Both the position numbers and the translations under genes were made by a program. This document shows positions 1 to 64,000 of a DNA stretch of 64,000 nucleotides, piece by piece. Under the pieces are notes generated by a model. That model ran no database searches and had not been told where the DNA came from. It saw only the letters and a list, made by a program, of their open reading frames with translations. This stretch comes from Macrostomum hystrix (Eukaryota > Animalia > Platyhelminthes), in the NCBI GenBank assembly GCA_950097015.1, contig CATNEN010000039.1, positions 310,001 through 374,000 of the forward strand, in the 5' to 3' direction. How positions within the stretch are numbered: the stretch's first letter is position 1; the number at the start of each line of letters is the position of its first letter.

Positions 1-277
1 GTGTGTGGCGCAAGTTATCAGTATATCAGTGGGCAATAAATTAGCAGGTGCGCGAAGATCACGCTGATAAGGGAAAACAGCCGTATAGCTGGAGCTGCGA
101 GAATCAGGTCGCAGCTTCGAAGACAGGGTGCAGGGTAGAGAGTTGAAATTGGGAACACAATTTTGCTTAGGTTCTAAAAATTGGCTAAAATCAAACGCAT
201 AATCTTCATGATGACATGCTAGCATTATAGAACGCGCTAACAATGACAAACGAGCTAAAAATGGCAGGTTGCCGGAG

Positions 278-3200
278 TCAGGCAAAGTACATGACCCGCA
301 TGGACTCTGGGTGCACAGTGACGGCCCGCAGCATGGCCGCAGGATTGTTTCGCTCGTCTGAGTTGCTGCCGCTCTTCTGCGAGCCCTCACCAGAGTCAAT
401 CTCCTTCTCCACGAGGTGGTAGCGGGCGCGGAAGGCCACCAGGTGGGCGTAGTAGGCCGGGGCCGGAATGCTGACGGACCGGGTGCAGCGCACATAGGTG
501 TGACACAGCTGGTAGGTTAGCACCTGCAGCTCGTCAGCGGAGAAGTGATTGTCGTCCCACAGCACATGGTAGTGCGAGGGCCGGCTCGTTCCCTGCAGAG
601 AGAAGGCTAACAAATGGAGGCCCGCACTAGAAACGGCAGCACAGAACGCTCAAACTGAGAGGCACACGAGGCCACCAACCTACAGGTCTTAACTCGGCAC
701 TTATCAAACAGGATCCGTAAAAACTCGGAGCCTTTTCGAGCATTTAGCCTAGAGCTTCGCATTAACTGTAATGGACTGTGCGATTCGAGCCTCACCTGAA
801 TGCCGGCATGACTGCACAAGTAGAAATCGAACTCAGTGGGGTGGGTGATGGTCTGATCCACGGCGGTGCCAGCGGGAATGTTGCCGCTGCGGCCCATGCG
901 GTCTGCGGTGTCTGCGCAGAACAGGCGGGTGTGGTGCCGCTTCTGCACCACCACGAAGGTGATGCCGGGCTGGTAGCCCATCTCCAGTCGGGTGCAGGCC
1001 TCCCGAATTGCCCGCAGCTCGTGACACTGCACAGCCAAAAACTGGCCTTCGCTAACCCCGTCGCGGTAGTACACGATGCGGGTGGGCTTGAAGCGCGTAC
1101 TTCGGTAAAAGTTCAGGAGAAGCTCGCGCACCATGGCGCACAGCTCGGTGATTTTCTCCTCCCGGTGTGCCTGCACCCGCACAGTGGCAGCGTAGCGGCT
1201 GGGGTGTGCATCCATGCTGGCTACCACGGCTGCGATGGACGGCTTGGAGCGGTCCCCAGCAGGCGGGTGCGTCACGTCGCCGCCCATGAAAATGATTGGT
1301 TCGCGGAACACGGGTGGCCGCATACCTGGCACCAGGATGGAGTTGATGCCGCCCAGCTTGACGTTGATCTTCAGGCACAGGTTGCTTAGCGTCTGAGGAG
1401 ACGTCTTGTTCACGTTCTTGGCCTGCACGCACTGGGTGGCCAGGCCGAAAAGTATGTCACCGACCCGCTTCACTTCGGCGTACACCTGCGGGATCGGTGG
1501 CAAATTTTTAACACCTGAAATGTCTTCAAACCTGTGCATTCCACCATGCGATGGTACGATAGCAGAAATTCACACTGCGCTTGCTACTCACAGGTGTCTT
1601 GCCTGGCAACACCACCACAATGAGCTGCAGCCCCGCGAATGTGTTCTTGAGGTAGCGGAACATCGGCTCTACCTGGTCCTGGCCGTTGGCGTACTTGCAG
1701 AAGCACGGCTGCCCACTGATCAGCATGCCGGCGTCCTGCGAGATGCGCTGCAGCTGCTGCGTGAACTGGCGCAGCATATCCTCCCGCACAGTGCGCTGCG
1801 GAGCAAAGCAGGCGATGGCCCACACCTTGATCTCGATGCCTGCGAAGAACTGCTTGCCACGCATGTCCCACACACCCTGCTGCGGCACTGCCTGTGCCCG
1901 CGTGCGCCCGCCGTACTGGATTTTCGGTGCCGGAAGCACTCGGCCGCCAATCTCTGCCATGCGCGTTTGAACCTGCGGGCGGGGCAACCTTCGGATACAT
2001 GGCCTGAGCAGAAGTCTTGCGACTGAATCTTGTCGCGAGTGCTTTGGTGAATACGCTGCTATGCTTCTCTACCAATTTGTTGCATCGATTTAGCGATGCC
2101 GTCAGCTGCAGGGGTTCAGGTGCGCATCGGTGCGTGGAATTGGCCACTTAGCAGAGCTGGTTGTTTCTACCTTGGCTGCTGTGAAATCGGATTCGCCTCA
2201 ATAAACAGTCCACCTGCGCCAGAGGCTGCGACTCAACGACGGTGCGACTCAAAGGCGGTGCTCAACAACGGCCGCAGCACCGGCTTCTCACGGCTAAAAG
2301 CTCAATACTTTCATCAGCCATCGTTGCTGAGTGCTAGGTGCACTCAGCACTCAAGGAGAGGGATAGAACCCAGGCCCTTTGTCCGGCTATTATCATTGGA
2401 GCTGCACGGTGGCAGTCATCTCAGTTTATGATTGCAACTCTTGGCTGATTCCGAAATCTTCAGCGAGAATGAACTGGCTAGCTACTGATGATCAACTCCC
2501 AGTGCCTTTGGAGATGGGTTGAAATTCACATATTTAAATCCAAAACAACCATAAATTTTGAAATCTATATCAATATCAATATCTATGTAAATACTTTAAA
2601 TTTTGTCGTGTGTTGTAATTAAAAAAACTCTAAATCATAAGATATTACTAATTCGCAAATTTCTAGTTGTACAAAAAGAGACAGGAGGTAAACGGAGATA
2701 GGGGGTGGAAGTCGACAGGAGGTGAAAGGAGACAGGGGGTGACAGGAGGTGAAAGGAGACAGGAAGTGAAAGGAGACAGGAGGTGAAAGGAGACAGGAGG
2801 TAAACGGAGATAGGGGGTGGAAGTCGACAGGAGGTGAAAGGAGACAGGGGGTGACAGGAGGTGAAAGGAGACAGGAAGCGAAAGGAGACAGGAGGTAAAA
2901 GGAGACAGGAGGTGAAAGGAGACAGGAAGTGAAAGGAGACAGGAAGCGAAAGGAGACAGGAGGTGAAAGGAGACAGGAGGTGAAAGGAGACAGAGTGTGA
3001 GGAGACAGGAGGTGAAAGGAGACAGGAGGTGAAAGGAGACAGAGTGTGAGGAGACAGGACGTGAAAGGAGACAGGAGGTGAAAGGAGACAGGAGATAGGA
3101 GATGAGAAGAGACAGACAGGAGGTGAAAGGAGACAGGAAGTGAAAGGAGACAGAGTGTGAGGAGACAGGACGTGAAAGGAGACAGGAAGTGAAAGGAGAC

Positions 3201-5494
3201 AGAGTGTGAGGAGACAGGACGTGAAAGGAGACAGGAGGTGAAAGGAGACAGGAAGCGAAAGGAGACAGGAGGTGAAAGGAGACAGGAGGTGAAAGGAGAC
3301 AGAGTGTGAGGAGACAGGAGGTGAAAGGAGACAGGAGGTGAAAGGAGACAGAGTGTGAGGAGACAGGACGTGAAAGGAGACAGGAGGTGAAAGGAGACAG
3401 GAGATAGGAGATGAGAAGAGACAGACAGGAGGTGAAAGGAGACAGGAAGTGAAAGGAGACAGAGTGTGAGGAGACAGGACGTGAAAGGAGACAGGAAGTG
3501 AAAGGAGACAGAGTGTGAGGAGACAGGACGTGAAAGGAGACAGGAGGTGAAAGGAGACAGGAGATAGAAGATGAGAAGAGACAGACAGGAGGGTGGATGG
3601 AGACAGGTGTTTAAGAACACAGTAGATGGCAATTATGTAGCAGTTCAGACAAGCCTAGCTGAGTCGTTTGATTTCCTAAATGCATTTCCCGTTCTTATTC
3701 ATGGCAATGCATCGCAGCAACACCAGAGTGCTAACCTGAATTCCGAAAGTCTGCAGGTGGCTGTCGTGGTTAAAGTTGGCGTTTCGCACCAGGTTGTTGA
3801 TCTCGCGCTCTCGGTCTGGCGCGGACCTGGCCGTGGCCTTGATCATGGTGGACGTCTGCGAGTCCGTCAGCTTCTTTATGCAGCGCTGGCCGCTGACAAT
3901 GTTGCACACCTCCAGTGGCAGGTAGGTGTGCTTATTCTCCTGTCCAACCTGTGGAGCGTATGCGTGCTTTTAAATTGATTAACTTTTATAATTTTTGTTA
4001 CACACTACTCCAATATTCCCAGCAGCTCTCCATGCTGCATTCTACAAGTGTACAATATTGCCTGGGCTGACAAAGCCAGGTCTTTTAGATTAGCTAAGGT
4101 CGAAGACTCAAAAGCAAGAGTTCACCTGCAGGCAGGGCAGCATAGGGTAGCGCAGCCGCATGCGGTACCGCTCGGCAAAGTACTTGGCCACAGTGCAGTC
4201 CAAAGTCTGGCCGTTTTCCATCTGCAGCGGGAAGGTCTGGGCGCCGGCAGGCTTGCGGGTGACATTGCACACGCGGTACTTGCGGCGCATCTGGCCACCG
4301 TGGGTGATCTCTATTTTCAGGCCCTTGATCTCCTTTGTGAACTTTACACGGTTGGAGTCGCTGAGCGGCTTTTTGCTGTACTCCTCCAGGTCGTGGGAGT
4401 CCAGCACGTCACGCAAAAAGTCACAAACGCTCTGCGCCTTGTAGAAGGCAGTGGCGGACACGTCGATGTTCAGCATCATCTTCCAGTGACTGGGCCGCAC
4501 GCTCTGGTGAAAACCAAACCAGACCTCCCGTCCGCTGCCCAGTGGATGCTCGTTGCTTGGCTGCGGCGGTTGGAAGAAAGACCGGCCCACGGGAGTGTAG
4601 TGCAAGCTGGGGAGGTGGCGCATGATCACATCCAGCGCGTTCACTGCGTCTGCCGGGATGCCTTGCCGGCGACCCTCCAGTGCCTCCTCTAACGCGAACA
4701 GCGAAACCTCACCCAGGTACTTGAGTGAAACTTTAAACACGCGATCGCGGCCACCCTCGCTGGGCAGCGTCACCTCCAGCTCTAGACGGTCGGCACCGAA
4801 TGGAAGTGGGTCTCTGTGGGTGGTAGCAAGCCGAGCTCACTGTAAGCAGCTGAATGGCTTCGTCACTCCCAGCTATAATTGATAAGTTTGGACTACAATA
4901 CACGTAGATATTCCACAGCTATAATCGTTGCTATGATAGGTGCCAATGTATACTATAAGTGCTGCGTCATGATCAGCGTAAGGCCAGCCACTACGAGAAC
5001 CCAACACTTTCCCAGCTGATCCCACAGTTCGCACCTTGTATAAAGATTCTTTCTGCCGTCAAACACTGGCCTTTGGTTGAAGAACAGGTTTTGATGGTGC
5101 ATAGAGTTTACCATGATGTCGATGATTTCTCGGTTGACCCGTCGAGGGCACTTGTCAGGTGTGATGGCCACGTCGTAGTGGTGAAGAAAACCCTTGGGCA
5201 GGCGGATCTCAAAGTGGTTGGCCCGCAACATGATGGGGCGGCCCTCCTGACCGCGGCCTGGCCGCATGGGAGGCTGAAAGACGATCATTGGCGACAGCTG
5301 GTCGCCGCCGGCGCCGCCGGCGCCGCCCGAGTCGCTGCCGCCGCCGAAGGCGGAGCCGGGACCCGAGCTACCGCCGCCGCCACCAGCGCCTCCGGTTGTG
5401 GACGAGGCGCCTCCGGAGCTCTGAGGTGGCGGTGCCTGAGGGTTAAAGCTGCCGCCGGGCAAGGACAGCGGCTGCGAGGCGACTCCACAGGACG
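278..5494 (-). CDS. AGO: Argonaute, miRNA/AGO clade (N, PAZ, MID, PIWI domains); 5' end unresolved
   Basis: Exons read from GT-AG sites, frame-consistent, in transcript order: 5494-5035, 4813-4126, 3948-3736, 1972-1592, 1485-796, 592-278. Motifs: [89 protein letters not shown]-terminal MYFA*. The first recovered exon starts at an acceptor in phase 1, so the start codon is not identified. Confidence 0.96.
2677..3590. repeat. Purine-rich minisatellite (~17 bp core GTGAAAGGAGACAGGAG with variants) in an AGO intron
   Basis: Direct tandem repetition; it accounts for the spurious ORF 2619-3632. Confidence 0.95.
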
Positions 5495-6033
5495 CTGCAA
5501 AAAGGAATAGCGGCGGCAATTATCTTGTCTGGCCAGGATTCAGGAAGTTGTATAGGTCGGAGGATGAGCCAACTTGTAGTACTTCAAGCGTACTAGATGT
5601 GCGTCAAAAGCAATTTTTTGTTTTGACTTGTAAAAATTAGAACTATAACCTTCTTGAACTGAACTTTTTAGCTAGAATGCTGGAATTTCATACGCTCGAA
5701 AATGTCATAGGTTGAGCCATATGCCTCAGATATTTCGCCTGAACAGACTTATTCATTTAAATATTTCTTAAAATGAACAGCCAGAATGTACATGACCATC
5801 TTAAAGTAATTTTTTTAACAAATAGTCAACTGGGGCTATTTCAAGATATTGAACCTTAATCCTGTGTTGGGTAAAAATTCTGATATTAGGCTTTACATAT
5901 TTTTGCACATATCTCTACTATAAAAAGGCACTCAAGGGGCCTCAATAAAAATACATTAGAAAGTAATTTTTTTGCAGTTTAACCAAACACTTACTGATTA
6001 CTACATTAAAAAAAGTATTGTATGTTAAAAATA

Positions 6034-6237
6034 TTACAATCGTTCTTTTAATAAATTATTTTTAGCACAGCAAACCAAAAAATGTTTTTTAACTTTAAAC
6101 TTACAAAAGGCAGATCCTGTGAAAGACGAAACCACGTCAAGGCTCGGCCGTTGTATTGGTTTGCCTTGGGACATCATAGAGTTGATAGAAGTCAGATTAG
6201 GAGGAAAAAGAGTATTGCAACCGATTGCCATTGTCAT
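6034..6237 (-). mobile_element. Possible degenerate Helitron/PIF1-like helicase C-terminal fragment
   Basis: FPPNLTSINSMMSQGKPIQRPSLDV loosely resembles the FPxxLAFAMTINKSQGxTLxxVGxD helicase motif; the similarity is weak. Confidence 0.25.
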
Positions 6238-7681
6238 TTTTAAACAGTTAGTACCTATCTTACTTAAATAAATTATAATATTTAAACTTAGTACGGGGAG
6301 TTAATCTCACATTCTAATTTTATGTGTTTCGAAGCAACGTATTCGATAACTAAAAAATACGAATACTTTTGAGATTAAACAAGTACACCAAAACATTTGT
6401 GATTTATATTATTAGTTCAATAAATCAACAACGTACGTATATATGTCCTTTGCTACATGCTACATATAGCTGCTTGCTTTTTATGTAGCATATTAACGTC
6501 ATTTTTTCTTTTGGGTGGTTTTAATTTGTTTAAGTGCACGTTTATATAACGAAACTTGACAAATTAAAATTTGAGATTTAGTATATTCGGACTCTTTTTC
6601 ACATGGTGTTAATTGACATGTAGTATTTGCATATAGTTTTAATTTTTTGTTTAATTTATATAGTATCAAAGTGGCTTTGACTGAATTTATATGGGTGATT
6701 TAAACGATTGCAGATATAAATCATTTTATCTATTTTGCGGATCAAAGAGTGATGATTTTAACTCTAAATAAAACGCTATTAAAGTTAATATTATTTTATA
6801 GCACTTTAGACAACTTCTAATTGTTCAATTTTATTTCAAGGATTACAATAGCTGAATCCGTTTTTGCGAGAAAAAGTCCACATCGGTAGCAAGTCGACAC
6901 TTCGGTATAGCTAATCATGACTGTGAGAGATACAATTCAGACTACTGACAACAGTAGAAAAGCAAATACTTGGCTGCAAAACTCTCACATAACACTAAAA
7001 AAGTATCGCCATAAAAATCTCAAGCTTAAAAGAGACTTCTGTGCACACTAAGAGTGGTGGGAGAGGACGGCGTGTGGCTATGGCTGACTGACGAAGGCAA
7101 ACAAGCCAGAAACCGGTCTCGGTCTGCCAGCGCGAGGTTCGTTCCCCACTTTTAGTGTGTTACAATGACCAATTCGAAATAGCCAATTCGAAAAAATGAT
7201 CTGATCTACGTAAGTATAATTCTTGCGACTGCACTGTGCGAACATGGTGTGAGTGCACTTGCTCTGCGAGCTAAACTGTATCACCCTTTTCGGGACCGGA
7301 CCCACTCAGGTCCCTCTGTCTGTCTCCCTCCGCACAGCCCATGTACTCGTGACCGAAGCCTAAGGGCCCAAGACCCAGACTGGCGGGGCTGTGGGCACAG
7401 AAATGTAATGGTGCGCTTCCCAAAATTGGGAAAAATTATAAAAACCGCCAACATAGTTCTAGCGTCCGCTCAAGAGAGCTGTCTAATTAAGTTATTTGTG
7501 CTTGCTTATTGCACGGTCAGAACAAGCAAATGTCTGATCTAAAACATCAATGTAAGGCAAACTCTTTCCATCTTTTTTCTCTTTACGCAATATTAGATCA
7601 AATTAAAGTTTTGTCCTTATTCAATGTGAATCAATGACATGAAATAAATACATGTACGAGTACACGCACAATTGCAGTAGA

Positions 7682-8276
7682 CAAGGACCACTAGCAATGA
7701 ATTACTTTGCGCGCATAGTATTAAATCAAATTATTTATTACTATGCGCGGGACTACTAAATTACTCGAGAGGGGAAACGGCCAATTAATGCAGAAAAGTT
7801 TGAGTCAGATTTTCGAAGTTTTCTGCTGACCAGAATTTTACTCGTGGGAATTTAGCTTTTTCAACACGTCAGCAAAAAGTACACCTTTGTAACCTGCAGC
7901 AACCAGTTTTAACCGAAACACTTTTAATTATGGAACACGTCTTAACAGCAACCCCAGGTTCCGATAGCAACATCCATGCAAAAAACTGGGGCGCTCAAAG
8001 CAGCTAAAAGTCAATGTCCATGACATAAACCAGTTGCGTGACTTTCGCTAATGCAAAATCGCTGTATATGAATCGGTTCGTGTTGAATTTTCCATGCAGT
8101 TTCTTTCGCTTTTTTCATTCTTTCCTACTTTATTTTCTTTGATTTGCGTGAGTTCACTGATGCCCAGAAAGTGCTGCGTTGCTGCATGGTTGCAAGTCCA
8201 ACTATACGAGTATCTGACAGAAAAGACTGCAGTTAAAGTGTTTACATTTCCAAAATATCAAATAGAGTAGTCCATG
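7682..8276 (+). mobile_element. Decayed P-element-like transposon with a frameshifted THAP-domain start
   Basis: CAAGGACCACT at 7682 matches the terminus of the element at 52256, and a near-complement AGTAGTCCATG ends at ~8276. 8160-8255 reads MPRKCCV / GCKSNY / TAVKVFTFPK across frameshifts, the THAP N-terminal pattern. No TSD was recovered. Confidence 0.55.
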
Positions 8277-9194
8277 TAAATTATCCTAATAATTTTGTTG
8301 CTCATCCACATCCCGCCGTTTTATACTTTCTTTTCTATAGCTTTCATCAATCTTATTGCGTAGAAATCATGCGCCCTACCTTCGTCCGCGGCAATAATTC
8401 ATATTTTTATCCCAGACACGAAGTGACGTGGAAGCTGAGCCTTAACCTGTGATTCGCATAGAGTCACTATCTTCGGCCATGGACCTTGGGGGTGAGCCAA
8501 AAGTGCATTCTCTCCAAAAGAGCGGAAGACCTGTTTCGTCAGGATCGGTGGTTTGTGCTGTCCCGTAGGTAGCTGCCGCTGCCCTGCCTAGTAGGTTCTA
8601 ACTTTCACAAACCTGGTCATTTCCCTTTGGTCCCTGGGATCTTGGCCACTCTATCACACCCAAAGCTACCAAGTACATCAGAGGTGGGGTATACGTACTC
8701 GTAGTTGCGGAGAGATGAGGCTGGCCGGTTCTCCCATTGCTATCCCTCGGGAGCCGGCACCACCATCACGAGCTAGGAGCTGAAAGGTGCGACATCAGTA
8801 AGATAGATGAGATTATTCAATTTCTTAACTGGCCTATTCCAACACCTATATTCTCCAACTGCGAGGACGCTTGTGGTCAACTGTAATTATTGTTGCAGCG
8901 AAGGCCCGACAAATTCAATAGGATACCTAGCTACCTCTCTTTTGTTAAACATCGAGATCCTCGGGGTCGATGTCGCGTACTGACAGAACCAAAAGCTTCT
9001 ATCAAGACCGCACTTGCTGACAACTAATTCATCCAGACGAGAAACGTTTCGCCAACGAGGCTATACTGCGGCCGGGCAACGGAAATTAAGTAAAGACCGG
9101 GTGGGGTCGCAAGCTTTTCAGTTGTGCGGAGGTCTTCGCCTGGCTCTTCGCCTTCGCCTTCGCCTTCGCTCTGGCGAAAAGGCCAGATACTTAC

Positions 9195-9300
9195 CAACTC
9201 GATCGCAACAGTGAGTGTGAGCTACATGACGCGGACATGGAGAAGCGGCAGAGTGAAAGCGGGGAATCAGGATCGCGGAACAGTCAAAATATAAATAGTT
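9195..9300 (-). other. Candidate 5' exon of Argonaute
   Basis: Strong donor TTG|GTAAGTAT at 9195/9194 beside a GC-rich tract; the upstream boundary is approximate. Confidence 0.4.
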
Positions 9301-12300
9301 TGTTCAACCTTCGATTAGACGGGCCGGGCCAAGTTGTTGGTCTGCCGGGGGCTTTAGCCCTAGGGTTGATGCTTCCACGTACACGCGGCGAGTACTTGAG
9401 CCCCGGCGTGCGCTCTCGCAGGGGTGGCCCAGGACTCACGCCGGATGGAGCGCAGATTAGCCGGTCCCCTCAGGTCAAGACAGGCAATTAACAAAGGGTG
9501 GTTGCGCTGGCCCACCTGGCTGCAGCCCGGACCGGTTTATCTCTCCCTGTAAATCTATAAAAATAGAGCACAACATTCAATGACGCGCTACACAGCAATA
9601 ACATTAATGTTGACCTACAACTCAAACAAAAATTTACATCAAACAGAAGATGGCTCACGCTGCGTCGCTACAAAGCTTTGGCAATACCGATAAAATCCAA
9701 AAAAGCCAAACTTCAACCTGGATGAGCAGTCGTCCTTGAGTCGAAACGGGTGCCACCTCTGGTGCTCGGCGGCAAGCCGAGCCAAAACACGCGAAAGGCC
9801 AAGTCATACAAAACTTATATATAAGTTATATGTTGCGCGCTCGTAAACACTACTCGGTACAAATTCTAGCACAAAAGACAATATTTATTGTTAATCATAA
9901 TATTCCGGTTTTTGTAGCTTGCCGTGAATCCTTCAACCGTGCAAGCGTTACATGTTCTGTGATTTCTATGAATGTGAACCGCTGCCAATTAAAAAATTGT
10001 GAAATTATCAATTTGGTTTTTCCCTGTCAGAAAAAGTTAATGTGGCCTAGCAATTTATACAAGCTGGCTAGGCCTATCTCATTTTGTAGGGCCTATAGTT
10101 AGCCATTTATGTCAAATGGCAAATGTAGTTTATACCCAAATCCCACCCACAAATATGTCCTACTCTTACTCATTATTGTCATTGATTGACCGATGAGATA
10201 CATGTATATAAGGCCAGCAGTTGACATACATATATATATCTATCATTTTTATTATACTGTGCAGTTGTGGCGTGGTGTTTTGGTATTGGACAAGAGTTTT
10301 TGCTTTTATGTAACATTTAGATTGTAATGCATGCAGTGACCAATAAGCATCATGGCTAAACCAGACATTAGGGCCAGCTATGCCTATGCCCCTAGGCCCT
10401 AAGCACTATGTCCTTTTTTAAGTTCCATCCATTTATCCCATGGCCCTTTTTCTATTGGAATTACTCCTTTATTAATCACAATTCACATTTATATTTGTTA
10501 GCACTATGTAGCATGAGTGGCATAACTGGACAGATGCCATGAGCCATGTATATGTATGTTACTATTCAGTTAGGCCTATTTCATTGGCTTACTGATTTTA
10601 GATTCCAGTCTTACCAAGGGCAAGGCTCCAATGGATCAGAGTTGCCTAATCTTCCTTAAAACACTCAGTTAATAATTAATTATCCTATTTCCATATTGTG
10701 CAATGTCCTCTCTCCTCTCTCCTGCTCCCTTTCTCCCTCTCCTTCTCTCCCTCTCAGTCCAGCACTGGCATCTCGTCTGACTGAGTCAGTGCCACGGAGT
10801 TGAGTGAGTATGGTTTTAGTTGCAGGGCACTGCCAAATTTATTACAATATGTTGAGATTGAAAGCTGGATTTGAACAAGTGCATATAGCCTAATGTGCTA
10901 GGTTAGACTAGGTTAGACTAATGTGCTAGGTAAACTGCTAGGCTAGACTCTACTGATCAGCTCCAATAAGAGCGAATGCTTCTGGAGTTGGCTTGGTTCG
11001 AATCCAGATTTCATTTTTTTACGATACATATCGGAATCTATTCAAACAGAGTTTTGAAATTCAATGGACAGTGTCCTCTCTCCTCTCTCCCACTCCTTCT
11101 CTCTTGCTACTTTGTGTATGTTTTTTTTCCTGTATATATTTATTCTCTCCTTAAAACACTCAGTTAATAATTATAATATTTCCAACTCTTTCAATTTTAT
11201 TTTAAAGTTATTATTAGTAGAAGGTTTATTAGCAGAATACTAGACTAAAAACAATAATGTTTGAGTAGGTTAAAGCATGCATCTTTATACAGTATTGGGG
11301 GAGGGAAATTCTGGTGTATTTATAGAAAATATAGCATAAAACAAAACAAGTGAAAACTTCTTATCAGAGACAATTTTGTGCAAAACTAAATTTTCTTAAA
11401 TGATAAGATAACAGAAAGCTTAGGCTACAAATTGAATTTTCAAAAAAGAATTTCAGAAAAAAAAATTTATTTGGCATTTCTAACTGCAGAAAAATCAAAA
11501 TACTTATTGGCATAAGATGACTGGGAAGCCACTGAAGCTCTAGCAAAGTAGATTAAAGAGATATTTATAATCAGAGAATAGCTGTTTAAGACCTAGGACT
11601 AGGTAGCCATGTATGCAATAAATACACATTTGTAAAAAATTTAATTGAAAGACTCATTATAGAGTTTGCTGTTTTAGAAACATTTTAGAAATAATGTCAT
11701 TAGGTATAAAAAATAAATCAGTATCCATTCATGACATGCAGCTCATAATAATTAGTAGCCTTGATAAGTAAAGATGCCTCTTTTAATAGAGAGAGTTAGA
11801 ATTTTTAAAAACAAAATAGTCTTTTATAAAAAGTCTTTATTGAAAATACTGTCCTAGTAACAAAAATGTTTTTTTAATATTTGTTATATTATATTATTCA
11901 TTCTATAGTTGCTTTTGATGAGGTCTTCAGAAGCCATAACAATTATATGGGCAGTAAGCATTGAGGATATCCTACTGACCCACCACAAGTCCTGAAAATG
12001 CTAAAGCTGGTGCTAGTCTTCACTTGAAATTCCAGAATTTTGTTTTTAAATAATTTGTATCAAAAGTTTTGTATTATTATTTGTGTCAAACCATCTATGC
12101 TCATCCCATCCCTCAGAAATAATCTTTGTATTGCTTTAACATAGGACCTCAGGCCCTTCCTTTCTTTTTAGATGACAATACTTAGGTATTGCTAATGAGT
12201 TGTAATGATGAAAAATAGGATTATGCCTATACTAATTCACCAAGAATACCATAGTAGCAACTTGTTGCAACATTTTTGTATATCCAATATTTTGTATATT

Positions 12301-12413
12301 TGTATATATTAAAATATTTTCTCGTAAGTGATATAAAGCTATCAAGTTTTTTAGAATTACTTGTCAGTGTAAATATTATCTTTCCCTCAGCACCTGTGTC
12401 CCTGCCTACGCCC

Positions 12414-15400
12414 ATGCTCTCGGTCCTGTCCCGGTCCCAAGGCACTCGCCTCATCAGCCTGGCAGCCAGTGTCTGCAAGCCCAGCAGGCCACTGCCTCTG
12501 TTCTGCCCACTGCCAGCCCAGTCACTGCTGAGCTGCCGTTGCTGCTCTGCACATACCAAGCAGCAGGCACAGTCCACGCCACAACAGCCACCTCGAGCTC
12601 AGGAAGGTCGATGGACAGGTAGAAATATAATTCTTATTGCTCTGGAGATCTTTAGTGCACAACAGTGTGAAGTGTGCAACTGTTGTGCACAAGGCAGGGT
12701 AACTGAACAGAGTGAAGTGTGCAGCTGTTGTGCACAAGGCAGGGTAACTGAACAGAGTGAAGTGTGCAGCTGCAGTGCACAAGGCAGGGTAACTGAACAG
12801 AGTGAAGTGTGCAACTGTTGTGCACAAGGCAGGGTAACTGAACAGAGTGAAGTGTGCAGCTGCAGTGCACAAGGCAGGGTAACTGAACAGAGTGAAGTGT
12901 GCAACTGTTGTGCACAAGGCAGGGTAACTGAATAGAGTGAAGTGTGCAGCTGCAGTGCACAAGGCAGGGTAACTGAACAGAGTGAAGTGTGCAGCTGCAG
13001 TGCACAAGGCAGGGTAACTGAACAGAGTGAAGTGTGCAGCTGCAGTGCACAAGGCAGGGTAACTGAATAGAGTGAAGTGTGCAACTGTTGTGCACAAGGC
13101 AGGGTAACTGAACAGAGTGAAGTGTGCAGCTGCAGTGCACAAGGCAGGGTAACTGAATAGAGTGAAGTGTGCAACTGTTGTGCACAAGGCAGGGTAACTG
13201 AACAGAGTGAAGTGTGCAGCTGCAGTGCACAAGGCAGGGTAACTGAACAGAGTGAAGTGTGCAGCTGCAGTGCACAAGGCAGGGTAACTGAATAGAGTGA
13301 AGTGTGCAGCTGTTGTGCACAAGGCAGGGTAACTGAACAGAGTGAAGTGTGCAGCTGCAGTGCACAAGGCAGGGTAACTGAACAGAGTGAAGTGTGCAGC
13401 TGCAGTGCACAAGGTAGGGTAAGTAAACAGAGAAGTGTGCAGCTGTAGAGCACAAGGCAGGGTAACTGAACAGAGTGAAGTGTGCAGCTGCAGTGCACAA
13501 GGCAGGGTAAGTAAACAGAGAAGTGTGCAGCTGTAGTGCACAAGGCAGGGTAAGTAAACAGAGAAGTGTGCAGCTGTAGTGCACAAGGCAGGGTAAGTAA
13601 ACAGAGAAGTGTGCAGCTGTAGAGCACAAGGCAGGGTAACTGAACAGAGTGAAGTGTGCAGCTGTAGAGCACAAGGCAGGGTAACTGAACAGAGTGAAGT
13701 GTGCAGCTGCAGTGCACAAGGCAGGGTAACTGAACAGAGTGAAGTGTGCAGCTGCAGTGCACAAGGCAGGGTAACTGAACAGAGTGAAGTGTGCAGCTGC
13801 AGTGCACAAGGCAGGGTAAGTAAACAGAGAAGTGTGCAGCTGTAGTGCACAAGGCAGGGTAAGTAAACAGAGAAGTGTGCAGCTGTAGTGCACAAGGCAG
13901 GGTAAGTAAACAGAGAAGTGTGCAGCTGTAGTGCACAAGGCAGGGTAAGTAAACAGAGAAGTGTGCAGCTGTAGAGCACAAGGCAGGGTAACTGAACAGA
14001 GTGAAGTGTGCAGCTGCAGTGCACAAGGCAGGGTAACTGAATAGAGTGAAGTGTGCAGCTGCAGTGCACAAGGCAGGGTAAGTAAACAGAGAAGTGTGCA
14101 GCTGTAGAGCACAAGGCAGGGTAACTTAACGATGACCACAGTCATTGTGTTAATACACAAATACAAAAATATTGCGTTGTGTATTTTAATGCGCCTGACA
14201 AGTAATAGCTCAGAATGCAGCTTCTTGAAGATGCATTCCATGGTTCCGGCCCATTTGCTCTGAGAATTTTCCTACCGCCTTATGGATGTCACCAGTAGTT
14301 TCTTTAAGTTGTTCTCCTCAAGCTGTTTTTAAATCCATTCCATCCATCCAAAAAGCGTGTCGCAAACTGGAACTTAAGCCTGCAGGTCCATCGCATGTTT
14401 ATTTTCTGCTTTGCTGATATCATAAGCTCTACCTTTAATTCCCGCCGCAGGCAAGAACAGCTGGAAGCTCAGCATGGCGCTGTTCGGCGCCTTTGTTTCA
14501 GTCGGCGCAGCCGGAGCACTGATATCCTTCGGCCAGCCAGAGGCAGACGAGGCCGGTAGGCAGGTGCCAGACCGTTTCTCTGACCGGCCGTTGCCACTTG
14601 CCTACCTACTGCGAGCCGCGTCCAACATACGCGATCTAAGCCGAAGCATTCAGGCCCCGATCTCCGATAAGCTGCTGCCAGACCCCGCCCAGCCGCCCTA
14701 CTACCAGCCACCCTACACCCTGGTACTGGAGGTCACCGGCATCCTGCTTCATAGCGAGTGGTCCTTCCGCACCGGCTGGCGCTTTAAGAAGCGACCCGGC
14801 CTGGACGTTTTCCTTCAGCAGGTGGCGCCGTACTTTGAGGTGGTGGTCTACTCCAAAGACACAATGATGAACCTGGAACCCGTGCTCGCTCAGGTTTGTG
14901 TGAACCATTCTATTTCGTGCCAACGTGCATGTGGTTGTACAGCAAGGCCATTGATTGGATAAAATTGCTTGAGTGGTAGAGTGTTGCAGTTTTTTTGCCA
15001 GAAAAAGTAAATAAAAACCAGAATCACAGCTTGCCTTCGATTGCAACAGTGCCGAATTTACTCGCTGAATCCTGGCTAGGTGGACCCGAACAAGCAGTTC
15101 CTACACTACCGGTTGTACCGGGAGTGCACTCGCTACCGAGAAGGCGTGCACCTGAAGGACCTGTCCTGCCTAAACCGGGACCTGTCCAAGGTGGTTTTCG
15201 TAGACTGGGACGCCAAGGCCGGCCAGCTTCAGTCGCGCAACTGCCTGGTAATGCGGCGCTGGCGTGGCGACGACCGCGACCTAGAGCTTATTGACCTGGC
15301 TGCCTTTTTGCGCATGCTGCTGGCCGAGCGCGTTGACGATGTGCGCGACGTGCTGGAGTTCTACAGCGGCTTCGATGACCCCATGGCCGAGTTTCGGATG

Positions 15401-15541
15401 CGTCAGCAGCAGTTGGTCGAGTCTCAGGAGGCTGCGAAGAAGCGCAAGACGGCCGCCACTGCAGGAGGCAGCAGCGGCTACGGGCGGAAGGCTGGTCCGC
15501 TGAGCGGCTTCGGCCTGAGCGGCTTGCGGAGTCACGACTGA
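12414..15541 (+). CDS. TIMM50: Mitochondrial import inner membrane translocase subunit TIM50
   Basis: Exons 12414-12618, 14451-14893 and 15080-15541, phases compatible. Arg/Ser/Leu-rich presequence, one hydrophobic segment, then [44 protein letters not shown] and [15 protein letters not shown] (FCP1-like domain lacking the DxDxT motif, as in TIM50). Confidence 0.95.
12655..14125. repeat. 45/43 bp minisatellite in TIM50 intron 1
   Basis: Unit TGCACAAGGCAGGGTAACTGAACAGAGTGAAGTGTGCAGCTGCAG; the 43 bp variant contains CAGG|GTAAGT. Confidence 0.97.
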
Positions 15542-16154
15542 GCGGCGGATCACCTCTGCTTCTTCAGCGCTTGACTAATTGGCGGGCACCAGAACTCTTG
15601 GCTTGGTGTGACTGCGATGTTTTGCTGGCGCTGGGATAGCTCCTATATAACTCTGCTGGTTGGTGAGCTGCTGCCATTCAACAGTGTCATACATTTCATT
15701 TGCAGTCACTTCAAATCAGGAATCCTGAGATTCACTGCTCCAGCCTAGCTGTATGCATTGCGGCTTACACTCTAAGGTTTCACCACCGCTGTTTTACACA
15801 GCATGTATTTTCCCGATGAATTTTTCTGTCATTGAGCGAGCTGAAGAGGGTCTGAGCCCGCTTACTTCTGCTGTAATCAAGGAGCCTTTTTCAGACTATT
15901 TTGCTTATTTGTCCACCTTTTTGTATCTAATCCTGATTTTCAAACGCTTACCTTGATCCGCTGAGCAGTGCCTGCTTATCCATGGGCTCTGGAATGCTCT
16001 CTGGGGAGCAGCCAGTCCCAGCTTTAAAGCTGCACCTTAATTGCCCCAGCGCAGCATTTTCTGTTCTCGTGTGCGGCCCAGTTCTGTGTGCTGATAGATC
16101 TTTCTCAGTCCATTTCTGCCTAGCTACCAGTTAGCTGTCCCTTACACCGCGCGT

Positions 16155-16160
16155 AATAAA
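16155..16160 (+). terminator. Putative polyadenylation signal of TIM50
   Basis: First AATAAA after the stop codon, followed by a T-rich tract. Confidence 0.6.
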
Positions 16161-16341
16161 AGAATTCGCATCGCTGCCTGTTTGACTTACTGCGAATTAC
16201 TCTGTATTCGCCTTGCTTGACACTTTATTTCATTGCGTTCTCAGCGCAGATTTGCAGTCTAAACTTGTTAAGGATCGTTTTTAGCGATGAGCAGAGCTGT
16301 TCTGTGTATCGCCTGGCTTCATCCACTAGCGTGCTGTTCAT

Positions 16342-16890
16342 AGTCAGTCTGGGAATGACCAACAGTCAGTCTGAGAATGACCAACAGTCAGTCTGGGAAT
16401 GACCAACAGTCAGTCTGGGAATGACCCAACAGTCAGTCTGGGAATGACCAACAGTCAGTCTGGGAATGACCAACAGTCAGTCTGGGAATGACCAACAATC
16501 AGTCTAAGAATGACCAACAGTCAGTCTGGGAATGACCAACAATCAGTCTAAGAATGACCAACAGTCAGTCTGGGAATGACCAACAGTCAGTCTGGGAATG
16601 ACCCAACAGTCAGTCTGGGAATGACCAACAGTCAGTCTGGGAATGACCAACAGTCAGTCTGGGAATGACCAATAATCAGTCTAAGAATGACCAACAGTCA
16701 GTCTGGGAATGACCCAACAGTCAGTCTGGGAATGACCAACAGTCAGTCTGGGAATGACCAACAATCAGTCTGGGAATGACCAACAGTCAGTCTGGGAATG
16801 ACCAACAGTCAGTCTGGGAATGACGAACAGTCAGTCTGGGAATGACCAACAATCAGTCTGGGAATGACCAACAGTCAGTCTGGGAATGAC
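16342..16890. repeat. 22 bp minisatellite between TIM50 and AGL
   Basis: Unit AGTCAGTCTGGGAATGACCAAC, about 25 copies. Confidence 0.97.
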
Positions 16891-16953
16891 CATGGCCATC
16901 CGAGAAGGACTAAATGAGTAATTTTCAATTCTACCGCATTCAGCGCCTGACCG

Positions 16954-19900
16954 ATGGATGCCACTAACATCGGTCTCTCCGCGCAGCCGCAGTCCTCCGT
17001 GCTGGAGTTGCCACTCAGTGAAGGCCTGAACACTGAGGGCTCCCTGCACCGCATGCGCACTGGAGATGTGCTGCGCTTCACCCTGAACCACAGCCTGGCC
17101 GGACAGCACAGCTGCCTGCTGCTGCACACCAACCACCCGCCCGCTGCCGACACCGCCTTCAGTCGGACCGCCTGGCGCCGCTTGGCCTTCACCGTCTCCC
17201 ATCCGTTCGACTCCTTCGACGCCTTCGCCGACCTTCTCATCTGCCAGGCCGGGTGCTTCGACTTCCGGGTTCTTCGTCCGGCTGCCCTTGGCGAAACCAA
17301 AGCAGTAGTTGCTGAGCCAGTTCTTGTTGCTACCGGCAGCTTCGTTGTGGAACCGCAGCTGCCGCTCGCGGTGCCGCTGCAGGTCTGAAAACCCTGACAT
17401 GGCGTGACATTGTGCACGTAGCAGTCTACCAAAGAAGGAATTTATGGAAGGAAAGATAGAAGGAAGAAAAAAACAAAATAAGGCCTTTATGTGAGCTTTG
17501 CTGGTTAACTGAGCTCACGCCTCAGTTAATGCCAGTTGTAATGAGTCTGTCCCCATTGAGCTCACGCCTCAGTTAATGCCAGTTGTAATGAGTCTGTCCC
17601 CATTGAGCTCACGCCTCAGTTAATGCCAGTTGTAATGAGTCTGTCCCCATTGAGCTCACGCCTCAGTTAATGCCAGTTGTAATGAGTCTGTCCCCATTGA
17701 GCTCACGCCTCAGTTAATGCCAGTTGTAATGAGTCTGTCCCCATTGAGCTCACGCCTCAGTTAATGCCAGTTGTAATGAGTCCTTCCTGCTTCTTTACTC
17801 CTTCCCGCAGGGCCTGATGGTGCAGACCTACCTAACGAAAAGCCTCGGGCCGCTGACCGGCTGGATGCCTCGTCTGTCCGTTGCAGCCGCCTGCGGCTAC
17901 AACATGATCCACTTTACCCCGCTGCAGGAGCTGGGCTACTCGCAGTCCGCCTACTCATTGCGGGACCAACTCAAGCCAAACCCCGCTATCGGCGCGGATT
18001 GGCCCGCCATCGCATCGCTGCTTGCCCGGCTGCAGCAGGAGCTAGGCCTACTGTCTATGGCGGACCTAGTCTACAACCACTCGGCCAATGACTCGCCCTG
18101 GCTGGCTGAGCATCCTGAGTGCGCCTATAACTTAATGAACAGCCCGCACCTGCGGCCCGCCTACCTGGTTGACCGCGCCATCGTATACTGGTCTGACTGC
18201 ATCGCCAGAGGCGACTTTGCGGCTGATGGGCTGGGACCCGAGGTGACCACGGAGGAGCAGTTAGAGAAGGTGTGTGGGTTGACTGTCTGATTTAAGCTTA
18301 AGCTTTAAACTAAAGCTTTAGTTATAAGTCTGTGCGCAAGTAGATTTCATTTGTTCCATTCCTGTCTGTCACCAACTGACCCAGGCCAAGCACAAGCTGC
18401 AAGCCATAGTTAACGGACTCAACATTGTGGACTTTTACCTGTGCCACGTGAATAATCTGGTGGCCGAGTTCTCCTCCTACTTGGTGTCTGGTCACTGTCC
18501 AACAACCGGTCAGCTTGATTCCCTGGCTCCTGAGCTGCTGTTGCTGATGCCAGACCCAGCCTACCGCAGGCACGGCTGCCGGGTGCGTTTCGAGTTGGCC
18601 GCCAAGTACCACTACCTGCCTGTCAGACACCTGCCCTGTTCAGTTGACCGTGCCGCTGACAGCCTGCGCCAGCATCTGGACTATCTCAATGCTGAGAGGG
18701 CCAAGGAAATCGCCAATCATCTCAATGCTGCTGTGGACAATGCTATCGCAGGAGCCCGATACAGGTGAGAGTTCTCAGTTGCTTCTCATGCTCACTTCTC
18801 ATGTGATCGGAAAAGGAGAGAGTTCTCAGTTGCTTCTCTTGCTCACTTCTCATGTGATTGGAACAGGTGAGAGTTCTCAGTTGCCTGTCATGTTGACTTG
18901 GCTGTGATTGCCGCAGTTGAGTTCAAGTATGAGCAAACTGGCTTCTCCACTCAGGTTCGTGAACCCCAGCGGTGATCGGCTTGGCCGGGTCACAGCGGAT
19001 AGCCCAATGGTGTGGAACTACTTCCTTCACCAATGGCCAGATGTGCCGCTGTCCAGCTGTGAGCGAGAAGTCATGGACCGGCCGGAGCGGGCTGTGCGTG
19101 TGATGGCGCACAATGGCTGGGTAATGAATGACGACCCGATGCGCAACTTCGCTGAGCAGGCCGACTGCAATGTATTTCTTCGCCGCGAGCTGATCGTGTG
19201 GGGTGACTCGGTAAAGCTTCGCTACGGCCAATGTGCAGACGATTGTCCCTTTCTGTGGCAGCACATGGCTGAGTACACCGAAAGAACCGCCCGCATGTTC
19301 CACGCGGTGCGGCTCGACAACTGCCACTCCACTCCGCTGCATGTGGCACAGCACATGCTGGACCTGGCCCGCGCCGTGCGGCCCGACCTCTACGTGACGG
19401 GCGAGCTATTCACGGGCTCTGAGAGGCTGGATAACATCTTTATCAGCCGCTTGGGCATCAGCTCCTGCATCCGGGAGGGTCTGAGTGCCTGGAGCCCGTT
19501 CGAGCTAGGCAGACAGGTGTACAAGTAAGTCCATGTTTATGATGCCGTGCAGGAGTCTATCATAGCGCTTTCTTCTATGGCAGACTGCCATCTTATGGCC
19601 TGACAGTCCAACCGATGTCGGTCCTACCTGCATATAACTGCAGGTCTTACCTGCTATTAGCAAAATGTACAAATAAGCAGTCACAAAAAGCTCTGGAGCA
19701 AGATCAGGCAATTTCTCTCTGGGGAAAGACCAAGGGGTATTTCAAATACCCAAATAATTAACAGTCTATGTATTTTCTCATTATTGCATGTATGCTCTAA
19801 TTCTTGATTGTGCTTGTAACATTCACTGTTCGTTGGATTTGTTTCTTAGTTACTGTCTTTATAAAAGTCTTTAGTTGTCTTTAGTTGCTGTCCTTATGAA

Positions 19901-22900
19901 ACAAAGAAAACAAAGTCTATATCTTTTTTTCATTTGGGGCTTCAATCCACAACATACCATTAATTCCACCTGCTGACGGTGCCGACGGCGTCGGGCTGGC
20001 GACCATGATTGGCTGACAGACTATGGGAGCATGCCTTGTAGCTGAGTGTTGCCCAATTTCGAGGCTTGATGCCACCTGTTGAAGGTCCAGCAGCTCTGTC
20101 TGGATAAAGGGCGGTGACCACCGAATTCGGAGATGATGCAGAGGCACATTCGGGTGACGTGCTGATAAAGTTCGAAGGCCTGGCAAGGCCGCACTGAGAC
20201 GCAGTGCTAATTCGTCTATAGGGTGTATGAAATACACTAGCGCTTAGTTGGCCTTAGTTGAGTTTCGTTTGCTTGCGTTGCTCCATTCGGGCGCGGCAAA
20301 AAAAATTGTCAGCGGGAATAATACCCCCTCTTGGTATAAAAACGGGAGGCAAAATGGCTTGGCAGTCCTACTGTTAATTTTTTGTTTCCAAAAATATTCA
20401 ACCAATCGCAATGAAAATCCTGAACACGGGCTAAAATTTTCCGCTCTATCCGATGAAACAACTTTCAGAATCACAAAAAATCTGCATCGTCAAGATATTC
20501 AACGATTCTCGTCGGGAGTCTGGTGGCAAAAACGAAAAATATAGGCGAAAATTTTCCAGTCACAAAATTTCATCATGTAATCATGTCGGCTAATATTGGT
20601 GACGAAGACGATATTGTATTGCTTCTTTTGTTAACTTATACACTTATAAACCAATGTGGATTCGCCAAAGATTATTATACAGAGCGATGTTATTTGTCCA
20701 TGTCATGTCTTTCTATTGTTAAGAGCTTCTCCTGGAGCTAAAAAACAAACCTTAATATCCAAATTCAAATTTACTTGAAGTATGAAGACATAAGTTACAC
20801 TTACCTCAGATCAGCTGTTGTAGATTTCTCAGAGGATACACATGACACGCTCGTAATCCAGCTGTAAAGACAGACTAAAGATCCTGTCATTGATTTTCAG
20901 TTCCACTTGCCAACTCATTTCCCGGATTTCACTGCAGCTTAAACCATCATTCCTAAGCTCAATCCGCTGTCACATCCGCCCCAGATACGGTGGCCCGCCA
21001 GTGGGCGACCTGCAGCGTGAGCGCAGCCACCTGCTCTGCTCAGCTGTGTCGCGCGCGCTGCTGTTCGACGCCACTCACGACAACCCGAGCCCCGTGGAGG
21101 CCCGCTCTGCGCACAATCTGCTGCCCGCCGCTGCCCTGGTGGCCATGGCTGCCTGCGCCACAGGCAGCAATCGCGGCTGTGACGAGCTCGTTCCGCATCA
21201 TATCCACGTAGTTCGGGAGACCCGCCTGTACCAGACGGCACAGCAGGTGCGTTTTCGTTCTGCTGCTCCGCACCACCCTGCCAGCCTGACGTGACAATGC
21301 CATTTCGTGGCCTACGGCTTCAATTGGCCTTTAAATTACACCTGAGTACTAAATGTGCTCGAATTGCATTCCAACTCCAACTGAGCGTCCCACTGCAACT
21401 CAGCATCCCACGCCAACTCAGCATCCCATGCCAACTCAGCATCCCACGCCAACTCAGCATCCCACTCCAACTCAGCATCCCACTCCAACTCAGCATCCCA
21501 CTCCAACTCAGCATCCCACTGCAACTCAGCATCCCACGCCAACTCAGCATCCCACTCCAACTCAGCATCCCACTCCAACTCAGCATCCCACTGCAACTCA
21601 GCATCCCACTCCAAATCAGCATCCCACTCCAACTCAGCATCCCACTCCAACTCAGCATCCCACTGCAACTCAGCATCCCACTCCAAATCAGCATCCCACT
21701 CCAACTCAGCATCCCACTCCAACTCAGCATCCCACTGCAACTCAGCATCCCACTGCAACTCAGCATCCCACTGCAACTCAGCATCCCACGCCAACTCAGC
21801 ATCCCACTCCAACTCAGCATCCCACGCCAACTCAGCATCCCACTGCAGCTCAGCATCCCATTCCAACTCAGCATCCCACTCCAACTCAGCATCCCACTCC
21901 AACTCAGCATCCCACTGCAACTCAGCATCCCACTGCAACTCAGCATCCCACTCCAACTCAGCATCCCACTGCAACTCAGCATCCCACGCCAACTCAGCAT
22001 CCCATGCCAACTCAGCATCCCACGCCAACTCAGCATCCCACTCCAACTCAGCATCCCACTCCAACTCAGCATCCCACTCCAACTCAGCATCCCACTGCAA
22101 CTCAGTCCAAATCTCCGCTGCAAACCCTCAGGTTGAAAAGGAACCGGCTGTCACTAAAGGGAAGCGCATTGTTAACCAGCTACACGCTTACTTGGCTGCC
22201 GAGGGCTTCAATGAGCAGTTCGTGGACCAGGTGACAGACTCGGTTGTAGCCGTGACCCGCCATAATCCTAGCAACCACCAGAGTGTCATCCTTGTGGCCC
22301 ACACCGCCTTCTCGCCGCCCCCCGCTGGAGCAGCAGCCGCCTCACCTCGAGTTCCACCTCTGCCCATCAGCGGCAGCATCCCTGAGGTCATCTTCGAGAT
22401 GACCTTCAGCCAGAGGCTGGTGGAGTTTGTACGTGACCCCGATGTCATCAACGGCCTCTCGGGCTGCTCCCTGGAGGTACAGGAGCACGTGCCGCTGGAG
22501 AAGTCTCTGCTGGTCGCTCTTGAGGGAGATCAGCTGCACTTTAAGCACCTGCCACCTGGAGCCGTGAGTTGTCCTGCAGGACTAACTGGTTAACAGTAGA
22601 AAGACCACCATATATTTTCAAATGCACACACTGCCTACTTCACGATAGCTCCCAAACCGAATGACCGAGTTTCGTAACAGTTTACAATATGCATAAAAAT
22701 TTTAAGCCCTTTACCCGAGGATGAGCTAACTTTCAAAGCCGTTCGAGTCAGCATCGTCCAGATATTCAGAGATTCTTGTCGAAGATACTGGTTGCAAGGA
22801 CAACTAACACTGCTCGTTATAAACCTCTTTGGCGAATCCACATAGGTTGAAAAGTGTATAAATTAACAATATAAGCAACAAAATATAGTCACCAATGCTA

Positions 22901-25900
22901 GACTGCATTATTACTCGTACATTATGAAATTAACAATATAAGCAACAAAATATAGTCACCAATGCTAGACTGCATTATTACTCGTACATTATGAAATTAA
23001 CAATATAAGCAACAAAATATAGTCACCAATGCTAGACTGCATTATTACTCGTACATTATGAAATTTTGTGAGCAGGAAATTTTTTGCCTATATCGGTGGT
23101 TTTCTTCACCAGACACCACGACGAGAATCGTTGAATATCTCGACGATGCCGATGTTTTCTGATTCTGGAAATTGTTTCATCGGATGGAGTGGAAAATTAT
23201 AGCCCGTGTTATGGATTTTCAGGGCGATTAGTTGAATATTTTGGGAGATACAACAGAAGATGTGGGTATTTGAAATATCCACATCGTCTTTCTACAGTTA
23301 GACATGGATTTAGTCATGACGAGTCAGCTGAAAGTTAGCTTCAGTTAAATCTAACTCTAATTTATGTAATTATTATTTAATATTATTTAATTCTTGTTCG
23401 AAACAGCTATCAGCGCTTAAATTTACAGCTTGCTAATAGGTGCCATCTTTTGAATGCCATTAGAGCAGGCCATTCCTGTTTCCGCTCCCTCCCTTTGAAC
23501 AGGTAGTGGCTGTCCGGGTGCTTCTGAACGAGGCCTCCGAGCGGGCATGCTTCGTTCTGAAGCAGACTCTGCACACATGCGAGTCACCTGAGTCCGGTGT
23601 GTCCCTGACGAATGCTGTGGCTGGGCTGGACGCTAACCACCTGTCCTATCTGCTTTTCCGCTGCGCTGCCGAAGAGGGTGGCGCGATCTACAATGTGCCT
23701 GGCTTCGGGGACCTCGTTTACTGTGGCCTGCACCGACTGGGTCGGCTCATGCGAGAGGTCAACCTTCAAAAGGACCTGGGACACCCTGTGTGCGGCAACC
23801 TGCGGCAGGGTGACTGGCTGCCCGACTATGTGCTGGGCCGGATTAACAGGTGAGAGATAGGGACTGTGTTGGGCCGGATTGACATGTGAGAGATAGGGAC
23901 TGTGCTGGGCCAGATTGACAGTTGAGAGATAGGGACTGTGCTGGGCCAGATTGACAGTTGAGAGATAGGGACTGCTGGGCCGGATTGACAGGTGAGAGAT
24001 AGGGACTGTGTTGGGCCGGATTGACAGGTGAGAGATAGGGACTGTGCTGGGCCAGATTGACAGTTGAGAGATAGGGACTGTGCTGGGCCGGATTGACAGG
24101 TGAGAGATAGGGACTGTGTTGGGCCGGATTGACAGGTGAGAGATAGGGACTGTGCTGGGCCAGATTGACAGTTGAGAGATAGGGACTGTGCTGGGCCGGA
24201 TTAACAGGTGAGAGATAGGGACTGTGTTGGGCCGGATTGACATGTGAGAGATAGGGACTGTGCTGGGCCAGATTGACAGTTGAGAGATAGGGACTGTGCT
24301 GGGCCAGATTGACAGTTGAGAGATAGGGACTGTGCTGGGCCGGATTGACAGGTGAGAGATAGGGACTGTGCTGGGCCAGATTGACAGTTGAGAGATAGGG
24401 ACTGTGCTGGGCCGGATTAACAGGTGAGAGATAGGGACTGTGCTGGGCCGGATTAACAGATGAGACATAGGGACTGTGCTGGGCCGGATTAACAGGTGAG
24501 AGATAGGGACTGTGCTGGGCCGGATTAGCAGGTGAGAGATAGGGACTGTGCTGGGCCGGATTGACATTTGAGAGATAGGGACTGTGCTGGGCCGGATTAA
24601 CAGGTGAGAGATAGGGACTGTGCTGGGCCGGATTAACAGATGAGACATAGGGACTGTGCTGGGCCGGATTAACAGGTGAGAGATAGGGACTGTACTGGGC
24701 CGGATTAACAGGTGAGAGATAGGGACTGTGCTGGGCCGGATTGACAGTTGAGAGATAGGGACTGTGCTGGGCCGGATTAACAGGTGAGAGATAGGGACTG
24801 TGCTGGGCCGGATTAACAGATGAAAGATAGGGACTGTGCTGGGCCGGATTGACAGGTGAAAGATAGGGAATGTGCTGGGCCGGATTAACAGGTGAGAGAT
24901 AGGGACTGTGCTGGGCCGGATTGACATTTGAGAGATAGGGACTGTGCTGGGCCGGATTAACAGGTGAGAGATAGGGACTGTGCTGGGCCGGATTAACAGA
25001 TGAGACATAGGGACTGTGCTGGGCCGGATTAACAGGTGAGAGATAGGGACTGTGCTGGGCCGGATTAGCAGGTGAGAGATAGGGACTGTGCTGGGCCGGA
25101 TGGACAGTTTGAATATCGGCATCGAGTATTAAGCTTCAATCACTCCGCAAAGGTGTGGCTTTGCTCCCAAACTGTCTACCTGGCTGTCCGAGTACCTGAA
25201 GGCCATGCGGCAGATCCCGCGCTACCTGATCCCATCGTACTTCGGCTCCGCAATCATCCGCATCCACGACTCTCTGCTGATGCGAGCTCGGCAGGTTCTG
25301 CTGCCCGGGCAGCCGACCGCCTCCCGCCTGCTGTTTTGCTTGTCTCTCGGCTCCCTGCAGTTCGTCGGCAATCCACCCGATTCGGCCCTACCGCCATTGG
25401 CGCCCGCACTCGCATCGCAGCTGCCGCACCTCTCCATCGCTGCCGGGTTCCCCCACTTCGCCGCCGGATTGTTCCGCAACTGGGGGCGCGACACTTTTAT
25501 CTCCCTGCGCGGCCTCCTGCTCCTCACCGGTCGCTGGGCCGACGCTCGCTCAGTGCTGCTGGCGTACGCGGGCGCTCTGCGGCATGGCCTTATTCCCAAT
25601 TTATGCGGCGGCGGCTTCGGTGCCCGCTTCAACTGTCGCGATGCCGTTTGGTACTGGCTACACTGCGTCTGCGAGTTCGCTGCGAACGCGCCCTCCGGCA
25701 TCGACATCTTCGCCGATCCGGTGCTGCGGTTGTTTCCCAGTGATGACTCGCCACCTGTATTGGACTGCGTTCAGCCTTTGCATCAGGTATTCAATTCCAG
25801 CCATGCCTGTTCAATACCAGCATTGCCTGTTCAATTCCAGCATTGCCTGTTCAATTTCTGCATTGCCTGTTCAATTCCAGCATTGCCTGTTCAATTTCTG

Positions 25901-28900
25901 CATTGCCTGTTCAATTCCAGCATTGCCTGTTCAATTTCTGCATTGCCTGTTCAATTCCTGCATTACCTGTTCAATTCCGGCATTGCCTGTTCAATTCCTG
26001 CATTGCCTGTTCAATACCAGCATTGCCTGTTCAATACCAGCATTGCCTGTTCAATTCCAGCATTGCCTGTTCAATTTCTGCATTGCCTGTTCAATTCCAG
26101 CATTGCCTGTTCAATTTCTGCATTGCCTGTTCAATTCCTGCATTACCTGTTCAATTCCTGCATTGCCTGTTCAATTCCAGCCATGCCTGTTCAATACCAG
26201 CATTGCCTGTTCAATACCAGCATTGCCTGTTCAATTCCAGCATTGCCTGTTCAATTTCTGCATTGCCTGTTCAATTCCAGCATTGCCTGTTCAATTTCTG
26301 CATTGCCTGTTCAATTCCTGCATTGCCTGTTCAATTCCTGCATTGCCTGTTCAATTCCTGCATTGCCTGTTCAATTCCTGCATTGCCTGTTCAATTCCAG
26401 CATTGCCTGTTCAATTCCTGCATTGCCTGTTCAATTTCTGCATTGCCTGTTCAATTCCAGCATTGCCTGTTCAATTTCTGCATTGCCTGTTCAATTTCTG
26501 CATTGCCTGTTCAATTCCAGCATTGCCTGTTCAATTTCTGCATTGCCTGTTCAATTCCTGCATTGCCTGTTCAATTCCTGCATTGCCTGTTCAATTCCAG
26601 CTATGCCTGTTCAATACCAGCATTGCCTGTTCAATTCCTGCATTGCCTGTTCAATTCCTGCATTGCCTGTTCAATTCCAGCATTGCCTGTTCAATTCCAG
26701 CATTGCCTGTTCAATTCCTGCATTGCCTGTTCAATTCCTGCATTGCCTGTTCAATTCCTGCATTGCCTGTTCAATTCCAGCATTGCCTGTTCAATACCAG
26801 CATTGCCTGTTCAATACCAGCATTGCCTGTTCAATTCCTGCATTGCCTGTTCAATTCCAGCCATGCCTGTTCAATACCAGCATTGCCTGTTCAATACCAG
26901 CATTGCCTGTTCAATACCAGCATTGCCTGTTCAATTCCAGCATTGCCTGTTCAATTTCTGCATTGCCTGTTCAATTCCAGCATTGCCTGTTCAATTTCTG
27001 CATTGCCTGTTCAATTCCTGCATTACCTGTTCAATTCCTGCATTGCCTGTTCAATTCCTGCATTGCCTGTTCAATTCCTGCATTGCCTGTTCAATTCCAG
27101 CATTGCCTGTTCAATTTCTGCATTGCCTGTTCAATTCCTGCATTGCCTGTTCAATTCCTGCATTGCCTGTTCAATTCCAGCTATGCCTGTTCAATACCAG
27201 CATTGCCTGTTCAATTCCTGCATTGCCTGTTCAATTCCTGCATTGCCTGTTCAATTCCAGCATTGCCTGTTCAATTCCAGCATTGCCTGTTCAATTCCTG
27301 CATTGCCTGTTCAATTCCTGCATTGCCTGTTCAATTTCTGCATTGCCTGTTCAATTCCAGCATTGCCTGTTCAATTTCTGCATTGCCTGTTCAATTTCTG
27401 CATTGCCTGTTCAATTCCAGCATTGCCTGTTCAATTTCTGCATTGCCTGTTCAATTCCTGCATTGCCTGTTCAATTCCTGCATTGCCTGTTCAATTCCAG
27501 CTATGCCTGTTCAATACCAGCATTGCCTGTTCAATTCCTGCATTGCCTGTTCAATTCCTGCATTGCCTGTTCAATTCCAGCATTGCCTGTTCAATTCCAG
27601 CATTGCCTGTTCAATTCCTGCATTGCCTGTTCAATTCCTGCATTGCCTGTTCAATTCCTGCATTGCCTGTTCAATTCCAGCATTGCCTGTTCAATACCAG
27701 CATTGCCTGTTCAATACCAGCATTGCCTGTTCAATTCCTGCATTGCCTGTTCAATTCCAGCCATGCCTGTTCAATACCAGCATTGCCTGTTCAATACCAG
27801 CATTGCCTGTTCAATACCAGCATTGCCTGTTCAATTCCAGCATTGCATGTTCAATTTCTGCATTGCCTGTTCAATTCCAGCATTGCCTGTTCAATTTCTG
27901 CATTGCCTGTTCAATTCCTGCATTACCTGTTCAATTCCTGCATTGCCTGTTCAATTCCTGCATTGCCTGTTCAATTCCTGCATTGCCTGTTCAATTCCAG
28001 CATTGCCTGTTCAATACCAGCATTGCCTGTTCAATACCAGCATTGCCTGTTCAATTCCTGCATTGCCTGTTCAATTCCAGCCATGCCTGTTCAATACCAG
28101 CATTGCCTGTTCAATACCAGCATTGCCTGTTCAATTCCAGCATTGCCTGTTCAATTTCTGCATTGCCTGTTCAATTCCAGCATTGCCTGTTCAATTTCTG
28201 CATTGCCTGTTCAAGTCCTGCATTGCCTGTTCAATTCCTGCATTGCCTGTTCAATTCCTGCATTGCCTGTTCAATTCCTGCATTGCCTGTTCAATTCCAG
28301 CATTGCCTGTTCAATACCAGCATTGCCTGTTCAATACCAGCATTGCCTGTTCAATTCCTGCATTGCCTGTTCAATTCCAGCCATGCCTGTTCAATACCAG
28401 CATTGCCTGTTCAATACCAGCATTGCCTGTTCAATTCCAGCATTGCCTGTTCAATTCCAGCATTGCCTGTTCAATTTCTGCATTGCCTGTTCAATTCCAG
28501 CATTGCCTGTTCAATTTCTGCATTGCCTGTTCAAGTCCTGCATTGCCTGTTCAATTCTTGCATTGCCTGTTCAATTCCTGCATTGCCTGTTCAATTCCTG
28601 CATTGCCTGTTCAATTCCAGCATTGCCTGTTCAATTCCAGCATTGCCTGTTCAATTCCTGCATTGCCTGTTCAATTCCAGCCATGCCTGTTCAATACCAG
28701 CATTGCCTGTTCAATACCAGCATTGCCTGTTCAATACCAGCATTGCCTGTTCAATTCCTGCATTGCCTGTTCAATTTCTGCATTGCCTGTTCAATTCCTG
28801 CATTGCCTGTTCAATTCCAGCATTGCCTGTTCAATTTCTGCATTGCCTGTTCAATTCCAGCATTGCCTGTTCAATTTCTGCATTGCCTGTTCAATTCCTG

Positions 28901-31900
28901 CATTGCCTGTTCAATTCCTGCATTGCCTGTTCAATTCCAGCTATGCCTGTTCAATACCAGCATTGCCTGTTCAATTCCTGCATTGCCTGTTCAATTCCTG
29001 CATTGCCTGTTCAATTCCAGCATTGCCTGTTCAATTCCAGCATTGCCTGTTCAATTCCTGCATTGCCTGTTCAATTCCTGCATTGCCTGTTCAATTCCTG
29101 CATTGCCTGTTCAATTCCAGCATTGCCTGTTCAATACCAGCATTGCCTGTTCAATACCAGCATTGCCTGTTCAATTCCTGCATTGCCTGTTCAATTCCAG
29201 CCATGCCTGTTCAATACCAGCATTGCCTGTTCAATACCAGCATTGCCTGTTCAATACCAGCATTGCCTGTTCAATTCCAGCATTGCATGTTCAATTTCTG
29301 CATTGCCTGTTCAATTCCAGCATTGCCTGTTCAATTTCTGCATTGCCTGTTCAATTCCTGCATTACCTGTTCAATTCCTGCATTGCCTGTTCAATTCCTG
29401 CATTGCCTGTTCAATTCCTGCATTGCCTGTTCAATTCCAGCATTGCCTGTTCAATACCAGCATTGCCTGTTCAATACCAGCATTGCCTGTTCAATTCCTG
29501 CATTGCCTGTTCAATTCCAGCCATGCCTGTTCAATACCAGCATTGCCTGTTCAATACCAGCATTGCCTGTTCAATTCCAGCATTGCCTGTTCAATTTCTG
29601 CATTGCCTGTTCAATTCCAGCATTGCCTGTTCAATTTCTGCATTGCCTGTTCAAGTCCTGCATTGCCTGTTCAATTCCTGCATTGCCTGTTCAATTCCTG
29701 CATTGCCTGTTCAATTCCTGCATTGCCTGTTCAATTCCAGCATTGCCTGTTCAATACCAGCATTGCCTGTTCAATACCAGCATTGCCTGTTCAATTCCTG
29801 CATTGCCTGTTCAATTCCAGCCATGCCTGTTCAATACCAGCATTGCCTGTTCAATACCAGCATTGCCTGTTCAATTCCAGCATTGCCTGTTCAATTCCAG
29901 CATTGCCTGTTCAATTTCTGCATTGCCTGTTCAATTCCAGCATTGCCTGTTCAATTTCTGCATTGCCTGTTCAAGTCCTGCATTGCCTGTTCAATTCTTG
30001 CATTGCCTGTTCAATTCCTGCATTGCCTGTTCAATTCCTGCATTGCCTGTTCAATTCCAGCATTGCCTGTTCAATTCCAGCATTGCCTGTTCAATTCCTG
30101 CATTGCCTGTTCAATTCCAGCCATGCCTGTTCAATACCAGCATTGCCTGTTCAATACCAGCATTGCCTGTTCAATACCAGCATTGCCTGTTCAATTCCTG
30201 CATTGCCTGTTCAATTTCTGCATTGCCTGTTCAATTCCTGCATTGCCTGTTCAATTCCAGCATTGCCTGTTCAATTCCAGCATTGCCTGTTCAATTCCTG
30301 CATTGCCTGTTCAATACCAGCATTGCCTGTTCAATTCCAGCACTGCCTGTTCAATTCCTGCATTGCCTGTTCAATTCCTGCATTGCCTGTTCAATTCCTG
30401 CATTGCCTGTTCAATTCCAGCATTGCCTGTTCAATACCAGCATTGCCTGTTCAATACCAGCATTGCCTGTTCAATACCAGCATTGCCTGTTCAATTCCTG
30501 CATTGCCTGTTCAATTCCAGCCATGCCTGTTCAATTCCAGCCATGCCTGTTCAATACCAGCATTGCCTGTTCAATACCAGCATTGCCTGTTCAATACCAG
30601 CATTGCCTGTTCAATTCCAGCATTGCCTGTTCAATACCAGCATTGCCTGTTCAATTCCTGCATTGCCTGTTCAATTCCAGCATTGCCTGTTCAATACCAG
30701 CATTGCCTGTTCAATTCCTGCATTGCCTGTTCAATTCCAGCTATGCCTGTTCAATACCAGCATTGCCTGTTCAATACCAGCATTGCCTGTTCAATACCAG
30801 CATTGCCTGTTCAATTCCAGCATTGCCTGTTCAATTTCTGCATTGCCTGTTCAATTCCAGCATTGCCTGTTCAATACCAGCATTGCCTGTTCAATTCCTG
30901 CATTGCCTGTTCAATTCCAGCATTGCCTGTTCAATACCAGCATTGCCTGTTCAATACCAGCATTGCCTGTTCAATTCCAGCATTGCCTGTTCAATACCAG
31001 CATTGCCTGTTCAATTCCAGCATTGCCTGTTCAATTCCAGCATTGCCTGTTCAATTCCAGCATTGCCTGTTCAATTCCAGCATTGCCTGTTCAACTCCAG
31101 CTATGCCAGTCCAGTACCTGCTCACTGCTCCCATTTCCCTATCATGCTAGGTGATGCAGGAGGCTCTTCAGCGGCATGCCAGTGGCATCGACTTTGTAGA
31201 GCGAAACGCGGGCCCGCAACTGGACTCGCACATGCAGCCAGAGGGCTTTCACGTCACGGCAGGCCTCAGATGGCCCTTTGTTGAAGGCGGCAGCCGCTGG
31301 AACTGCGGCACTTGGATGGATAAGATGGGCAGCTCCGAGCGAGCCGGCAATCGCGGCGTGCCCGCTACTCCAAGGCATGGGTGCGCAGTTGAACTTAGCG
31401 GACTCTGCGCAGGAGTGGTTCGCCACCTGGCCAAGTTTCCCAGGTGAGTTGCCAGTTTGAGCAGCTAGCAATGTTGCTCGCTGACTTCTCACTGAAGGTC
31501 GCTATGGTCCCTTGTCCTCCACCCGCAGGTCCGCCTACCCGCACGACGGCGTCACGCATGGAGGCCGTCGCATTGACTGGGCCAGCTGGGCTGCCGACAT
31601 GGCTGCGCAGTTCGAGCCGCAGTTCTGGTTGCCTGAGTCCAGCCACTATCGCGACCGCTGGCTGCCAGATACGGCCAACGATCCCGAGGGCCCTCAGCTG
31701 CGTCCAAACTTTCTGGTTGCTATGGTGACGGCGCCGTTCCTGTTCACCCCTGAGCGAGCCCGCGCTGCTCTGGATGTTGTTCAGCGGCGCCTCCTAGGCC
31801 CATTGGGAATGCGCACACTCGATCCCGAGGACCCCGCCTACCGCGGCCGCTACGACAACTCGAACGACTCCGATGACGCAAGTATGGCCGGTGGCTTTTC

Positions 31901-33088
31901 CTACCACAATGGGCCCGAGTGGCTGTGGCCAGTTGGCTACTATCTCCGCGCTCGGCTCGCCTTCGCTGAGTCGCCTGCCGAACAAGTGGGCCACGTGCAG
32001 GCCGTGCTGGCTCGCTGCTTCGATGCGATGGAAGCCTCTGACTGGCACAGCTTACCAGAGCTCACCAACCGCGACGGAGAAGTTCGTATAGCTCACTTGC
32101 TGATTTGCGCCCTATTCAGTATGCAGAGTGCCCCACGCCCTATTCAGTATGCAGAGTGCCCCACGCCCTATTCAGTATGCAGAGTGCCCCACGCCCTATT
32201 CAGTATGCAGAGTGCCCCATGCCCTATTCAGTATGCAGAGTGTCCCACGCCCTATTCAGTATGCAGAGTGTCCCACGCCCTATTCAGTATGCAGAGTGCC
32301 CCACGCCCTATTCAGTATGCAGAGTGTCCCACGCCCTATTCAGTATGCAGAGTGCCCCATGCCCTGTTCAGTATGCAGTGTGCCCCATGCCCTATTCAGT
32401 ATGCAGAGTGTCCCACGCCCTATTCAGTATGCAGAGTGCCCCACGCCCTATTCAGTATGCAGAGTGCCCCATGCCCTATTCAGTATGCAGAGTGCCCCAT
32501 GCCCTATTCAGTATGCAGAGTGCCCCATGCCCTATTCAGTATGCAGAGTGCCCCATGCCCTGTTCAGTATGCAGAGTGCCCCATGCCCTATTCAGTATGC
32601 AGAGTGCCCCATGCCCTATTCAGTATGCAGAGTGCCCCATGCCCTATTCAGTATGCAGAGTGCCCCATGCCCTGTTCAGTATGCAGTGTGCCCCATGCCC
32701 TATTATTCAGTATGCAGAGTGCCCCATGCCCTGTTCAGTATGCAGTGTGCCCCATGCCCTATTCAGTATGCAGTGTGCCCCACGCCCTATTCAGTATGCA
32801 GAGTGCCCCATCCCCTGTTCAGTATGCAGTGTGCCCCATGCCCTATTCAGTATGCAGAGTGCCCCATGCCCTATTATTCAGTATGCAGAGTGCCCCATGC
32901 CCTATTTATTAAGCAGTGTGTCCCATGCCTTATTCATTATAAAGAGTGCCTAATGTAGAATATAAAACCTGTAAGTGGCCTTCCTAAACGCCCATCCGCA
33001 GCCCTGCCCACACAGCTGCCAGGCGCAGGCCTGGAGCATGGCCACTTTGTTCGAGGCGGCCTGCGACCTGCGCAACCTGGCGCTCTGA
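16954..33088 (+). CDS. AGL: Glycogen debranching enzyme (4-alpha-glucanotransferase / amylo-1,6-glucosidase)
   Basis: Eleven exons: 16954-17382, 17811-18269, 18385-18764, 18955-19524, 20985-21246, 22132-22563, 23503-23849, 25153-25786, 31151-31443, 31529-32081, 33002-33088. Motifs: [111 protein letters not shown]. Confidence 0.97.
17509..17781. repeat. 47 bp minisatellite, AGL intron 1
   Basis: About 6 copies of TGAGCTCACGCCTCAGTTAATGCCAGTTGTAATGAGTCTGTCCCCAT. Confidence 0.95.
18761..18886. repeat. 51 bp repeat (~2.5 copies) starting at the AGL exon 3 donor
   Basis: ACAG|GTGAGAGTTCTCAGTTGC recurs at ~18812 (mutated to AAAGGAGAGAG) and at ~18863 (intact). Confidence 0.85.
19720..20700 (-). 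mobile_element. Partial copy of the CAGTAGAAAG/TTAA MITE family with a nested TTAA-bounded insert (19762-20373)
   Basis: 20385-20700 is the reverse complement of internal blocks of 22594-23297 (e.g. AACACGGGCT, ATATTCAACGATTCTCGTCG). Boundaries are approximate. Confidence 0.6.
21372..22106. repeat. 18 bp minisatellite, AGL intron 5
   Basis: Unit AACTCAGCATCCCACTCC, about 40 copies. Confidence 0.97.
22594..23297 (+). mobile_element. Non-autonomous TIR element (MITE), TIR CAGTAGAAAGAC, TTAA-like flanks; internal 67 bp x3 tandem (22860-23062)
   Basis: TTAA|CAGTAGAAAGAC ... GTCTTTCTACAG|TTAG; homologous to 60757-61550 and 35965-42032. Confidence 0.8.
23829..25108. repeat. 36 bp minisatellite spanning the AGL exon 7 splice donor
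   Basis: Unit = last ~21 nt of the exon (TGTGCTGGGCCGGATTAACAG) plus the first ~15 nt of the intron (GTGAGAGATAGGGAC), about 35 copies. Confidence 0.97.
25789..31108. repeat. 5.3 kb 20 bp satellite with higher-order structure, AGL intron 8
   Basis: Unit CATTGCCTGTTCAATTCCAG with variants, about 265 copies in unbroken phase. Confidence 0.99.
32108..32930. repeat. 28 bp minisatellite, AGL intron 10
   Basis: Unit GCCCTATTCAGTATGCAGAGTGCCCCAY. Confidence 0.97.
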
Positions 33089-33185
33089 CTGTCGCAGCTG
33101 AGCTGATGATCTGAACTGCAGTTTAGTAGCAGAGTCTGAGCTGCTAAAGCATCTGTACCTTCAGCTAGCGTTATACTGTACTTCT

Positions 33186-33191
33186 AATAAA
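33186..33191 (+). terminator. Putative polyadenylation signal of AGL
   Basis: AATAAA about 100 nt after the stop codon. Confidence 0.6.
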
Positions 33192-33634
33192 CTGCTTCCA
33201 ATCAACACTTGTGTTCTTAGCTGCAACAGAACATATTCACCGTAGTTCTTCTGTATTAGCACTTTTGCTTTCTTGTAGACTTAGTCCCCCAAAACACTAA
33301 CTGAAAGCTTCCAAGCTATGATTAGACTTTATGATTAAACTTTTAGCTCGCATCTGGTCACATCTGTTAGCACTCATTACTTATTTAGTTTAAAATATTT
33401 TTGTTTTGAATTAGCTTATCAACTTAGATCTGCTTTTTTTATTTAAACCATGAGATTATAAACTTAGACTTTATTGATTATTTTCTGCCTGATCAACCAG
33501 CTATATTCTTATTTGACCTCCCTGACCCATAGAGACAGTTTGAGCAAATCCGCCCTCCAGCTCTAGTATTCTTTCCCTTGCTCAGCTTTTGTCCTTTTCA
33601 TCGATTTGGACTCAACTCATTTAAGAGGCCGTAT

Positions 33635-35677
33635 GGGCCCGTTCAATAAAGCTTGCGTATCCTTAAGTTCCAACTTGCGTTGGCGCCATGTCGTTAAATG
33701 TTTGGTGAATCCATCGTATCTTAAGATCGTTCATAGATTTCAGAAGTCATCGCGGACGCGTAATTTTGCGTTCGGTGAAACTTTCGTAGGTCACTCCGGC
33801 TTCTTAAGTTCCGCCGTAAATCTATGATAGATCGGACCTGTTGTAAGTCTCGCATTAGCAATCTAAAAGACACGGCCATCGTGAAAAAATTTGCTCGACC
33901 ATTCTATATTTAGAGGTTATACTTCATCACGTAGATTACTTACGTACGTATTACTCGTAGAGCAGAGAATTAATATACTACTATTGTAAAGGTCTCATTA
34001 TTTAGTCATAAGAAAAGTACAAAAATCGTGCCAATCATAGTGGCTGCAGCTGCATGATTCGCTGTCTTTCTGTGGTGTCTTGAGCTGGTGCAGCTGCATT
34101 TTCTTCAGTCACTTCCATGACCAGCGGCTGAGGCTCAGGTGGGAGTGGAACTGCTCTGCAAAATGTGTCATTTTGCTGTGTCACAACAAAATTTTGTAGA
34201 TGTTTGAATGTGTTAATACTGTCTGCACGCCTCCTGCCAATAAGCCTGATGAAGCTAAAGCACTAGGCAGAAGTGAGTCACCTGAGTACGAGACGGCAGA
34301 TGATGAAGATATGGAAGAGTCTGCTGCCACGCATGCGAGGAATAACAAGTATCGGCCCAGGCAAAGCAAATTTGTGACTATTGAAGCGTTGGCAAAAAAC
34401 GAATTCGTGTGGAAGCTCGACTCGATGTTGAAAACAAGCGGTTGTGCGTCGAGAGGTAGGGGCTACAGATCGAGAGAGAACGTCTAGGCAGAGAAAGACT
34501 AGCAATGAAAAGGAAGACGCGATCGGGCGATGAGCATCTTAATTTTATTCATATATAAACTGTGCATAACATTTCATTGTCTCACTCGTACACGCAATTA
34601 AAATTCTACAAATTATAATATAAGATCTCGATTAAAGAAAACAAAACCCAGTTTTCGGATATATTGTATTGCTTGCTTAACATTCTTAACATTCATTCTA
34701 GAACTTGCTTAACATTCATTCTTGCTTAACATTCATTCTTGCTTAACCATCGATGGTAATGGTTGACCGTGGGAAAGTCAAATTGTTCTTCCTGGAAATG
34801 TGCATTTGACTCCATGTTTTCTTTCATTAAATATTTACTTTACGAATTAATAATTCGTAAAAAAACATCCTGCATCTAAAACAAATGTAATAATGAGTGG
34901 AAAAAGTTTCTCTGGCGGTTGTGAATTTTCAGGCACCAGTCCTTAAGTTTGATCGTAGCCACTGCGTAAGTTAAGACGTATCTACGAAACTTTCACCGAA
35001 CGCACTTAAGAACTCTCTGAGACGGCTCTGAACTGTCGTGCGTAAGTTAGAGCCTTCTACGAGGGGTGAGTGGGTCAGCGGCTAGTGTCGCTGCCTTACT
35101 TTCCAATGGTCACTGGTTCGTTCCTCCCTCCAAGTCACGATTATTTCGAGGCTTGGTTGGAGGTTTGCGAAGTAGTGACTTGCGGAGATGCACCTTATTC
35201 TGTGCAACCAAAGCTAATTTAAAATAGCTTAACCCCTGCCTTCTGCATGCCTGCTTGTTTGTGTTTGTGTTATGTGCGTTGTGCCAGGTGTAAGGCGTTG
35301 TATGGGGGGTGGGGCGGGTGTGCACCAGCCATGCGTGCTCTGAGCGGCGAGGTTTCACCAGCCGTCTGCGCGCGTGGCTTGGTCCTCTCGTCCCTACCCT
35401 TCAGTCATATAAGTCCTCCCCTGGTCTGCTCTGTGCGTGTGCGGGCCTGGGGTGAGAGGCACTCCGGCTGCCGCCCCCTTCCCCGCTTGGCTTGCGGCTG
35501 TGTGTGAGGTGCCTGAGTCCAGGGGTCCAGATGTCGCGATGGGCGACTCCCGCCTAGTTCGCCGGCCTGGGGACATGCCGTTCCTGCGCTTGTGCGTCAA
35601 GTGCCCCAGGCCCCTTCAAATAAGTAAGTAAAGTAGAGCCTACGACGGAACTTACGAACGCTTTATAATACGGGCCC
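33635..35677. mobile_element. PIF/Harbinger-like non-autonomous element
   Basis: Inverted ends GGGCCCGTTCAATAAAGC ... GCTTTATAATACGGGCCC, flanks TAT/TAA, subterminal CTTAAG/CGTAAG/CTTACG motifs. The short internal ORF 34200-34487 may be a Myb/SANT-gene remnant (weak). Confidence 0.7.
35056..35631 (+). mobile_element. tRNA-derived SINE inserted in the Harbinger-like element
   Basis: tRNA-like head with B box GGTTCGTTCC (35115-35124), (TAAG)n tail and near-duplicate flanks AGTTAGAGCCT / AGTAGAGCCT. Confidence 0.65.
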
Positions 35678-36397
35678 TAAGTTTTTTGTATTTACTCAAA
35701 ATTAAACTAAGCAGATGGGCTGCTAAACCCTAACAATCGACTTTCCTCACTAGCTATTGAAACTCAAATTTAGTGAATGCACTTTTTATACTTTTATATT
35801 GAATTATCAGCGCCGCGTACGAGCATAGCTGTCGCTGCATTTCGGCAAGTTTCTGGCAATATCTCATTTTGCCTTCACTTTTGCTTGCCCATTGCCCAGT
35901 GACCCAGTGACTTTCCATATCCTATATTATATGATAGCTATGTGGAAGCAGGACACAGGCTCCTGTCCTCCCCGAATCTGCTCACAAAATTTCGTCATGT
36001 AGTCATGTCGACTGTTATTGCTGATTATAATGTACAGATTATATTGTTTGTTTCGTTTTTATTGAACCAATATGGATTCGCGATATAGGCTTTTACAAAG
36101 CAATGTTAGCAGTCTTTGTCATCAGTCTTCGAAAAGAACTGCTGAATATCTTGACGATGCTGACGTTAGACGGCTTTGAAAGTTGGTTTATCGCAACGGG
36201 CGGAAAATGATATGTATGTTGGACTTTCACGAAAATCGTTTATTCGGTTTGGTAGCTATCGTGAAGTAGACAGTGGGTACTTGAAACCCTGCGGAAAATG
36301 ATATGTATGTTGGACTTTCACGAAAATAGTTTATTCGGTTTGGTAGCTATCGTGAAGTAGACAGTGGGTACTTCAAACCCTGCGGAAAAATGATTTG

Positions 36398-39300
36398 TGT
36401 GATATCTGACACGAGTTCGTATTTGGGAAGGAAGAACCGGTTGTAAGTCTATTTTGTTATTTTAGCATTTCAAATAATCAGATCATCTCAAGGGTGAATA
36501 AGCAGGGCAATACGTGTAGCTTTTAAAGAAGGGGCAAGCATCACTGGCAGAACGAAGTGAAGATAGGGCGGGTTTGTACCATAGACTAAACTTCAATGCG
36601 TGTCATGTCTCCCATCAGACAGAAGTTGAACAGCAACAAAGGGGTGATAATAAGTAGGGTTCAATGAGGTGCAAAGATGGGCTAGTTAATGGATTCAGTC
36701 CAGTAATTTAGTAAAGCAATTAGTTCAATGTATAACTACTAGTATGTTCAATGCTTCTTAGATATAAAATCATGGGGCATAACGGCTTGGCGGCCTGCGC
36801 TCGCGCGTGCTTCGGCGATATCCTACGGGTTCGTGTGCTTGCGCCTCTCCCGTTGGTGCAGCATCGGCGGTGTTTGCCATCGTGTCCACGACTTCAGTGT
36901 CTAGCGACTCGCCGTCATCCGGCAGGGGTGCGAGCTGATTCTCGCTCGCCAGGCGGAGGTCAGCCCCATCCAGCACCCAAGCCGTATTGTGTCCGCGGTT
37001 CATCACGTACTCAACGGTGGAGGGCGGAGCTCTCGGTACCGGCTGATAGAGAACCCGCTCGCCTTGATTGAATGGAGATACCAGTGGCACACGAAGTGGG
37101 CGTCCGAAAACAAGCTCAGCAGGACTGCGGCCGCGTGATTGCGCAGAGTTGCGGTGGTGGAATAGGACACGCTGTAAAAAGGGGGTAAATTCAGCATGAG
37201 TGATCTTTTCGGTCCACGCGCGTAAAGCTCTCTTGACTGTCTGAACAGCTCGTTCAGCAGCACCATTTACTTGCGGGTAGTAGGTGGGTGACTCAAGCTT
37301 TCTGACTCCATTCAGCTTCAGCCATGTTCTGAATGCGTCGCTGACGAACTCTGGTGCATTGTCTGAGACCAGCAACTCTGGGACACCAAATCGAGTCACA
37401 ACTGTTCGCAGGGAGCGAATCACAGAGTCGCTAGACCTGTCTTTGCATGGAAATGCCTCAATCCAGCCGGAATAGGCATCGACCACGATAAGAATGTTTC
37501 CGACATCTTTGATATACGCCCAATCGATATGAAGCTTTTGAAACGGGTAGTCCGTGTTGGGCCAGGTGTCTCTAGTCTTTAGAAGTCTAGGTCTCAATTT
37601 GCTGCAGTCAGTGCACTGCCGGACAAATCGCTCAACGTCTGAGCGCATCCCGGGCCACCAACACGACAGGGACATCAAATTAAAGGTGGCGATGTAGCCG
37701 GAGTGGGTGCTGTGTGCTGTTTTGAAAGCTTCCTTGCGAAGCCGCGGTGGAATATAGGCTTGGCGGCCTTTGAATAATAGTCCGTCTTCAATAGTGAGCG
37801 ACTCAGCCACCCTCTCGAAAGCCTGCTCAGCCTGGGAACACCGGTGCCAATCGCCGGAACGAACCCGGGTCATGATCTTTTGAGAAAGGGTGTCCAGGTC
37901 AAGTTCGGCCAAAAGGCGTTGATGTGAGATGACAGGGGTCTCGAACGCAACGCAGTTTATAGCCTCGGAGACGTCCTTGGAGTCAACCGTTGCATCAGTG
38001 AAGCGCAGTCGAGACAGAGCGTCAGCATGCGGAATATCGCTGCCCGGCACGTAGCGAATGGTGTAATTATAGTGCATTAATGCCATTGCCCAGCGAGAGA
38101 TTCGCGTTGAGGTGTTGAGTGGGATTCCGCTTGCTTGTCCCAGGAGACTGATCAATGGTTTGTGGTCCGTCTGAATTGTGAAGTTTCTTCCTAGCAGATA
38201 GTGTTTCAGTCTGTTGACGGCCCAAAATATTGCCAGTGCCTCCCGCTCGATATTCGAGTAGTTTTGCTCCGATTTTGTGAGGCTTCGAGATATGTAGATA
38301 ACAGGGTGTCCTTCCTGTGTGACTACACCAGCGAGAGCACCTTTCGAGGCGTCAGTTGTGAGAGTGAGCTCCTTCTCCAATGAGTAGGGCTGAACCACAG
38401 GCTTTGATGCGATCTCGTTTTTTAAAGCTTGAAATGCGCGCTCGCATTCGTCAGTCCACCGAAATGGCGTGTCAGCTCGGCGAAGGCGATTGAGCGGATC
38501 GACCTTGCAAGAGAAGTTTGGGATGAGTCGGCCGAAGAAATTGACAAGCCCTACAAACTGTTCCAGTTCCTTTTTATCAGTTGGTGAGGCAATTTTGCGT
38601 ATCTTTTCCACCAGCCTGTCGTCTGGCTTGATGCCAGCGGCAGATATTTGGAAGCCCAAGAAAGAAATTTCATCTGCTTCCTCGACACACTTGTCCTCGT
38701 TGATGGTGACGTGCTTCTCTGCTAATCGTGTCTTTACAGCCCGAAGCCTCTTTTTCAGGGAATCTTGGTTCTCGGCAAACACTAAGACATCGTCCTGGTA
38801 GATGAGAACTCCTTTGAGGTCCGATAGAATGCTCTCCATTGTTCGCTGGAAGATGAAGGATGCATTCTTCATACCCATCTGAAGCCTTTTGACCCGAAAG
38901 AGTCCTTTCGACGTGTTAATTATGGAGAGGTCCTGAGCATCTTCATCAAGTTCAATTTGCCAGTAGGCGGAGCGTAAGTCTACTTTCGCAAACTTCTTTG
39001 AATTTTTTAACTTTGCCAGCAGATACTCCACACTTGGGATCGGATAGTCTTCGGATTGGATCTTAGCATTTACATGCACGCTATAGTCGGCGCACATCCG
39101 TAGCGTGCCGTCCTTTTTCTTTACCCAGACCACCGGGGAGGAGTTACTCACCGGTCCGTCGATGGGTTCAATTACGCCAAGTTGCTGCAGTCTGTTCAGC
39201 TCGGAGTTCACGGCCGACTCGAGTGCAAGTGGCACCGGGCGAGCGCGGCAGAACTTGGGCGCAGCGCCATCCACCAGAGTCATTGTTGCTTTCTGGCCTT

Positions 39301-40709
39301 TGATTATTGGCAGATTCTCAATCTTTGGCACATTGTTGGTTCCAGCCGCAACGCTAAAGATGCTATCGGAATCTAGAAGGTCTCGGCCCAGAAGACCAAA
39401 ATCCTTGCTGGCTCTGACAACCGTCATGGTAACAGGGTGTAGCCGACCTCGGAATTCGATTGCGGTTGGCAATGAGCCCAGAACTTGGAGCTGATGCCCG
39501 TCATATGCTTGGAGCCTGCGGTGAGACGTCTGCAGTGCGGGACGGCCGATGCGGTCCCAGATGACGGAGGATATTATGCTTACCGCAGCACCTGTATCCA
39601 GCTGCATGGGCACACGGGCCCCCATGATGACAACGTCTTCCATAGCACTGCTAGCTATGGCATGAATTGCGTCGGCGTCAGAGAGGTGTAGAACTTCCGG
39701 CTGCGAACAACTGGCAGGGTCATCGTCGGCATGATGTACGTGTTTTGGCCGTGAGGAGCGGCACACCGAAGCGAAATGATTTGCCTTTGAACATTTGCTG
39801 CAGGTCTTGCCAAAGGCGGGGCACTTGCCCGTTGCGTGAGATTTGCCACAGTAACCACAGTTACGGTTTGCTGCCTGTCGCCGAGAATCGCTGTGGTTTA
39901 TCTCTGCGGCAACGTTGCACCGCTGATTCGGTGATGCCTGAGACTCGACGAATTGCTTCATCTGACCTAGCTGATGCACCAGTTCGATAATTTCAGCAAC
40001 AGGAAGCTCCTTCACTTGCATGGCCTCAAGAACCTTCTGCTGGGTCCGTGGACAGTGCATGCCGGCTACAAGCGCGAGCTTGATCATTTCGTCCTCGGGG
40101 CTCGCCGCCCGCTTCAGTTGGTCAAACTTGCAGGTGCGAGCTGCCTTCTTCAAACGCACAAGAAAGTCCGGCAAGGCTTCGTTGTCGTGTTGTCGAAGCG
40201 AGTAAAATTTCGTCCTTTCGCTGAGAACCAGCCGCTCTTTGGGCTGGAGATATGTTTAGATGGCATCTTCGATAGCGCTAAATGTTTGTGTGACTACTTC
40301 TGCAGGAGCCAGCAGGCATGAGAGCTTTTCCAAGGAATTCAAGCCACAAAGAGCTAGGAAGTTGTCTGCAATTTGTCGACTTTCGACTGTATCTGTCCAC
40401 TTTCGCGCTCGAGCCAAGGCGCGAAATGCAATAAGCCATGTCAATGCACGGTCCGTATCGTTTAGGTCTAAAGGACCAAGACATCCTGCTTGCGACGCCA
40501 TTGTGATATCTGACACGAGTTCGTATTTGGGAAGGAAGAACCGGTTGTAAGTCTATTTTGTTATTTTAGCATTTCAAATAATCAGATCATCTCAAGGGTG
40601 AATAAGCAGGGCAATACGTGTAGCTTTTAAAGAAGGGGCAAGCATCACTGGCAGAACGAAGTGAAGATAGGGCGGGTTTGTACCATAGACTAAACTTCAA
40701 TGCGTGTCA
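36398..40709 (-). mobile_element. Ty3/gypsy LTR retrotransposon, Mag-like
   Basis: Two identical 208 bp TG...CA LTRs (36398-36605, 40502-40709), PBS TGGCGTCGC 1 nt inside the 5' LTR, 5 bp TSD ATTTG/ATATG with one mismatch, single gag-pol frame. Confidence 0.96.
36770..40501 (-). CDS. Gag-Pol polyprotein (two CCHC knuckles, protease, RT, RNase H, integrase) with one in-frame TAA at 40256-40258
   Basis: CGYCGKSH...C and CSKCSKANHFASVC; LDTGA; YQDD; TDAS and YSNIEREAL; H..H/C..C zinc motif; HID, SDNAPEF and NGAAERAV. ORFs 40256-40516 and 36770-40174 are in the same frame. Confidence 0.92.
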
Positions 40710-41031
40710 ATATGTATGTTGGACTTTCACGAAAATAGTTTATTCGGTTTGGTAGCTATCGTGAAGTAGACAGTGGGTACTTGAAACCCTGCGGAAAAAT
40801 GATATGTATGTTGGACTTTCACGAAAATAGTTTATTCGGTTTGGTAGCTATCGTGAAGTAGACAGTGTGTACTTGAAACCCTGCGGAAAAATGATATGTA
40901 TGTTGGACTTTCACGAAAATAGTTTATTCGGTTTGGTAGCTATCGTGAAGTAGACAGTGGGTACTTGAAACCCTGCGCAAAATGATATGTATGTTGGACT
41001 TTCACGAAAATAGTTTATTCGGTTTGGTAGC

Positions 41032-41786
41032 GTGTCCAATCGGTGTTCGCTGATTGGTTGTAAACACCCACCCCAGACACCCACCCCTCCGCCTTGTGCT
41101 GGGTCGTATTTCAGCCGGCGCCCGCGTGCTGCCCAGCCTTGTCTCTTCGCGCTGCGTGGTGCGTGGTGCTTCTGCCTTCTGTATTTTTGCTTTCGCGTTT
41201 AGTTGTCGTTTGCTATGCTCGCTGGTCTTGCTGTAACTTTTTTTACACTTTCAACCATTTTGTGTTTTATGTTTTAGCTCAGTTTTAAGTGCGGTGTCAC
41301 CCTCTTTTGCTTTTCGTGTTGCGTGCCTCCCTCCTTCCTCTTCTTTTTTGGGTTTGGGCCATAGACGGTGCCCTTCCCTCGTTCGCTCTCTGCTATGTCG
41401 CAACTGCTGTCTCTGTCTGCCTTCGTGTCTGGGAGTGTGGTGTTTAGTGTCCAATCGGTGTTCGCTGATTGGTTGTAAACACCCACCCCAGACACCCACC
41501 CCTCCGCCTTGTGCTGGGTCGTATTTCAGCCGGCGCCCGCGTGCTGCCCAGCCTTGTCTCTTCGCGCTGCGTGGTGTGAAATTTTCTTTTTTGCCTTTTC
41601 CTGGCTTCCTTTTTCTTGCTTTTCTGTGCTTTTTGCTTTCTTCGCCGTTTTAATTATTTTCTTCGAAACAATTTATCAGCAAATATATTGCATGTGGGCC
41701 ATAGACGGTGCCCTTCCCTCGTTCGCTCTCTGCTATGTCGCAACTGCTGTCTCTGTCTGCCTTCGTGTCTGGGAGTGTGGTGTTTA
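41032..41786. mobile_element. Miniature ORF-less element with split direct repeats (A1-B1A2-B2), Ngaro/PAT-like
   Basis: A1 41032-41161 = A2 41447-41576 (130 bp); B1 41355-41446 = B2 41695-41786 (92 bp). Removing the element restores the host unit GGTAGC|TATCGTGAAG exactly, with no TSD. Confidence 0.75.
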
Positions 41787-43056
41787 TATCGTGAAGTAGA
41801 CAGTGGGTACTTGAAACCCTGCGGAAAAATGATATGTATGTTGGACTTTCACGAAATAGTTTATTCGGTTTGGTAGCTATCGTGAAGTAGACAGTGGGTA
41901 CTTGAAACCCTGCGGAAAAATGATATGTATGTTGGACTTTCACGAAAATAGTTTATTCGGTTTGGTAGCTATCGTGAAGTAGACAGTGGGTACTTGAAAC
42001 CCTGCGGGGGAAATAGTGTGATCTTTCTACTGTTAAGTAGCCATGCTCGCATATAATGCTAGCCTTTCGATTTCAAGCACTTTTTCTACTCGTAGCTCTC
42101 TCATCAATAAACAAAAATTCATAATCAGATCCCCAGTTCCCAGCGGTTTTAGTTGGAGGCCCTTTTGCAGTCACTGCATCTGTCCGAGTCCTACAGCCGC
42201 TATCTGGAAATCCGAACCAAACACAAGCCCGGCACATGATACATATTACGCTTGTTTGTGCTGGGAAATATGCACAGTGGAATCTGTAGGGAAGCAATTG
42301 TGCTGTGAATGACGGTGTATTTCGCAGGCTTGTAAGCATATGCAGAATTGACTAATTAGTTTATAGGCAGTTGTGAACAAAATCTTCTGCGGCTGAACAA
42401 GTTCAGAAGTAAATACGAGCTCGTAATCAAAACTCTGAATATTAGTCAACCATGGGCTGCAAGCGCGAAAAATTTGAGAAAAAATACTTCATATCAGGTG
42501 CAGCTGTTCCAGATTGCTCCCAAAGTGCCCCGTGTTCCGCTCCATGAGGGAGAAAAGCCGCAGATGAGCAGTAAAACTGGCCCTTCACCAACTCGCTGCT
42601 TGCTGAGAAGCAGCAGGACTGGCTGTGGTGGCCTGCTAACTGCATTGGAAGCATGAGCACAGTATCTGCACTAGCGTAAGGCAACTACAAGAACAGGAGA
42701 ATGAAAAAATAGGCAGAAACTCCAGGGAAGAAATCTCGAACGCGTGCTTGAAGCAAATGTCGAGCAACAGAAAGCAAATAGGAAGGCGGAGCGGGAATCG
42801 CGCTGGCTGCGGCGGGCAGGAATGGGCGCCGGTGCTCTGATGAGAGCAGTGAATCAGTGCAAGGGATTTCTTATCCCGGTCTGCGCATATGTGTTGTGGG
42901 ATGATTGGCTTTGAGGAGGTTAGGAGGCATGAGCTCGAAGACCGAGTATTAATCCTAATGAGTAGAGGCTGGGGCGTCAAGTGAAAACATTTGAGTTGGA
43001 GTAATTCTGCCAAGTTGCTCAAATCAGCGTTGAGACCGGCAGCAGCCGCGAGCCAG

Positions 43057-46000
43057 CTAACTTTTGTGCGCGGACGAGCCCTTGCGCTTCTTCTGGTCCG
43101 CCGCCAGGTGCAACGGCAGAGGCAGCGCCTGCACCGTTGATGTAGCGGAGCCCGTCGCTGACCTGGTTGATACCGATGACGGTGAAGGTGACAGGCGCGG
43201 GACCACAGCTGCATGCAGAGTCGGTGACGTCATCAAGGGGGTGCCGCCGTGGCCACCATTCAGGGTGCCGTTTTCCCTCGAAAGGCGGTCCTCGACAAGG
43301 CGTGAGTTTAAGTGCAGCGGCATTTGCGGCTGCTGAGGCACAGCGGCGGCCACCAGGCTGCTGGCCGACTTCGAGTGGCCCTTTGATGAGGAAATCGTCA
43401 AGCTGCCTCCGCCACCGACAATAGCCGTCGATACCGCGAGAACGGGACTCGGCGACAGCGGGGAGTGAGAAATTAAAGGCCGCTGGTGCTGCTGCGGCAC
43501 AGACGGCTCGGTCATATCGTCACTGAATGATTTCATATGCTGATTGCGCATGCTGTTGTACTGGTCGAACTGCATCTGCAGGGTCCGCTTCTGCTCCGTG
43601 AGACTGGCCTGCTGCCGTTCCAGCTCCTCCTGGCTATGCCGCAGCTTTTCCTCCTTTCGCTCCAGCTCCTCCTTGCGCGTCTCGAGCCGGGCCATCTCTC
43701 GCATTTTCTCGTCCCGAAAGCGATTTTTCTCTGCCTCCAGGTCTGCCCGCTGCAGCCGGATCTGAAAGGGGATGCAGCTCGGTCAGTCAGCGCCACCGGG
43801 TCCTACAGACTCCTGAGGACACCTAGAAATAGGTGACCCACTAGCTTAATCTACAGACTCCTGAGGACACCAAGAAATAGGTGACCCACTAGCTTAATCT
43901 ACAGACTCCTGAGGACACCAAGAAATAGGTGACCCACTAGTTTAATCTACAGACTCCTGAGGACACCCAGAAATAGGTGACCCACTAGATTAATCTACAG
44001 ACTCCTGGGGACACCCAGAAATAGGTGACCCACTAGTTTAATCTACAGACTCCTAAGGACACCCAGAAATAGGTGACCCACTAGCTCAATCTACAGACTC
44101 CTAAGGACACCCAGAAATAGGTGACCCACTAGTTTAATCTACAGACTCCTAAGGACACCCAGAAATAGGTGACCCACTAGTTTAATCTACAGACTCCTAA
44201 GGACACCCAGAAATAGGTGACCCACTAGTTTAATCTACAGACTCCTAAGGACACCCAGAAATAGGTGACCCACTAGTTTAATCTACAGTCTCCTAAGGAC
44301 ACCCAGAAATAGGTGACCCACTAGTTTAATCTACAGACTCCTGAGGACACCCAGAAATAGGTGACCCACTAGTTTAATCTACAGACTCCTGAGGACACCC
44401 AGAAATAGGTGACCCACTAGCTCAATCTACAGACTCCTAAGGACACCCAGAAATAGGTGACCCACTAGCTCAATCTACAGACTCCTAAGGACACCCAGAA
44501 ATAGGTGACCCACTAGCTCAATCTACAAGAACCAGAAATCGCCTGCCCGCTAGCGAGCTCCCCCCAGGGTCCTCACCGTCTCCAGCAGAGCATCCTGACT
44601 GCGGTGGCCCTCGGACTCGCGGGCAGCGCGCAGCGTGTTCAGCTCCTGCCGCAGGCGGGCCTCCTCCTTGAAGCGCTCAGCCAGGCGAGTCCGGGCTGAC
44701 AGCAGGTCGCGGCAGAGGCCGGTGACGATGCTGTGCAGACGGTCTAAGCTTACGAGGCCTGCCGCATCAGGCTGACGCAGCTCCGGGTCACTGCCACCGC
44801 TGTCTTCTTCGCTGACAGACGAGCCCTGAGCGTCCCGCGCCGGTCGCTTGAAGACTAACTCGAACACCGAGGGACGGCGGTTCTTCTCCTGCAGAGGGTG
44901 GACAGCGAAAATAAGTCATTGAGCAGCAACTGACAGATGACTGCAGTGCCCTCCTGCCTGCTGACAGATGACTGCTGTGCCATCCTGCCTGCTGGCAGAT
45001 GACTGCAGTGCCATCCTGCCTGCTGACAGATGACTGCAGTGCCATCCTGCCTGCTGACAGATGACTGCAGTGCCATCCTGCCTGCTGACAGATGACTGCA
45101 GTGCCATCCTGCCTGCTGACAGATGACTGCTGTGCCATCCTGCTTGGTGAAATTTTACCATAGGAAATACGAAATCATCCATCAGAGCATGAGAGTCAGT
45201 GAGGCGCTGATAAGGTAAAACTATCTGAAGCCGTTAAGCAGCGTTCAGCACAAGTGGCGGGTTTGACACAGATTTTGCTACTGCCGAAAATGTGCAGCTA
45301 ATCTCCAGCTTGGCTTTAAAAGACAAATTTCTTTCATAAGAGCTTGTATTGGAACACTTATTCAGAATATCCAGAATCCAGAAGATATCCAGAATGGAGC
45401 TTCACTGACCCTCTCTTATCAGTTTATATTGGCTGTAAGTTAGCGCAATGAATAAGCAGGTCTGCGAAGTGAAATGGTTAAATGGCTTTATTGAGCTAAT
45501 GCAGGCCACCTTTATATCCGGAAGGTTAGCAAGTTCTGGAAATTTAAATGCAGCTATGCACAAGCGCATACCGCGGCCTTCAGCGACACAGTTAGGGCAT
45601 TGCTCAATTAACACCCGCGTAACACAATGAGGCAAATGCTATACCCTTGGAGTCAGTCCGAACAGCTCGGACACCGCGTCCGCGGCCACGGATTTGCGGC
45701 GAGCCTGCAGAGTGTGCCAGCAGGGTTATTCAGCTTGAGCAGTTAAGCAAAATATGCGTTGAAACCCTAGCTCCTTACCTGACCTAGACAGTTATCGTAT
45801 CAGTACATTGGAACAGTGATGGGATCAGTACACTGGAACAGTGATGGGATCAGTACACTGGAACAGTGATGGGATCTGTACACTGGAACAGTGATTGGAT
45901 CTGTACACTGGAACAGTGATGGGATCTGTACACTGGAACAGTGATGGGATCTGTACACTGGAACAGTCTATTGCGTTCAAACAATCAACCAATACTTGAA

Positions 46001-49000
46001 TTTCTATTATAGATGTGCATCGGAATGTAACAAAGCAGAACAAGAAGGTAGCAAAACAAAGGCTTGATACCTGGCCCCTCAGTGCAGCATAAGGGCCGTT
46101 CCTGCCCTGCAAGTCGGGTTTCATAGGTTTGGACATAGAGTGCTGAGGTGCAAGGTTTAAACATAAATTGGCAATCCCAATCAACTCAGCTAATTTTTTA
46201 TCGCAAAGTAAATCCAGAATTGGTCGAAAAACTGCTGACTATTCACATGTTGGAGTATTTCCAAAAACTCAAAGAAAACTACTGAAATTCTGGCCGCAGT
46301 TGACTCACCTTAATGGACAGGCTACTCGTTGAAGCACTGGCCGCAGACTTCGAGGGCGTAGGCGTCGGTGGTGGCTGCGGTGTTTGCGGCGGAAGAAGAA
46401 TGTCAGAGCCGTCAGCTGGCTCATCATGGCCGGTGGCGGGCGTAAACTGCTGATGCTGCTGCTGCTGCTGCTGTCTGGAGTCGTAGCCGCTGAACGTGTC
46501 AGCCCGCTTCGGCAAGAACACCGAGGCGGCCGCCTTGTCCTCGGCGTTGCTGGCGCTGCGGGTAAGACTCACGCCAGAGGCCTCCGGGCGCGCAGCGGCG
46601 AAGGAAGGCGCGGAGTGGAGCAGGCGGCGCAGGCACTCGAGCTCCTGCAGGGACAGCCGCAGCAGCTGGTCCGGGTCCGCGCCCTCCTCCGGCGTGGCCG
46701 CGGGTTCCGACGGACCCCATAGGCCGAGCAGCTGCTTCCACAGCTGACTCTTCTCGTTGAGCAGCGCGCGCAGCTCGCGGTCCTTGGCCTCCATGCTGGC
46801 AAGCAGATCAGCGGACACCTTCGACTTCTGGCGCAGCCGCCTCTCGGCCTCAACTGCTCGCTCGTCCGCACGGGGATTTGAGTCTCGGACCTGCAGAGAA
46901 AAAGCAAAAAACTGATTAATGAGGGGAGAGGATGATAAACCCAACGCCGATAGCTGCTGCCTGCGAGGACAATGAGTGACTCTGCGACTATGCACGGGTT
47001 TTCTGAGAACCCATCGAAGCCTTGGCAGGTCCAGCTCCCACCCACCTGGTTGATGCGACGCAGCCACTTGTTGCGCTCCTCCAGGCTCATGCAGCTCAGG
47101 TTGATAAGCGCCGGGTCGGGCTTCTTAATGATGACAAAGAAGGTCGCCTTGGACTTGGCGGTCTCGTTCTCGCGCACGATGGCGTCAGTCTCGCTGAAGT
47201 GGATGACGGGCACGTAGCGGTTGGGACAGGCCAGCGGGCTGTAGCGGCCGCCAGGGAGTTCCTGGAGGAACACGAGCATGTCGTTAAGCAGCAGGGCGAA
47301 GCAGGGCACGGGCGATTTCAGTTCGCTGGTCTGCAAACGCAGGTGGCCGCTGTGCAGTAGGCTGCGCGACATCAGCTGTTCGGCACTGAGACTGCTCTGC
47401 TCAGGAGGTGCGGGCTGGAAGTTGGCTGCGATCTGATCCAGCAGGTGGCGGTTGTGGCTGCTCTCCACGGTCGCGTTAACGCCCTCCAGCAGGCGGTCAA
47501 GATCCTGGCAGGCCCGTGGCATATCCGGGTCCTCGGGCGCAACCTGGCAGTACTCGCTGATCTGGGGGAACAGGGTCTTGTACTTGGACAGCCGCTGAGT
47601 CAGCATCAGGTAGTAATCCTGGAAGGGGGGAGGGCATAAGTTAGAACCCTAGCAGATTCGTCTGAATTGTGTGCATGTGCTCAGTGACAGCACAGACCTG
47701 CAGCGTCTTCCTGCCCGCCAAGGGGCTCCGCTCGCATTCGCGAAGCAGCGCGGGAAAGTCCGGCCAGCGCAGAGCCAGCAGGCCAGGCGCCTTCTGCAGG
47801 CGCAGCGTGTGCTCTGAGCAAAAGCCGCCGTAAGCGCCCAGCCAATCGCGGCCGTTCGGATCGCCGAGGTGCCTCCGCAGGATGGCACCGATGCGGCCGA
47901 GGCCGGGCCAGTCGGACGGATGTTTTTCAGGTGGGGGCTCGCAGTTACGCAGGTCCTGCAGCAGCTGGCTGTGCAGGTGCTCCAGCTTGTCAAGGTGAGG
48001 AAAAAGCTCTTCGACGTCGCGACCGGCGGAGAACAGACGGAGTGGGTCGCGAAAGACGGCCCGCAGCACGCAGATGTTCCTGAGGTGGCTGACCTCTGTG
48101 GACACGAGCTCGTAGATAAAGTTGCAGCGGCGGACCTGCTTCTCACCGCAGCGCTTCAGCAGCCGCCTGTCCTGCGTTTCTGACCAGGAGGCGACGCGCC
48201 GCAGCGACTCAGAGCTCAGCGCCTCCAACCGCGGATCGGAGAGGCGCGCCAAGTACTCCGAGAGTTGCTGTACGGCAGAGCCGCCCGCGCCTCCTCCAAC
48301 GCCCGGCATCGCGGAGGTCGGGCGCACAGAGACCGTGGACGAGGCCTGCCAAGTGGCGCCAGAGCCGTCGGCGGTGTCCATGGTGCTGCCGCCTGCGCCT
48401 CTGCGGTCGTTGCTGACGCTACTGCAATGCAAACCAAATTTGTGAATGAGTAGTCACCCACAGGCTGATTGAGTTAGTAAATTTCGAGTTCTCTTTGCAT
48501 GTAAGAAGTGTATACAATGCTCGGTAGTGTAAGTGACGCAGTGAGCTCAGCTGGTCAATTGTGACCTGCTTGGCTCGGAAAGCTGGTAGAGCGGGCGGCG
48601 ACCGACTGGGTTGGGATATTTCCAGCTCCCTGAAGGCACAGGAAAGCAGGCCCGGCCGCACCCAGTTTCAGCTAGAGAATCTGAGCAACCCGTAAGCTGC
48701 TCTTCCGCCAAGAAGTCGGCGATATTGCGTAGGCTTGGGTAGCTGGTGTTAGAAGTCTGGGCTCTGTGCTTATTGCACCTTCATTGCGCAGCCCGCTAAT
48801 ATGAAGGTTCTGCGCACCTGCACTTGCGCACCTGCCATCAATGCAGCGCCGCTTCTTCAGCTGATTCCTGAGGCCAGCCCCATGCACTGCAAGTAGGCCT
48901 GTGTATACACACAGCAGACGGTGAATGCACAGTGAAATGGAATGGCCATTCAAGCTTAGCCAAGGTGAAAAAAGTGACTGTTAGTCAGCTGCAAAATGGG

Positions 49001-52000
49001 AGACCTGCAGATCTAAGGCATTACCTCGTTCGAACTGATGCTTCGCTCCCTGCAGATGGCGCCTGCGAAAGGATCCTAACTGAATGCTCAGGTACTGAAT
49101 GAGACATCGACTGGTACTGGCTGGGCGGCCTCAGCAACTGGTCAGTGATTTCTTCTGTCACCCGAGTTGCTTAATATATTCAAGTTCCACGTTCCGACAC
49201 AGGTCCGGAGTGCTCTGTCTTTCACAGTGCTTTCGTGGAGCCTCTTAACTCCAGTGCGCTTCGCCCTTCCCGCCTTCCTAGCTTTTGCAGGCCTCCAATT
49301 AAAAGAGCCGAAAAGAAAGCGAAAGGGGGACCGACAGACAAGAAAGAACAGAAAGAGACCATTAGCTGTAAGTCAAGGTGCAGTGTTTGCACCTGCGGCA
49401 GGCACGCACAAGCTACTGCATGACCGGCTCGAGGGCGAGAGATTGCGTGCGCAGACAGGGCCACACGAGTCACTAAACGGTGAGTGGCCTGACCATTGCT
49501 CTGAGCCTCTGTCTTTGCCCCGGTCCAAACTGTGCATTCGGCTTGCTGCTGCTGCTTCTCAGTGCACGGGGACACAGTGTACACTGCAGCATACAAGTGT
49601 AATTCATTCCTACCTCTGAACCTAGGCAGGTGAAATCGGAATATGCAAGGCTCTGTGCTGAGTAGAGGCTGCAGGCTTATGCTAATGCGGGCACAAATAC
49701 CAGGCTGAGAAATTAACGCGACTGCACAGAGAATTATGCACTTCGACTTATCTCTTTAAGAGATACTCGTAAATTAAGCATATTACGAGTATAATGTTGG
49801 ATCTGCCATTGCAACAGCCTTTGCGGCATTGATCTGCCTCTTATTACCCCATCCTTTGCAGCCTTTGATCTGCCTCTTATTACCCCATCCTTTGCAGCCT
49901 TTGATCTGCCTCTTATTACCCCATCCTTTGCAGCCTTTGATCTGCCTCTTATTACCCCATCCTTTGCAGCCTTTGATCTGCCTCTTATTACCCCATCCTT
50001 TGCAGCCTTTGATCTGCCTCTTATTACCCCATCCTTTGCAGCCTTTGATCTGCCTCTTATTACCCCATCCTTTGCAGCCTTTGATCTGCCTCTTATTACC
50101 CCATCCTTTGCAGCCTTTGATCTGCTTCTTATTACCCCATCCTTTGCAGCCTTTGATCTGCCTCTTATTATCCCACAATTTGCAGCCTTTGATCTGCCTC
50201 TTATTACCCCATCCTTTGCAGCCTTTGATCTGCCTCTTATTACCCCATCCTTTGCAGCCTTTGATCTGCTTCTTATTACCCCATCCTTTGCAGCCTTTGA
50301 TCTGCCTCTTATTATCCCACAATTTGCAGCCTTTGATCTGCCACTTATTATCCCACAATTTGCAGCCTTTGATCTTCCACTTATTACCCCATCCTTTGCA
50401 GCCTTTGATCTGCCTCTTATTATCCCACAATTTGCAGCCTTTGATCTGCCACTTATTATCCCACAATTTGCAGCCTTTGATCTTCCACTTATTACCCCAT
50501 CCTTTGCAGCCTTTGATCTGCCTCTTATTACCCCATCCTTTGCAGCCTTTGATCTGCCTCTTATTACCCCATCCTTTGCAGCCTTTGATCTGCCACTTAT
50601 TACCCCATCCTTTGCAGCCTTTGATCTTCCACTTATTACCCCATCCTTTGCAGCCTTTGATCTGCCTCTTATTACCCCATCCTTTGCAGCCTTTGATCTG
50701 CCTCTTATTATCCCATCCTTTGCAGCCTTTGATCTGCCACTTATTATCCCACAATTTGCAACCTTTGATCTTCCACTTATTACCCCATCCTTTGCAGCCT
50801 TTGATCTGCCTCTTATTACCCCATCCTTTGCAGCCTTTGATTTGCTTCTTATTACCCCATCCTTTGCAGCCTTTGATCTGCCTCTTATTATCCCACAATT
50901 TGCAGCCTTTGATCTGCCACTTATTATCCCACAATTTGCAGCCTTTGATCTGCCTCTTATTATCCCATCCTTTGCAGCCTTTGATCTGCCACTTATTATC
51001 CCACAATTTGCAGCCTTTGATCTGCCACTTTTGCCGCTTTGCCACCCTAAGATGAGATCATATGATCTCCTACCCGGTGATCCTCATTGCTCAAGTACGC
51101 AGCTCAAACATCAAATGCGGAGAAACTCACTTGGCCCGCGTGTTGCGATTTAGCACTGATGGCTGGCTCACCAGCTTCGCAGCGTCATCATCGCCAGTCG
51201 CGGTAACGGAAGTGGCGCCTGCGTGGTTTGAACTGAAAATGGGTTGATGATAGGCCAGTTTGAGCCGGTTCTGCAGGTCAAGAAGTTTGGTGGCTAAATT
51301 TGGCATGGCTGGCGAATGGTCAGTCTACGAACAAGTTGGCTGGGTCTCAGCTATCAGCTAGAGCCTGCTAGGATTATTGCCCTGCTCACATTCGGTCATG
51401 ACCATAGACAGTTCCGGGATAAGCTTAAGTCAGCTTTGAAAACTTTCAAAACCCACAAGCCTAACCAAGTTCAAGAAGACCAGCTAAGACCACCCCGCTA
51501 ACGACTGTCCATGGACGACAAGACTAACAAGACTTGGAGTGTAATATCTTACAAACTGCGCATGTAGACATGAAATATAGCTGAGCAGTGCTGACCTGAG
51601 CGTAAATCCTTAGATAAATGTTAATAACTACCAAGAACAATAAGATCCGACTTCGACATTTCAGATAGATCAGAGTCACCCACTAAGTTGCTTTTGGATA
51701 TCACCCACTGAATGGATATCACTCACTGAATGGATATCACCCAATGAATGGATATCACTCACTAAATGAATATCACTCACTAAATGGATATCACTCACTA
51801 AATGGATATCACTCACTGAATGGATATCACTCACTGAATGGATATCACTCACCCACTGAATAGATATCACTCACCCACTGAATAGATATCACTCACCCAC
51901 TGAATAGATATCACTCACCCACTGTATAGATATCACTCACCCACTGAATAGATATCACTCACCCACTGAATAGATATCACTCACCCACTGAATAGATATC

Positions 52001-55000
52001 ACTCACCCGCTGAATAGATATCACTCACCCACTGAATAGATATCACTCACCCACTGAATAGATATCACTCACCCACTGAATAGATATCACTCACCCACTG
52101 AATAGATATCACTCACCCACTGAATAGATATCACTCACCCACTGTATAGATATCACTCACCCACTGAATAGATATCACTCACCCACTGAATAGATATCAC
52201 TCACCCACTGAATAGATATCAGTGTTACCAGAGGGAGCAACCCAGAACTGGGAGCCAAGGACCACTTAGAGTAGAAGGACGGAAAAGTACGTTTCTTAGA
52301 AAAATAATTGAAGGCTGGTTGTCGCGAAAAAATACACTACTGTGGCGGCCAGGCCCCCACGCAGCGCCGTCTGCGGTGCATTCGCACTCAAACCCCCGCC
52401 GCCTAGCCGAGGGGTGGGTGCACCGACCGCCGGCTCGCTAAGCCGGGGGTGTTTGACTCACGCCACGCTCCCGCAACTCCCCACGCTCTGTATAAAAAGA
52501 ACTTTCGAAAAAAGTTGTTTTCGAATCTTTTCTCGCCACATTTCATTTTACGAGACGTTAAACTACAGAAATAGGAAATTTTCAGTTTTTTTTCAAATTT
52601 AAATAGTTACACTTTTTGATTGGAAGCAGATACAAACCTGTTCTTTTGATATAAATTGCCTAACATGTTGCTCCACCTAATATTATAAAGTTTTTAACAT
52701 TACAATTTGATCTTCCTACGGTTTTCTTTACTAAATAACTTATCATAAGTATGAAATCTAATTTACACTTCAGACTAGTAAAATTTGCTTGACCTTATAC
52801 TTCTTATAAGAGGAAGTACTTATGTTCTTCATGCAATTAAGTACGCATCAATTATTATATCAATTAGTATTTGCTATTTGTTCCTAATTTTAATTAAAAG
52901 CAATGCTAATCTTTTTATATTATATTATCATTTTTAACTAAACAACTTAACTAATTCACAAGACCTACAAGATTTACTTCGCTAAATAATGAAGATTCAT
53001 TATGTAGTAACAAGACCTACAAGATTTACTTCGCTAAATAATGAAGATGCATTATGTAGTAACAAGACCTACAAGATTTACTTCGCTAAATAATGAAGAT
53101 GCATTATGTAGTAACAAGACCTACAAGATTTACTTCGCTAAATAATGAAGATTCATTATGTAGTAACAAGACCTACAAGATTTACTTCGCTAAATAATGA
53201 AGATTCATTATGTAGTAACAAGACCTACAAGATTTACTTCGCTAAATAATGAAGATTCATTATGTAGTAACAAGACCTACAAGATTTACTTCGCTAAATA
53301 ATGAAGATTCATTATGTAGTAACAAGACCTACAAGATTTACTTCGCTAAATAATGAAGATTCATTATGTAGTAACAAGACCTACAAGATTTACTTCGCTA
53401 AATAATGAAGATGCATTATGTAGTAACAAGACCTACAAGATTTACTTCGCTAAATAATGAAGATGCATTATGTAGTAACAAGACCTACAAGATTTACTTC
53501 GCTAAATAATGAAGATGCATTATGTAGTAACAAGACCTACAAGATTTACTTCGCTAAATAATGAAGATTCATTATGTAGTAACAAGACCTACAAGATTTA
53601 CTTCGCTAAATAATGAAGATTCATTATGTAGTAAAAAACTGCAGCTAAAAAGTCTAAAGTTAGGCTCATTGAGAACTAATAACAATAAAAATAACTGCAA
53701 AAACTTTGTCTGTGAATTGGATCTTTATAAGTGAAGAAAATCATATGAAGATCTAATTGTCTCCTACTAAACTTTATACCATTCGGTAGAGCAACATGTA
53801 AGCAAATTATATCAAAAGAACAGCTTTGTATCTGCTTCCAATCAGATATCAGAGAGGTTGTAGCCTAGTGGTTAGGGCGTCGGACTCACGACTTAGAGGT
53901 CGGGGGTTCGATTCCCGACTCCACTGGAACAATTTGTGTCCTTTAGCAAGACACTTAACTCTGCATTGCTTCAGTTCAACCAGCTGTTAAATGGGTACCA
54001 GCATCAGCTGGAGGTGGGTGTGGCGTCCCCCCAGTCCATGGACTGAACAGCTGTACGCAGCCTTCAGATGCGCCGCGCATTAGCTGCGGCTGTGCTGTCG
54101 GCTGCACATCTGGCCCAATCGGGGCAGGTGTAATCAATTAATTCCAATCAAAAGCTGTCACCTATTAAATATGAAATAAAGTGAACATTTCCTATCTCCG
54201 TAGTGTATTTTTTCGCGAAAACCAGCCTTCATATTTTTTCTAAGAAGCGTACTTTCCAGTCCTACTCCTAGTGGTCCTTGCTGGGGGCATGGGTACCATT
54301 GATGCCTGAGGGAGCAACCCAGAACTGGGAGCATGGGTTCCACTAATACCTGAGGGAACAACCCAGAACTGGGAGCATGGGTTCCACTGATGCCTGAGGG
54401 AACAACCCAGAACTGGGAGCATGGGTGTCACTGATACCTGAGGGAACAACCCAGAACTGGGAGCATGGGTGTCACTGATACCTGAGGGAACAACCCAGAA
54501 CTGGGAGCATGGGTTCCACTGATACCTGAGGGAACAACCCAGAACTGGGAGCATGGGTTACACTAATACCTGAGGGAACAACCCAGAACTGGGAGCATGG
54601 GTTCCACTAATACCTGAGGGAACAACCCAGAACTGGGAGCATGGGTTCCACTGATACCTGAGGGAACAACCCAGAACTGGGAGCATGGGTTCCACTAATA
54701 CCTGAGGGAACAACCCAGAACTGGGAGCATGGGTTACACTGATACCTGAGACTGAGGGAAGGGGTTCCGGTTGTGCGCTTTAGCTACGTGCACAAAGAAA
54801 CCTTGGTACCCACAGAAACAAAGAAGAGCGCACTAGGGACGAGCAAAAGCAGAAGCCAAGCAACTTTCCGGGATCAATAAAGTGACCAAGCAGCCTCAGT
54901 TCTGCTGCCCTGAAGAATCTGCATGGGGCGGGCGGCCTGCGCATGAATGCGACGCTGCGGCAGCTGCCAGCAGTTCCCTTCCTGTCCCGGGTGAAAGTGG

Positions 55001-58000
55001 AACAAACAGCGATTGCTGGGCGGGTAGAAGAGCTGGAAAGATTTGGAAGGACGCGCACGAAGGCTGTAGAGGGCGGAAAATTCCTTCAGATCCCAACACC
55101 TTTTGGAAGCTGGAAGCTGGGCTGAGGGCTACGCTGCGAAGGAAAGTGCAACTGGCAAGGGAAGGCGAAGGCGAAATTCGGGCGGGCAGGAGGAGCTTAG
55201 GTTTCAGGTCAGGCCATTGCCAAATCTGGCAAGTTGCTAAGAATCCGAAATCGCATTCGGACTTCGGGTCCAAGTTCAGCTAAGGCTCGACTCGACTTTC
55301 TTTTTTAGTTGGCGGAGAGTACAAATGCACTTTGAGAGCTCGAGATTTGCTAGGAGCTTCGAGGATCAAGAATGCATGCATTCGGTCAAATGATAAGCTG
55401 CAAATGCATGAAATGAAAAACAAGCAGCAAGGCATACCAGAAATGAGATCTAAATCCCAGACCAACGCACCGCCACCCGACTGGCCTAATATGGCAAGAG
55501 AGGCGGGCACGGAAAGGTCAACACCGAAGACGAAAATACCCAAAGCCAGGCTGAAGCCGAATCCCGATTCACACAATGCCGAATCCCGATTCACACAATG
55601 CCGAATCCCGATTCATATAATGCCGAATCCCGATTCACACAATGCCGAATCCCGATTCATATAATGCCGAATCCCGATTCACACAATGCCGAATCCCGAT
55701 TCACACAATGCAGAATCCCGATTCACACAATGCCGAATCCCGATTCATATAATGCCGAATCCCGATTCACACAATGCAGAATCCCGATTCACACAATGCC
55801 GAATCCCGATTCACACAATGCCGAATCCCGATTCACACAATGCAGAATCCCGATTCACACAATGCCCAATCCCGATTTATATAATGCCGAATCCCGATTC
55901 ACACAATGCCGAATCCCGATTCATATAATGCCGAATCCCGATTCACACAATGCAGAATCCCGATTCACACAATGCCGAATCCCGATTCATATAATGCCGA
56001 ATCCCGATTCACACAATGCCGAATCCCGATTCATATAATGCAGAATCCCGATTCATATAATGCCGAATCCCGATTCATATAATGCCGAATCCCGATTCAT
56101 ACAATGCCGAATCCCGATTTATATAATGCCGAATCCCGATCCACACAATGCCGAATCCCGATTCATATAATGCCGAATCCCGATTCATATAATGCCGAAT
56201 CCCGATTCACACAATGCCGAATCCCGATTCACACAATGCCGAATCCCGATTCACACAATGCAGAATCCCGATTCACACAGTGCCGAATCCCGATTCACAC
56301 AATGCAGAATCCCGATTCACACAGTGCGAATCCCGATTCACATAATGCCGAATCCCGATTTACGCAATGCTAAAATCCCGATTCACTTGGAGAAGTTCCT
56401 GGGCAGAGTTTGGACACAGCCATACACAAACCGGACTCACTTGGAGAAGTTCCTGGTCAGAGTTTGGACACAGCCATACACAAACCGGACTCACTTGGAG
56501 AAGTTCCTGGTCAGAGTTTGGACACAGCCACACACAAACCGGACTCACTTGGAGAAGTTCCTGGTCAGAGTTTGGACACAGCCATACACAAACCGGACTC
56601 ACTTGGAGAAGTTCCTGGTCAGAGTTTGGACACAGCCACACACAAACCGGACTCACTTGGAGAAGTTCCTGGTCAGAGTTTGGACACAGCCACACACAAA
56701 CCGGACTCACTTGGAGAAGTTCCTGGTCAGAGTTTGGACACAGCCACACACAAACCGGACTCACTTGGAGAAGTTCCTGGGCAGAGTTTGGTTGCCGCTG
56801 ACGCCACCGCCAGAGTGTTTCTGCAAGGTAAAAGCCGGAGAGTTCAGGTAAGTCTTTGGCGGCGGCTTCGGTGGCAGCGAGGATGCCGAGGCCGCATGCT
56901 GATGCTGAGGCACAGAGGTCATTGTTGCAATACACTAATCACAGGCGGCCGGAGCTTCTTTATCAATTCGCAAAGCGGGCGAAGGTCACACTGGACAGGC
57001 CATTTCCTCGAATGCTGTGCCGGGCTGTTTTTTGTTTCGCCCCTCTGGCCACCTTCTGTCGTCTTTCTTTGCTTTTGCTATGTGCGGTGGGTCCCCAAAG
57101 ACCCATAAAGTGGGGTCTCGGTGGGGCAGAATTTAGGTGGGGCAGAGAGCCAATGCCGGCGGAGGGCTTGCTAGCAATTAAACATGGCTGGGGTGGCTGT
57201 TTGGGGTGGTTGGGGCTGGCAAGAAGCGAAAGACAAAGCAGGCCCACCCGAAGATGCACAATGGCTCACTGATGGGCTTCGGATGGTTCCCGCCCAATCT
57301 ACACTCACTGCCTAATGTACAGCGGACCTAACTTGCTTAGCGAGATGGCGTCCGCATTGATTTGATAGGCGAGGATGAATGAAGTGAAGGGAATGACTTT
57401 CTGCTTAAGGAGTTGCTTAGTTTCTCCCCGGCTAAGTTAGTCACAGCAGGGACAAAATGGGTCACTTTACAAGCTTTCCAATCCTTTTATTCTCGCCTTC
57501 AATTGATTTTTTGCACTGCACCAACAACTCCATTTTCTATTATTTTTAGGTCTTCGTTCTTCGCCTCGGTCTACTTCCACATAAGGTGCTGGAATGAAAT
57601 TTTAAGTGCCACCCGACCGCGGCCTTTTATCATAAAGTTTTTGTGAAAGAAAAGCCAGTAATTGCTCTTGAATAATTATAAATCTGAGTTGAGAACTAGT
57701 TCGGGCATCGGTAAATACAAGTGAAATGTGAAGACTGAAAATGCCCGATTGATTCAAATCTTTGTATACTGACAGTGTGGAGGCCTTGCAATCAGGGAAT
57801 CAGACACATCAGCGTACCCAGTCTCTGAACGGTTCCTCAGTTACTTCAGCCAGGTAACTCAGCGGGCCTCCTGATATGGCTGAAAGTGAAGAGTGGGAAA
57901 ATTTGGATAACAATGCCTGCACAGATGAGGCAGAGAAGGGCAGCTGGAGAAACTCACAGAACGAGCGGCACCCCGGAGAAGTGGGGCTCACAAAGCCCGA

Positions 58001-61000
58001 ATCTGCTGCAGCTCCACCAGCAGCGGGAGAGGACCCAGACATGGCGTTACCAGCCATAGGCGGCAGGCAGGACACGATTTGGAAGCGGCAGGCCTCCGCG
58101 TTGTGCACAGTCAGGTGGCAGACTGCAGAAGTCGGGGTGGGGAAATCCTTTGGGTAACAAAGGCTACAAAAGAACTGCGCAACTTGTGCGATTGTGAAAC
58201 AAGTTCAGATTACATCTTAAACATCGAATAGTGCGGTGTGCGAGGCGCGTGGCAGATGATGGGTAGGAGTAGTTGAGGGGTGTCCCAAAAATAGTGGGAA
58301 AGCTCGATGCACAGGCTAATTAGTAAAACAAAATTTATTGAAACTCACGTCACTGATACATAAACATTCAACAGTACAAAGTATTTTTGAATCGATTAAA
58401 AATGTCAATTCATTTAAAAGTTATCGCTAAAATTAGAACAAGGGGTAAGGGGCAGAGTTACACCAAGTCAAGGCCCCAACCCAAGTTTGTACTCGTACTC
58501 AGACGAAAATTTTGCGACAGAAGAAAAGGAGCAGAAACATCAGAAAACAGAAGCAGAAAAAAGCAAAAGACAAACAGAGAAGCGTGAGCACCAGAATCAA
58601 AAGAAGCACAAGCTGACGCAAGAGAAATCCGTGGCACTAACGGCAGCAAGCACATCGCGGATATCGACTATTGCGTACGCCTCGACAAGATGCCGCTGTT
58701 GAGTTTAGAGTTTTTCATTTATCCTTGTGCGATCGTTCAATGTTTAGCGTTTCGTCCAAAAAGATCAACGCCAGTTCGTGTACTCCCAGTGGAAATTGGG
58801 GAAGCGAGGTAATGAAATCGTAATCCAGCTGACTGAAATCCACGGAGTGAGCGCCATCTCGAAGAGTGCTGTCTTTCGCTGGCTTGAAGAGTTCAGTCAT
58901 GGGCGAACAGACGTTGCTGATGACACAGCCAACCGTGGCCCTCCGATCTCTCCATCAACAATCACACAGATTCAAAGGGTGAAGGTAATCATACAGGAAA
59001 ATTCCGGTCTGACTGCAAGAGAGTTGGCGGATCGACTAGGGAGTCCGAAAACCTCAATTCATCGGATCTTGTCTGTGGATCTTGGCATGTTGAAACTGAC
59101 AGTGGGATGGGTGCCCCGTTTGTTGACGGGCGGGTTCTGCTGCACGAAATTCCGCGTCGGGCTTAGGCAAATTAAAGCAATGCGCTTTTCACCGATGGAC
59201 TAAGTGCTGCGAGCTGAGGGGCGACTTCGTCGAAAAGTCGTCAGTCGATGGCGATGCTTCGTGACCAATTTTGCTGCTGGCCTTGACTTGGTGTAACTCT
59301 ACCCCTTACCCCTCGTTCTAACTTTAGTCAAAACTTTAAAATGAATTGACTTTTTTACTTGATTTAAAAAGCTTTGGAGCTTTCGAATGTTTATTTATCA
59401 GTGACGTGAGTTTCAATAACTTATGTTTTACCAGTAAGCCTGTGCATCGAGTCTACCCACAATTTTTGCGACACCCTACGTAGTTTTTCGTTAGTCGAAA
59501 CGAAGCGTAAAGCCTGCATAAAAGTATAGCGATAAAAATTCGCGTTCGACTCGTTCACTTGTACACCGAAATTCGCGAGCTAGTATTTTTAACAGATGCA
59601 ACTTCTGCACGTATACTAGCGGGACTCACCCTGGCAGAGTGCAGTTAGCGGGACTCACCATGTCAGAGCAGCAGTTAGCGGGACTCACCCTGGCAGAGCA
59701 GCAGCAAGTCATGCTAGCGGGACTCACCCTGGCAGAGCAGCAGCAAGTCATGCTAGCGGGACTCACCCTGGCAGAACACTAGGGCATGTTAGCGGGACTC
59801 ACCCTGGCAGAGCAGCAGCAGCAAGGCATGTTAGCGGGACTCACCCTGGCAGAGCAGCAGGGCATGTTAGCGGGACTCACCCTGGTAGAGCAGCAGGGCA
59901 TGTTAGCGGGACTCACCCTGGCAGAGCAGCAGGGCATGTTAGCGGGACTCACCCTGGTAGAGCAGGACTCACCCTGTCAGAGCAGCAGTTAGTGGGACTC
60001 ACACTGACAGAACAGCAAGGCATGTTAGCGGAACTCACCCTGGCAGAGCAGCAAGCAGACCCGCTGAAGGTGGGTTTCGCAGACGGCACACTTTCCTGTG
60101 GCAGCGACGCTCCAGTTGTGCTCGTAGACCGGATGCTTGGAGCCGCTGATGGCACCTTTCGCCTTGCCACTAACGCCGCCCTTTGCCCGATAGCTTCCGC
60201 TCAGCCTGGACAGGAAGCTCTTCCGCTTCTTGCGGTTGCGCTGCTCGCTGAGCAAAGTTGCGGGGTGGTTGCGATTATCTTTGCGCAAGTGGCCATGGCG
60301 ATTCTAATGCAAACAGCTGGCCGCGTGGCACGACTGACTGTTAGCTTGAAGGCATAGGGAAAGAAGACTGCAATATGAGGCCCGGATCTGGGTCAGGGGT
60401 TCTGTCTGTGTATACAGTACAATAGATCAGTCTGTAGTAATATTTACATTACATGTTTCACTCTAGCAGCTCCTGGACAACCCACTAGGCTTGCAGTCCG
60501 CAGTGCCCAGGCAGCCCTGCATTCCAATCCTCCAACCCGCTAGTCGTACTGCTTGGCGGGCTCGACTGCAACCGCTGATGCGCAAGAAATTCGATACGGT
60601 TGGTGCGCTGCATGGCTTTCCCTGCCAATTTGAACAAGCCTGGGAAAAGACTGAGCTGCACAATTTAGCCCACAGGCTTTGGAGGGTGCCAATGGCCAGT
60701 TAATTGGAAACAATCCGAAAGTTTTTTCGGGACCAACTGTTGCAGTGAAGCATTAACAGTAGAAAGGCCACGCTATTTTCCCCCTTGGAAAAGACCACGG
60801 GGCTATTTCAAATACCCACTGCGTAATTCACGACAGCTCCCGAGATTGGCTTAACAGTAGAAAGGCCACGCTATTTTCCCTTGGAAAAGACCACGGGGCT
60901 ATTTCAAATACCCACTGCGTAATTCACGACAGCTCCCGAGATTGGCTTAAAAGTAGAAAGGCCAACGCTATTTTCCCTTGGAAAAGACCACGGGGCTATT

Positions 61001-63141
61001 TCAAATACCCACTGCGTAATTCACGACAGCTCCCAAACCGAATGACCGATTCCCGTGAATGTGCACCATCTAAATCCAAATTTTCCACCCTTTTCGATAA
61101 ACTAACTTCAAAGCCGTCCGAGTCAGCATCGTCAAGATATTCAGCGATTCCTGTCGGAGTCTCTGGTGACAAGGACAACTAATATTGCTCTGCATAAACC
61201 TCTTTAGCGAATCCATATTGGTTCAAAAACGAAATATAAACACATAATTGAACAATTAAACAATTTAATCAATCCAAAATAGTCAACAATGATCATAGCC
61301 GGAATGAAAACATTATGAAATTTTGTAAAAAAAAGTTTGGCTAATTTTATTACTTTTGCCACCAGACACCCCGACCAGAATTGTTGAATATCTCGGTGAT
61401 GCCGATGTTTTGTGAGTTTGGAATTTGTCTCATCGGATAAAGCAGAAAATTTTAGCCCGTGTTCTGGATTTTAATAGCGAAATATTTTGGGAGATACAGA
61501 GATACAGAAAAATGTGGGTATTTGAAATGCCCCCCGTGGTATTTCTACTGCTAACTGATCTATTTCACAAGGCTATTTTCCTATTTACTATGAAGAGTGA
61601 TTGAAGTTAAAAAGGTGAGGCGACGGGACAGCAGGACTGAGACTGGGCTGTTTAGCAAGCTATGCGCTTCAAGGCAGTTAGTGGAAAAGCAGTGACTTAA
61701 GCACTCATCATGATCTGCACGGCAGAACAAATGAATTATCGTTAAAAGGCCGCCTGCGACCCATACATTCTGTCTCGCGGCGGACTGCAGTTTGCGCTCA
61801 GCAGCCATGCGGCTCCTGCCAAGCGCTGCCTGCATGGCAACTGTGCGCTGTACCACAGAAAAGCAATACCGAACTGGAGTTAATGACAGCAAGATTCTTT
61901 ACAGAGTACTAGAAGTAGCGGATAATTGTGATTTACAAAGTTCCCAATGACCCGGGCAGGCTGACAAACGCATCCTCGCCGAGCTGCTGGCTGAGGCTGG
62001 GCACCTCGCTCTCCACTGTGCTATGCCTGTCAGCTGGCGCAGCTAGTAGGCTGCGCTTTCTGCGCCGCAGGTGTGCCGGAAGCGGCATTGGCGCGCTCTC
62101 GGGTGCGCCGGCGTCATCTTCCTCTCTGGCCATTGTTGGCAAGCTGCATGTGAGTCGAGGTGCACAACTTCTAACCGCTTCTGCCAACTTTTGAGCACCC
62201 ACAAATTTAAGGTAGGTGCTGGAACACTCGGTATAGAGCGGAAATTTTGCTAGAACAAGGCTATTGTAAGCGCATTCAAATTGCTTTCAAATTGGATTGC
62301 CTTTGACAGCAGGGAGTTCAATGGAAGCGAAAATAGAACATTTAATGCTGGAATCTAGCTCGAAGAAAGGATAGTGCGTTGCAATGCTCAGTGGAAAATG
62401 ACAAATTCAAAAGATGCAGAAATAATCGACAAATGGAATACTCCGACTCACTTAGCTAGGTCATCGAATAGGCTGGGTGTGCTGATGGAGCGCGAAGATG
62501 CTGCTAGTTGCTGCTGCTGCTGCTGCTGGAGTTGCTGTTGCTGCCCTGCCCGCGCCTCCTCAGATGGAAAATCATATATTAATCCAGAATTCATCATAGA
62601 CTGGCTCATAGAATGAGTCATGGAGTGATTCAAAGCCTGGCTCATGCACGCATGACTCATGGACTGGCTCATGGAGTGGCTCATGCTCATTTCACCGGTG
62701 GGGCCTAGCACTAGTGAGTCGGTCTCAGCAAATTGCCCTCTGCCACGGCTGGCGACGTCTGCTCGGAAGTCGGTGGCAGAAGCGACTACGTCCTCGGCCG
62801 TGTCGAACAGGAGGTCGTCGATCGAGCGACCAATCTCAGTTTGCGCACATGCAGTTTCCTTCAGCGCCACTGCTCCCTGCTTTGGGTGAATCAAAGTTGC
62901 TGTTTATTTAATGTAATCAATCTCAAGTAAAATAGATTGATTACTGTCAATTAATTTCTGTCAACGAACAGGAGGAAGTTTGGTCGTGGGATGTGAATGG
63001 CAAATCAACAGATCGATATATTATAGCGAAGTTACGATGAGACTTGAATCCCAATCTGAATGTGAATAAGCTTGTCTTAATGCCTAGTCATTACCTCAGA
63101 TGCTGGATCCTGCGTCTGTGGACTCCGCAACAAATAGTTCT
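43057..63141 (-). CDS. Rho guanine nucleotide exchange factor, Lbc/ARHGEF18/ARHGEF2/AKAP13-like (C1-DH-PH-coiled coil); 5' end outside the window
   Basis: Well-supported exons: 63141-63095, 62880-62452, ~62143-61966, 60303-60039 joined to 58122-~57818 (together forming the C1 domain HNWSVAATGKCAVC...CQVCHLTVHNAEACRFQIVSC), ~56904-56765, 48421-47698 (DH: FIYELVSTEVSH), 47618-47046 (LTQRLSKY, PH), 46890-46309, 45704-45645, 44888-44577, 43761-43062/43057 (coiled coil). Small exons at 49-51 kb and the last exon are uncertain. Confidence 0.85.
43802..44527. repeat. 48 bp minisatellite, RhoGEF intron
   Basis: Unit CTACAGACTCCTRAGGACACCCAGAAATAGGTGACCCACTAGTTTAAT, about 15 copies. Confidence 0.97.
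44930..45143. repeat. 31 bp minisatellite
   Basis: Unit CTGACAGATGACTGCAGTGCCATCCTGCCTG, about 7 copies. Confidence 0.95.
45800..45967. repeat. 25 bp minisatellite
   Basis: Unit CWGTACACTGGAACAGTGATGGGAT, about 6.5 copies. Confidence 0.95.
49815..51028. repeat. 36 bp minisatellite
   Basis: Unit TTGATCTGCCTCTTATTACCCCATCCTTTGCAGCCT, about 33 copies. Confidence 0.97.
51697..52221. repeat. 18/22 bp minisatellite
   Basis: Unit GATATCACTCACCCACTGAATA. Confidence 0.95.
52957..53634. repeat. 52 bp minisatellite inside the P/hAT-like element
   Basis: Unit CAAGACCTACAAGATTTACTTCGCTAAATAATGAAGATKCATTATGTAGTAA, about 13 copies. Confidence 0.97.
53845..54141 (+). mobile_element. tRNA-derived CORE-like SINE
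   Basis: A box TAGCCTAGTGG (53861), B box GGTTCGATTCC (53905), a MIR-CORE-like tract GTCCTTTAGCAAGACACTTAAC...CTTCAGTT...CTGTTAAATGGG, and a 9 bp TSD TTCCAATCA (53836-53844, 54142-54150). Confidence 0.85.
54281..54750. repeat. 44 bp minisatellite
   Basis: Unit GAGGGAACAACCCAGAACTGGGAGCATGGGTTCCACTGATACCT; its first copy (52231-52255) is separated by the transposon insertion. Confidence 0.95.
55556..56386. repeat. 22 bp minisatellite with an internal inverted repeat (GAATC-CC-GATTC)
   Basis: Unit GCCGAATCCCGATTCACACAAT. Confidence 0.96.
56384..56791. repeat. 54 bp minisatellite spanning a RhoGEF splice donor
   Basis: Minus-strand unit CCAAACTCTGMCCAGGAACTTCTCCAA|GTGAGTCCGGTTTGTGTGTGGCTGTGT, about 7.5 copies. 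Confidence 0.96.
58270..59482 (+). mobile_element. Internally deleted mariner-like element with ~205 bp inverted repeats
   Basis: TA flanks; arms 58270-58475 and 59279-59482; ORF 58778-59203 encodes the mariner N-terminal HTH region through WVPRLLT (WVPHEL-like) but no catalytic domain. Confidence 0.88.
59616..60056. repeat. 30-36 bp minisatellite spanning the donor that splits the RhoGEF C1 domain
   Basis: Minus-strand unit CTGCTGCTCTGCCAGG|GTGAGTCCCGCTAACATGCC, about 12 copies. Confidence 0.95.
60757..61550 (+). mobile_element. CAGTAGAAAG/TTAA MITE copy with its left end triplicated (96-98 bp unit, 60753-61034)
   Basis: TTAA|CAGTAGAAAG ... ATTTCTACTG|CTAA; co-linear with 22594-23297. Confidence 0.8.
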
Positions 63142-63245
63142 CTGAAACGTAGGAATTGATACTTTATTAACCTGCTGATAAACATCTCAAGATCCCAACA
63201 TTACATGGTGCGAAATCAGGCAGCTCAATACCACTGTGATCACAC

Positions 63246-64000
63246 TCTGCACTCTCATCCCCAAATCTGCACTCTCATCCCCAAATCTGCACTCTCATCC
63301 CCAAATCTGCACTCTCATCCTCAAATCTGCACTCTCATCCCCAAATCTGCACTCTCATCCCCAAATCTGCACTCTCATCCTCAAATCTGCACTCTCATCC
63401 CCAAATCTGCACTCTCATCCCCAAATCTGCACTCTCATCCCCAAATCTGCACTCTCATCCCCAAATCTGCTCTCTCATCCTCAAATCTGCACTCTCATCC
63501 CCAAATCTGCACTCTCATCCCCAAATCTGCACTCTCATCCCCAAATCTGCTCTCTCATCCCCAAATCTGCTCTCTCATCCTCAAATCTGCTCTCTCATCC
63601 TCAAATCTGCACTCTCATCCTCAAATCTGCTCTCTCATCCCCAAATCTGCACTCTCATCCCCAAATCTGCTCTCTCATCCTCAAATCTGCTCTCTCATCC
63701 TCAAATCTGCACTCTCATCCTCAAATCTGCACTCTCATCCCCAAATCTGCTCTCTCATCCTCAAATCTGCTCTCTCATCCTCAAATCTGCACTCTCATCC
63801 TCAAATCTGCACTCTCATCCCCAAATCTGCACTCTCATCCCCAAATCTGCACTCTCATCCCCAAATCTGCACTCTCATCCCCAAATCTGCGCTCTCATCC
63901 CCAAATCTGCACTCTCATCCCCAAATCTGCACTCTCATCCCCAAATCTGCACTCTCATCCTCAAATCTGCACTCTCATCCTCAAATCTGCACTCTCATCC
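63246..64000. repeat. 20 bp minisatellite running off the window end
   Basis: Unit TCTGCACTCTCATCCCCAAA. Confidence 0.97.

What the first reader, a model, noticed from the sequence alone, without database searches (positions are those of the whole stretch)
41032..41786. 755 bp ORF-less split-direct-repeat element inserted without a TSD: candidate miniature tyrosine-recombinase retrotransposon
Seen: the layout is A1(130 bp)-X-B1(92 bp)A2-Y-B2, with A1=A2 and B1=B2 and B1 directly abutting A2. The internal B1|A2 join (GTGTTTA|GTGTCC) is the junction the element's two ends would form if circularised. The host satellite unit is split cleanly (GGTAGC|TATCGTGAAG) with nothing duplicated or lost. 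Established: split direct repeats and TSD-less integration characterise PAT/Ngaro-type tyrosine-recombinase retroelements. Inference: this is a young non-autonomous miniature of that class, analogous to TRIMs among LTR elements.
Basis: partly seen in the sequence, partly recalled or inferred. Interest (0 to 1): 0.72.

Follow-up and report, generated by a model that had tools for sequence, protein, structure and literature searches.

The report
Deleted split-repeat retrotransposon with folding junction
This 755-base gene-less insert is a shortened copy of a longer mobile element with split-repeat ends, likely a recombinase-type retrotransposon, and the point where its two ends meet is predicted to fold into a strong hairpin that may be its integration signal.

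Summary
The layout is confirmed: A1=A2 (130 bp), B1=B2 (92 bp), B1 abuts A2, and the host minisatellite is cut with nothing duplicated or lost. Contigs of public runs add three things. The same two ends occur with other flanks. The B|A junction occurs in three studies, once in a diverged form. A longer partner exists: full A is 141 bp and runs on for 2 kb past an ATG, and the inner segment X runs back at least 0.93 kb into other sequence. So this copy is an internal deletion of a longer split-direct-repeat element: A1 is 11 bp short and the join carries a templated 4-base insert. That it is an amplified, TRIM-like family is not shown. The partner's genes could not be read, so Ngaro/PAT membership is inferred from structure. 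New here: the B|A junction is predicted to fold into a 71-base hairpin (z about -5). That could be a folded recombination site, but it is also Helitron2-like end anatomy, the main rival. Deleted and non-autonomous elements of this order are in print, and this scan noted similar miniatures and junction hairpins in other genomes (unchecked notes).

The parts
41032..41161 (+). A1: left terminal repeat, first 130 bp of a 141-bp A repeat
   Evidence: identical to A2 for 130 bp; full A runs 11 bp further in contigs of X3 and X4
41162..41165 (+). 4 extra bases at the internal deletion join; they make a 7-base tandem copy of the end of A1
   Evidence: sequence; contigs join X from 41166 on to other sequence
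41166..41354 (+). X: T-rich last 189 bp of the long partner's internal region (likely 3' untranslated)
   Evidence: contigs of 4 of 4 runs carry X from 41166 and run on upstream into unlike sequence, by 930-955 letters in X1, X2, X4
41355..41446 (+). B1: internal copy of the right terminal repeat
   Evidence: identical to B2 for 92 bp
41447..41587 (+). A2: complete internal copy of the left repeat (141 bp), abutting B1
   Evidence: B|A junction bridged by contigs in X1, X2, X4, X5, X7
41425..41495 (.). predicted fold-back across the B1|A2 junction: last 22 bases of B pair with A +30..+49 (20 matches, 2 bulges), around an inner stem at 41451-41472
   Evidence: -25.8 kcal/mol, z -5.2, 0 of 200 shuffles; strongest of 42 windows on each strand, z -8.5 and -5.7; absent at the two outer junctions
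41588..41694 (+). Y: T-rich spacer between A2 and B2; shorter versions exist in related copies
   Evidence: joints 41585-41659 and 41562-41648 with 29-30 other letters
41695..41786 (+). B2: right terminal repeat
   Evidence: other flanks begin exactly behind its last base
40710..42007 (+). host 92-bp minisatellite (40710-41031 and 41787-42007), split cleanly by the element

Best explanation
The 755-bp insert is an internally deleted, gene-less copy of a longer, recently dispersed element with A1-internal-B1-A2-B2 ends, which is likely a Ngaro/PAT-type tyrosine-recombinase retrotransposon. Shown: the repeats, the clean insertion, other copies with the same ends, and a longer form sharing A, X and B. 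Inferred from the published model for this order: the parent is transcribed from A1, copied to cDNA, its ends are rebuilt on the internal B1|A2 template, the ends are joined, and the recombinase inserts the joined end without duplicating the target. Inferred for this copy: everything from the last 11 bp of A1 to the last 189 bp of the interior was lost in one event that left a templated 4-base insert, either by template slip during copying or by break repair after insertion. It keeps all four repeats and would be copyable in trans, but further movement is not shown. The junction hairpin forms only when the B end meets the A start and is predicted to be the end-joining or recombinase signal.
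For: Repeats and clean site. Other flanks exactly at the A start (or up to 4 letters before it where the flank resembles the B end): 8 contigs in X3, 1 in X6, and one flank shared by X5 and X7. Other flanks exactly at the B end: 3 contigs in X3, 1 each in X4, X6, X7 (only 24 of 79 and 12 of 32 loose-end rows were shown, and contigs are not loci). B|A junction bridged by 31 or more letters a side in X1, X2, X4 (one study), X5 (second study, organism B) and, with 7 differences in 131, X7 (third study). Long partner: X runs back 930-955 letters (X1, X2, X4); A runs on past an ATG, 2030 letters in X7 and at least 255 in X4, and the 19 letters seen from the ATG on are the same in both subfamilies while the letters before it differ. 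The layout and lack of TSD are those given for Ngaro, PAT and VIPER (PMC9210276, PMC8547959, PMC6681497, PMC8969392, PMC12278014; passages). A Ty3/gypsy element in the same array did make a 5-bp duplication.
Against: No RT, RNase H or recombinase could be read, so the class rests on DNA layout alone. The junction fold-back has the shape of Helitron2 ends. This site shares no letters with the B|A junction, and only 4 of the 10 other left flanks share 1-4 letters with the B end, whereas DIRS1-like elements are modelled to recombine through a shared 3-base core (PMC3266345). Contigs built from 31-letter words cannot phase across the 92- and 130-bp repeats, so the order long-B-A-Y-B is seen as a whole only in this window. 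X1-X4 are one study and may include the window's own source material.
Confidence: 0.65

Rival explanations
1. One reading: the 755-bp form is itself a mobile, amplified miniature family (a TRIM analogue) carried in trans by the long element.
For: All four repeats and the junction are kept and identical; both outer ends are precise. Trans-acting RT on a deleted DIRS-1 and multi-copy deleted Ngaros are in print (PMC7192593, PMC8547959; passages).
Against: A1 is 11 bp shorter than the family's A, and the join has the marks of a single deletion event. The window's X also lacks 5 letters that the contigs of all 4 runs carry behind 41291, which points to a private copy. Only one copy of this form is in hand.
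Confidence: 0.15
2. The family is a Helitron2/Helentron-type rolling-circle DNA transposon, and the insert is a head-to-tail pair of two units with the same ends: a deleted long unit (A-X-B) and a short unit (A-Y-B).
For: One arm of the inverted repeat is terminal, the other lies 30 bases inside the opposite end behind a hairpin. This is the asymmetric anatomy described for Helitron2, including a form with the hairpin at the 5' end (PMC5148889, PMC11417382; passages). These elements make no TSD and form joined ends and tandems. Short A-Y-B contigs with other spacers exist.
Against: The site is C|T here and other right flanks begin with C, not the usual T|T. The arms are 20-22 bases, longer than the 12-17 used to detect this group. 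The B|A junction recurs in three studies and two subfamilies, as expected for a built-in part, and the two units have unrelated middles yet identical ends.
Confidence: 0.12
3. Local duplication of SINE, LTR or Penelope fragments, or an assembly artefact in a repeat array.
For: The insert lies in a tandem array in a repeat-rich window; two small indels in X differ from all contigs.
Against: B1-A2-Y-B2 is matched without a difference over 360 letters by a contig of another data set, the ends are precise with many flanks, and the empty site is intact.
Confidence: 0.03

Closest known systems
Ngaro-like retrotransposons (Xenopus DIRS-53_XT, A 236 bp, B 152 bp; Cafeteria Ngaro types 1-4) (PMC9210276, PMC8547959; passages)
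   Same: A1-internal-B1-A2-B2 with identical repeat pairs; B1 abuts A2
   Different: No ORFs; 755 bp instead of about 6 kb; a 107-bp spacer between A2 and B2; coding class of the partner unread
Cafeteria Ngaro type 2b deletion variants and solo AB repeats (PMC8547959; passages)
   Same: Deleted derivatives of a split-repeat element
   Different: Type 2b loses about 2 kb over ORF1 and occurs in several copies; here the whole coding region is gone and one copy is known
SIRE of Trypanosoma cruzi = A2-spacer-B2 of VIPER (PMC6681497; passages)
   Same: Short non-coding unit made of the repeats of a tyrosine-recombinase retroelement; A-Y-B contigs of 264 letters here look alike
   Different: SIRE lacks A1 and B1; this copy keeps all four repeats and the internal junction
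TOC1 of Chlamydomonas (called an active nonautonomous DIRS retrotransposon in bioRxiv 10.1101/2022.06.16.496473; passage). Its split repeats, its spacer and its size of about 5.7 kb are recalled, not read
   Same: Non-autonomous member of the order with split repeats
   Different: Much longer, and shown to move; mobility of the 755-bp form is not shown
Helitron2/Helentron (HLE2), including HLE2-reverse (PMC5148889, PMC11417382; passages)
   Same: Asymmetric inverted repeat plus end hairpin; no TSD; joined ends
   Different: T|T target not met; longer arms; fixed long-plus-short double layout

Membership tests
Split-direct-repeat tyrosine-recombinase retrotransposons (Ngaro, PAT, VIPER) | A1-internal-B1-A2-B2 with A1=A2 and B1=B2 | tested here: met
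   130 and 92 bp identical, B1 abuts A2; A1 lacks the last 11 bp of full A
Split-direct-repeat tyrosine-recombinase retrotransposons (Ngaro, PAT, VIPER) | No target-site duplication | tested here: met
   rejoined flanks equal 5 intact satellite sites; one insertion only, other copies' flanks cannot be paired
Split-direct-repeat tyrosine-recombinase retrotransposons (Ngaro, PAT, VIPER) | Dispersed copies with the same two ends, and the end-to-end junction held inside the element | tested here: met
   different flanks at both exact ends; B|A junction in runs of three studies
Split-direct-repeat tyrosine-recombinase retrotransposons (Ngaro, PAT, VIPER) | Autonomous form encodes Gag-like, RT/RNase H and tyrosine recombinase between A1 and B1 | not testable with these tools
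   a long interior starting near an ATG is seen, but only 30 letters of it are printed; indirect searches found nothing
Ngaro versus PAT | Methyltransferase domain (PAT) or its absence (Ngaro); RT phylogeny | not testable with these tools
   no coding sequence in hand
DIRS order integration model | Short core shared by the joined ends and the target (3 bases in DIRS1-like elements) | tested here: inconclusive
   no shared letter at this site; 4 of 10 other left flanks share 1-4 letters with the B end; right flanks mostly begin with C. The passages read state this core for DIRS1-like, not for split-repeat elements
TRIM-like miniature family | The short form is amplified as such, with the same internal join in several loci | tested here: inconclusive
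   one copy in the window; no genome held; contig tables were cut
Helitron2/Helentron (HLE2) | Asymmetric terminal inverted repeats with an end hairpin | tested here: met
   arms of 20-22 bases are longer than the 12-17 used in PMC11417382
Helitron2/Helentron (HLE2) | Insertion between T and T (or TTTT and T/C) | tested here: not met
   C|T on +, A|G on - here; other right flanks begin with C, left flanks vary
Helitron2/Helentron (HLE2) | Rep/helicase in the autonomous form | not testable with these tools
   partner interior unread
Replitrons | Short direct repeats at the termini | tested here: not met
   the two ends share no direct repeat; feature from PMC10288648 passages

The most novel reading that the evidence does not exclude
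The B|A junction hairpin is the recombination site itself: split-repeat retrotransposons integrate from a folded single-stranded cDNA, as integron cassettes and CTX phage do (those two mechanisms are recalled), and this 755-bp copy is a near-minimal cis unit that can be moved in trans. This would join the single-stranded, mostly linear cDNA reported for DIRS-1 (PMC7192593) to a concrete substrate, and would explain insertion without a strict shared core.
Probability: 0.2. Interest if true: 0.75.

Novelty: new member of a known kind. Interest (0 to 1): 0.4.

Why it matters
How split-repeat tyrosine-recombinase retrotransposons join their ends and insert has hardly been tested. A 755-bp copy that keeps all four repeats, a precise empty site beside it, and a strong hairpin that exists only at the joined ends give a small substrate for that test. 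The family is recent and dispersed in its host. Two paper searches that named Macrostomum with Ngaro or with tyrosine recombinase showed no paper on such elements there by title, but the host name comes from an unchecked note. As a single deleted copy it is ordinary: deleted, solo and non-autonomous forms are in print.

Tried and rejected
No whole genome is held, so copy number could not be counted. The A1|X join (about 41135-41165) has no cover in X1 and X4 and no listed contig bridges it in any of the four runs; the tables were cut and a gap in contigs proves nothing, so it is not used as evidence. No RNA holder is on record; nothing is concluded on expression. A 25-base piece of B found 0 matches in metagenome and viral contigs; a 24-base motif at the partner's ATG found 0 in metagenome contigs. 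Two 40-aa frames of the element, searched against longer proteins in the hope of reaching the partner's ORFs, found nothing (weak by the tool's own note). Rfam: none. Pfam on 66 of 107 frames of 110 aa or more (frames inside tandem arrays and 9 overlapping frames left out): no recombinase, Rep or helicase in the window; the only RT is the Ty3/gypsy one. X3 record 3 matches only 13 letters left of the junction and was dropped from the junction count. X5 record 9 reads A-Y-B-A, which is what a graph cycle through identical repeats gives, so it is not taken as a circle. A compensatory change in the outer stem is hinted (41428 T>C is common; a variant with the partner letter changed shows in one loose end) but cannot be phased, so it is not counted. 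Replitron rejected: my recollection of subterminal inverted repeats was not borne out by the passages. The bacterial promoter scan is irrelevant to this host. Goodwin and Poulter 2004 and the TOC1 structure paper are not held; no supplements were opened, and repeat libraries in supplements or Repbase may already list this family.

Full report
Observation. A1 (41032-41161) equals A2 (41447-41576) over 130 bp and B1 (41355-41446) equals B2 (41695-41786) over 92 bp, with no extension on either side. B1 abuts A2. The two spacers are T-rich and no more alike than shuffles (score 26, reached by 50 of 500). The flanks rejoin into an intact unit of a 92-bp minisatellite; the 40-base empty site stands exactly at 5 other places in the window. 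Nothing is duplicated or lost, and the ends share no letter with the target. There is no coding capacity (longest ATG frame 31 aa; no Pfam match; no Rfam match). With 0 differences in 222 bp of repeat pairs, the rule of three puts their divergence under about 1.4%, so the last copying event is recent.

Surroundings. The window is an intron-rich, minisatellite-rich animal sequence with Argonaute, glycogen debranching enzyme and RhoGEF genes. An earlier scan note on another piece of this genome calls it a flatworm; I did not test that. The host array (36200-42007) lies inside a dispersed repeat with TTAA-flanked inverted ends. It also holds a Ty3/gypsy element at 36398-40709 with identical 208-bp LTRs and a 5-bp target duplication with one mismatch. 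So an integrase element and this element sit in one array, and only the first duplicated its target.

Other copies. No genome was held, so I laid contigs of public runs on the element. Eleven of 12 listed runs hold part of it, in 4 studies; I laid 7 runs from 3 studies. Different flanks begin exactly at the A start, or up to 4 letters earlier where the flank resembles the B end, in 8 contigs of X3 and 1 of X6; one more flank is shared by X5 and X7. Different flanks begin exactly behind the B end in 3 contigs of X3 and 1 each of X4, X6 and X7. These counts come from 24 of 79 and 12 of 32 loose-end rows that were shown, and contigs are not loci. Right flanks mostly begin with C. The B|A junction is bridged in X1, X2 and X4 (one study; 0, 0 and 1 difference), X5 (a second study, organism B; 0 differences) and X7 (a third study; 7 differences in 131). 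The element therefore belongs to a dispersed family with fixed ends and a built-in end-to-end junction.

A longer partner. In 4 of 4 runs, X from 41166 on continues upstream into sequence that is not A, by 930, 938 and 955 letters in X1, X2 and X4. In X3 and X4 the A repeat matches to 41587, 11 bases further than A1 does, and then runs into other sequence with an ATG 11 letters on. In X7 a diverged A runs on for 2030 letters; the 19 letters seen from the ATG on are the same, while the letters before it differ. This looks like the start of a first ORF, but 6 codons are no proof. The window's copy is thus a long element that has lost everything from the last 11 bp of A1 to the last 189 bp of its interior. 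The join carries 4 extra bases that make a 7-base tandem copy of A1's end. From general knowledge this is the mark of templated end joining or of a polymerase slip; it does not tell whether the loss came before or after insertion. The copy also lacks 5 letters in X that contigs of all 4 runs carry. I could not read the partner's genes: the tool prints 30 letters, and five indirect searches found nothing.

The junction folds. The last 22 bases of B pair with A +30..+49 (20 matches, 2 bulges) around an inner stem at 41451-41472. The predicted fold is -25.8 kcal/mol, z -5.2, with 0 of 200 shuffles as good. It is the strongest of 42 sliding windows on each strand (z -8.5 and -5.7), and it is absent at the two outer junctions (-7.9 and -2.6 against -24.2). 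The inner 5-bp stem is kept, with a shorter loop, in a variant seen in X5 and X7. That stem is also two opposed CCAAT boxes, so a promoter role is an equal reading. Covariation of the outer stem is not shown.

How it most likely works. The layout A1-internal-B1-A2-B2 without TSD is the published signature of Ngaro, PAT and VIPER retroelements (PMC9210276, PMC8547959, PMC6681497, PMC8969392, PMC12278014, PMC3783388, PMC13465315; passages found by term). In the model for the order, a shorter transcript is copied to cDNA, the ends are rebuilt on an internal template and joined, and the recombinase inserts the junction (PMC7192593, PMC3266345; passages). For DIRS-1 the cDNA is single-stranded and mostly linear, the internal template is essential, and RT acts in trans. 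I infer the same cycle for the parent here, with B1|A2 as template. The 755-bp copy keeps every repeat and would be copyable in trans. I put this reading at 0.65, the stronger miniature-family reading at 0.15.

The main rival. A terminal arm, a partner arm 30 bases inside the other end and a hairpin at that end are also the anatomy of Helitron2 ends, and a form with the hairpin at the 5' end is described (PMC5148889, PMC11417382; passages). The insert would then be two units in tandem. Against this: the usual T|T target is not met, the arms are longer than the 12-17 bases used to find that group, and the junction recurs across studies and subfamilies. For it: short A-Y-B contigs with other spacers exist, though these also fit SIRE-like or solo units, and contigs cannot phase across the repeats. 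I put it at 0.12. Only the partner's genes can settle it.

What is known. Deleted Ngaros and solo AB repeats (PMC8547959), SIRE as A2-B2 of VIPER (PMC6681497) and the non-autonomous TOC1 (bioRxiv 10.1101/2022.06.16.496473, one passage) are in print. Ten paper searches, seen as listings, showed no title on a sub-kilobase element with all four repeats or on a junction hairpin in Ngaro; 'hairpin' does not occur in four of the papers checked for it. The library lacks most subscription papers, including Goodwin and Poulter 2004, and no supplements were opened. This scan has noted gene-less split-repeat elements and junction hairpins in other genomes. Those notes are unchecked and are not counted as support; one of them words the folded-site idea that I use as the novel case.

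Verdict. A real, recent, TSD-less insertion; an internal deletion of a longer split-repeat family; likely tyrosine-recombinase class, genes unread; miniature-family status not shown. New member of a known kind, interest 0.4, with the junction hairpin as the lead worth testing.

Noticed in passing
window 36398-40709 (-): Ty3/gypsy element (protease, RT, RNase H, integrase; 1161-aa frame) with identical 208-bp LTRs, inserted in the same 92-bp minisatellite with a 5-bp target duplication that has one mismatch; one stop codon interrupts the gag frame near 40256.
   Followed up: partly
window 35980-42036, 20387-20711, 22589-23295, 60753-61548: Dispersed repeat family, copies 70-80% alike, with TTAA-flanked short inverted ends (MITE-like). 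Its subterminal part has grown into tandem arrays at two copies: the 92-bp host array and a 96-bp array at 60753-61034.
   Followed up: partly
contigs laid on window 41447-41786 (X1, X3, X4): Diverged A-Y-B units with 29-30 other letters in place of 73-85 letters of spacer, a 13-base deletion in A and a 6-base deletion in B; either ends of other subfamilies or SIRE-like solo units.
   Followed up: no
contigs laid on window 41446 and 41786: Right flanks of other copies begin with C in X4, X6, X7 and in the majority of 3 contigs in X3; two left flanks in X3 end in the same 4 letters as B. A loose target preference is possible.
   Followed up: no
window 281-5519 (-): Argonaute gene (ArgoN, L1, PAZ, Mid, Piwi) with a minisatellite in an intron.
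   Followed up: no
window 14426-15538, 16951-23850 (+), 46572-48453 (-), 58748-59200 (+): Exons of an NIF-type phosphatase, a glycogen debranching enzyme and a RhoGEF-PH gene, and a helix-turn-helix frame between inverted repeats at 58278-59476 that may be a DNA transposon remnant.
   Followed up: no
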